Position numbers and translations under genes: made by a program. A stretch of DNA of 58,517 nt, counting the filler, from Sphacelaria rigidula (taxonomy: Eukaryota): NCBI GenBank assembly GCA_964200075.2. It is 9 parts of 9 records of this genome, joined end to end, with 100 filler letters (N's around TTAATTAATTAA, not from the genome) between each part and the next. Parts side by side here need not be neighbours in the genome. Positions count along the whole stretch, not along the records: positions 32,566 to 38,978 come from CAXNAA020020222.1; 8 more parts are not named here. One strand, given 5' to 3'. The notes beneath the pieces were generated by a model. That model was given only the letters and a program-made list of their open reading frames with translations, had not been told where the DNA came from and did no database searches. Positions 1-58,517 of this stretch are shown here, one piece after another (position 1 is the stretch's first letter; each line of letters opens with the position of its first letter).

Positions 1-66
1 GGCTGGTGCGCCCACATATACCGAAAGGTGTAGACCGGCGTCCAGAATAGATGTGACGACAACACC
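1..66 (+). mobile_element. SINE 3' end (partial copies also at ~3185-3318 plus and ~53325-53418 minus)
   Basis: Matches 43979-44043. Confidence 0.75.
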
Positions 67-997
67 CTATTAGGCAGGACGTGCGCAATACATGAGTTTC
101 CTTCCGCTTCTTTCTATAATCTGACAGTACCGCATAAGTGCAGTTGATGGCAGTGTTGCACACATAGGACAGACTACCCATCATGTGACCACGGCTGGAT
201 CCATGGGGGATCACTTGAAGTGCGACGATCGATCCATCAATCAATCAGTAGATAAGTGTACTGATCCGGAACTATTTATCTTCTGTTTTGTCGACGCCTT
301 TCTCTTATTATTTTCTTTGTGTTATTTTCTTCTTCTTGGAGTCTCAGAACAAACGATGAGAACCCTACCTCTTGTGAGGAATAGCAGGGACGGTGTTGCA
401 AAGACAAGCCTGCGTCTTTGACCACGCATTCGAGATATCGTTTTAATGTGCGAAAAAAATGAAAATAAAACCGTGTCGGTGGCGTCAGCCGAGCCAGTGT
501 GCACACATTTTTCCACGCGCATTTGACCCCATGTTGAATAATCTCCGCGCCGATTGCTACTCTCCACTATTGATAGATGATCACCAGCCTCCCGAGCAGG
601 TTCGTTGGCTGTTGATAAGCTCTGGTCGGTGAAACTTCGACCCGCCCCCCCACAGCGGTCAATGGTCATATGACTACAGCATGCGAGATCATGAATACAC
701 TTCCTTCCCCCCCGGGCCTTTGACCCGCCAAAGCGGCCATCCGTGTCCATATGTACAACAAGCATCAACTCCACTCCACATATCGCCGAATCTGAGGGCG
801 CCGAAATGATTGCTACAAGCACATTTCACTTCGGAGCTTCGGGGGTTTCTACAAGAAGGTCCTTCATTCGTGCATTACAACCAAGGCAGCCAAAAACGAT
901 GCGATCGCTGGGAAGACCATGTCGCGGTCAACTAGTCAAACCTGAACTCCTCGAGCCGTTGTAACGAGAGACACAGCCCCAACACATTCTACGGTAC

Positions 998-3900
998 CTT
1001 CTCCGCCATCTCAGCGATGCTGTGACACGCCGACTCCCGGACGCAGTGGTTGTCGAGCTCGCTGGCCATGCAGTAGTAGTCCGTCACATCTGCCGCGTAC
1101 TTGCCCACCATGTCGCGTCCGACCTCCCCCATGAACATACGCCACGTCTCCTGAGAATACAGCTTCACGCCGTCTGCAAGGTAGTACCTGCATGCACACA
1201 GATATGCCATGGCATGCAATACACAACAGTCAACGTTTGAAAAAAAAAAGTGAAGAAAAATACCGTGAGAAGCGAAGACACGTCTACAGTAGTACATACA
1301 TAACATGCACATACATTCTCCAAGTCCTTGCGGACACTATCGTCAAGAATAGATCTACGTGAAGAAAACACCAAACGAACTACACGAAGCTCGCTGTCAT
1401 AAGACTCAACTCCTCCCACCCCCCCCCCCCCCGAGGACAAGAAAAAAAAACGTTTGTGCTCCCCCTTCCACGCTCACCCCCTTCAACGGGTACGGCACGT
1501 GTGGGGCGCAGCATGCGAGGGTACCCAGGAGAATGACAGCTATTCTCACACCCACACCCATACCAACACAAGCACAGTAACAACGAGCAGCACTACTGGC
1601 AACAGCGGCATGAGCACAGGTGATAAAATTAAGCGCCGATAGCCCAGAATATATCACAGCTTCTAGCACCAGCATGAAAGCCATATTCCCATTGTTCACA
1701 GTAGCTCTCACCGGTTGAGGCACATGCGAGGGAGAAGGCGAGGGTAGAACGCTTCTCTGTCTTCCGCCGACAAGGCCTTCAGCAGCGACCGGTTGGCTAC
1801 CGACGCTGCGTAGCGGACTTGACTCCAGTTGTCCTGCATCCCCAGGGCACACGCCTCGGCGAACGTGGAAGCCAAAATCTTGCCCTGCGGGGGTGCGTCG
1901 GATCCACTCAAAGTTCCGCAAGCATCAAGGATGCTCCTGTCGTGCCACCATACGGGGCGCAAGGGAGGGAGGTGTGATGGGTGGGGTGGATGGTGGGGAA
2001 AAGGAAGGGTTACTGAAAAATTCGGGGATACAAATAAGAGTAAATCTTGAATGATTTTCACGTCATCGGTTGCGGTATACTCAGTAGTCAAACAATCTTC
2101 AATTTCTTGGCAGTGACTGAGAGATTGTCTTGACGAGCGAGAATCTAAATCTACAACTATTTTGACAGGGTGCTGTGATCGGACCGCTGCCCTGAACCGA
2201 AAACAAACTAATTTTCGATTTTTGTCAAGCCTTACGCAGGAAGATCTCAAAACTCACCTCAAATCGGCAAAAGAAAAAAATCGACGCTTGTTGAAAACAC
2301 ATCGTAAAAAGCTTTTTACATTATTGTCACTGCGGGTCTCGGGAGCATCGATGTGCATAGTCTGGATCTTTCACCCAAACGTACCCTGGATCATGACCAA
2401 CTAGCATAAACTTGACAGTACATGATGCTCACACGAAGCCATGCAAACCATCTGCTCCGAGATCATGACACCGAAGAATACACACCAGCCGCCGCCTTGT
2501 GCTGCAAAATCCAATAGCTGGACGGGCGCTAAGGGCGGGGCTCGGATTAGTTGTTTTCCACCCGGAGACAAGGCCCGTATGCATCAAGCAAGCTTGGGGC
2601 TGACGGAGCTGTCGTCACGTACACGGCGTGTGCCAAATTTTTTCGTGCCCGAAACCAGAGACGTATTGGCCCTGGAGCGTGGAGACCGCCGTGACCGGTG
2701 ACCGCATCAGCAGCCCTAGATGAACTCATGCATATACTGCGATGAGATTTTTCAAGTCGTCGCCTACGGGCAAGCCATTTTGTGTGAATTCCTATCAACC
2801 GCTGTACGCCCATGCAACAGTCACACAAGAGCGTCCGCCATGGCATGGCCACCTCACACTCCCGGGATAAAGGGGATCAAAGACAGAGCTACTTCTATCG
2901 GGCTCAAACTGACTGTATGTGATGAAGCCCTGTGGGCGCCCATGTCCAACCATCGCTCATGTACGACTACGCAATGGGTAATTCTCAAGTGACGACGATT
3001 GTGCACGCGAGGTTGGTAGCAGCAGTCACAAGCCGGGAACAACTACGTAGCATGGACTCTTGTACCATGCGGTTGACACGTGCTATGCTCGTCGGGCAAA
3101 CCTTGTGAGAACACGTTACACCGGAAAAAATCCCCACAGAATATATCACGCCCCAAAATTACCCATCACATAAACCATTGTCACATCATGCCCAACAGTG
3201 AGCGGAGAGGGATCATGTGCTGAGTACACGAAATTCGACTTCACGGTTGACGAGGGAAAGGAATTGCCGAACCCTTACTGCAATAAAAATCAAGGTAAGC
3301 ACCGCAGAACGAGGGTTGAGACCAAGCACGAGTTGCAGTCAATGCATGGCTCCGACGAGAAGTACAAATCTCTCTCTCCCCCTTTGCGCATCTGTCGACG
3401 AAGCACCTACAATAATGCATGTGAAAGGGCTGCGGACAGCTTCTCGGTGTTGCCCCATCGATGTTGAGGCATGAACACAACGCTTGGAGACGGACATTCC
3501 ACACGTCCGATGACTTCCTGGTGGCGAGTTCACGACTCCCGCGACAAGACTCGGAAAATGACGACTGAGAGTCGATTCCTACGACAAAATCCCGAAAATC
3601 GCGACGACTACGAGTGGATTCTTATGACAAAATTCGGAATATCGCGACGAACACGAGGACTCGACCCATAGCCGTAGACGTTGGACGTGCGGAAGCCTAC
3701 GAGCTCCAACCGAAAAAAACGGGGCGGGGAACCAAAGAAAAAAATAGCGGGAATACTACTGCAGCCCAATGATTGTTTTGATTGATTGGTTGTGTTTCAT
3801 TGTCCCCCAGGAGTCACGATCCAGCCGTGGTCATTGTCCACATGATAGACGTACCAGAGACAAAAAGAACTGGAACATTCACTCAAGAAAAGTGAGAAGA

Positions 3901-5974
3901 AACAGATTGTTGTTGCACAAAAAACATTGGAAAAGCGGGGCAAGTGAGGCTGTTGTGGGGTCGTGGTGCTGGACCCGGGCTTAAGCGACCACAGCGCACC
4001 TGAACGAAACGACTTGAACTTTCCACCTGGCATACCTATTTGTATTCGATTTTTGTTCACCTGATAATCTGGAAGGAAGCTTCCCTGACATGTCTGTTGA
4101 TGTGGACCGTGGCCCCCGACACGATGTATCCCACCGTGTCTTGTGTCAGGTGTCCGTCGTCGATGAAAGAGCGACCGAGTGCGTCCACAAACTCCTGTCG
4201 AAAACAACAATAAGAAATATGACAACAAGCACCGAGTCACGGAAGGTGATTTGAGCACAATACATGCACACACACACCATTCACCAGGATTAGTGTCGCA
4301 CGATGAAATCATACCATCGCGTTCTGTGGGAAAACAAAATAAGGAAGAAAGTCAGGGAAAAACGATAGGATGATGTATAAAAACCAAATGCTCGACGTAT
4401 TGGAAGGAACGAGGGATGGCGGTCCACACCAAGAGCATGACCTTTATATACAACTGCAACAGCCAAGGCCGTCGCTGCGGGGCGCGCACATACAACAGTA
4501 CAGTACCTTGATTGCCAGGAGGCCACGAATAAGGAGGTCTCTCAACCGCTGATCACATCACGTTTGTTGAGGGGGGAGGCGGGGGGCGTACTCATTTGTT
4601 GCTTGCCTTAGTCGTTCGACCATTGACCACGCATCCCTTTCGAGACGGAGCACCGTTCCTACTCCTAATAGAGACAGGAGTTGAAGGGGGAGGGGGTGGG
4701 GAGGGTGATGAGCTACTAATACGTACCCGAGCATGGTACTGTAGGTACTGGTATGGAGTTGTGTCACGGTATAATTACTTGGCCCAAACGAGTCTCACAT
4801 CGGGGTTCCTAAACTTAAGAGCCGCAAGGAGTGTTACCAGGGCGTGTCCTATTCAAATTTCATGTCAAGATATCCTTAGCTCAGTGGATTACGAATCGTG
4901 CGGCGTCTTCACATTCTACATCAATCTTTTTTCGGATGAGATACAGGGGCTCCTAACGATAGAGGTGAGAGATCTTTTGTGCACCCCCATCGCGGCGCCA
5001 CTTTATGGGTACGTCTCCCTTGTGACCACGGCTGGCTCCCTCGACATATAGGGGTGGGATCACTCAATCTACGACAATCAATCAATCACTCACTACTGTA
5101 CGGGTGTGTCAGATAGGGTATACCCGATACTGTTGGTATTTTGAAAAGTAAGTGGAAATCTGACTCATACCCTGTTGTTCTCCTCTCCACACCCCATACA
5201 AGTCATTTGTGAGTGACTTGGGCAAATGATGTGCGCCTTTTCAAAATACCGAAGTATGGGGCACACCCTACCCGACAGGTTCATGCGACGTTGTACTCGT
5301 GTGACCGACCATGCAAAGCTTCCAGAAGAAAAAGTTGTGGCTGGGTACAAGCACAGCGCAGTGCAATACTCCCACCTACACTACAAGGCGGGGGGAAAGA
5401 CTAGAACCTTCCATCTCTAAAGCACGAAAGATCTTCCGGGTCGCGGACTGGGTTTCTGTCACACACAATACAAGTCAGACAACGCGACACGCTGAGAAAA
5501 AAAAGAGCCTAAAAATCATCAAGTGCGCACACTACATACAGCATAGTACAGTATACAGTATTATAAAGTGCACACACTACCTCGTACCTTGAGTGCCAAG
5601 AGGCTGGTTTCGAGAGCCTTCCAACCACTCGTATCATCCACTGCAACGTTTTCCGCGCCGGTGATTACGTCCGTTATGGTCTCCTTCGCCCGTACGAAGT
5701 TTCTGCTTATAGCGCCGAGGAGCCGCTCCCTGAAGAAGACGTACACCGCCAGACCAGTGCAGTCTCCGCCATCCTCCTCTCCCGCATTGGCGGTGCTCTC
5801 GTTCATGACTTTGTTACCTTTATCGCTGTTGCCAGCGCGGGTCAAGGCACCCAGGGTAGCAGCGACGAGCGAGCGTACACGAGGCTCGGAGTGCTCGAGG
5901 TGTTGGTCGCAGTGAGCAAGAAGGGAACGGAGAAAGGACGGGCTCAGGCTTCGTCCAGCTTGGTCCACCATTGT
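998..5974 (-). CDS. Partial spliced gene, HEAT/ARM-repeat-like helical protein (exons 5588-5974, 1712-1936, 998-1187)
   Basis: Three protein-like segments with AG/GT borders: ...EHSEPRVRSLVAATLGAL...DDTSGWKALETSLLALK; SILDACG...MQDNWSQVRYAASVANRSLL...LLPRMCLNR; YYLADGVKLYSQETW...DNHCVRESACHSIAEMAEK. The CG|G junction at 1712/1187 is in phase. D/N-x-x-VR-x-A motifs are HEAT-like. The 5588/1936 junction is out of phase (see findings). Confidence 0.75.
4588..4679 (-). mobile_element. Short 3'-end copy of the same LINE family
   Basis: Reverse complement of 35290-35376. Flanked by a 14-bp TSD gttga(g/a)gggggagg at 4566-4579 and 4680-4693. Confidence 0.85.
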
Positions 5975-6413
5975 CTGTTGGGTACAAATGCGGTTGTCGG
6001 CAGCGAGGGGAACAAGAGGCGGTGAAATGAATGGACGTAAATAATCGAATATTGCCTTTTGGGCAGACGTGGGCAACCGCAGTATACAGTAATAGCACCA
6101 GGTGAGTGAGGGAGATCGATTGTACACTTCGATTCACGACTATATTTTTGTATTTTTGTGCCAGAAGCACACGGCACGTGTGAGTGAGGGAGATCGATTG
6201 AACAGTTTCGATTCGCGACTATATTACGAGCTGGGCCGGCCGAGAAGCGATTCTACAGTTTGCAGGCCGATTATACGGTCAATACTGGGAGCTGGCCCCT
6301 AAAATTTGGTATGGACAATGAGTAGGGCATAATAATGAAAATACTGGCGTACACAAGTTTTTTTTTTTTTTCATGAGTTACGGGCATTTTACCGATATCT
6401 GAAAACTGATTAT

Positions 6414-6513
6414 NNNNNNNNNNNNNNNNNNNNNNNNNNNNNNNNNNNNNNNNNNNNTTAATTAATTAANNNNNNNNNNNNNNNNNNNNNNNNNNNNNNN
6501 NNNNNNNNNNNNN
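6414..6513. other. Artificial 100-bp contig spacer (also 12927-13026, 19440-19539, 25953-26052, 32466-32565, 38979-39078, 45492-45591, 52005-52104)
   Basis: N-run + TTAATTAATTAA (stop codons in all six frames) + N-run, with an exact 6513-bp period. Confidence 0.98.
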
Positions 6514-7630
6514 GGGCACCTTCCCCTTGATTAGACGGTTAATAGAATATGCGTATCACGGCCCAACTCGTCTGTGTCGATGATATATTGCTTTTAGAGC
6601 TTAAATCCGTTTTTAGGCCGGCCCAGCTCGTAGGGAAGTCCTTTTTGGTTGAATAATTGTGTCTCATTATCCACGTTAAACAAGGTTTACGTGAGATCGA
6701 GAGTTGGGTGCGGATTGAGAGAGGCTTTGATCATTCGCTTTAATTTGGCCAATTTTTCACTCCGTGTGTACTTTTGTTCGCCTCATCACTGCCATGTGCT
6801 TACAACTATACGTTGATATCCTACTCAGGGGTATCGAGGGCCTCAGTGGCAAGCTACTACAGAGAGAATATTTGGCCTGNNNNNNNNNNCACTAATTGAC
6901 CGCTTTCACTCTCAGTCATACCTTGAACTCTCAATTTCACGAAAACGTTGTTTTCAACTGATCTCTCAGGAGTCACGATCCAGGTGGGGTCATCATCCAC
7001 ATGATGAACGTATTCGAGACAAAACAAAAGTGAAGCAAGCAGGAGAGGTAGGACCGAGGGAGACTAGAAAAAGGAAAGAAACGAAGACGAACGAAAAAGA
7101 AAAAAACTGGACACGGCCAGCCTCTGCCACATGGCTTCGATGGAAAAGGTCTTGCGCAGAAACCACACTCATACCCAATCGTAGAAAATCAAAAGCCGCG
7201 ATAACAGATTGCGGCTCATTTACCATGACCACACTATGTTGGGGATGCACCTCTCGTCCATATGAACCCTGCGGAAACCAACCTGCTATTGTATACACCA
7301 GCAGGGAAGGACATCTACCAAAGCATGGGTAAAGATGGAGGAGAGAAGGAGACTGCAGAAGGGGTGAAACTCAAAGGACAAAAAACAGAAGAGCCGTCAG
7401 ATAGCAAAGAGTCAGTGAAGGCACTGTTTTTGAGTTGAAACTCAATTTTAACGCTCAATCTCATTCTCGAAGATGATATCTTGCGCTGTGGTCAGACTCC
7501 AAATCTCTGCCGTCCCTCGATCAGCCGATACACTTCATGGGATCATTATTGGTTGATACTCGTGGTGAAACACGCAAAAAGATTTGATGAAACATTAATA
7601 GTAACACTCGCTACTGAAATCATGTTTCCT

Positions 7631-9280
7631 TCATTGTGCTAATCGTGGAGTCGATGGCTGGTTGGCACTGCTAGACCCCAGAGCAGTGATGGCCGCATTG
7701 AACATATGTGCGTCGGTGGGAGTTACACCGATTCTCTGCACCTCCCTCAATAGCGCAAGAGACTCCTGCCAACGACCACTGTCCGCGCACCCTTTGATGG
7801 CTGCAGCGTATGTCACAGAGTCGGGCGGCACGCCCTCCGTTTTCATTTTTCGTAGCAGGCCCATGACATGCTCCCACCTCCCGTTGAACCCGCAAGCTAT
7901 GATGGCCGCGTTGTAGGTCATCACGTTTGGCGCGTTGCCTTCCCTCTGCATATACCGTAGCAATTCTAGGGCATCTTCCCACCGACCCCCTATCCCACAG
8001 GCTTGGATAGCTGCGCTATAGGTCGGCAGAGTGGGAGCAATACCCTTCTGCTGCATATCCCTGAACAGTCCCATGGCCTGCTCACACAGCCCAAGCTCTC
8101 CGTACGCAGAAATCGTCAAGCTGTATGCGTGAGCGTTGGGGAATACACCCTCTGATAGCAACTCCCACCACAAAGTTATAGCCTGTACCCAATTCTCGCT
8201 ACTACAACAAGCGGACATTGCAGCATTGTAACTCTTCACGGTAGGACGCAATCCTCCCCTTTTCATCTCCTTCAACAGATCCGTGGCCTCTCGCCATTGT
8301 CCTTTGCACGCCCTCATCGCAGTGTCGTAACTCATGACATCCGGGGTGGCATCCTCGCCCCGTTGCATTTCTCTCAGCAGGGCGATAGCGTGCTCCCATT
8401 TCCCGGCTTGACCACATGCTGTCATCGCCGAGTTATATATGAAGACATCGGGAGTAATACCCTCAGTCTGCATTTCCCTCAACAGGTACAAGGGTTCCTC
8501 CCATCGACCTCCTTTTCCGCAGGCTTGCACCACGGAACTGTAGGCCACCACGTCGGGAACAACACCCTTTTGCTTCATCTCCCCGAACACTTCCAAGGCC
8601 TTCTCCCACTGCCCCGCGATGCCGCACGCTTTGATCACGGAACAGTACGTCACAACGTTGGGCTTGACCCCATACCCCGGCATTTCGTTCAAAAGCTCAA
8701 CGGCCTGCTCCCATTGCGAATCACTCGCACAGGCATCGATGGCCGAGCTGTACGTCACCACATTCGGCTTCACTCCCCTCTTTTTCATCAGAGACATTAT
8801 GCCCAGTGCACCTTTCGACTGGCGGCACCTGGCGGCCGCATGCACTGCCGCTGAGTACACGAAAATATTCACGACGGACGACGCATCATCCCGACCCAAA
8901 GCTTCCCTCAAGACCTCCCTAACCTCTCCCCAATTTCGTCTAACCCCGGCCTGCTGTAACCGCTCCGTGTACGACTGGCTAGTGGCCAGAGCTTCTTTCG
9001 ACAATCGCTGCTTCGGTCCGTTTTTACCTATTTTTTTACTCCGGGGTTCCACTGGCTTGCGCGGACGAGGATTAGGCGAAACCGTCGGCTGCTTCCCTGA
9101 GTATGCAAGGCCGTCGCTATTTGCTCCCGTCCCCGCTCGTGTCCTGCTTGCATGATGCGGCGAGGAGTTGGTTTGCAACCGATGAGCCGAAATCATGACA
9201 GTGCGTCGTGTCCGGGAGGACCGCTGGATGAACGTCTCCGCCAAGTGCGCCGACGTCCTGACAGCACCGCGGAAGGCCAT
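7631..9280 (-). CDS. P-type pentatricopeptide repeat (PPR) protein, 549 aa, single exon, probable organellar (mitochondrial-like) presequence
   Basis: Eleven complete ~35-aa repeats plus a partial one (e.g. VVTYSSAIDACASDSQWEQAVELLNEMPGYGVKPN). ATG at 9280 (MAFRGAVRTSAHLAETFIQRSSRTRR) starts an R/S/A-rich N-terminus with few acidic residues. Confidence 0.93.
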   Translation of the reverse strand: MAFRGAVRTSAHLAETFIQRSSRTRRTVMISAHRLQTNSSPHHASRTRAGTGANSDGLAYSGKQPTVSPNPRPRKPVEPRSKKIGKNGPKQRLSKEALATSQSYTERLQQAGVRRNWGEVREVLREALGRDDASSVVNIFVYSAAVHAAARCRQSKGALGIMSLMKKRGVKPNVVTYSSAIDACASDSQWEQAVELLNEMPGYGVKPNVVTYCSVIKACGIAGQWEKALEVFGEMKQKGVVPDVVAYSSVVQACGKGGRWEEPLYLLREMQTEGITPDVFIYNSAMTACGQAGKWEHAIALLREMQRGEDATPDVMSYDTAMRACKGQWREATDLLKEMKRGGLRPTVKSYNAAMSACCSSENWVQAITLWWELLSEGVFPNAHAYSLTISAYGELGLCEQAMGLFRDMQQKGIAPTLPTYSAAIQACGIGGRWEDALELLRYMQREGNAPNVMTYNAAIIACGFNGRWEHVMGLLRKMKTEGVPPDSVTYAAAIKGCADSGRWQESLALLREVQRIGVTPTDAHMFNAAITALGSSSANQPSTPRLAQ

Positions 9281-10124
9281 GGTACCCACAAAACCAAAAG
9301 GACGACTCTGCGGCAAAAAACACAAGTGAACAACGGCCGTGCCCGCAGGGACGCCACCAGGAGAGGGGAAAGGGGGGGGCGAATGCAAGGTCAGCCGTTT
9401 GAGTGCGACGTCGTGCAAAAACCACGTCAAAAACCACGTCAAAAGAACTTACTTCTGGGGGGGAAACGCCTGCTCCAAGAGTGGCGCGGAGAAACGTGAG
9501 TTTTGCTTGAAATGGGTTATGGGGTGTTTGTCCTGTGGCTTCTGCCAACAATTGCATTGTTTGGTTCTTTTTGTCTTGGCTGCACTGGTATAAACATGAC
9601 GCGCTGTGTGTACGTACTTTTTAGCACCGCTGCAGCCGAATTGCAGGCAAAATCCTGTAGTGTACCACTACTGTACTGGGCATGATTTTCCGAACCGAAA
9701 CCAACCGCTTCATTATGTAGAGTAGAACAGAACCAGTTCCACCTTCCCCTAAAGCCACGTGTACATGGGATGCACGAGAAGTGAACCATTCGTCCGGTGA
9801 AATTTCGGTACCGTGATGGCGGGGTATAGCAACCACGGTGACAAGGTGTCCAACCTCGATCGATTGTGTCGAGAAGCGAGGCTCGTCCGCCGCCGGACCA
9901 TTCAGTTTGTGGGCAGATGTAGATGGTCACGTCTGCAATTGCACTGGATCTCTCACTTGAGGCGACGTGGCCGACGCCTTCTTCGAAAAAAAATCAGGGT
10001 TGGCAGCTGGCCACTGGGCAGTACCGTAGATCACAGTCAGTGCAAAACATTTAATTTGAGTATTTGCCAGTGCATTGTGTCACACACCCTGGTCACAGTT
10101 CTAGAGTCATGCCCCCCATATAAA

Positions 10125-10460
10125 GCCGGTCGCCCCGGTGGCTCAGTTAGTAACCTCGAAACCTTTTAGCGGTTGGGTCGTGAGTTCGAATCTCGGGGCA
10201 ATTTGGGATTTTTTCTCACACACTGCCCAACAGTGGAGAGCCACTGTGTCGTGGGTACACAAAATTCGACTTTATGGTCGACGAGGGGGAGGGACTGCTG
10301 AACCCCTCTCGCGATAAAAAAATAAAAGTGAGCACCGCAGAAGGAAGGTGGAGTACTAAAAACAAAATGAAGAATAAAGACTCCTATGTTGCCCTCCCTC
10401 CTGTGTGATCCCGGCTCGTGCGCCCCTAGTCACCGAAAGATGTAAATCGTCGTGCAAAAT
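10125..10460 (+). mobile_element. tRNA-derived SINE
   Basis: A-box TGGCTCAGTTAG and B-box GTTCGAATC, followed by a ~260-bp non-tRNA body shared with other copies. Confidence 0.85.
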
Positions 10461-11889
10461 AGATTATTTATTACTATTATTATCAGGGGGAGGTTATAGG
10501 GAAAAAGCCCGTTCGAACAACCGTTGCCGCTTTCTGCGACGATTTGAAGTGGGATACCGTGGGGGAAATGGCGCAGAATGCTCCCCCCCTATCGTACCAT
10601 GACTATTCCCGGATTGTTTTGGCACAAGGTCGTTACCTACACACAACACTTGACCAAAGACAAAAAGCAAGTATCGGGGTACGTTGCATACCACCCTTTA
10701 ATACCTCCGGCTGGCAAGTGGTCGATGCCGAAAAACTCAATGCCCGGGGTTTTTAGGTTATGTGAGCTATGGAAGACATCGCCCTCCACCATATAATTGA
10801 TGACGAAGGCAAAAATTATTTTAACAGCACAATAGAATTAGTGGTGAAGAGGGCACGATCCATTGCACCGCATGTACGGATGCGGTCATACCTTCAGAGA
10901 CAAGAGGGTGAATGGGCGTGGAGTCAGCCCGCGCAGCGTACGACACACACAGTAAGAATCGAGTGATCCTTGATGATGATAAAGACATAAAACTCACCGG
11001 AAAACGGATCAGGGGCGCATCATCGTGCGCGGCGCGCGGCTCTCATTTCTGCTGCCAGCTGTGCATGGCGGGTACATTTTGTTGTGTTTTCAACTTCACA
11101 GGGCGCAGATCGTAGGACTTTTCATACCTGTTTGTCAGAGTACGAATCCCACAGATGTGAAATGTTTGTGAGAGTAGGAACGTCTTTTTTCCAAGCAGGA
11201 GGTTTTTCTTGATTCGCACCAAGAAGATCGAATCGTCCTAAATGATCGTCAACGCCTGAACGCCCGTGATCTGACGTGAATTTTGGCGCAGTTAGATTTG
11301 AAATCGGTGACACCTTCCATGAGATACGGCCGAAAGTATGCAACAACAACAAAAATGTTGGACATTAACAATGTTTTCGTGAAATCGAGAGTCCAGCCTT
11401 GATTGAGGGTGAGTTTTATCATCCGCTTCAACTTGGCCATTTTTTCATCTTGTGCGCGTTTCTTTCTCTGTAACACTGTCCTGTGGTTACAGCTACACGT
11501 CGTTATCCTACTCGTAACTAAGAGATATATCAAAGGCTCCAGAGGCAAGCAATAATAATGATATTATTCCAGAAAGCGTATCGGGTCTCGGGAGGGGCAT
11601 TCGGAACTGAAACATTTCATTCGTGAACTGACCGCTTCTTACTCTCAGTCGTGTCCTGGACTCTCAATCTCATAAAAACATCCCTATTATACCTCATAAT
11701 AACTGCACTCTGACCACGTCGATCTTGAATCTTTCGGCGCCAGAATTCTCGTCAGATTTTCACGGGTTTCACGGGGATGACGGCTGTTCCGGACGATTCG
11801 ACCATCTTGTTTGGTGCAAATCACGAAAAACCTCCTCCTGTTCCGAAAACGATCCGTTCCTAATCTCCCGAAAACACGGGATCTTACAG

Positions 11890-12300
11890 ATTGGGGATGG
11901 ATCTTTTATTGGGGATGAAAAACCCGGAGAATTAAAATCTTCATATCCACACCAAATCTTCGAAATATGATTCCATTCCTTCACCTACTGGTAGCTATTG
12001 ACAAGCACTGCACGCCCTACAAATTTGGAATTCGATGACCAAAATATTGGGGTCCTAGGTGAACAACTAATTTCGGGGAATTTCGGCGATCCGATCGAAT
12101 CACCTAAATTACCCAAAATTGTTCCTTCATCTGGGATCCCCAACAGTTCGGGTATCGAAATCCAAATTTGTCGGGTGTGTAGTGCTTGTCAATGACCACC
12201 AGTAGGTGAAGGAATGGAACCTTAGTTCGAAGATTTGGTGTGGATACGAAGGCTTCATTTTTCAGGTTCTCATCCTCGATGAAAAGCTCCATCCTCAATT
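11890..12300. repeat. ~410-bp foldback palindrome
   Basis: Arms mirror around ~12094 (e.g. ttccattccttcacctactggt / accagtaggtgaaggaatggaa). Confidence 0.85.
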
Positions 12301-13071
12301 TCGATGATCAGCTGTAATGAAGTAGACTCACAGCGCTCCAATGAGGTGCAAACGAGCGGATTTAGGTAAACACCGCAGATGAGCACGAGAAACTGCGTGC
12401 GGGCGGAAGTCTTATTGGTGTTGCATTTTGACTTAAACGACTGAACCCATGCTCTGGCCTAGGAAACCAAAAAAATCCCGCCTGACCGTTGTTTAATGGA
12501 TGCTATGTCCCAGGTGGTCACATTCTCCTCTAACAACGTGATGTTCATCTGTACAGTACAACAGAGTTTTTTCGCGAGGCTCTCTAGAGTATGAGTCTCG
12601 GCCATACACATGAACACCAAAAAACAGACAATCAACCCCATCGGCGCACATCCTTGTGCCCCCCCTTTGTAATTACTACAGCAGCAAGTACCGTACTTCA
12701 TTTCCCCTGCCTCTACCCTAGCCCACCGGAAATCAAGAAGTCCTCTATGAGAAGTGTGTGCCATCCTGCCGCTCGATTGTAGTAACCTCTGCCTACCGTG
12801 CGCCCAGAACCCTCCCATACATGACAACAACCTAGACTCTCCCCAACCCCCCCCCCCCCCCCCCCCCCCCCCCACCCCCCCCCACCCCCCCAACCCCCCC
12901 CCCCCCACACCCCACGCAAACCCACCNNNNNNNNNNNNNNNNNNNNNNNNNNNNNNNNNNNNNNNNNNNNTTAATTAATTAANNNNNNNNNNNNNNNNNN
13001 NNNNNNNNNNNNNNNNNNNNNNNNNNTTCAGTAAGACGAATCTCGCGTTCCATGTGTTAAATGCTCTTTAA

Positions 13072-13169
13072 CCCTTAGACCGCGAGGTTAGTCTTCTGGT
13101 GAAGCGGCATCAATTTCAAGTGAAAACAAGTATCCATGATCCAGAAAGACTGATCTCGTGGTCTAAGGG
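13072..13169. mobile_element. 98-bp piggyBac-like MITE
   Basis: TTAA on both sides and ~28-bp TIRs starting CCCTTAGACC. Confidence 0.8.
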
Positions 13170-13669
13170 TTAACAGTCCTCTACACGGAGGGTCATTTTT
13201 TCACCGGAGTGTGGTACCGTTAACCGATGAAGCCGAAGAACAGGCAGGCAGCGAATCATCCTTCAAGTACGGTGTCGTACCGTGGTGCCGTAGGGTATAG
13301 TACAGTACAGTGAAGTACACTCCATGATCACAACAGTACACGATATTACGATAATCCGTGGGGTGATACATGGTGCCGTCAGTATTGCAAAGCAGTGAAC
13401 CGTGAAGTACGAGTGTAGGACCATGCAGCACCTTCTTTTCGGTGATACGTACGGCAGTGCAGTGCAGTAGATTACCATCGCCGCAGGGTACGGCGTCAAC
13501 ACTTCTTATCCGCTTGTCAAACCCCGTGCTAGCTACGTGTGTGACAAAGCTGCTCCAGCACCTGACGCGGGCGGGTACGGTCTGCACCGTCACGAGACTG
13601 TCCACTGCTGCGGTTTCAGAAAGATGGAATGCCTCTTCTTGCTCATCACCGTAGACCGAGGTCAGTTTA

Positions 13670-13973
13670 CCACTTGGGATGGTGAGAAATTTCTCAGAAA
13701 CTTATAACTTCGAACAAACTATAACACGAACACTAACCCTTACCCTAACCCGAACGAAGGCACAACGAGAACCCTCGGGCGAGGGGGTGGAGAGTGTTAC
13801 ACAGGCAAAGGGTGCGTTGCCAGACCTCAAATCAGGCGCCGATTCCGACCAAAACGCGTCCTGCGCAAGCTAGGAGCATGCTTCGAGCATAGTCCCATTA
13901 AAGATCCGGATTTTTGCTGTTCACACTAAAATCAATTCGAACTATCTGAGAAATTTTTCACCATCCCAAGTGG
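13670..13973. mobile_element. TA-flanked MITE with 29-bp TIRs
   Basis: ccacttgggatggtga(g/a)aaatttctcaga inverted at both ends with 1 mismatch, and TA on both flanks. Confidence 0.8.
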
Positions 13974-14573
13974 TAACCTCTACTGCGTAGACCACGGTAC
14001 GTACCTCACCTTCCTACAGATTGGGGGGACCTCAACTTTCCCCCATCTGGAGCGCAGAAAGGAAGATCGTGCGAAAATCGAGAAATGATAACTCGAGCTC
14101 CCCCAATCTGGGCCATACTGTAGTAAAAGTATCTCAACCTCGAGTTTGAGATACGTTTATTGGGGCCAATTATAGGCGTTTCGCGATTTGAGTTATCCCT
14201 GAAGATCGATATTTGTGACTGCCACAAAAAATCGTCTTTCTTCTGGGGCAAAAAAAAACAGGGCTGTAATTTGGCGGCTTTGGTCAGTAAAGTTTACGCT
14301 GGTCGTGCCACCGGCCAGTCAATCGATGCTTGAAACCATCGACAGCAAGTGGCGAAGCCGCTAGCCTTAACGGCCTCCCCTGGATGGTATGGGGGGCCTC
14401 GCCGCCGGAGGCAGGGAAAATGGGGGGTTCGGCTCGTTTTCCCACAATCTCACCCGCGATGGTATCTGTAACCCTGTCAAGAAAAATGATATATATATTA
14501 TATTTTTTTGTTTTTTTGCTAGCCTATGACCACGGAAGGCGTCCGCATCATCAGATGCCCAATACGAATAAAC

Positions 14574-14640
14574 CGCGCAGATATCGGAACGGTCCTTAAT
14601 GTGAAGACAACAACAACGACAACAACGACAACAACATCAA
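14574..14640 (+). repeat. (ACA)n-tailed retroelement 3' end, second copy at ~40132-40181
   Basis: gcgcagata.cggaacg..t.aatgtgaagacaacaacaac in both copies. Confidence 0.7.
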
Positions 14641-16269
14641 CCCTTTGGGAACCCTCCCCTCCCGTCCCCGGTCCAGACGCGTCATTATTCCAAGCGCTGA
14701 CAGAGGAGAAAATTTGGGAAAAGAAAATACCGACAACAACCATTTTTACGGCGGAAGGCCACAGAAGAATCCTCCGACATACGTCATGCTCGAACCAAAA
14801 ATATCGCCCCAGTGCGGTCGGATTAGTTTTATCGAATGAGGGGGGACGCAACGGGTCAGGTATGTCCGCAACTTTGTGCACACAGCATAAAACAGCACCA
14901 CGGTCTCTGGATTTTATGCAACAAAAATCAGCACCATCTGTATATTTTCCATATAGTTAGTCCCGTGCGGCACTGCGGCACACAATTATACACGTGACGC
15001 ACCCCACCGGAGTACAGTTGTGCTGCAGTCCGGAGGTCGCACCCGCCCAATACTTGGCAAGCGTGCTAAGCCACATCACAGAAACAAAGTAGTATGGCCG
15101 AGAACACAGAAATCCCCTCACCACACGTGAAATGATTGAGTTGCGATACAGTATTTACGGGATTCATCGCCAGTTGAAGCGGTCACGGGTCTGAAAAACA
15201 CGCCTTGGGCAAAGTAGTGGTCCTTGAAAGCTGCGGACAATCAGCCATATGTTGTTGAAAACAAATAGCACCTCGAAATCAGAACTTTTCCATTGCCAGT
15301 ACCAAAAGGGTTAATAGTTAGAGTATATTGCACGCTTTCTGTTGTACCGGTCACGAGTTCAGATTCATTGTTGTCCGGTCGCAAATCGCTCAAACGACGG
15401 ATAGCAACCCTCGCTGAGATCGTGCCGGGAGGGGATGCCTTTGTTTTATCCCCTGGAAAGAGATGAAGGGAGGACGGGGTCATAAGAGACTAGTATGCGG
15501 TACATCCGTTCTAGCGATGCCGCCCGCGTGTTCGAGGACATCGCTATTCTTGTGTGAATGCCTATGTAACTAGGGAAAATGGTAGATGTCACCCCCCATC
15601 GTGTCTGGAGAGGGGATGGAGCGATTCCATCCCTGAGTGGTAAATACTTGATCGTTATTTATCGTTCGCACATTCTCTCGACGTGTTCGTGTGTTTGGGT
15701 CCATCGCCGTTCGTGTGTGACTGACCCAAACGGTAAAGGCCACCCGGGTGACGATTGATTTGGGAAGGGAGAAATAATAGATACAGTATTTCATCTTGTT
15801 GGCATGTGACCGATTGCGCCGTATTTTCTATTTGAAATTTGTGGGTATCTCCGTTTTGAGCCTCGCGGTCGTTATCAACACTCTGATGCAGCTATTTGGG
15901 AGGTACATATGCCCTATAGACCAATCATGGAGTTTTTTTTTCCTTGACTCGCCACAATTTATCCCGGCCCAAGTTTTTGTGATTCATGAGCGAACTCTCA
16001 ATAACTCCTCCGAGTTTTTTTCTGTCCGTTGAGAGTCCTACGATCTTGTGGAGGATGATGTGTGCACGCGCGGGTGTATGCCAGATCCCAAATGGGCATG
16101 CATTGGCGATTAGCAAGAGTTGCTCTCTTTGTACAAGAAAAAACTTGCAGTCAACAGGCGCGCAACAACCCGCTCTCATGATGGTTGAGGACGACGGGTG
16201 TACCCTTTATTTTCGTGTCACCATCTTGCTGTTGTAATCGTGCATCCTCTGGTTGTGCTGCGGCTTCTG

Positions 16270-16630
16270 TTGTGTGTGTGTGTTGTCGTCCCATCTCTTC
16301 TGGGCGCCGGGCTACACCTTTCGGTATGTGTGGGCGCACTAGCCGGGGTCGCACAGGAGGAAGGTCAACACAGGAGCTTTTTTTTTTTTAATACGTACCC
16401 CCACCTTCCTTCTGCGGTGCTTGCCTTTTTATTTTATTTCATCGCGAGAGGAGTTCAGCAGTCCCTTTTCCTCGTCGACCGTGAAGCGAATTTTGTGTAC
16501 CCACGACATAGTCGCTCTCCACTGTTGGGCATGGTGCGTGAAAAAATCCCAGATCGCTCCGAAAATTGAACCCACGACCCACACGTCAGAAGGTGTCGTG
16601 GTTACCAACTGAGCCACCGGGGTGACCGGC
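16270..16630 (-). mobile_element. tRNA-derived SINE, full length
   Basis: Reverse complement of the 10125 and 43696 copies, with a (CA)-rich tail. Confidence 0.85.
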
Positions 16631-16914
16631 ATGCAGGCTTGTAAAAGTTAATGGTGAAGACGACGACATGCAGTGCTCATATCAAGCGCTGGTCACCGTC
16701 TTCGCCACAGGTGATAACCGGTGTTCGTCTCACCGCGGGCCAGGTACAAAGAACTATGACACCCGACATATCTGTTGCACCACTTTTTCGGGACTCGAAC
16801 CCCCCTCCGTATGTTGTCCTTTGTTCTTCACCAAAAAGTAACGGTTCCTAGCCGCTCTCAAACTCCCGTCTGACTTGGGTCCAACTAGGTACTCCAGGGT
16901 CATCTTGAGGTTAA

Positions 16915-17012
16915 CCCTTTGACGGCGAGAGTAGGTCATGTGTTAAATCGGCATCAGTTTACCTCAAAAAAAGTATGCGTGATCGAGATGGACCACCCTT
17001 GCGTTCGAAGGA
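16915..17012. mobile_element. 98-bp piggyBac-like MITE, diverged copy
   Basis: TTAA-CCCTTT...AAGGA-TTAA. The internal cggcatca..tt...aagtat motif is shared with 13072. Confidence 0.7.
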
Positions 17013-19009
17013 TTAAACTTCCACCTTATTATGTCAAACCAGGCAACTTGCAATCTGAGAGCCACGCCTGCTCACGACAACGTGGCAAGCTTTGAATCCT
17101 ATGGAAACAAAAAATACTGATACAGGGTGCAGCTAGCAATTGCCGTGGGTTAGGGGCACTGTTGTTGGGTGCGGCGGGATGGAAAAAAAAATCACACACA
17201 CACATGCGCTATGATGTGTCGTGTCTCTCGTGCGCGAGTGCATTGAAAAATTGCGTTGGTTGCACGGTTCGGACGGATCATCCCCGGTTCAAATCAACTA
17301 ATCCACGATTTTTCCGCCCTGATTGCTCAACAAAGAAAATAAAAAGTTTACCGGTGGTCACAAAGGTCTCCACTCAATTTTTGCGCCATTCCTCGTGCCT
17401 GGGCTGCGCGTACCTGGGTTGCAACGCTGAAAACAAGGCCTGAGGATTGATTCGTATGGTACGAATCAATCACACTATAATCAAGTAATTTACAGACGAA
17501 TCATTAATTCGTCCGACCCGTGGTTGGTTGGACCGGCGGATCTGCACAAGTGTGCTGTGGAACTGGTTCTGTCTTACAGGCAGGTTCTGTTTTTCTGCCT
17601 GTGCAGGTAAAAATGCGCTCGCCGGAGCACGGAAGGCGTATTGTACCAGTTGCCCTTGAACTTGTCTGACATGAGTGTCAACAGCGGCTAAACAGTATCA
17701 GAGATATCTGACGAAAAACGTTCTTGTCGAAGAGTCTAGAGGGCCCTTTTTTTATCGATGGGGATTTTCCTCTTTTTCGTGATCCCCGTTTGACAGGGGA
17801 TTGGCCCCATAGCGACCAGTCCTGAGTCCTATCGAGAAGCATTTTTTTACAGATCGGACCCCAGATCTGCACGCAGGTTGAGGAATGCGGCGGGTCTGGA
17901 TGTGGTTGTTAGTTCAAGGTCTGTGTAATGCTACAGGCAAGGCGAAACAAGGCAACACAACACCTAACACACAAACGCAGCCCCGAAAAAACACGCACAG
18001 ACACCCACCACTCACGCGCGTTAGTTTCATCGCTAGCCCTTGCAAATCTGCACACGGCAGTCTTTGTTTGACGGACGTCCGTTCTGTATTGGACGAATGG
18101 CGGCGTGCGTGTCAAAAACAACCGAAAACGTGTCGTTGCTGACCGTTTTGTGAGCGTTGCTGTGCGCGCGTCTCACACCGATCATCATTAAATTGTATCA
18201 ACGAACTCTGAACAGATTTGAGCAAGGTGACGCCCAACGTACATAACTGATGAGCAGCTACGGCTCGCGCGATGTTTTTTTTGGTTTGCCATCAAGTTCC
18301 TCAGGCTCAGCTGTGACTATGTTGCGTTGTGAGGCAAGCCTTGGCATATGCCCCTGTCAACCGGACATGTATGTTCCCCTTGGAGGTGTCCGGAAATTCC
18401 CTTTTCAAAAGGGGATTTCTGTCAACGTTGAGGGGATTTTTCCCTGGGGGGGGATGGTATCGCAGCGACCAACCAGCGGTCGTTCTTCAAAAAGGGGATT
18501 TTGAAAAGGCGAAAATCCCCTTCGTTAATCCTTAGACAACGAGCGTTGCCTTGGAACAATTTCACAGGCTGACAGTCCGGAGACATTCGGGGGTTTTCAG
18601 TGGTCTGGGTGTGTGGTTTTTGAGGGGGGGGGGGGGGGGGGTCGTGGGGCGAGGGGGCCGATAAGCTCCCCAAGTGAAACCAATGTGNNNNNNNNNNGCG
18701 TATCGGCTGCAGTTGGGGTGGGGTTAAGTGTGTGTGGGAGGAAATGAGAGTAAGGGAGAAAGGGGGTGTCCGTCCGCAAAGGAGCCGAAAAGCTCCCCAA
18801 GTCAACCCAATGTGTGTTGAGAAGTTTCCCGCAGAAAACTATGAGCCGTGCAAGAAGCCCGAGAGGCGCGGGATGCCCACTCTGACCAATCACGGTTGTC
18901 GAAATTAGCACGTTCTCCCGGTTCGGGTGGACTACATTGGACTAATTCGCTGTCTACTGTCTACCCCCACGACTCATTTTGTTCATGGGAAATCAACCAT
19001 AGATTACGT

Positions 19010-19142
19010 GGGTACGAATAACTTGTCTTGTATTCTGCTCGTAGTCTACGCCGCCTGCTTGACCCCTCATGTGCTGCCAGCATACTTCACACTGACTGTA
19101 GTGTTGTTGTCGAGCACTAGGCAGACGCATCAGTAGCATGCA
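19010..19142 (+). repeat. Dispersed repeat, reverse copy at ~41405-41540
   Basis: gacccctcatgtgctgccagcata vs tatgctggcaacacatgaggggtc. Confidence 0.75.
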
Positions 19143-19999
19143 GTCAATTGTGTTCAGTGGAGAGCGATGACACACTTGTACTGTACTCTCTCTTGCTGTT
19201 GTAACCAGTGAAGACATACAGCACACATACATACCGACTCAGCACGCAAATGACTGGAGTGTCAAAACTGGTCAGGCGGGGTCTCATCAGAAGTGATGAT
19301 CACTTTTCAAGAAATCGTTTTGTGAAAAACGACCGATGATTGGTCACTGCGATACCCCCCCCCCCCCCCCCCCCCCCCACACCACAAAAAAACAACACAA
19401 AAATTGCACCCGAAACAACGAAACAAAACAACCACAAAANNNNNNNNNNNNNNNNNNNNNNNNNNNNNNNNNNNNNNNNNNNNTTAATTAATTAANNNNN
19501 NNNNNNNNNNNNNNNNNNNNNNNNNNNNNNNNNNNNNNNCGCGTCAACTCACGTCACACAAACCCAGTCGACTATTGTGTTTACTCACGTTCTCACGCTT
19601 TCCACGGTGGAAATTATGTGATATGATATGACTGCAGGACGTAGCCATGATCTTGGGCAAAGGTGACATTGAATGATGGACATTTTCATATTCAAATAGC
19701 GGAGTATCGGTTGCCCCTTGAGTTGACGTCTACGGAGAGCATGTATTTGAATTCGAAAAAAAGGTAGTGACCCAACCATGGCATGAATTCAGGAGCCCGG
19801 CTCTTGGATTTGATGGTATGACCTCAGTTTATGATGATTAGGGGGCGGCGGAACACGTTTGAAGCTGTAAACAGCCCCTACGACCGTCACTCTCTTTTCA
19901 TTCCCGGTTTTGGCTGCGATTCAACAGTTCTCCATTGGAGTATCTACAAACCACGGGAAAGTGAGTCCCAGAGATAAGAGCAGTAGTCGGCCTGCTGTT

Positions 20000-22900
20000 T
20001 CGTCTGGTGTGTTTTATTGATTAAGGCTTAGTCCTGCTTCGGTTTGTGTTGTATTTGCGTTATGTAACTGAAGCTGTAGATGAAGCTCGAATACAATCAA
20101 TTGTGTGAAACGAAAACGGTGCTACTCTCGTCTGTAATTGCTTGTTGTCTCTTTGTGTGAAATACTTAAGAGCGACTGTGGTCAGCCCGCGCTGCTGAGC
20201 CGAGTAAACAAACAACGTACACTGAGGTCTGAACCTGGAACAATCGTGGTGAACACCATTACACCCTTCTCAAGGTGCCTCACCTTTATCACATAACAGT
20301 TGGAGCTCCCGCACTGCCTCTGGTGTACTTTTTTTTAGTTACGTTGTGTTCGGACTGCCGAGATGCCGTGTATACTACACCACCACTGTGCGCCTTGCAT
20401 GCACATCTCTTTTGTTTGTTCATCGTCTAGCCGTCTGTAGCTGTTGCTCTGTCATCTATCCCTGGCGATATGAGTTCAAGGGCCTCTGATACACTAGACG
20501 CTCGCACCCTGCGCCGACTCCGACGCGAACGTTCGCGAGCAATAGCACTTGCCCCCCCACCATCCTCACCTACTCGTCCCAGCTGCCTCTCTGTGGCAAC
20601 CGCCCCAGTAATGATACCCATCTACTCTGTAGCGGATGCGAGTCGCCATGTAGAGTCCAATTTATACCGTGACTCTCCTGCCCCATTACATTTTTTCCCA
20701 CATGAGCCGCCCGTACATTATCAGCTACCAACTCTTTTCTACCACCACCAGCACTGTATCAGCGTGCATCCTTTCGCTACACCCACCCCGCCGCATGTAC
20801 CGTCGGCCTTTTATTCTTCAGTAGCTAATGTTGACCGTCTCTTGCTGCCTCAAAATATGCTCACCGTGCAGCACATTGTTTTTGTGCCCAACCTGGGTGT
20901 TGAATGTACATCATCCGACCCCACCCTGCACTATGTGTGTGAACCAACCGTCCGTGATAACACTACAGTACCACCCTCTTCCCAGGGTCCTATGTTCATC
21001 CAGTACATTTCGTGGACTCCGGTATGGACAACTCGTCCACACCCTCTCTCTCCTACCTTCTTAGATCACCCCTCCCTGTCTTTCACGGGGACCTAGCCGA
21101 CCCCCACCACGCCCACAGGCTCCTACAGTATATTATTTTCCTCTTCCATTTCCAATGCAACACCCCGGTCACTCATTACCCTCCTTCTTCCTACACTGAC
21201 TGTGACGCACACCCGCGTAGGTACACAAGCAATGTCTAATTCCCCGGCTTCGCTAGAGCTACGTGGCGATGAAGAAGACCCATCCTCTTCCGAATCCGGT
21301 GAACCACTGCTTACGTCGGACACAGTCTTGCATGATCCAGTCATTGAAAGTGTAGAGGATGATGATGATGCCCAATCTCAGGCGGGAGGAATGCCCCTCT
21401 CGATGGTGCCTGACGTACAGCCGGGACTTGATTTCCCACTGTATGCCGCCACCGCTCAAACTCTTACCAGTGACACTAAACACGTTGACTCTACTGCTAG
21501 TGGTGACCATTCGGTTTGTGATTATTCTCCTGCTGAGCCGTACGCTTCTGACGTCGTATCGTCGACGAGTGGTCGTGAGTCGGGAAAAAAACCGTCTACG
21601 CGCCTACCCAAGAAAGCACGCGACAAAGCTAAGACCCAGTTCAAACATAGCCGTCCCGCTGCTATTCCAGCCCATGCGTGGGACAATTTTTCTCGCGAGG
21701 AACAAGCCGCGTACTGGGACGACTTGTTGGCCTAGACCGCACAAGCGCAAGTAGAACGTAAAAACCGTGAAGAATTCGAGCACGCTCAAGAAATCCAGCG
21801 CGTCCGTTGTGAGGTCGAAGCCAAACGCAAAGCCTTGGTGGAGGGGCAGAACAAAGAAGCCCACCTCCTCCGGCAAAGCGCCAAGACTTTGCAGGCGGCT
21901 AAAGCCCAATATGAACAAGCTTTACAACAACAGAATACGACGGCGGAACAATCCACCTATCGCATTTCCGTCACTCAATCTTCACTGGATGAGCAGATAA
22001 AACAGTTACGTCTGCTCACCCGCGATCCCATCGACGTTGAATCCGATTCTGATCACTCATCCACTGGTTCACCTGTACTTTCCAATGCCACTCCGAATGT
22101 CGCCCCTCTAGCCATGGGACTACCTCCCATGCCACCTGAGACGATCACACCCGGCGTTTCAACCACGTTTGGTGTGCCCCCCGCGGCAAAATGCCCCCTA
22201 CAATTGCCTCCACAGCGGACAAATCACTCTCCACTAAACCCACTCACCCAACGCTGGTTTCTAAGGCTACTCGTTCCGACGGTCTTGATCTTTCTGGTGT
22301 AGAAACTTTGGCAGCTGTTCCCCTCTACGGTTTTGTCCACGACCCTGACGCCCTCCTTACCTACGCGTGTCAGGCATAGCGCCTTACTGTTCCCGTCACT
22401 GACAGTTCGATCAAGATCCTCAATTGGTTTCCGAAACACACCGAGACCGTAACGTTAGCAGGCGTCGTTCAATGCATACTTTTCAACCCTCGTTCCAAAA
22501 TTTGCCTCGCGCTACGGCATGAGTGCGTCGGGCGCCTCATCGGGCTATTCACGGAAATTGAGCAGGTACGCATGACAGTACACGGCCCTGCCGATGGTAC
22601 GGACTGTTCATACCCTACTACCACTAGTCACCTTCAGACAGGTCACGTAGGACACAATTCAACGGACCGTGGTGGCAGTTGGACTGTGCAAGGGAAAGGG
22701 GAAAACAGTCTCAAGGATAGTGGTAAATCTCACATTTCGCAGCAGTCACGATCTCGCCGTCATCGTCACCCTTCATTCGATAATGAGTCGGACAGCGCTG
22801 GAGGGTCTCATCATGACACGAGTGCGGCCGCTTCACGTCCAACGCCCCCGACTCTGAGCGATTTCCTTCCGCTATCATCCACTGTCGCAAACAGCGTCAC

Positions 22901-25850
22901 TCTCAGATCAAAGTCAAGCAAGCGAAGGAAGACACCAAACCTGCTACCCGCCGCGTACACTTTGCCCCATCGGCTCCCACCCCTCAATCCAGTGATCCTT
23001 CCCCCTCTTCCACGGACCGACAGGCACACATTCACGCTGTACGCCACCAGTACAAGAACGTGGACCCGACATTTGTAGGCAAAGTCAAGCCTTCACTACC
23101 CTTTCCTGCGGGATCTGATGTCAGCCTTTCTTACAGCCAGTTACGACAATCCCTCACTACTGTAGTTACTGATATCCTCTCACACTGCGACGATACATTT
23201 GTCGACCTTGAGACCAGAGATTGGGTAGATGGCTGGCTTCGACCTTTACAAAAAGCTTTGGAGGATGCCATCGATTTCAGCTCTCCCGAGGCATCTAAAT
23301 TCTCCAACATGCTCGATCACCACTTCGCACAAGCCGCACGCTCCCTCACCCTCGGTAATGGCGGGTACGCCGCTTTCACCCTCCTTCTCAGACTCATCAG
23401 TTCATCCCTGGACACCACCCACGAAAGCGAGTCACTCGAACGCCTACTATCGTTTAAGGTACCCGTCGACACCCCTTTTGACCACTACCTCAAGGAATTT
23501 CGCACTTTAATTTCGGTTAGGGTAAACGGTGGCAGCGAACCTGTCCCACCACAAGACATGGTGATGAGTCATTCCGTTCCAACATGTGACGCCAGTACTC
23601 TAGCTTCATGCCAACCGCCTTTGTCGGTACCGCAGCTACTTCACCGGTCCCGTTTCCAACCTTGGAAGCTATGTGGACGAAATTAGATGAACTCTGGTCC
23701 AACCGCATTCCGGCATTAGATGTGACGGATGCAAAAAAGAGTGGCTCCTCCGTAATTCACAACGGCCTCTCTGTACGGCACAGCCACAACGCTTCCGCCA
23801 CCCTTTTGCCTCACCCGGTTGCCGCCCCCCCTGCGTCTCACTCCCAACCACCACCTTCTAAGACAAACCAACGCCCATGGATTCCTGCGTCTATGGCCTT
23901 TACTGGGGAGGTCATGTTCGCACACACCCCAGACGCATTCAACAGTCGTTTTCCAAGCTGGCCCTTCGCGACGGAAATTTGGCCGGAAGTGTTTCAGGTA
24001 AGCACTTTGATAAACACAACAGACCCCCCCCTCTGGGCCAGTAACAGAGACCCTCACCTTCGATCAGATGTAATTCGCCGCTGCAAAGATCACTGCCTGA
24101 ACTGTGGCACTTGGTTCAATCCTCAAACGGGGTACTCCGCAAATGGTCAAGTTCCAACGCACTCGATGCGCTAATGCGAAGCCCCGTTCACGAACGCATT
24201 TGGCGTACTCAACCCCGTGTTCTCCGAGTCCCAGTTTGCGTACTTTTGGCCAACTTGGCCAGCACGTATGCGGTCTTACCGTCGCCCTCAACCCAGCGGC
24301 GCCCGCAATTCATAACAACGCCCTCGGCGCAGCAATCGCCACTGTAATGGTGACACTCGCACCCCCCTCAATACCAACATTCCCATTATCACGATCAGCC
24401 CGCTAACGCGGCCCCCTCTCACGTACCCCCCGCCCATTCTGGCGCTTTTCAACCGCCAAACCAGACTCAACACCCAAGTACTCCTAGCCCCCCTACAAAC
24501 ACATCTACTGCCCCGAACACAGCCCGCCACAATGGGACCCACAACTCTACCGATGTCAAACGTACCACCTGACGGTGTTTGGGAAACGCACAACATCCCG
24601 CGTTTCCAAACCACCGACGGGGTACCTCTACGTGTGTGACCGCTTGAAACACTTCGCCGTCACCCTCTTGACATTTTGATGAGCCTTCCACTTCAAACCC
24701 CATTGTCGACCACAGGTCCACAGTTGGGCCCCAACAACCTTCAACAACAAACCGCGGCAATACATTTTCTCTCCCTCAGCCAGTGCACCATCACCACTTA
24801 ACAAATCCTCGTCGGCCAGCGTGGGTTCTCGCTTGTGGTGTGGGTACGCTAGCGTTGACCGTTCTGTCATGACGGGTTCCATGACAGCACAGTCCCGTGC
24901 AACATTGCATGACTCCCAAATACGCAATGACCAACCCCAGTGTTTTCATACCGGATCTGATCACCCAGTCGTATTTCCGAGTGGTAGTAATCAATGCCAG
25001 TTGGATCCGATCGCCCCGCGGGATCGGCAGTCGTGTAGCGCAGCGCCTACCGTCTTAGATGCAGGTACATCTTCTGATACGGTAGCTGTTACCCCTACGA
25101 CCATTCATCGTAGGATGCAACGTTTACAGAGACTCCCCAGCCCCGAGAAGGACTCAGGAGTCCAGTTGACCCCGGTAACACATGCGTGCGAAATTCCGCG
25201 CGTGCCTGGTCCCCTTTTATTTGGTAAGCGTAATTCTTCGTGCACTACGCGCGCCAGTGCCGAACCCTTGCTTTCCGTAGCTCAGCGGGTTGGGAAGGAA
25301 CCCCAAGCGACAGTGCCGACCAAGCGCCAAGCGTGTAGCCACGAACGGACTGAACTTGTCAACTTCCCCAAAGCCCCTGGAACAGCCGGCTCTAGAGTGC
25401 GCTGTACGCGACACCAGGAGAGGGCTCTTCCGGATGAAACTGTAAATAAACCTGTAGTTGCCGCTGCATCCGCCCACCAAGAAGGTGCCCGGGTGCCGGG
25501 CACAGCGGATGAACGCTTTGTCGTAGACCAGGTCGGTGTTTCCCAGATCCCAAACAGATCAGCACCGCTTCCTGCCGACCCCTCGGAATCTATGGTGACG
25601 AATAAAGTAGCGTTGACATCTGTTGGGACAGTAAACCCGCTACGCCCTGCAGGTATGTCTCATGGTGCCGGACAAACCCCGGCTGTGCCGTCAAAATTGC
25701 AGTCCAATCAGGACTGTTTCTCCCCTGTTTCTCATAGCTCCAAACAATTATTGCAAACATCCATATCCACTTTCTTTCCTAGGCGTCGTCCATCCCTGAC
25801 TGTGTACGAAATCCAACTTTCGTCTACTGCACCACACGCCCTACAAAAGA
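20000..25850 (+). mobile_element. Degenerate LTR-retrotransposon-like element: LTR-like end, PBS-like motif, long frameshifted gag-like ORF
   Basis: ...ataaca then gttggagctcccgc at ~20298. Overlapping intronless ORFs from 21230-24600 are linked by frameshifts and stops, and include a coiled coil and CLNC-X18-H-X4-C. No pol domain is visible and the boundaries are approximate. Confidence 0.55.
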
Positions 25851-26091
25851 AACTTTCTACGATAGCCCCCCCCCCATAAAAGTGCATGGTTTTCGGAGGC
25901 AAAATCTTCACGTAAATCGAAATGGGAAAGCCGAGCACAACGAGAAGCTGGGNNNNNNNNNNNNNNNNNNNNNNNNNNNNNNNNNNNNNNNNNNNNTTAA
26001 TTAATTAANNNNNNNNNNNNNNNNNNNNNNNNNNNNNNNNNNNNNNNNNNNNGAAATACAGAGAAAGAAGAAAGAGTGTTGGGTTTGCGGG

Positions 26092-26125
<34 letters not shown>

Positions 26126-26737
26126 GGGGACGAGAGAGAGGCGGAGAAGGAGAGCCCGAGCGGAAGGAAAAACAGAAGCGATGGAACCCAAGGACAAAGT
26201 ACAACGCGTATGGGAGCACAACCAGGAAAGCCGAAAGGCTACACGCCAAGTAAAAGTCAATAACCGATAAGAGAAGGCGGGTAAATCAGTTTCCGTGTCA
26301 ACCCCGCTTGCCTCACTCATCCCTAGTCGGGTATAAAGCGGGTCACTTTCTAGACCATATGCATTTCCTGGATTCTTTGCGAGCTGTTGCTGTTGTGTCA
26401 GCGGTAGCGTCTCTTCGATCGGCGGCTCCGCTAGCTCACGTCCGCCGAATTTGGCACTTACTCACATGTGTTTCATTTCTATCGACGTGTTTCCGGGACA
26501 GAGACCCAACTCCGCGTAAAACCCTGCAACTGCGGGGTTGAGTTTGGGTCCCAGTACATGGCAAAATTCAACAGCTACAGAATTTAGCCTGGAAGTTGAC
26601 CCCGTCGACATGACCCACTGGCTAGTTTTCGTGTTGCATCACCGCTGGCACAATGGACACAATGGACAGACTAGTGTGACTTTTCCCTACGCGTGTGGTT
26701 GTGAGTGACGTTTAGTTGCCAGTTGAGGTTAGCTTAC

Positions 26738-29034
26738 CCCGACCAAACCATGCTCGATCGAGCGGACGTCGGGGGGCATAGAGAGGATGATTACTGTTGA
26801 TAGCGCCAGCCTGCTTCTACCAGGTGAGGCGAATGATCACCACGGGAGAGTACCAATACAGTACTCAGCGTGAAATAGCAGGCGAACGCCCAGGTTTCTA
26901 CTGACTGACCTTCACGCGACGCTGCCTTTCCTGCTCGGCTGCGTGCTTAGCCCACTCTTGCCACCTTCTTCTCTCAGCAATCTCTGCTGCACTCTCGTCC
27001 AATAAGGGTTCTAGTTCCTCGCCGTAGTGCATCGGCATGCTATTCCACATTGCACTATCATCTGGGACATAAGCCTGAATCTGCCCAGTGGTGATATGAC
27101 CCTACAAGTACAGAGACGGTGGAAAAGCCAAGCGAGTGATGGACGTGAGCGAGTTGGATCTACAGCGCAGAAGGTATCCCGGGACAAGTGGCGCGTATGA
27201 TGCAATCAACATTGGTGACACGACATCGTACCAGGTAGATGGCAGCTACAACAGTCTCCAGAAGCCCACCTCCTCTATCGCATATCTGCAGAAGGTTGGC
27301 TCGGGTACATTGCACCAAAAATGCAACGGTGGACCAGTGGAAGCTCGGAATCCAAGCGAGCATGTCGCAGCATCTCCGTCTTGACGTGCAGTCATCATTT
27401 CCTCGTCTACCATCTCCACGTTCCCGCACACATCGGGCGTCACGCTGAGTCCATCCGAGGCGCCCCAAAAATCACCTGACACGCTACGTGCGGCATCTCT
27501 TCGACAAGTCTGATCTCGGCACGCCTACCAAGCCATACGAGGTCGACGAACAACGTGTTCAAGGAAAGACAACGTTGAGGGGCTACGCCAAAGACGGCAA
27601 GAAAACTATTCTGACGATTTTAGGGTGGAGGGTAGGAGCATGAGAGCGTGCTCGTTTGCGACAAGCATCCTGTGCTATAGAAACGAAGACACCAAGCCGC
27701 TGGAGGTAGTAGGACTACTACTTCTGCAGGGTTGGTATCGTCACGATCCTGGGTCGGCGCTTTCGTTCGGCGCCAATCTGTACCGCGTCTCTCCTACATG
27801 TACCTGATATTGGAGGTGCAAAACAGTGTAAAATAAAGGGAGTTTCGGAGCTAACACCCCTATCCTAATCCCTCCATCGTCTACCGGTGTATCTCAATGT
27901 GAGCACCATAGACGAGCACTTAGTCAGTGGCATAATCTAACCTGACGCACTCACTGTAGCTGGCGAATGCACCGGTGTTGGCACGAGGGGCTTGATCGAA
28001 GCCGCAGTCGAGGCCACCCGTCCCTGCTGGGCGTAAAGCCTTGTGACACTCGACTGCCCAATCCCCATTTCCTTGGACTTTTTCAAGGTCGAAACCTTGA
28101 CCCATCGTGGCTCCTGATACGGAGCGGCACAATTCAAGCGGTAGGATAATTCGCGCACTTGGAGCAAGTGTAGGTAGGAGGTGGTGGGTGCAACGTACAC
28201 ATCCGTTCACGAATGCATCATTTACGTCAACTGGATTACTACTCAATCGTTTATACTGCACATGCACGGAGTGTTGAGGTCGCACGCAGTCCGCGGAGAG
28301 GTAAGAAGACACGGCTGACGGTTCCGTATCGCCGAGTGGCCGCTTCATCTCGACCATCGATCCCTCAACAATCTAGAATTTCTGTCGAATCGCGCAGACG
28401 CGGGGACGCATCTCGACACTAAAAAATCAAACGTAAGCTTACTCAGGAGCAAGTGTACCTTCGGAGAATCTGCCGTTGAGGAGTTAGCATCGGCACCGGT
28501 CTCTCGCGCGGTAGTTGAAGGCTTTCGGAGACGCCTACGCACCCGCGGCTTCGCTCTAGCCTTCTTTTCCTGGAGAGGTTAGTTTGAAAATAAGAGGTAA
28601 CCAAGTCGTGAACTGACGAAACCGCACGCAGTGCGGTGACGTACATCGACTGGTAAAAATGACATGAGTTACCACTAATCCATATGTATCCGCAAAATAA
28701 TGCACTGCAATGTGATGGGTATTGAGAGGGTGCATGTTCTACGATACTTGAGGGCAGTTGCCCGTTACGATTAGCCTTCAACCTTTCGCGCGTGTGCGGG
28801 TGTTAATCAACGCAATTTTCAAGTCCAACCATTGTTTTTACTGCGCTGTGTTTGAACTTTACCGTGCGACAACCAGACAGAAACACCGGTCTTCGTGTTT
28901 TTGCATGCGCGGTACTCTCTCTCACCGCGTACTGATTAGCTTGAAAGCACGATGCTCTAGCTCTCCAACGATTAGATGAACGCAAACAGTACCCTACGGT
29001 GCCGAACATCACGTATCCACAGATCTTTGACCAT
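26738..29034 (-). CDS. Putative multi-exon gene of unknown function with short introns
   Basis: Chain of AG..GT exons: 28993-29034 (MVKDLWIRDVRHRR); ~28459-28569 (EKKARAKPRVRRRLRK...SPK); further candidates at ~28270-28374 and ~27955-28158; ~27270-27524 (...RYAIEE); 26910-27101 (GHITTGQIQ...LDESAAEIAERRRWQEWAKHAAEQERQRRVK); 26738-26816. Middle exons are uncertain and no family is recognised. Confidence 0.5.
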
Positions 29035-29356
29035 CTGCAAGGAGCTACACGAAAACCACGAGGGAAAACACCGCCGACAGATAGTCAACAAGCACGTGCT
29101 GGAAGAAACTGGACTACAGTATCCACGTACCTTTATAGTATTCAACTGTAGAGTATTCGGCCCTGCGTCTGCCATAGCACGCACAATATCTGAAAATCCA
29201 TGTACATGACAGATGAGATGATGATTTGATTATGGCGGTGACGTAGATTCTTCGATTTCTCAGACCCGTTGTCGAAGGTGACATGCATATGAAGCAACGA
29301 CTACTGCACCGCAGGTAAACCGCACGCCACGACACTCGAGGTGCACATCGGGCGCT

Positions 29357-29816
29357 ATGGCGACGCGAGCAGACGTCGTCGTGGGTTCAAGGGTGACTGT
29401 TACGGGGAAAAAAGGCGTGGTAAGATTGTGCTTATGGCCATGTAGCATTTGGTTCTCTCGCTCCGCGCGCCGGCCTTAGTTCAACGAAGTGCTGTGACAG
29501 AAGGTTTGAAGGTGAAGGTTCAGTAACTTGTTCGTCCTGAGTTACCGAGTTACCGTCATCTATAGTTTGTACGCTGGTCCTACCCTGCTATCTGCTGCCA
29601 CTTCATGGTATCTTCTGAGCGCCTGCCTCTACACTTCTGCACTTCGTTCTATCTTGGAATGTGCAGGTGAAATTCGTTGGACAGACCGAGTTCGCAGCAG
29701 GAGAGTGGATCGGGGTGGAGCTTGATGCGGCAGAAGGAAAGAACGATGGAAGCGTCAATGGGGTGGTGTACTTCCAAGGCCGCGAAGCACACGGGCTGTT
29801 CGTCAAAAAGGCTCAG
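29357..29816 (+). CDS. 5' exons of a CAP-Gly domain protein, dynactin p150(Glued)-like (exons 29357-29419, 29667-29816)
   Basis: The spliced product [71 protein letters not shown] contains the CAP-Gly GKNDG motif. Canonical GT/AG sites, phase 0. An N-terminal CAP-Gly resembles DCTN1, but other CAP-Gly proteins cannot be excluded. Confidence 0.9.
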
Positions 29817-30026
29817 GTGTGGGAAACTCTACGAGTCTATCACATGTGAGGGGCTCACAGTATGAAAGGAACAGTAGCTGCTGTGCGTGGCGTTCTTCCA
29901 CGATGAGCAGTGTACACTGTTGTACACTACAATACTGTACTGTTCTGACTGGCACAGGCAGTGGATTGCAGCTGCAATTTAGGTGTTTGGCTGCATTAAC
30001 ATCCCCCCACAAATAACACCTTCTAT

Positions 30027-30083
<57 letters not shown>

Positions 30084-30835
30084 ACCCCCCCTCCTCTCTC
30101 CCCTCCCCCCGCTCTCATTTTTTTTTTTCTTTTTTTTTTCTTNNNNNNNNNNCAATTTAGGTGTTTGGCTGCATTAACACCCCCCCACAAATAACACCTT
30201 CTATCCCCCACCCTCCCTCCCTCCCTCCCTCCCTCCCTCCCTCCCTCCCAACACATGGCATCTACGATGCTATGGTCCTGCAATCGTGCACAGTTTAATT
30301 ATTCCGATTTTGTCTTTCGACAGTCTCGAGATTTTTTTGGAATATGTTTTGGTATGCGTACATGAACGCTAAATTGACATCGGCTGTCATAATTAGACCC
30401 TAGACCGCTAGGGCGGCGCTAGGGCGGATCTTTCGTTGAATGAGTATCATTTCTATTTGAAAAATAAAAGACCCATTGAACACCCGGGCCCCCGTTAGTT
30501 GGATGCTGAAGGACAACCTATCCTGGGCGGGGTTCGGGCTCCGCGCTCATAGGGCAACTACCCTCCGCATACCTCTGCATTGAACTACATTCGCTGCGAG
30601 TGACTGACGGAAACTACCGGTCATTTCTGCGTCACGAACGGCAAAAAAAGGAAAAATACTTCAAAGCAGCTATGATTCGGTGCCGAACAAATCGGGGCAT
30701 CTCTCGATATACGAGGGCGTTACAACGATCCACAGCTTGAAGGAATACCCTGGATACTAGCAAAAGGTGTCATGCATCTATTGTTGCCCGCCCCGACGGC
30801 ATTTGGCGTACATTTTTCCCTGAAGATGAGCCGAA

Positions 30836-30920
30836 TGATTGATTGATTGATTGATTGTCGCACTTTAAGTGACCCCCCAGGGGTTCAGCCGTGGTCTCAT
30901 GATGGACGTACCCAAGAAAA
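30836..30920 (-). repeat. (ATCA)n-tailed dispersed repeat end (also ~184-247, 3770-3870, 5010-5088, 6960-7030, 56281-56314)
   Basis: Shared core gaccacggctg...ggg..tcact..a(g)tgcgacaatcaatcaatca. Confidence 0.75.
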
Positions 30921-31429
30921 ACGAAACTGAAACACGCTCTGGGAAAAAGAAGGAACAGAAAAAAATAGAGGGTCGAACAGAAAGATATAGCAGACTAAGT
31001 CATGACGAAAAAAATACTGTGCGAAATTTCCGCTTGGTTGTGATTGATGTCTTCTTTGTCTTCATATGTTTTTGGCCGTTTGTCTGGGTGGTGGCTGCTG
31101 CTGGGACGCGCATCGTGCTTCGGGACTAAATACTCATTATATAGAGGAGCTAAATGTATCAGTATGTGGGTGATGTGCCGCAAAAACGGATCGCGAAATC
31201 GTGGCGCAAAAATTCAAGAAAATCGTCATCAGTGATATGCGAACAAACTGTCCGACGAAAGCCTATTTTCAAAAAAGTAGAGCGATTCAGCACTGTTTTT
31301 CGCCGGAGTGCAGTAATATAATAGTACGGCGTTTTCCGATTGTGCAACCTCCGGAAGTCTTCTTGCGGTACTTTTCCGAGAGGATTTCAGCGCCATTTCC
31401 GACCTTTTTCGTACGCCCACTCTGACGTT

Positions 31430-32400
31430 TGGCCAGATGAACGATTTGCCAAAGATCCCACGAAGTCCTTGAGAGGTATCTCCCAGAAAATACACACCGA
31501 CGATCTCAGAGAAACACGGTAGTAATATACATATTGAGTTCTTCACCAGGACAACGAAGTTAACCCGCAAAAAGGACCAGGCAATGCTATACCAACGCAT
31601 CAAGTCCTCAGAAATGGAAGGAAGAAGGGATGTGACACAACCTACATCAGGAGCGCGTCTGGCGAGCTGTTGCGGGACAAGCAAGCTATCCTATAGTGGT
31701 GGAGAGAGTGGTTCGAGACGTTTGAGCGCAATCACGCCCACCCTCGACACCTCTGTCATCGATCTCATCAGACAGACACTGGAGCACGCACCGCTCGCGG
31801 CCGAGCCCTCGATGCAGGAAGTCAAGGAAGTAGTGGACAACTTGGCGAACAGCAAGGCCGTTGGGACTGGCAACCTGTGTGTCGAACTTTGAACTCGGCC
31901 TCACCGAGGACTCTGCCATACTAAAGTCCTTTCATAACCTTGTGCTCACAGTGTGGGGTCAGGAAGTAGTACCACAGGAATGGAAAGACGCTGTCATCAA
32001 GGTGTTTTTCAAGAAAAATAACTCGTACAAATATGGCAAGTGCCGCGGCATCTCGCTAGGGTCCCACGCGGGCAATGTGACTATCAAGATAGCTTCGATT
32101 CTCCAGCGCATGCTGCGAGTGGAACGAAATCCTACCACAAGTTTAGTGCGGGTTCCGACCCAGTCCGTCAACAGCCGATATGATATACGTTGTACCCAAA
32201 CTCCAAGAAGTGGCCGCAGAGAAAATTCTCCCGTTGTATGTGTGCTTCATGGACCTCCAGAAGGCCCACGACTCAGTCGACCACTCTCTTCTCTGGAAGA
32301 TGCTAGCAGGATGTGGCGTCCCCACCGGGACGATTTCCATCATCGGCCAGTTCCACGACGGCATGCGAGCGTGCGTACACCTTGACAGCAACAAGGCTTC
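31430..32400 (+). mobile_element. Degenerate RTE-like LINE ORF fragment (linker and RT N-terminus)
   Basis: EPSMQEVKEVVDNLANSKAVG, VPQEWKDAVIKVFFKK, CRGISL, LYVCFMDLQKAHDSVDHSLLWKML...GVP, with frameshifts. Confidence 0.85.
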
Positions 32401-32842
32401 TACGAGCTGGGCCGGCCAAGACGCCAAACGCTCGCCAATATGGCTGTGCCCCGCCCATTTTTTCGNNNNNNNNNNNNNNNNNNNNNNNNNNNNNNNNNNN
32501 NNNNNNNNNTTAATTAATTAANNNNNNNNNNNNNNNNNNNNNNNNNNNNNNNNNNNNNNNNNNNNGGAAGAGTTTGAATGCACAAACGATTAAAAGCCCA
32601 TAACGGACTTTACTTATGGGACAGAGGAAGTGTACAAACAAACCTGCACAAAAAAACGACATGGGTTTTAGCAAGTAAGTGTGAAAGTTCATGAAGTCCG
32701 TACCATCCACACCAAATCGAAACATAGGCCTGAATGAAGCAGTGGGACCATACATGTTGCAGTGTGGCGACAATACAGCCCAGTTATATGTGCGGGTCTG
32801 AGCGACATGAGGTCTGTTTCATTCATGCTTTCCTCTCGACAG

Positions 32843-35563
32843 GTGGGCGGGATAAACTCAGCGGCCTGGCAAGACGCAATAGTGGACCAGATTTGCGAGC
32901 GGATGTTTGTGGCGATGGGGGCCGGCAACGTTCAGGCGGCGTTCGAGTACTTCGATGTGGATGGGGACGGGAACATAGAGTATGAGGAGTTTGTCAACAC
33001 GCTCAAGGGGCTCAACATTGGGCTCAGCGATGAGCAGGTACTTTTGTAGGGTACCAGCACTACGGCACATTCGGGGTCACAGGTGACATGCAGTAGTGCG
33101 TAGATCATATTCGGATGTACACATGCCACCGCGATCCATTGGTCTGCCTTGTGTATGTTCAAGCCGGCTCACGCGGACAGGTTGAGGATCGGAACCTCTC
33201 AAACGATTATGCTCTTGTTCTGAAAAGTACATGATTTCTGTCGTCGGAAGCGCGCGGACGTATGCAGCAAAAAGAACGCCGGCGGAAGTCGGTGTACTAA
33301 TCTGACCCGCTAGAATCCGCGATACTGCACCACCATACGGGCGTCAGAAATTTACCCAAAAAAGAGATAGCTCGATCCCTTTAGGCGTCAGACTACTCGT
33401 CCCGAGTCATGCTACGATAAGGGAGGGGGGTGTTCGATTCCGCAAAACAATGGGCTCGTAACTGCTTCAGACGACGTAACACCCTCGCGGTGCGCCTGTA
33501 CTTGGGCAAAGGCGGTGTCAAGAAGTATCGTTTGAATGGTAGGACATCCGTGAGGCAGTGTGTAGCCCGTGGTTGTTTGTGGAAGTTGTGATATTAGAAA
33601 AAGAAAGCAATTCATTGGAGATTGCCATCCATATGCAAGGTAATAAGCATGCTTCGGGCCGAAGAATCTTAAAAGGATGCAGCTCACCCCTCATACGACT
33701 CATCATCGAACACATCACGTCGCTTCACGCTTGGTGATTGATTGCGAGCCTAGCCCGGAGAAATCCCGCGTGTTCCGCCCCGGCTTTGTAGGGGTGCGAG
33801 GCAAACCGCAATATGATTCGACCTGCAACATCACGAGTACAACCCCCCCCGCGCGCGCGCGCCCTCCCTTGTCGTATTCGTCGGGGAAATATCGAAATAT
33901 TTTTCATTTTTACATAAGGATGCACTCTATCACCCACTTTGTTCAAGGTATGTATTAATGGTCTGATAAAAGCAATAGAAGCAGCAAAACAAGGAGTCAA
34001 GGCGGGTGAAGATGCGGTACCAGGATTGATGTTCGCGGATGATTTCATGGGGATATCAGAAACACCAGAAGGATTGTAAAAGCAAATAGAGAAGGCGCTG
34101 GAATGCACTAGGACATGGAGAGTGACAGCGAACGTTAACCAATGCGCGGTACTTGTATGTAACGAAGATAAGAAAATCCGGTAGAGTCTAAATGGAAGTG
34201 GGGAGAAGAAGAATCGCCGAACGTAGACCAGTATATATACCTCGGCGTAAAGATCTCGAAAATCTGTTCTTGGGATGCACATATAAATAAAGTAATGTAA
34301 ACGAGTAAAGTACGGATACGTAGGATGGGTGCGATCCTCGGAGACTCGTACCTACATACTAGGATCAAGAGATGTAGTTTTGATAAATGTGATCGTACCA
34401 AGGCTGGAATACGCGGGAGAAGTATGGGGAGGGAACGCGACGTTGGTGAAGAAGTTGGAAACAGTACAGATGGCAGCAGCTAAGAACATGCTTGGATGCT
34501 CGAAAACGACGAGTAATACAGCATTGAAAGCAGAGTTGGGAATGTACACACTTGAACCAAACAGAGACAAGATAAAATTGAAATGACAACATAGCGTAAA
34601 GAGCGTGACAAAAAAAGGGATTGCCAGCCATAGTTGATAAGGCTGTATGAAAGAAAATGACGAAAGGGCAGGCTGGAATGAGGTGGCATAGAGTATTCGA
34701 GAAAGTATGGAAGGAGATAGGAGGAAACAAGGATGACATAATGTCCATAGGTGAATGTGGGGGGTACAGGACAAAAGTAAGAGACATGATGGACATAAGG
34801 GCAAAAAAACGCTCTGACGCAAAGTAGGTAAGCCAAAACACCTGAAGATATATGACGGGTTAACAGAGGGGATAGGGATGACAACACATCTGCATGGTCC
34901 AATGGACCTATGCGAAAAAAATTGAAACTGCGATTTTGGATGAGGGAGCTGGATCTGCCAGAAAGAAGAAGGAGGTTTACCAGTCGTCAAAAGGAGGAGG
35001 AAGTAGAGAGACAGAATTACCTCCGTGGCAAAGCAATAGAGAGCAGAGATCATACAGTGGCAGAATATGAATTATACAAACAGGAACGGGACGTTCTAGA
35101 AGGGATAATGCGGGGAGTAAACGAAGGTGGCATGAAATCGTTCAATGCATTAGACAGTAGGGACAAACCTGTGGCTATACTAGGAGATAGATGATGTCCA
35201 CAGAGGGCGAAACAGGACGGGGGTAGGATATGTTCGAGGTTTCGTGTAATGTATGAAAAAATCGTGATGGGCGTCAAAATGTTGGAGGCGTCTATATTAG
35301 GAGTAGGAACGGTGCTCCGTCTCGAAAGGGATGCGTGGTCAATGGTCAAACGACTAAGGCAAGCAACAAATGAGTACCCCCCACCCACCCCTTGTCGTAT
35401 CGTCCGTTGCTTTTCCCATCAAATCTCTGTCCTTTTGATCATTGGAAACAAGATTTTTGAGCTAATGCGTGGACTAGACAAGGATTGCGACAGCACCATC
35501 GATCTGCAGGAGTTCGCTTCCAGATTCGAACCAGTATTTACACGCCTTAACGCCAAACAAGAT
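32843..35563 (+). CDS. Internal exons of an EF-hand calcium-binding protein (32843-33037, 35453-35563; possible further exon 38013-38110)
   Basis: AFEYFDVDGDGNIEYEEFVNTL...LSDEQ|IFELMRGLDKDCDSTIDLQEF forms an EF-hand pair, with phase-0 GT/AG junctions. Confidence 0.88.
33520..33830 (+). repeat. Dispersed repeat, reverse copies at ~38600-38905 and ~46697-46780
   Basis: Shared sequence, e.g. gcaattcattggagattgccatc vs gatggcgtcctccaatgagttgc. Confidence 0.7.
33883..35376 (+). mobile_element. 5'-truncated degenerate LINE (RT C-terminal half plus 3' end) in an EF-hand gene intron
   Basis: RT motifs GCTLSPTLF, GLMFADDF, YIYLG, VPRLEYAGEVW, with stops and frameshifts. TSD cccttgtcgtat(t)cgtc at 33866-33882 and 35389-35404. 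Confidence 0.9.
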
Positions 35564-38500
35564 GTGAGTGTTTTTCTAGAAGGCAAAAATTGAATATGCG
35601 ACCCAACGACAAGAACACGGCGAGATTTTACCGGTTGTAATTTATTGTATCCATGACTGGATCCGTGCTTACCCGCCTTGATCGCTTCTCCTGGGGATGC
35701 GAAAACTCTCAAGACGTCTTCCGGTGTTGGGACAGTTGACGCCACCTTCGGCCCAAAAAGAGCAAAACTTCTGTCGCCAGGTGTCTTGGACACTATGCAT
35801 CACCCCACCGATAGAAGCCTAACCCACTTTTCCGATTCGCTGAGCGCGTAGGTTTCGCAGCTGGTCACTTGCCACAACACCCGCATGAAATATTACGCAA
35901 ATATTGACGTGGAAGTAGAGATATATCACAAAAAGACGCCAAACCTTGTCGTGTCCAGCTTGAGTTGAAAGTGCGAGGTTGGCCTAAACAAAGCTGCGGC
36001 CACCGCAGAACGCATATAGATCAAAATATGTGAGCTACAACAACATAAGCAATGACAGATGATCTATTGTTCCAGATTTTACACCGGCTTTTCCCCACCT
36101 CAACACCAAGCAAAGCCGTAGAACACAGTGAAAAAGAGGAATATCGATGTTTGACCCATGGTCGATAGCGTAGAGGAACGATGCCCGGCCGCACTTAATA
36201 TCTTGTGCTCAAATCCGACCCCGAATATATTCCTGCCTTGACGCCGAAACAAGATTCGACATGGCAATAGTTTCTGCTTCTCGAATAATACAAAGGATGA
36301 TGTTTGACCCGCGGCAGATAGCGCGGAGAGACCTTGCAGACGAAGTTGAAGGGTTCCATGTTTCCCTCTTCTTCACCTTCGAGTCAAGCCGTTGCTAAAA
36401 GTCGCCCCCTAGCGCCGTCGTGTATGTTTGCAGGCCTACCACCAACTCTGGCGTGAGCAGCACACCCCGCGCATATGCATGTACATTACCGTGTTCGCGA
36501 TATGCGTTCTCGTATATTTCAATATGCAGTCTATATCACCAGGTACAAGCTGAAAATAACTACCCATACGTGGTCTGCCAGCGTTGAAAAAAATGACCTC
36601 GTATCGTGATGCGCAACAAACGCATGGACAGCGAGAGTATACCACCGGTCGAGGATACGAGAGCGCAAGTACTCGTAGACATGCATGGAATCCGACACAT
36701 TTCATTCACCGACCAACACGTTGGTACTCAGAGGTTAGCTCGCGCTATAATAAATACTTTTGCGAGCCAGGCGTGGACGTTTTCTGGCACACCCTCATGC
36801 ATATGTATTTTGCGGGATTCAGTGTAGTACAGAGGTATAGCTTCGTATTGTTTGCGTTCAAAAGGTACAGCTTTGGAACGAGAGCGCGTGGGTGGTCGAA
36901 CACCCCGCAAAGAGACTGCCGTTGCTCGGAAATGTTTTCAGGCACATCAACTGGGGATATGGGCTACGCCCTCGGCTGAAATTAGACCGAGAAAAATGTC
37001 AAGTAGTGTCACCTGATGCGACCCATCAATGCGCAGAAGAAACCGTCTGCGCCAATCTCTACCGTACCCTAGTCAGGCCAGATTTGCATAGGTACACCCG
37101 ACATGCTATTTTTTCTTTGAAATTATATCTGTGTGGATTGCTCTTTCCAATTGTTCAATGGCGGGGCGGACTACACCCATACCTCATGTAGTCGGCGCAC
37201 GCGGCTACCCGGACCCCCAGCAAGAGAGGAATCACGGCAAAGGTACAGTCGATTCTTCGCCGACTCTGTTGCACCGTTCAAGCACACAACAACGACCAAG
37301 CCCAACGTTATTTTTCGGAACAACATTTCCGATCCTCTCCTGCCCTCGCTGAGCAATGCTACGGTAGGGGTGCACTTTTTGCGCAAAATATTGTCTGGTT
37401 CAGGGGTTCCTAGCGATTCTGGATGCACAAGAATATGGTTGAAGGCATCCACGTCTGCTAATTCATTCGGGATATCCCCACGATAGTACATTGGAGTCGT
37501 AACCCTGGCGTACTTTCACATATTGCATAATAACTCGTGTTTTGGATGAGATAAAGGGTTCCTAACAACTCTAACTTCAGCAAGTATTTGTGCACCCTAC
37601 AGTAGCATCACTCCGCTGTCAACCCTGTTGGACGAACGGCTCGGGGGGGGGGGGGCGTTTGGGGGGAACATATGCGGCAAATTTGTGTTCGCGCTTCGCG
37701 GTTTGTCATGCAAGGGATGCGACGAGAAAAATGCACGGTTCTCTCGCGCGTCGAACAAGTCATGAAGTCGCCGAGCACCTCTCTCCCGAGGGAGGCCTCA
37801 TCTTCTCGTCGAGAGTCTTTTCTGAGCGGCGACCCTCAGCAGTAGTGGAATCAGGAGCGTGTTGTTGTACCCTTCCTGCCATGATGCAATCATAATTTGC
37901 TGCCACTTTGCCTGCGGATTGGATAAACGTATGCGTTGGATATTCAGTACATACGCGGGTGATTAATCGCTTACTGCCAGCTGAGCGGCATTCAACGGTT
38001 GTTGTTCGACAGGCCGAGATAAGCCGGGTGATCGCTGGTAGAAGGTGCAGCTTGGTGCTGAGCCCTGCTCAGGATCTACAGATGGTGGAACTTATCACGA
38101 AAGTGCTAAAGTGAGCGTACAATGAACTAATTTCGAGAAGCGCGCAGCTCAATATCGCAAAATATGGAGGGGAAGGGGGGGGGGGGGGGGGGGGTGCACG
38201 TTTTGCAAAAAAGCAACGGAAATACGGCGAAAGAGGGTAGTAGCCCAGAAACGAACAAATATGATGAGATGGTGCAGCATTGCATCCGAAAGTACAAGGG
38301 AAGCGCAGCTCTGAACACAGTAGAAGTTGTATGAGAAAAACGCAGTACGGGACCGGAAAATGAGAATAGTGAAACTAACGTCGGAATCAAAAGTGGTAAG
38401 GAAAGCGTATTACACAAGAGAAACGTTCAAGGGCAGTGATGAACAGTGCAAAAAGTAAGTACATGAAGCAGGTGGATCGTCAGCAACTTGTGATGCGCGA

Positions 38501-39416
38501 CTTGCCACATTCCAACCAATAATCATTGATCGTACGTGTGTAGTAATTGATATATCGGTTGGTCGCTGGCAGCTTCATGTTGTTTTGTTTTCTACAGGGT
38601 GTCCTCATGATCTTGCGTGCCGCAGTCATATGGCTGTTTGATCTCACATTCCTACGAAGCCGGGACGGAACACGCCGGGTTTTAGCCGGACTAAACTCGC
38701 AAACAATCACCAAGCATAAAGCGCCGCGATGTGTTCGGCGGGTCGCATGAAGAGTAAGCTGCATCCTGCTAGGGTTGTTTAATCTGAAGCGTACTGATTA
38801 TCTTGCATTTTGATGGCGTCCTCCAATGAGTTGCTTATATTTTCTGGTATCGCCACTTCCAGAGACAGCCACGGCTTATACAATGCCTCACGGGTGTCCC
38901 ATCACTCTGTTTTCCAGCGGGGGGGGGGGGGGTGGAATAATTTGTTGTTTTTTCTTTTATTTTTACTTCTAGTCCCGCNNNNNNNNNNNNNNNNNNNNNN
39001 NNNNNNNNNNNNNNNNNNNNNNTTAATTAATTAANNNNNNNNNNNNNNNNNNNNNNNNNNNNNNNNNNNNNNNNNNNNTTTTTTCCTCTTTTTCTTCTTT
39101 TTCTTCTTTCTTCTCTTTTTTTTTTTCAGTTTTTTCTCCGGTTTATTTTTTTTTTCGTTTCCTCATGTCATCGTTTTTTTCATCCAGTAATCCAGTCGGT
39201 TATTAAGAAATTCAGTCATGTGGTTATTCCGTTTTTCAGTTATTCAGCTGGTCACCTTTGAGTTTTTTATTTGCCAACCCAAACTAGCCATGACTGACGA
39301 AGGTCTTTCACGGCCGGGGCGCGGCGGCTAATTGGTATATTGGTATAAAATAGTTACCTCTAACCCTTAACCCTAACCTGCAATCGTGCCAAATCTCCCC
39401 ATTAATTACACCGCAG

Positions 39417-42400
39417 ACCCGAGGGCTCCGCGCGCACGTGGATCTCTCGGAAAGGTATACGCTCCTGATTTAGCCGTGCGGCCAAGCTATTACCGCGCAG
39501 GGCGAGGTTCGGGACAACGGAGTATCTACGGAAGTGCACTGAAGCGGAGTGTTTCTCGCGGGATGTTTACGCCCGCGAGCAATCGAAGCGGCGGCAGCGG
39601 CTCCCGCGGGCCGTTTGATATGTCACCTGACGAAGGGGAAGAGACGGAAAACACGGTTCTCGATTCTACGGACTGTGACGCCGCAAAGGTACCGTATGAT
39701 GTGACACGGTGTGCTAGTACCCGAATGGTGAAACTGATTATGTGAAAACACTCCCCGGGTGATGGATTGTCGGTTTCTTCCTTCAATGGAAAATAAATGA
39801 ATAAAGAGTTCTTCTGTATATTGGTCGAGCCGCTGTTTTGTGGTAGAGGGGCGTGTACAAATTGCCGCCACGCATCAACAGCCACGCGGGATGAATATTC
39901 AATCTCTCGGACACCATTTTTTCTAAAAATATTCAAATGAAGATACCTCCTGTCGTTGCTACAGTGAAGGTTTATACCCTTTTCATATAGCTCCTTTCTT
40001 CTCGTTGTCATCCCCCGACAGCCGGTACGCTCACATCAACATCAATGCCGTCTGCTCGCGGAGGATGTCGATTGTTTCCACACTCTGAATAATGGCAATA
40101 TATTGCATTGACAGATGCCCAGTACAGCACTGCGCAGATACCGGAACGACTTTAAATGTGAAGACAACAACAACAACAACAAAAAGTGCAAGGGTAGATC
40201 GAGTAGAGTATACTCAGTTGCGGGATATTTTGAAAGTCGTACTAGAAGTACACAAATTGGGGGTAGGGTGTTGGGGATCGCTTTCCACTTATATTTTAGG
40301 TACGACTCCCAACACTCTACCCTAATTTGAATACGTCAAGTACGTCTTTCATAATACCCCGCGATTGAGTATACTCTACTCGACCTGCCCTTAAAAAAGT
40401 GCACTGCGTACAGTATCGGCCATTGCGCATATCGCAATAGACAGAGGATTCCATGTTGTACGTAGTACATTTTTTAACAATGTGACCTTGTGTCATTGTT
40501 CAGGGTGCGATTGTTTCCTCTGGTGAGATTTCCGCGAAGAAACGCTGCTTACATGTTTCCCTGCCAGCTGTTCTCACTAACCATCCTTTTTTTTTCAACG
40601 ACAAATATGCGACAGATTCCCACCCTCCCACCTGCGCACCCACCCGATGCCGACCGTAAATCCGACGAGCAGACGCCAAGGAGAAGCAGTAGGCGGAAAA
40701 TCGTTCCCGATTCAGATTCTTCGTTTGGCCAATCCGATTCTGAAACGGCACATGAATCAGAATCCGCCGGGAAAGGGAAGCAATCCCGGCAGAAAAACGA
40801 GCAAAAGCAGCGAAAGGGCCTTGGAAGAGCAGGGGATTGCAAGCGTTCTGGGTGAGTGAGGCGCGGTTGAAGCACGAGTTCGGCTTCGGGAAGAGTCACG
40901 CCTATTCGAGTAGGATACTGCAGTGTGAGTTGAGCGGATGATGACGATAGTGTACGTGCGGCTTATGCTGCCCTGGCGGCGAATTTGTTTTGGTATCTTC
41001 ACGTACAGTAGTCGATCCGATATAAGGCCGCTTTCAATAAAGCCATTTGGATACAAGGCCGCGTGTGTTCCTTTGCCACACTTCTCTGGATGGGTATAAG
41101 GCCGTTTTTCCTGCCTTACCCGGAACTGGCCTTGAGCCTTGGACTGCAAAACTCCCTCAGATGGACTCAGACGGACTATGTCACATTTGGGTTGCGAACA
41201 GCTCTTTTCTCGCTACGCGGGACGCCTTTTTTCATGAACACGTGGATACGGCGCATCTGTATAGGACACAGTCTCGGAGGACCACTGACCGGTGTTGACC
41301 CTGCAGTCAATTGCGTGCAGAGTCGGTATGTGTGCTGTACGCCTTCGCTGGATACAAGGCAAGGAACAATCAGCGTGCCATCGCTCTCCACTGAAGAATC
41401 TATTATTGCATGCTGCTGATGTCTCTGCTTAGTGTTCCACAACAACACTACAGGCAGTGTGAAGCTATGCTGGCAACACATGAGGGGTCAGGCAGGCGGT
41501 GAAGACTGGAAGCAGAGTGAAAATGACGTCATTTGTACCGATGCCATCTATGGAGTAGTTGTCATCATCAAAATTACGAATACGGCTAGACAGCAAAGTA
41601 GTTCATATGCAGGCCACCTGTAGGGGCACAAAGTTACCAATTTGGTGTTCGTGATTGGTCAGAATTATCACCCCGCTCGTCTCGGGCGTCGTTCCTGCCT
41701 TACAATTTTCCGTGGGCAACTTCCAAGCACACATGGTAGACTTGGTGAGCTTTCCGGCTATTGTGTCAACAGGCCCCCACCTTCCCGTCAAAAACCACCC
41801 TGAGATGAGGTCGGCTCGGCCTGACAGGGAGGGCCTGGTGACACATTATGACGTCTTATTCGATATTAGGCCGAAGCGACCCTGAATCGATTGTAGGCCA
41901 CCTTCTATATAAGGCCGTCTCATTCGGCATGGATCAACCCAACCTTATATCTGGTCACCTGCTGTAAAATTGTGCAGGATCATGCGTGCACTGGAATCAA
42001 GGGAATCAAGTGACGAACACACACACACACACACACGCGCACATACACGAAACACTTGCAAATGAAATTGCACATGTGAACTGCAGCGATCTTTTTTGTC
42101 TCTGTTTCGTTTTCTTGTTTTCCCACGAAATAAAATGCTGTTGTTGTCAGCAGTCGCAGCAATGATACTCATGGCAAGGATGATGGCGGTGATGATGATG
42201 ATAGCAACAACACCCATGGTAATGACGGCGAGCTGGATACCAGGCCCGCTTGGCTCATCGAAGCCTCACGGGCTCGATCTCCTGGAGGGGGCAGGCCGTC
42301 TTCATTGCCAGGAAGCGGCTACAAGCGGCCCCGAACGTACGTGGGTACTAGCAAGAGGCGTTCTTTCTCGTCTCCGGAGACGCCTTCTCGGGACCCCCGG

Positions 42401-44306
42401 GGTGATGGGTTGGCGCGGGTCAGGCGGGGAAGTGGTAATGCTAAGAGGCTGTCGGGAAGTGGACCAGATGGCGGGCTGGAGGATGTCGATGATCTGCAAG
42501 AGACGGAGCAAGAGGAGCACGAGGCTGCGGTTACAGAAGTAGAGGATGGCAACCACGATATCGGCTCCGCGGGAACTGCTCGAACAGGTTTGTCAGCGTT
42601 GTTGTCACGTCAACATAGTGCGTGCGTCTGTGTGTGTGTTGTGTTTTTCTCCACAGCTGTTTTCGGTGTTCGGTAGGTGGCCTCAGACACTTTCTACGAT
42701 AGCCCCCCCCCCCCCATGAAAATTGCCTGGTTTGGGAAGGCAAAATCTGCCGAGCACAACGAGCAGCTTGGAGTTCCCACGCTTGGGTTTGTTCTCGCCA
42801 ACAATGTCGCCATGTGAGGCGCTCCATGCAGCCTGACCCCAATCATCAGGTGCTGTATGGCCATATTTTTCTTGGCACTTTTGGGCTGGCTTTGGGGGTG
42901 GGCTATCGTAGAAGGTGTCCTCATTGGTCAAGTGTTGGATCTACCATGTATGAAGTATTAGATGTACGATGCTTCTGGGTTGGTGTTTGCGGGCTTACTG
43001 ACTTTGTTCATCTTCGGGCTGTATTGTACAGGCAAGATGAGGGTATGATACACTACATTGTGCTGCCCTAGAAGAAGTATGTATACCTTGAGGTTGGGCA
43101 TTGCCATACTTCATACGTTTGTTGGGCCACCTGCCGCGCCGTTTTAATGCTGTGGGCTCGTCGACAATGTAGGAGGGTGGGAGAAGGCGAAAGGGGACGT
43201 GACAGTAGTGGAGGAGGACGATGATGCGCGCGGTTATAGTGGTCACCGTCGCGCAGGTGTTCTGTCATGGTGTTGTGCGTGAAAATAGGTCATCATTCAG
43301 TGGGTGGGGGGTGAAGATTTCACTCTGTGTTCGTGTGTCTTATTTTGCTCCACATATGTGTATGTTTGTATTTTAATCGTTTTTCTCGCACCGACTGACA
43401 AGCCGCAGCCGCAACGGATCCACAGACCGTCCGCCCTTGTTGGTACAAGATGAGGTATACGTGTGGGTTTACGAGCAAATTGCGGCACTACGGTGATTTT
43501 CACCCTCATTGGCTGCCCCGTCTCCTTCCCTTCTCCCCAGGCCTCTGATTCCCGGCTATACCCAACAATTACTCCGTCTTGGTCGTTACTGTTGTTGTCA
43601 AGAACGATGAATTTCGGGGACTATTCGAGGAAAACCACGATGGTGATTTCTGTGATCCAAGCCCTTGCTATCGCTGAGGCATTTTCGGAACTAAAGCCGG
43701 TCGCCCCGGTGGCTCAGTTGGTAACCTCGAAATCTTCTGGCGGTTGGGTCGTGGGTTCATTTCTCGGAGCGATCCGGAATTTTTCCTCAAACCATGCCCA
43801 AGAGTGGAGAGCGACTATGTCGTGGGTACACAAAATTCGACTTCACGGTCGACGAGGGAAAGGGACTGGTGAACCCCTCTCGCGAAAAAAAATAAAAGGG
43901 AAGAACCGCAGGAAGGTGGAGTACTGAAAACAAAGAAACAAAAAAACTCCTGTGTTGACCTTCCTCCTGTGTGACCCCGGCTGGTGCGCCCACATACACC
44001 GAAACGGTGTAGACCGGGGTCCAGAATAAATGGGACGACAACACAACACACACAACACTTTACACGAGCACATGATGGAATTCATCTCTTGTTCTGTGAT
44101 GCTCCTTTCCCCTTTCGCCCTCCTTCCCTCTCCCCCGTCACAAACAATACATATATATGTATATATATACGATGGTGCCAGCAGCAGCAGCAGCGGCCGC
44201 TAGCATGTCCTCCTTGCCATCTCGCGGCAGGGGTGCCCTGCTCAGCCCGACGGGCACACCGACCACAGCATCAAGGCGTTCGGGACGCACCTCCTCGACG
44301 GCTGGG
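39417..44306 (+). CDS. Internal exons of a low-complexity/disordered protein (39417-39688, 40616-40851, 42151-42587, 43173-43256, ~44182-44306)
   Basis: All junctions are GT/AG and phase-compatible (0, 2, 1, 1). A CTCACTAAC branch point precedes 40616. The translation is S/R/G/D/E-rich with no stops. Confidence 0.65.
40190..40393. mobile_element. Palindromic MITE, Mutator-like
   Basis: ~90-bp arms (aagggtagatcgagtagagtatactca / tgagtatactctactcgacctgccctt) with flanking direct repeat aaaaagtgc(a). Confidence 0.75.
42686..42919. mobile_element. MITE with GACACT/CTTCTACGATAGCCC TIRs (truncated copies at ~25850-25952 and ~58432-58517)
   Basis: Inverted termini and a CTCA direct repeat on both flanks. 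Confidence 0.75.
43696..44058 (+). mobile_element. tRNA-derived SINE, full length
   Basis: gccggtcgccccggtggctcagttggt ... gggacgacaacacaacacac. Confidence 0.85.
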
Positions 44307-45431
44307 GTGAGTCGGCTTGTTGCAGTTGCGTGTGGCGGCGATGGCTACTGAGGTAGACATTTGCCCTTGATGCTTTCGCATAGTTCGCATAGTTCGCATA
44401 AACGATGCGTCCTTGTTTTTCGATCCTGAACAGTTTTTTTGTTCTTGTCGCACGTTGAGCCCCTCCCTTGCCTCGGAACGAGTCCGTCATCTCTAGGGAT
44501 CACCCCATCTCTCCCGCGGTATCTAAATTGGCTACTCACGCTCTCACGCTTTCCACGGTAGAAACCAGATATCTACAGATAATAAACGCAACGCATCGGT
44601 AATCGAACCCTCGTTATCTCCACCCTAATGGCGACAGTCGGACCATCGTACACCACCGGGGCCCACTAGAATGATGTAATTATAGCGCCTCGGAGGAGTT
44701 TCCGCTTCGAATTGACCCCCCTTTTGAACAAGACGTTATTATAGCGCCTTGGCGGAGTTTCCGCTTCGAATTGACCCCCATTTTGAACAAGACGTATACA
44801 TTTTCGAAAAAAAACGCGTAAGGGACACAGACCTACACTGGGGCCGGGTGTTCGTTGCGGCTACTGTTTGCTGTTTACTGTCTTCCGTTCGTTTCGTCCC
44901 GACGACGTTTGCTCTGTGTTATTTGCTGCTGCGGTTGTGCGCTACTGCTCCTCCTTCTCCAGTATTGGTCAAATTTAGAGTGGTGTAATACATGTACAGT
45001 ATTAATGTGAGAGTATGTGTCCCATAATGACGAATTATTCAGTGTAACATCATACGAAAATATTTCGTATGTTGGACAAAATAGGGTACACCTGCTGTTG
45101 TAACGGCAACGGCATGCACCTTCCCCCCCCCTCCCACCTAAAGAATTAGGGTTGGGTATGCGAGTAGTGAACGACCGAGTTTTCAAATTACGATCACGGT
45201 AGAGTATGACTTGTGCGAGGAGATGGCGTGTGTGTGTTTGAAATATCAGGACGTTTTGCACTGATCTAGTGACGTATCTCTTTCAAGTTTCCGTGTGAAA
45301 TACAAGTTTTTGTAGTATCAATCAATATTACCGCATTTGATACGAGCACTTCCAGGTTCTGGCTTCTCATCTGCAGCAATGCCATGTACTCTACTAAACA
45401 ACATCAAATGTAAAACCTCTGTGCTGAAAGT

Positions 45432-45463
<32 letters not shown>

Positions 45464-45689
45464 CTGCCACCCACCCGCGAAGCTCAGACGCNNNNNNNNN
45501 NNNNNNNNNNNNNNNNNNNNNNNNNNNNNNNNNNNTTAATTAATTAANNNNNNNNNNNNNNNNNNNNNNNNNNNNNNNNNNNNNNNNNNNNAAGCCTAGG
45601 GATTGATTCGTCACGAGTAGACTCTTTATACTAAAACCAAGTAATTTACAGACAAATCATTATTTGTCCGACCCTTGAAAGTTTTGCGC

Positions 45690-46100
45690 GTTTGTGCCAT
45701 GGCGTGAGCTTGAAACGTGCAAACTCCAATCTACTTGGTTTTAGTATAAAGAGGTCTTTTGCGGGTGAGTTTAACGTTGAGGCGAGAAGAAATATATGAA
45801 ATATTCCAATTTCTCCACCGAACTTTGTACATATGGCCCTTGAACTACCCCGGGACGCATACTTTTTTCTTCTCTCGAGGCATTCTGTACCGTCTTCCGG
45901 GAGTGTTTACACTGGGACCCCCGTAAGCCGGTAGAGAACGGAGGAACTGCGAAATACTGTCCAGAATATAAATTCTCCAGTTGAAGCATTGACACCTACG
46001 GAACTGCCAAGTTTGAGGGCGACCTGAGTCTTTCTAGGACAGATGAAAGAGAAACCGTCACGAGGCTCCCTGGGTCTTTCGTGCCTATCATCAGTGGGAA
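45690..46100 (+). repeat. Dispersed repeat, second copy at ~51560-51895
   Basis: Long shared blocks, e.g. cctacggaactgccaagtttgagggcgacctgagtctt. Confidence 0.8.
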
Positions 46101-46872
46101 TTAAACAACGCCAAAGCTCCTACATCAACGAAACACCAAGGTGTCGGGTATAGTTCGACCCCGTAGTCACTGTTGTCAAATACATTTTTTTCCGTTAGAT
46201 TACCGAGCTGATGGCGGATACTACGATGCATGTGAAGATTGGGTGAAAATTGGGCTTATAAAATTTGTAATATTCGATTTCAGAACAATTCAAGGGGCGC
46301 TGATTGGTCAAGTAACCTTTTCGCCCTTCGCGCCACCACTATGGCCTTGAACACAACTTCGGCTATGTCACCCTCTCCAGGGGTCCATGGCGGTCAGTAT
46401 GATATATCATGTATGCGACTGTTGGGTAGGTTTTTGCGAAAGGCATTTGCTTGTGACACAATTTTGGGTGATGATCGTTAACCAGTCTGTATTGGAAAGT
46501 TCGTTATTTTTTTCCCGAGGGTACGCCGTACCCGTTGATGCTGCGAATCAGGGTGGCGTGTGATGTTTTCATATCTTCGATTGATCTTACCTGATACGCA
46601 TGGATGGTGATGTAACAGCAATACTGGGTGCCGCGTGCAAACAGCTCCCATACGAATACATGCGTTCACCTAGGGAAGGGAAGGGGAGGGGGTGTACTCA
46701 TGATCTTGCATACCACAGTCATCTGTTGACCTCGCATCCCTGCCAAGCCAAGACGGAGCACGCCGGGTTTTCGCCGGACCGGTCCATTTTTTTCTTGTGA
46801 AATAAAATGACCCCGCCCCCGCCCCTGCCTCCGCCCTTGCCCTTCTCCCTTCCATTCCATTCCTTGAATCAG

Positions 46873-47588
46873 GACGGTAAGATAAAGGTATGGAAGGTGT
46901 CGACGGGCCAGTGCCTGCGACGTTTCGAGAGTGCACACACGCAGGGGGTCACTTCCTTGGCCTTCGCTCGGGACGGGTCGCAGCTCCTCTCTTCCTCCAT
47001 GGACCAGACTGCAAGAATTCACGGACTCAAGTCGGGGAAGATGCTGAAGGAGTTCCGGGCAAGTTTTTTTTGTTTCCCTTCGTTTTTTTTTGTTGTTGCG
47101 TTTTTCCTCTTTTTGTTTTCCTGGACATTTTTCTTTTTCTCTTTGTTATTTTTTTGTGTGCGTATGTGGTCCACACTTCATACATTTCTTGTTCTGTTTT
47201 TGTTTTTGTTTTCGGGATCCCTCTGTACAGTTTTTGGATTCAGGAGTTGCACGATTTTCGCTCAGGATTTTTACCGGTGTGTATTTTGATTGGTTGGTAC
47301 GAATCATGTTTTATTTTTATTTTTATTTTATCGTGACGTAAAATTTTCGCTGTGTAAAACAGACGCTGCGGTTGAACTTGTTTTGAGGGTATGTGCGTGT
47401 GTGTTACGAAATAAAAAATAAAAATTCCTTCTTGTGGGCGTTAGTAATCACTGGCTGGATACACACACACCCTGTTCGTGGGGCCACCGCGGGTTCTGAT
47501 CCGAACCAAAGGCACGTGTGAAGACACTCGCAATCTCGGGAGCAAGAGATTCTGTTCCAAAACAATAGTGTGGGCAGTGTGTTTACCC

Positions 47589-47631
<43 letters not shown>

Positions 47632-50245
47632 CCCCCCCCGCGCGCCCGCCGCTGTCGGCCGTCATTATCCACTGTTGAACTGGTGGAGGGTCATTCTCCA
47701 CTGTTCAGGTGTTTCGCCTGATGTAGTGTCGCGTTCGTTCTTCACCGCCACCCAAAACACATGACGCGGCAGAGTCGAAGAAGTGAACAGAGTACACAGT
47801 CACCATGATGCTGATACGTAGCTGTAGTAGGTCTCTGAAGGGATGTCCTCTACGGAAGTCTGGCTCAATTCCACGCAATTGCATTGCACAAACCAGCGAT
47901 GGACGCCTCTGCCGCAGTAGCTCTGGCGGGATGCTCGTATATGTACAAGCCGAGGAGTCATTTTCCGATGTTGCCGTCCGACATGCGGCTAAAGATGACT
48001 GACACTGCACCATTGTCAGTACGCTGAAGCTCTGTACACACATACACCCATGTACTAGTCATCATCCAAGGCCAAGATTGCACCAGTCAACCCTGGACAT
48101 AATGCAATATTTTTTGGTCGATAACTTTCACTCCATGTCGATATTTTCATCTTCGGCAAGGGTTCAAGCAAGCTACATTTCTCCGGTTTGTACATACATA
48201 TATATATATGTCGATACCGTTGTAATTTTTTTCGGAGTGTGTATGGGTGTAACTTAATACCTCTTCATTTTCTTGCTGTGCCGCGTCTTGTCTCCACCAA
48301 TTTGTTTATTTCTGTTTTGCCGTGTTAACACAGGGACATACATCGTACGTCAACACTGCCGTGTACATGGGGGACGGGGCCAAGGTCGTGACTGGATCAG
48401 CAGACGGCACCGTTAAGGTAGACTCGAGTTTTTTATTTTTATTTTTTTCCTCCTTTTTTTCTTTCTGTTGCTGTCGCCGTCGCCGGTTCTGTTACTACTT
48501 TTCTTTCTATTTCTCTCTCTGCCTCTGTTTCTGTTTTTCCTTTTATATATACTCCGTATATATTTTTGGCGCTCCTGGGCCGAACGGTTGACGACCAGCA
48601 GGCTGCCCCCCCCCCGGACATGATCCGTCTCGAAAGGGATGCGTGGTCAATGGTCACACGACTGAGGCAAGCAACAAATGAGTACACCCCGCCCCCACCC
48701 CCGACATGATAAGACATGGTCGTAAGGATAAGAGTCAAGGTCGAAATGATCTTCTAGTGGAGGAGAGGGGTGATGAATGCCCCAGTATGGCTTGTGCGAT
48801 TGATGAAAGATCACGACGCACCGATGTAAAGCGAGGGGGATAATTACATACTACTATATAACAAGGAGGACACATGAAGTCCGTAGATGCATGGTTGTCG
48901 ACCGCCGCCTGCCGCCCCGACTCCAATCCTATTCCCCGATTGCCGGCCCCGGATACTTCGTTCGCTCACTGCATACACTCGCCCCTTGTTCGGATGTTGA
49001 CGTAGGTGTGGGACGCCAAGACCACGGAGAACGTGCACACCTTCCAACCGGCCGTCTCTATAGGATCTCACACCGAGGCGAGCGTGCATACCGTCTTTCC
49101 GCTCCCGGGCTCGACGGAGCAGGTCCTGGTATCCAACCGAACGTCCACGGCGTTCCTGTGTACCCTGCAGGGGCAGGTCGTGCGGAGTTTCACAAGTCCG
49201 AAGGTATAACTCGCGGAGAGCTGTTGCTTCTGTTTATACCGGGCATCTTATTCATTCGTACTTCCGTGTGAAAGGTTTTTTTCCTTGTTCTTTTTTCGAA
49301 AGTGCACACCTTGGGCCGGGCCGATCCGGTCCGGTCCGGTCTATCTTGTGAGAAGCTTACACCGTGTTCAGATCCGGTCCGGTCCAGTATTGATTTCATT
49401 TCGTATGTGTATGTGTTTTACACCTTGGTTCGGTCCGGTATATGGTATCGTCCAGTGGGTTCTGCGCATGGAAATGACGCCGTCGTATGTGGATAAAATA
49501 AACTCACTGTCTTCTACTTCTCATTATTCTTCGTTACGTGACTTTTTGAGAAATATAAAAAAATGGTCAATGCGTGTTTCATGTCTGGGTTGCTTTTATT
49601 ATATCGCAGTGTGTTTTTACTCGTCGGTTATTGCTTGTTGTTTTTTTGTTTTCTCATTGCTTGTCTTTCCCGATTTTTCTCTGTTCCCCCCCCCCCCGGA
49701 ACATTAGATACCAGCAAGGAAAACGGTCGCCGTACTAGGAGATATATGGTGGCCACAGACGGCGTATCGACAAGGGCATAAGATATATAAAACGTTTTGT
49801 GCAATGTATGGAAGACTCGTAATGGGCAGCCAAGTGAAGGTGTCTCTATTAGGAGTAGGAGCGGTTCTCCGTCTCTAAAGGGATGCGTGGTCAATGGTGA
49901 AATGACTTAGGCAAGCAACAAATGAGTATGCCCCCCCGCCCCCCCGCCCCCGCGTTCTTCCGAATCTTGAACAAAAAAACAAAAGCAAAACGGATATTAG
50001 AACTTCTGCTAGACCCGACCCAATGCCCAATGCCCAATGCCCCCCTTGCGAAAAAAAACAACAACGTTTTCTCAGACGGTTCGCGCAGACTTCACATGTG
50101 CGTGTCTCTCTCCCAAGGGGAGATGGGTGTACTGTGTAGGCGAGGATGGAGAGATGCTGTGCTTCGATGTAGCCACGGCGGAAATGGAGCGTTCGATGAA
50201 GGTCTCGGAAAAGGAAGTCATCGGCGTCGCGCATCATCCTCACAG
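46873..50245 (+). CDS. SMU1: WD40 spliceosomal protein SMU1, C-terminal exons (46873-47058, 48334-48417, 49006-49203, 50076-50245)
   Basis: [31 protein letters not shown]...[23 protein letters not shown]...[15 protein letters not shown]...QVVRSF...|...[15 protein letters not shown]...[13 protein letters not shown] is recognisable as SMU1. The final exon was not found in this contig. Confidence 0.95.
48625..48685 (+). mobile_element. Short 3'-end copy of the same LINE family (SMU1 intron)
   Basis: ccgtctcgaaagggatgcgtggtcaatgg...gcaacaaatgagtac, with TSD ccccc(g)gacatgat on both sides. Confidence 0.85.
49700..49928 (+). mobile_element. 3'-end copy of the same LINE family (SMU1 intron)
   Basis: Aligns by eye to 35145-35376, with C-runs on both flanks. 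Confidence 0.8.
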
Positions 50246-53200
50246 GTGCGAGCAGGAAAGGGACACGACCTGGGGGTATGTGAGGGGTGTGTGATCGATC
50301 TTACTCGAAAACCTGCCCACTCTGGATAATGACGATAGATTGTATTGTCAGAAAGTGTACTGCATACAGAGTGGAATATATTGTCTATTGCAATAGACAC
50401 GATGGTCGATACTGTACGCAGTACACTTTTTGACGATGTAATCTATTGCCGTTATCCAGTGTGTGAAAACCTCAGTGCCTGGAAGTTGACGAGGTTCGGA
50501 CACTGAGTTCTGGACTTGAACGGGTGTTGGACTCCGACTTGATTGGATTTGCTTTGTTTCGCGTGACGCTCTGAACACATCCCGCCACGGAGGCCAACAC
50601 CCATCGGTGTTGGATGTTTATCTCTTTGCTTGTGGTGGTGCATACATGCCTGTCGCCGCACATTAACGGCATTGTTTAGCGTCGACTGGGCCCGCGGTTA
50701 TTGCGTGCTCCGGGCTGTACCCAGTGTTGCGGTGTATGTATGTACATACAGTACAGTACATACATATATACGATTATCGCCCATGTGCCGTCAAAAGGTG
50801 CTCACGTCGTCAGGTTTAGTTATCATTTTCGTCTATTGGATCGATGACTCTATTTCCCACTTTTTTTATTGTTGTGCACAACAGTATGGACCATTTAGCT
50901 CATGTACCGACTTCTATTTTGTTTCTCCCCGATTTTTTTCTTTTCTTTTTTCATCTCAGATATAAGGTCGATCCCCTCATCCCCTATACTCTGACTGTAC
51001 ATGAATATGCTTTTCTGTGTTCATCTTACGGTGTTCTTCCATTTGTGCTTTATTTGCATCGGGGTATCGTCGTGTGTGGGCGTTTGTCGCTGTGTTTATG
51101 GGTACCAATGAAAATGCGCTTGGCCATTGCTTAGGGTTGTGCTTTCCGAAACTCCCCCATGCACCCATGTTTGTGTGATTTGATTTATCGATTGATTGAT
51201 TGTTGCGCATTACAGGCTGGTTTACGGTTATCAACCCTAAAAAACACTCATCCGTAAAAACTCACGCTTTTTTTTGGAGTTAGACCCTGAAATTTTGCAC
51301 AAATATACAAAATGGGTTATGACGCAACTTTCGAACGTCAGAGTGTACAACAGTTCGCCTTTTTTTCACCGTTTTTTTCGGGGGTCCTAGGGTTTTGGGG
51401 GAAAACTTGGATTCCATCGGACCACGGAGAACGGTAAAAAGTTAAAAAGCACAAAAAAGATCGTCCATCGAAACTCCCATCGTGACCTATAGCACATTTG
51501 TGCAACATCGCGCTTTTGTGCAAAGTTTTCAGGGTCTAATAAATAAAAACGGCGTATAGCATTTGTGCCATGACGTGAGGTTGAAACGTGCAAACTCCAA
51601 TCTGCTTGGTTTCAGTATGAAAACGTCTTTTTCGGGTGTATTTAACGTCAAGGCGAGAAAAAATGTGTGAGGTCTCTGCGTTTCTCAACCAAACTTTGTA
51701 CATATGTTCCTTGAACTACCCCGGGACGCATCATTTCGTGTTTCTTCTTTCGAGGCATTCTGTACCGTCTTCCGGGGGTGTTCACGCTGGGGCCTACGGA
51801 ACTGCCAAGTTTGAGGGCGACCTGAGTCTTGCTAGGACAGATATAAGGGAAACCGTTACGAGGCTCCCTGGGTCTTTCGCTTCCATTATCAGGGTGGAGC
51901 TACACGTCGATATCCTGCCCAGGGATATCAAGGGCCTCAGTGGCCAACTATTGCAGAAAGCATGTTGGGCCTCGGGGAAGTGCATTTCGGAACGGAAACG
52001 ATTCNNNNNNNNNNNNNNNNNNNNNNNNNNNNNNNNNNNNNNNNNNNNTTAATTAATTAANNNNNNNNNNNNNNNNNNNNNNNNNNNNNNNNNNNNNNNN
52101 NNNNCGTTTCCGGTGATGAGATATTGCTCTGCCAGGTTAAATCGGTTTCTGGGCTGGCCCAGCTCCTACTGGACATCGTGGAAGGGCATTTCGGAACTGA
52201 AACGGGTCATGCACTAATTGACCGCTTTCCATTCTCAATCGTATCCTTTACCCTCAATCTCACAAAAACCCTGTTTGTAGTGATGGCTTGGCTGCTATCA
52301 TCACTGCTGTCGCTGGTGCTCGGGGGCAGTCAGCGTTTTGGTTTATTGTCCTTCGTTCGCCAGTAACGTGATGGCCCTTACCCCTTACCCCCATGAGAAC
52401 AAAACAGGGCTGTGTCCATCACGAGTGCTGGCAGACACTCTGCATGTAGGTTAGCTGCCCAGCAATGTAGCTCAGTTCATGTCTGCATGCAGCGTGTTGC
52501 AAACAGCACTCGAATACAGNNNNNNNNNNGCTCCCAAGCCCTGTAGATACTACAGCAGTAGCACTACTGCTTATACTGTAGTCTTGTGTGCACGGTCAGT
52601 GCGGTCCTGTCTCTTTAAATCTTGGGTGCGTGGGCAGTCTGTACTGCATCGCGAGTGTTGTTCGCATCGCGCGTGTTTCATAAAAAAAATGGAAATCACT
52701 GTCTGCGCTTTCGATTTTTTTGCGCCGGGATCCTGACTCGAAACATTCGCCGACAAGCGGGCAAGATCACCCTCTGCGACACAACAGACACGGAGCGATC
52801 GGTGGTGATGCGTGGTGTTGGCCGCAGTGCGTTCTCGCACGCAAGATCAAGACATCGCTGGCCGTAATGTAATCAAGACTGTACTAGTTACATTCACTTC
52901 GAAGAACACGTGCTCAAAACTGAAATGTGACGAAGAAAAGCATGGTATATAAAGATGTTGTACGGGCTGATGTCCCATCCGAACGACGGAAGCATGGTAA
53001 CATAAACCATGAACACCACAGAGTAAGACCATGCTGCGTGCGGCTCACCCCGACTAAATGTACGCAGCCGATCGTCTCTGCCCATAACCCCATCCCCACC
53101 CCCGATCAATGATCTCTTCCTCCTTCTNNNNNNNNNNCGCTCCGTTTCCGGTACTCGTCAGTCATCTCCACTTTGGGCAGCTGCTGTTGCGGGCATCTGC

Positions 53201-54879
53201 CTCTTTCCTTTGTTGTTGGGTTTCGAAGCTTCCGCTGCAATGGAGCAAAATCACCCCCCCACACATCGGCCGACTACAAGTTGTCTGCTGTCTGCTGTGC
53301 GGCATTTATATGTACACTGTGCATGTGTGTGTGTTCTCGTCTCATCCATTCTGCACGCCAGTCTAGACATTTTAGTATATGTGGGCGCACCAGCCGGGGT
53401 GATACACACAGAAGGTCCGTGTTCAGGTTTTGAAACTGGAAAACCCCGCATACTGCCGTGTTGTCTGGTGTTGAGTGTAGTAGTCTATGCTCCATACACC
53501 ATTGCAAACGTATCTTGTTTCGAGTATACTGGCCTGTACTCACGACATTGGGGTCATGGTTCTAGCAGTTTTTCAAAGAGTTCTGCTCGTTTTTCGAAAA
53601 GTTCGCTTGTTGTTTTTAACGAATTCCGAAAAAAACGAGAGCGTTTTCTGTCACAGAAATCTATAGCCGAATCCGGAATAGCCTGAAACAACAACCAATT
53701 TGGAAATTGGAATATTTGAGCTTCGAGTGCTGAGGTATCCGATCAGGGGGAGTGTTCGAGTGATTCAGACACTCAGTAATGCTGGATCTACGTAATACCG
53801 GGGGTCGGGGTGACGTACTAGTACCGACAATCAAGTGTGTTCAAATGTGGTACAGTACAGTTGAGAGCAGCGGAGCAGTCCGTCACCCTTGAACATTCTC
53901 ATTCATCTACTCACCACCTCATCAGCACTCTCCCAAGTTATAGTAGGACTGGGGTGCTCTTCAATAAAATGTCTGAAACCATTACCCTGCGCCTGAGCCA
54001 ACGAATAGACAGCCTGGAGCATTTCAGGTGTTCGGTTCATGAGATGTCCCCTTCAGTTGTTTCTGACGTTGACACCGATGCCGCCACCAAATGTTTAGGC
54101 ACACCTTTTGTCCATCTCGCCATGTTCACTCTCGTGTTGACCCATTAAGCACCCTGTGACGAGGTGCTGATTGCTTCTACGCAGTTTACCGCCTTCATTC
54201 CTGAATCAGCAAAGCATGGCAAACGGGGTTCGCCTGGTTTGCGATTTGTGTCCCGATACCAAACAAGGTGGATGGGGGGTTGTCGCACGCTGTCTCATCT
54301 TCCTCCAAGTCATCACCGCCGGAGCTCACGAATCCACTGCATTCTGATGTCTCGTCAATGCCAGCGAAGCGTGTCACGAAAGACTCATCGTGGTTGCAGG
54401 GGGGGAGAGCGGAGATGGTTTTCAGCCAAGCGAATGCGGCTCACAAGCCGGTCCGTAGTCCTGATGGCACGGCCACGGGTATGCAATCGAAATGACAGGT
54501 GTGCGACGATGAGAACAAGGGTGCGACTAGATTACGGCATACATGTGGCATGCAACATCTTCGCTATGCTGGGCAAAAAGTATCGGCTCATTGAAGCCGA
54601 CAGGTGAGGATCTCAGAGCAGGGACTCATCAACACTAGAGCACATCATTACGGCGAGGAAATGGGGCAACCGTTGTTTAGGGCAAAACGCCGTGATCCCA
54701 CGTAGGTCTACCGCGGAGGAACACTTTGAATTGCACCAAACGTTGAACTTCGTATTGTCGCAGCCATATGCAGGAATATAAACAAACGTTATGGGATTTT
54801 TGAGCAGCACTCGGTGCACACCCGTGTACGAATATCGAATTGGACACGTGAAGTATTAAAGTTGCGTGAAATGGAGGAG

Positions 54880-55469
54880 TGTTGGAATTTGATAAGTAAC
54901 ACTTCCGCATATACATACTCGAGATTGGCGATACAACCAGTTACGGTTCATCGTTTGAACAAAGACCAGAGTAACAACCGAAGAAGTGGACTATTCATCG
55001 CAGAACAATGGATAGCTCATGTACTGTATAGCTCGTATGAAGGACGTCAGCATGTTGTCGGAATATTCAGAGAGTTGAGTACGACGAGTCTAAGGTATCA
55101 ACAGTTTGAATAAACAGTTTCATAGTGCCCAAGAGCTTTGTCGAGAGAGAGACAGCCCTACGTCATTTACTCTGCAAAGCGACCCACCTCAAGTAAGCGT
55201 GCCAGATTGTCATCAGTATTCTATAGAGTAGAGACTGGTTGTGTCAGATTTGAGTCACGGTCGGATGAGGAGCCAAGTCTAAACAACTTTTATCAAAGCA
55301 CAAGCAAGTTTAACCATCACTGTGTAGCCTTTGCGAGCTCTTTCGTCAGAGCTGGGTTTACCAGTTGCACCAACTGTTCCTATCACTTTGACAGTTCAAC
55401 GTTGTGTTTTGAACACAAGCCACGATAGCCATATATATTCCGACACGTCAGAGCCCCGCCACGTCAACA
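54880..55469 (+). mobile_element. Probable Copia LTR (TGTTG...CAACA, 590 bp)
   Basis: Inverted TGTTG/CAACA termini, followed by PBS-like ggtgatcagc and then gag. No second LTR in the contig to confirm it. Confidence 0.6.
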
Positions 55470-55758
55470 GGTGATCAGCAACGTTTATAGGTGTGAACCC
55501 CAAGATGTGACTGCAGCAATACTTGTTTTACTTCTATTGTGTGACTACAATAAATAACGGTAGTCTTCGGCACCAGCAATCAGGACACCCCATCGAGGAC
55601 GTCAAACTGCAGCAAGGAAAGAGCGCGGTCGTCCCGCTTTTCAGCGATGACATCAAGAGAAAATTAAGGTGTGTATAGTATAGTTCCGTCGCGAAGACGA
55701 AGAAATCTGAGGTGAAGAAACATTGAGGTGTGACTAGAAGTAACACAGATTGCAACCG

Positions 55759-57540
55759 ATGAATGTACCTGGACCGCCATCTGTTACTGAAGTCATAGGG
55801 AGTATAAGTAAGTTTAACGGGACAAATTTCCATGAGTGGAAACGGTCCGTTCGGGCAGTAGTTTCACTAACAAACCCTGGCATTTCGTAAATTATTGACG
55901 GCAGAAATCGTCCCGAAGACATTTGTGAGCTTAGGCAGCGGCAGGATGTAGGAATTCCGCAACTCAGTGCTTGAGGTACGTCGAGGGTAAGCTCTATAGC
56001 AACACGTTCTAGAAGCATTCCAACGGGATCAGGAACAGAAACGTCTCCAGAGGAGACATCGACGGTAAGGGTAGCTGTCTCGTTTAGCCAGGACTCCACA
56101 GTTGGAGTAGACTATACTGACACCCATGTAAAAGTAGTCAGCAACACGCAGGAAGTGGCTACTTGCAATCGCAATAATGAAATGCTGTTTCATATATTGT
56201 ACTTGACTACAAGCGGACCTGCGAACAGTTATTTGCTGAGGTTCGAACCACAGGGCGCTGATACACGTGGTGAAAGAGCCTGATTGATTGATTGATTGAT
56301 TGTCGCACTTTAACTGAGAAGGATTGATTGCGAAGAATCACAACTCGTCTAAGCAAAGACGTCGTATCCTCATGAGACAGTTGGATAATTCAACCATTTC
56401 ACAGGGTGAGGATCCAGACGTGTTCTTCACACAAATATGTCAACTCGAGGACCAGCTCAATAATATGGGAGAGAGCGTCACTGATGAACGATTAACATAT
56501 ATGATCATACAAGGGCTAAGCGACGATCATGTACAAATCAAGCATAACGCTGACCGCGATCTTGAATTTAGCTTGAAGACATTGAGTCAACCATACGTAG
56601 TTTGTTCATGAACAGGATATCGCGTGGTATCTCGAATGAAAAGTCACATGATGGAGATGGTGCTATGATTGCGGCATCGCCTGTTGAATATCATGGGAAG
56701 AAAACACGACGTCAAGTAAAGTGGTTCACGTGTAGTAAGATAGGCCATTATATCCGTGAATGCCGATATTGCTAGACGAAATGGTGTACGTTACACGAGA
56801 CAACCAACCATGATTACACGGAGTGTAGAAGTCAAAATAGGAAGAAAGGCACAGGGAGTGATGATTGGAATGTCGAGCAGGATAGCAATGTCGAGCAGGA
56901 TAGTAATGTCAAGCATATTAGTGGAAATCTGGAACATGCCTATCGGCAAGTAAACACAGTTACCCTGGAGCCAAGTACATATTTAGAGCCTACAAATGCA
57001 CAAGTGATACATGCAAGTGTATCGTCGGAACCAGTAGTAGATAATCCAACCACGAGCGGGACGGGATTCACCCTTCTCACGGAGCCTGGAGGTAATTGCA
57101 GTGGAAAGGTAGCCATGTCTACCTCGGTTTCAGTAATAATCGACTCAGGAGCAGACACGCGTTGCGTAGACAGTAATTTACCACCTGTTATTGAGCGGTA
57201 ATTTTCATATTATGTTCAGTCCAGCCCCCCAGAAGGTACACGAACAGCAGGGGAAAACCTGTTAGGAGGGGAAGGTGAAGGAGTTGTACACACGATGGTA
57301 ACAGATGCCCATGGCTATGAGAGGTCCGAGTGTTTACCAGCCATCGTAGTACCCAAATTAGGGAAACATTGTTTTCGCCTCACAAAGCACTCAAGAAGGG
57401 CGTGAGCACTATTTTTTCAGCGGATCCACCTCTAGATTTGGGAGATTTTCAAGTTTCAATGAACGTTAATAACAGCGGGAGATCAAGGAGTATACGCATG
57501 AAAATCATACGTGAGGGTAATTTTCAAGTAGCTCAGCGCT
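55759..57540 (+). mobile_element. Ty1/Copia gag-protease pseudogene
   Basis: KFNGTNFHEWK; RRRILMRQL...GEDPDVFF...MGESVTDERL; zinc knuckle (W)FTCSKIGHYIREC; protease IIDSGAD. Stops and frameshifts present. Confidence 0.88.
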
Positions 57541-58517
57541 GACGACTACAGTGGTATAAGCAAAATCAATGGGCTTAGGCACAATTCTGTTAGTCGGTGA
57601 GAGAGCAAAAGTATAAAGCGGAAGAAGAGCAGTGAAAGTGAGATATCATCGATCAAGTCTGAGACAGTAGATCAAAACAAGAGTAGACACGACTCTACAG
57701 CCGAGAACAATAACAACTTTCACGAGCAAAGTAAATAGCGGCAACAACAGCAGTCATATTTACGACATAAAGCAGCGTGTATCAAAGAGATACTACTGAG
57801 GATCAAGAGCATAATAGACTCATCATTAGGCGAACAGGTTCGATTTAAGCAGAACAAGCCATGCCCAGCGAGTAAAAACATGAGATCAGTTCGATCACCT
57901 GTGTACCTGAACAGTAGATGGGTAGAATTGCCTGCATACATCAACGTCAATAAAGATAGACATATACGTGAAATAGAAGAGGCACGACCGCACAATGGTT
58001 TTACATCCAAACCACCTCGAGTAATGCAAACAGCAGGATTGTGAATCTCCAGCGACAAGTAATTACGGAGCAAGAACAAATCCGACAAGCATTCGACCGT
58101 CATGGATAACAGCGACGACGTCGACACCAAGAAGCAGCCGACAAACATACTGCAGACTAACATTTGACGTATTTTGTAGAGACGTGTAACTCGTGGAGAA
58201 TAAGCATCATCAACGACGGCGTAGTGGAACGACGATCGAGTGAGGAGCAACAAGACAAGAGAGCAACTTCGACAGCATCAACGAGGGATGACTCAGTGAG
58301 ACTAGCAGATACGAGTCTTCGATTTGTTTCAATCGTTACGAACACCATTCTCATGAGATTCAGAGCGTAGTATCTGATTCAGAGTGAGACCCGAAACAAT
58401 CGACTTTCCCGTCGATTTTGACATCGCCACAGACACTTTCTAAAATAGCCCCCCCCCAAAAAGTGCACGGTTTCGGGAGACAAAATCTTGACGTTAATCG
58501 AAATGGGAAAGGCCGAG

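Follow-up and report, generated by a model that had tools for sequence, protein, structure and literature searches.

Truncated LINE copies and their common 3' end

The window, that is, the whole 58,517-nt stretch of Sphacelaria rigidula DNA analysed here, has a GC content of about 49% and contains a PPR gene with no close match in Ectocarpus (best 37% identity). An 18-mer, GCAAGCAACAAATGAGTA, occurs in it four times (4589-4606 on the minus strand, 35359-35376, 48667-48684, and 49911-49928), where 0.05 occurrences are expected by chance and 0 of 100 shuffles reached four or more. Each occurrence closes a truncated piece of a non-LTR retrotransposon (LINE). The features of the four copies, including their target-site duplications (TSDs), are as follows.

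33866..33882, plus strand: 5' TSD of copy 1, CCCTTGTCGTATTCGTC (direct reading and blind TSD scan)
33883..35376, plus strand: copy 1, a 5'-truncated and decayed LINE body, starting in the middle of the RT (FADD) and reaching the 3' module by way of the thumb and a degenerate CCHC region
35277..35376, plus strand: conserved 3' module, ~100 nt, overlapping the final 31-33 codons (lineage comparison)
35371..35373, plus strand: stop codon TGA of the LINE ORF, followed by just GTA(CG) and the C tail, with practically no 3' UTR
35377..35388, plus strand: tail of copy 1, ccccccacccac (direct reading)
35389..35404, plus strand: 3' TSD of copy 1, shorter by one T than the 5' TSD (direct reading and blind TSD scan)
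48606..48624, plus strand: target of copy 2, C10 (48606-48615), g, then the unique part of the 5' TSD, GACATGAT (48617-48624)
48625..48684, plus strand: copy 2, the final 60 nt of the element (sequence reading and blastn)
48685..48702, plus strand: tail of copy 2, caccccgcccccaccccc (direct reading)
48685..48710, plus strand: the same tail and then the 3' TSD of copy 2, GACATGAT (48703-48710)
49686..49697, plus strand: C12 adjoining the 5' end of copy 3 (direct reading)
49698..49928, plus strand: copy 3, the final ~230 nt of the element, older and more diverged (sequence reading and blastn)
49929..49954, plus strand: tail of copy 3, tgcccccccgcccccccgcccccgcg (tg + C7 g C7 g C5 gcg; direct reading)
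4680..4705, minus strand: C-rich target tract of copy 4, ccctccccaccccctccccc (4705-4686), then its 5' TSD TTCAAC (4685-4680)
4589..4679, minus strand: copy 4, the final ~90 nt of the element (sequence reading and blastn)
4588-4571, minus strand: tail of copy 4, cgccccccgcctcccccc (direct reading)
4566..4588, minus strand: the same tail and then the 3' TSD of copy 4, TCAAC (4570-4566)

A blastn search of the window with 33883-35376 as the query returned four copies of the module in all, the query itself included. Copy 4 aligned at 4675-4589 with 97.7% identity over 87 nt, copy 2 at 48621-48684 with 95.3% over 64 nt, and copy 3 at 49720-49928 with 78.8% over 212 nt. The copies are 1494, ~231, ~91, and 60 nt long, sharing their 3' end and differing in the point of 5' truncation, and 0 of the 4 carry an A tail. 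Both the reading and the blastn search therefore bear out the original prediction of four copies that have one 3' end (...GCAAGCAACAAATGAGTA) and run into a C-rich tract with no A tail. These 3'-coterminal copies with varied 5' truncation, together with TSDs of variable length in three of the four, show the hallmark of LINE insertion.

Copy 1 is the longest of the four. Its 5' end corresponds to approximately residue 840 of a relative of 1328 aa (P0009), with GEISKY encoded at its very start (33883-33900), and a tblastn search with this full-length relative spans 33918-35370 (E about 1e-94), aligning aa 847-1328 over three reading frames and crossing 14 in-frame stops. The Pfam family RVT_1 matches 33918-34079 with an E value of 5.5e-5, under the gathering score, and this match and the tblastn alignment substantiate the non-LTR reverse transcriptase that had been read in the long copy. 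The frame at 35257-35373 terminates in ...TKASNK, as P0009 does.

Full-length relatives and the Ectocarpus catalogue

Searches for additional copies gave three loci in a scan of metagenomes and one in a scan of genome contigs, all of them long and with 5' ends that lie beyond the contig, and none in a scan of viral contigs. Two relatives define the complete protein. P0009 contains an Exo_endo_phos domain at aa 142-383 (E = 8.1e-15) and RVT_1 at aa 710-959 (E = 1.7e-32), and the contig L006 has an uninterrupted ORF with 71% identity to P0009 across aa 1-1328, its stop codon standing 5 nt ahead of a C13 run and being the same TGA as in copy 1. The APE-type endonuclease was identified in P0009, to the full length of which the L006 ORF aligns, and is missing from the truncated copies of the window. 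The intact element is ~5 kb or more, with a single ORF that encodes an N-terminal region, Exo_endo_phos, RT, thumb, and a CCHC motif. Past its C13 run, the 3' flank of L006 is G-rich rather than C-rich, and within its first 1300 nt no convincing TSD was found, the 7-mers there being at chance level.

The last 100 nt of the element are 87-96% identical between diverged lineages versus 67-81% in the 100 nt upstream. This conserved 3' module is presumably a cis element recognised by the RT, judging from its conservation. Folding of the single sequence gave a z score of -0.37, with 65 of 200 shuffles folding equally well, and folding of the alignment showed a compensatory change in 0 of 21 pairs; a CGUCUC-GAAA-GGGAUG hairpin in the module is possible, and neither fold test supports it. 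Rfam and ARAGORN returned no matches and no tRNAs, respectively. Another repeat, at 33534-33844, was considered as a SINE partner and rejected, as its 3'-end likeness to the LINE module was matched by 296 and 224 of 2000 shuffles. A diverged copy of the module also lies antisense in the interior of L006, with no C-run at its 5' junction.

Copy 1 has its nearest named homologues in proteins of the brown alga Ectocarpus, with 72-74% identity over the thumb, and P0009 is 92% identical to one Ectocarpus protein. The transposable element table of the Ectocarpus genome describes RTEX-1_Ec32 as 'single EN-RT ORF; (C)n 3'' with 'C-rich' TSDs, annotates RTEX-2_Ec32 with '(C)n termini/TSD', and notes that RTEX-N1_Ec32 'can be present in tandem' (PMC12477816, Genome Biol 2025, supplement 1). 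Among the 11 LINE rows of this catalogue, (C)n or C-rich notes are confined to RTE-X rows, and the best blastp hits of the (C)n-tailed families are RTEX-4_NV and RTEX-1_BF, while RTE-1_Ec32 is listed with (CAA)n and CRE-1_Ec32 with (CA)n (PMC12477816, supplement 1). The catalogued RTE-X families with such notes have 1062-3812 copies each, and the main text of that paper does not discuss the C tail or targeting (PMC12477816). Our literature search on poly(C)-tailed or poly(C)-targeting LINEs gave nothing relevant beyond this catalogue and no mechanistic study; the RTEX passages of two papers (PMC5753468 and PMC10294476) contain nothing about tails.

The features that mark RTE-X in Ectocarpus, namely a single EN-RT ORF, a (C)n 3' end, and C-rich TSDs, were all found for the element described here. 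RTEX-1_Ec32 and RTEX-2_Ec32 have these three in common with it, and also a great abundance, tandem arrangements, and short non-autonomous relatives (RTEX-N1 and RTEX-N2) that end in a common 3' end; the host genome differs, and the elements are compared here through their descriptions. We therefore favor, with a probability of roughly two in three, the reading that an APE-type non-LTR retrotransposon, of the sort that the Ectocarpus catalogue lists under RTE-X, left these four sequences as dead copies, truncated at their 5' ends, after integration in the way set out below. Membership of the RTE-X clade, or of the named Ectocarpus families, would follow from the notes of the catalogue. The element is an added member of a kind already catalogued and not a new kind. 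The original prediction had implied novelty and had stated that an existing library description would remove it; the Ectocarpus table, which already records (C)n 3' ends and C-rich TSDs, is such a description. Other parts of that interpretation (a non-LTR family with no poly(A), (C)n ends, and TSDs that begin in a C tract) stood, and the flanks seen in public contigs agree with it.

C tails, target-site duplications, and C-runs at the 5' junctions

In all eight copies examined (the four of the window, L001-L003, and L004/L006 from public contigs), GAGTA is followed by the C-rich tail, which opens with CG in five of the eight. The TSDs were likewise found where they had been proposed, starting in C's and extending into unique sequence in copies 1, 2, and 4. 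The pair of copy 1 reads CCCTTGTCGTAT(T)CGTC and was recovered independently by the blind scan. In copy 2, C's precede GACATGAT on either side of the insertion, and in copy 4, cctccccc stands ahead of both (T)TCAAC repeats, while copy 3 has no unique TSD. A scan of the window for exact TSDs of at least 11 nt behind C-runs recovered copy 1 as the sole C-tailed, TSD-bounded insertion; the remaining matches were rejected: one was a sequence duplicated next to an assembly gap, another a tandem repeat, and the others A-rich words expected by chance.

A C-run had also been claimed for every 5' junction, and this holds above chance for copies 2, 3, and 4 and not for copy 1. A C-run of at least 10 within the 25 nt upstream is found at only 0.38% of window positions; the runs at copies 2 and 3 are C10 and C12, respectively. 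The 25 nt upstream of copy 4 contain 17 C (P = 0.004). For copy 1, neither the longest C-run in this interval (3, P = 0.24) nor its 10 C (P = 0.10) is significant; its TSD begins in ccctccc, with a C8 run 16 nt upstream. Between C-run and element 5' end there are about 2, 6, 9, and about 16 nt across the four copies, and the TSD lengths vary, so that the single fixed insertion position of strict site-specific LINEs (R2, TRAS/SART, and Tx1-type elements) was not found. The insertion looks like an L1-style preference for C tracts and not like the fixed-site specificity of the R2/TRAS type.

We placed contigs from four public runs (X1, X2, X4, and X5) on 47700-52000, a region that covers copies 2 and 3. 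The summed depth over the copy 2 module is ~1e5 times that of the single-copy flanks, showing a very high copy number. Behind 48685/48690 the loose ends agree on a consensus of G+(C)20-26, with 86-110 contigs in each row listed for X1, X2, and X4 and no row listed for X5, and loose ends ahead of 48624 have the consensus (C)~20 + (A)ACGGTGC in 349, 328, 255, and 122 contigs, with an agreement of about 0.5. In the plurality class of genomic copies, the C's thus adjoin the 5' end directly, with no unique TSD. Among the joints listed for the four runs, none bridges copy 2 or copy 3 in the way expected of an empty site.

These 5' C-runs could have several origins. One is that the C tail is borne by the element, with no recognition of naive poly(C), and that copies land in older tails of the same or partner families, or that the RT jumps between RNAs and makes tandems, the 5' C-runs then being old tails. 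Tandem joints do exist, from the tail to the module start at 49935->48624 in 12, 12, 2, and 1 contigs, at 49951->48624 in 7 and 4, and at 48695->48620 in 3 and 1; the catalogue records tandems for RTEX-N1_Ec32 (PMC12477816), and copy 1 stands 16 nt past a C8+(GC)n that trails another repeat, 33534-33844. We nevertheless consider this origin unlikely, given that for copies 2, 3, and 4 blastn shows no copy of the module ahead of the C-run in the window, and that behind the tails the consensus gives way to unique sequence and not to a new module, which makes tandems a minority.

Alternatively, the 5' C-runs could be produced during integration, by untemplated G-tailing of the cDNA 3' end or by a template switch onto a homopolymer. 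Such an origin would suit the C12 of copy 3, which is flush with the 5' end and has no unique TSD, and the plurality of genomic copies with (C)~20 immediately before (A)ACGGTGC; C's that abut the 5' end in this way are, however, uninformative on whether they existed before the insertion. Where a unique segment is duplicated (8 nt in copy 2, 5-6 nt in copy 4, and about 14 nt in copy 1), it separates the C-run from the element, and nucleotides added at integration are expected inside the TSD, whereas the C-run lies outside. The C tract of copies 2 and 4 is therefore target DNA and not a by-product of integration, and the same holds, on weaker grounds, for copy 1; we regard production at integration as quite improbable in general. 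Simple chance in a genome unusually rich in C/G homopolymers (19 C/G runs of at least 9 nt in the 58.5 kb versus 0.32 expected) has next to nothing in its favor beyond that richness, as two of the four junctions have a C-run of at least 10 versus the 0.38% background, a third has P = 0.004, and the same pattern recurs in hundreds of contigs per run.

Proposed integration at C/G homopolymers

The mechanism that we infer to be best supported by these data is target-primed reverse transcription from the G strand, with insertion at C/G homopolymers. The endonuclease would cut the G-rich strand at such a homopolymer or next to it, and the freed 3' end of the G-run would pair with the (C)n that terminates the RNA, priming reverse transcription. 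The C tract that follows the source copy would serve as the template for this (C)n, and slippage on the homopolymer could account for tails that differ in length and contain an occasional A, G, or T. A second nick, 5-18 nt downstream, would let the TSD begin in the C's, and most copies would end up truncated at the 5' end.

This scheme has a parallel in L1, whose endonuclease nick (TTTT/AA) frees a homopolymer with which the complementary homopolymer tail of the RNA pairs. L1 has two ORFs, and its tail is poly(A), added by polyadenylation and hence untemplated. The element described here resembles L1 in TSDs that open with the nucleotide of the tail, in 5' truncation, and in the mobilisation of non-autonomous partners, but it probably belongs to another RT clade, and it ends in a (C)n tail that has to come either from a template or from the RT itself. 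Other LINEs use simple repeats: UnaL2 ends in (TGTAA)n, and Waldo, Mino, Kibi, Koshi, and Dong target microsatellites. With these, our element shares the lack of poly(A) and a short 3' repeat that corresponds to the target or is able to pair with it, and presumably also the recognition of a conserved 3' module by its own RT (the 'stringent' type). It differs from them in that the repeat unit is a single nucleotide, C, and the insertion point is variable with respect to the tract.

To our knowledge, almost all LINEs terminate in A-rich sequence or in a short microsatellite. A (C)n tail combined with TSDs that start in C's is therefore an unusual variant of target-primed reverse transcription, and it offers a natural system for asking whether pairing of tail and target or the specificity of the endonuclease chooses integration sites. 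A bolder proposal, which we put forward tentatively and consider possible rather than probable, is that the LINE and the genomic C/G homopolymers amplify each other, with (C)n·(G)n tracts serving as specific landing pads, a templated (C)n replacing poly(A), and each integration adding or lengthening a tract. If so, RTE-X activity would explain the ~60-fold excess of long poly(C)/poly(G) runs, and the element would be the first LINE with demonstrated specificity for C/G homopolymers, with its RT-recognition module within the coding sequence. In the window, 17 of the 19 long C/G runs have no recognisable module adjacent to them.

Since the feature is already in a curated library, the practical value of the present description is limited. 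The (C)n RTE-X elements and their short partners are among the most abundant repeats of brown algae (PMC12477816), and they may influence how many long C/G homopolymers a genome carries; runs of this type tend to slip and may adopt G-quadruplex or i-motif structures.

Run X1 differs from the window by ~3% (23 differences in 665 nt), and its contigs start inside the tails of both copy 2 and copy 3, indicating that these two insertions are common to the window and to a ~3%-diverged relative.

A LINE that ends in C's

The window holds four copies of one LINE 3' end, and a blastn search with 33883-35376 matched exactly these four. All share the end ...AAATGAGTA, followed by a 12-26 nt C-rich tail that contains occasional A, G or T but no A run. 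The shared 3'-terminal 18-mer occurs four times against 0.05 expected, and none of 100 shuffles reached four. Together with the reading of the tails, this bears out the original prediction of four copies ending at one point and running into a C-rich tract.

Copies and target-site duplications (TSDs) in the window
Copy 1, 33883-35376 (+): TSD at 33866-33882 and 35389-35404, CCCTTGTCGTAT(T)CGTC, also recovered by a blind scan
Copy 2, 48625-48684 (+): TSD of C's followed by GACATGAT
Copy 3, 49698-49928 (+): no TSD; C12 abuts the 5' end
Copy 4, 4589-4679 (-): TSD of cctccccc followed by (T)TCAAC

The thumb region of copy 1 (34296-34586) matched 13 proteins. Among these are four named proteins from Ectocarpus (66-74% identity) and P0009, a full-length relative of 1328 aa with Exo_endo_phos at 142-383 and RVT_1 at 710-959, itself 92% identical to an Ectocarpus protein. 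Copy 1 starts at GEISKY (33883). Its match to P0009 covers aa 847-1328, is spread over three frames and contains 14 in-frame stops, and its CCHC motif is ruined. Copy 1 is thus dead and cut off midway through the RT, and the prediction that it encodes a non-LTR RT stands for a decayed sequence. It is probably intronic, with an EF-hand-coding stretch on either side in the same orientation.

P0009 ends in ...TKASNK, as does the frame in the window; the TGA of that frame (35371-35373) falls 3 nt short of the last base that the copies share. In L006, a public contig of 5259 nt that had been wrongly binned into a bacterial MAG, an uninterrupted ORF is 71% identical to P0009 over aa 1-1328, with only GTACG between its TGA and C13. 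The adjoining stop in both cases indicates an element with practically no 3' UTR. At about 430-530 of the reverse complement of L006, upstream of the intact ORF, we also observed a diverged antisense copy of the 3' end. A short C-rich stretch follows this copy, whose 5' junction lacks a C-run; the copy may be either a nested insertion or a piece of the 5' region.

Exact-pattern scans of metagenome contigs, genome_contigs and viral contigs gave further copies on three metagenome contigs and one contig from genome_contigs, and none on viral contigs. All four end in GAGTA, CG and C8-13. A C tail is thus present in 8 of 8 copies, five beginning with CG and the others with CC, CA or TG, and we are highly confident of the element's identity and of its C tail.

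The last 100 nt (35277-35376 in copy 1) are 87-96% identical between lineages while the preceding 100 nt reach only 67-81%, which points to a putative cis-acting 3' module that overlaps the last codons; no particular RNA structure was supported for it. A VVNG peptide occurs near the C-terminus in 9 of the 30 relatives with C-termini listed. Such relatives (P0094-P0121), only ∼40% identical, keep a C-terminal G-[CR]-V-V-N-G...A-M-A peptide, which overlies the conserved nucleotide module.

C tracts at the 5' junctions

A C-run of at least 10 within the 25 nt upstream, found at only 0.38% of window positions, is present at copies 2 and 3, and copy 4 has 17 C in these 25 nt (P = 0.004). The C-richness upstream of copy 1 was not significant against window positions, so the predicted C-run at every 5' junction held for copies 2, 3 and 4 and is weaker for the long copy. 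TSDs beginning in C's were found as described for copies 1, 2 and 4.

Copies 2 and 4, and copy 1 as well, have a unique duplicated segment between the 5' C-run and the element, repeated after the tail. It follows directly that the C-run was part of the target and is not within the insertion. L1 nicks at TTTT/AA, the T's pair with the poly(A), and its TSDs begin with A. By analogy, the G strand would be nicked at or beside the C tract, and the 3' end of the G-run would pair with C's at the RNA 3' end and prime cDNA synthesis; slippage could produce the variable tails, and the RNA would owe its C's either to copying of the tract behind its source copy or to addition by the RT. The insertion point lies at varying distances from the tract (about 2, 6, 9 and 16 nt), which looks like a preference and not a fixed site. 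We consider a true preference for C tracts fairly probable, and as a whole the copies are best explained, with a probability of about 0.68, as dead, 5'-truncated copies of an RTE-X-kind LINE integrating at C/G homopolymers. Counted against the C-tract reading are the 5' junction of copy 1, the G-rich flank of L006, the antisense module in L006 lacking a 5' C-run, and the failure to see an empty site for copies 2 and 3 in the contigs of four public runs compared with 47700-52000.

These four runs (X1, X2, X4 and X5; five runs from two studies contained the sequence) also bear on whether the element inserts only into older tails, or arises by tandem synthesis. The module is clearly very abundant, with a summed contig depth over copy 2 of ∼2.6 million in X1, which is not a copy number, against ∼26 on single-copy flanks. 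Behind GAGTAC, the consensus of the loose ends is G + (C)20-26 (X1: 102 and 110 contigs; X2: 107; X4: 86). Loose ends before 48624 read (C)∼20 then (A)ACGGTGC (349, 328, 255 and 122 contigs, agreement about 0.5), so that the commonest genomic form is a ∼70-nt module flanked by C-runs on either side. In some contigs a tail passes straight into another module (12, 12, 2 and 1 contigs for the main joint), and head-to-tail arrays therefore exist; since the consensus behind tails decays to unique sequence, such arrays are a minority. At about 3% divergence from the window (23 differences in 665 nt), X1 still has contigs that begin within the tails of both copy 2 and copy 3, so both insertions are common to X1 and the window.

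Were the C's instead produced at the 5' junction during integration, the added nucleotides would fall inside the TSD, whereas the C-run lies outside it in copies 2, 4 and 1. Chance association fits poorly with the rarity of such runs at other window positions.

Integration at C/G homopolymers has a possible, speculative connection with their large excess in the window, where 19 runs of at least 9 nt stand against 0.32 expected from base composition; it is speculative because 17 of the 19 adjoin no recognisable module. Most of the runs have no recognisable repeat end of any kind beside them. Many carry on as C-runs with an isolated A or G here and there, as the LINE tails do.

Examples of long homopolymers in the window
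30028-30083: C56
47590-47630: C41
45433-45462: C30
26095-26124: G30
12847-12873: C27
19355-19378: C24

Catalogued relatives in Ectocarpus

The curated table of the Ectocarpus TE catalogue (PMC12477816) lists RTEX-1_Ec32 with 'single EN-RT ORF; (C)n 3'' and a 'C-rich' TSD, and RTEX-2_Ec32 with '(C)n termini/TSD'. Two non-autonomous families, RTEX-N1 and RTEX-N2, share this 3' end, show C-rich TSDs and 'can be present in tandem', and these RTE-X families number 1062-3812 copies each (PMC12477816). For its remaining LINE rows the table gives tails of (CAA)n or (CA)n. The term 'C-rich' is absent from the main text, whose RTE-X passages give neither tail nor target, and the RTEX passages of PMC5753468 and PMC10294476 do not mention tails. 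Our literature search found no account of a C-tailed or C-targeting LINE beyond this catalogue.

The window family fits the catalogue feature for feature, as compared by description, and its closest named proteins are from Ectocarpus; on these grounds we infer its clade (RTE-X) and family. The novelty originally proposed for a poly(C)-associated LINE is thereby lost: the element is real and unusual among LINEs, yet the features that define it had already been noted in close relatives by a published curated library (PMC12477816).

Other features of the window

A 310-nt repeat, at 33534-33844 (+) and 38907-38597 (-), has two copies 75% identical, one ending ...GAGTACAA + C8 and the other with C14 and a possible TSD (GAAAACA) in front of it. 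This repeat may likewise be a C-tailed retroposon; its 3' end and the LINE module showed no significant similarity. A three-copy repeat (25848-25935, 42685-42748 and 58431-58517) contains an internal C9-C13 run, GACACTTTCTACGATAG-(C)n-ATAAAAGTGCATGG..., and has a sharp left boundary ∼17 nt before it. At 50318-50463 lies a MITE-like palindrome of 146 nt with 73-nt arms 78% complementary, high-copy by summed contig depth (∼60,000 against ∼25 on flanks), and 51876-52000, similar to 6806-6878, is another very high-copy repeat (summed depth ∼1e6 in X1 and X2).

Blocks of 44 N, 12 bases and 44 N, at 6414-6513 and then every 6513 nt to 52005-52104, look like masks and not assembly gaps. Apart from these blocks, N10 gaps occur at 6880, 18688, 30143, 52520 and 53128. 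The gap at 30143 is flanked by an 88%-identical duplicate (29975-30071 and 30153-30249), of which one copy leads into C56 and its partner into (CCCT)n; the arrangement probably reflects two haplotypes, or a duplication made in assembly, at a homopolymer. At 31834-32465 (+) lies a fragment of another LINE RT, distinct from the first and 30-34% identical to P0009 (RVT_1 E = 1.6e-4); an N block ends it. The 605-codon open frame at 7631-9448 (-) is a pentatricopeptide-repeat protein whose best database match is a diatom protein at 37% identity, with Ectocarpus proteins reaching up to 34%.
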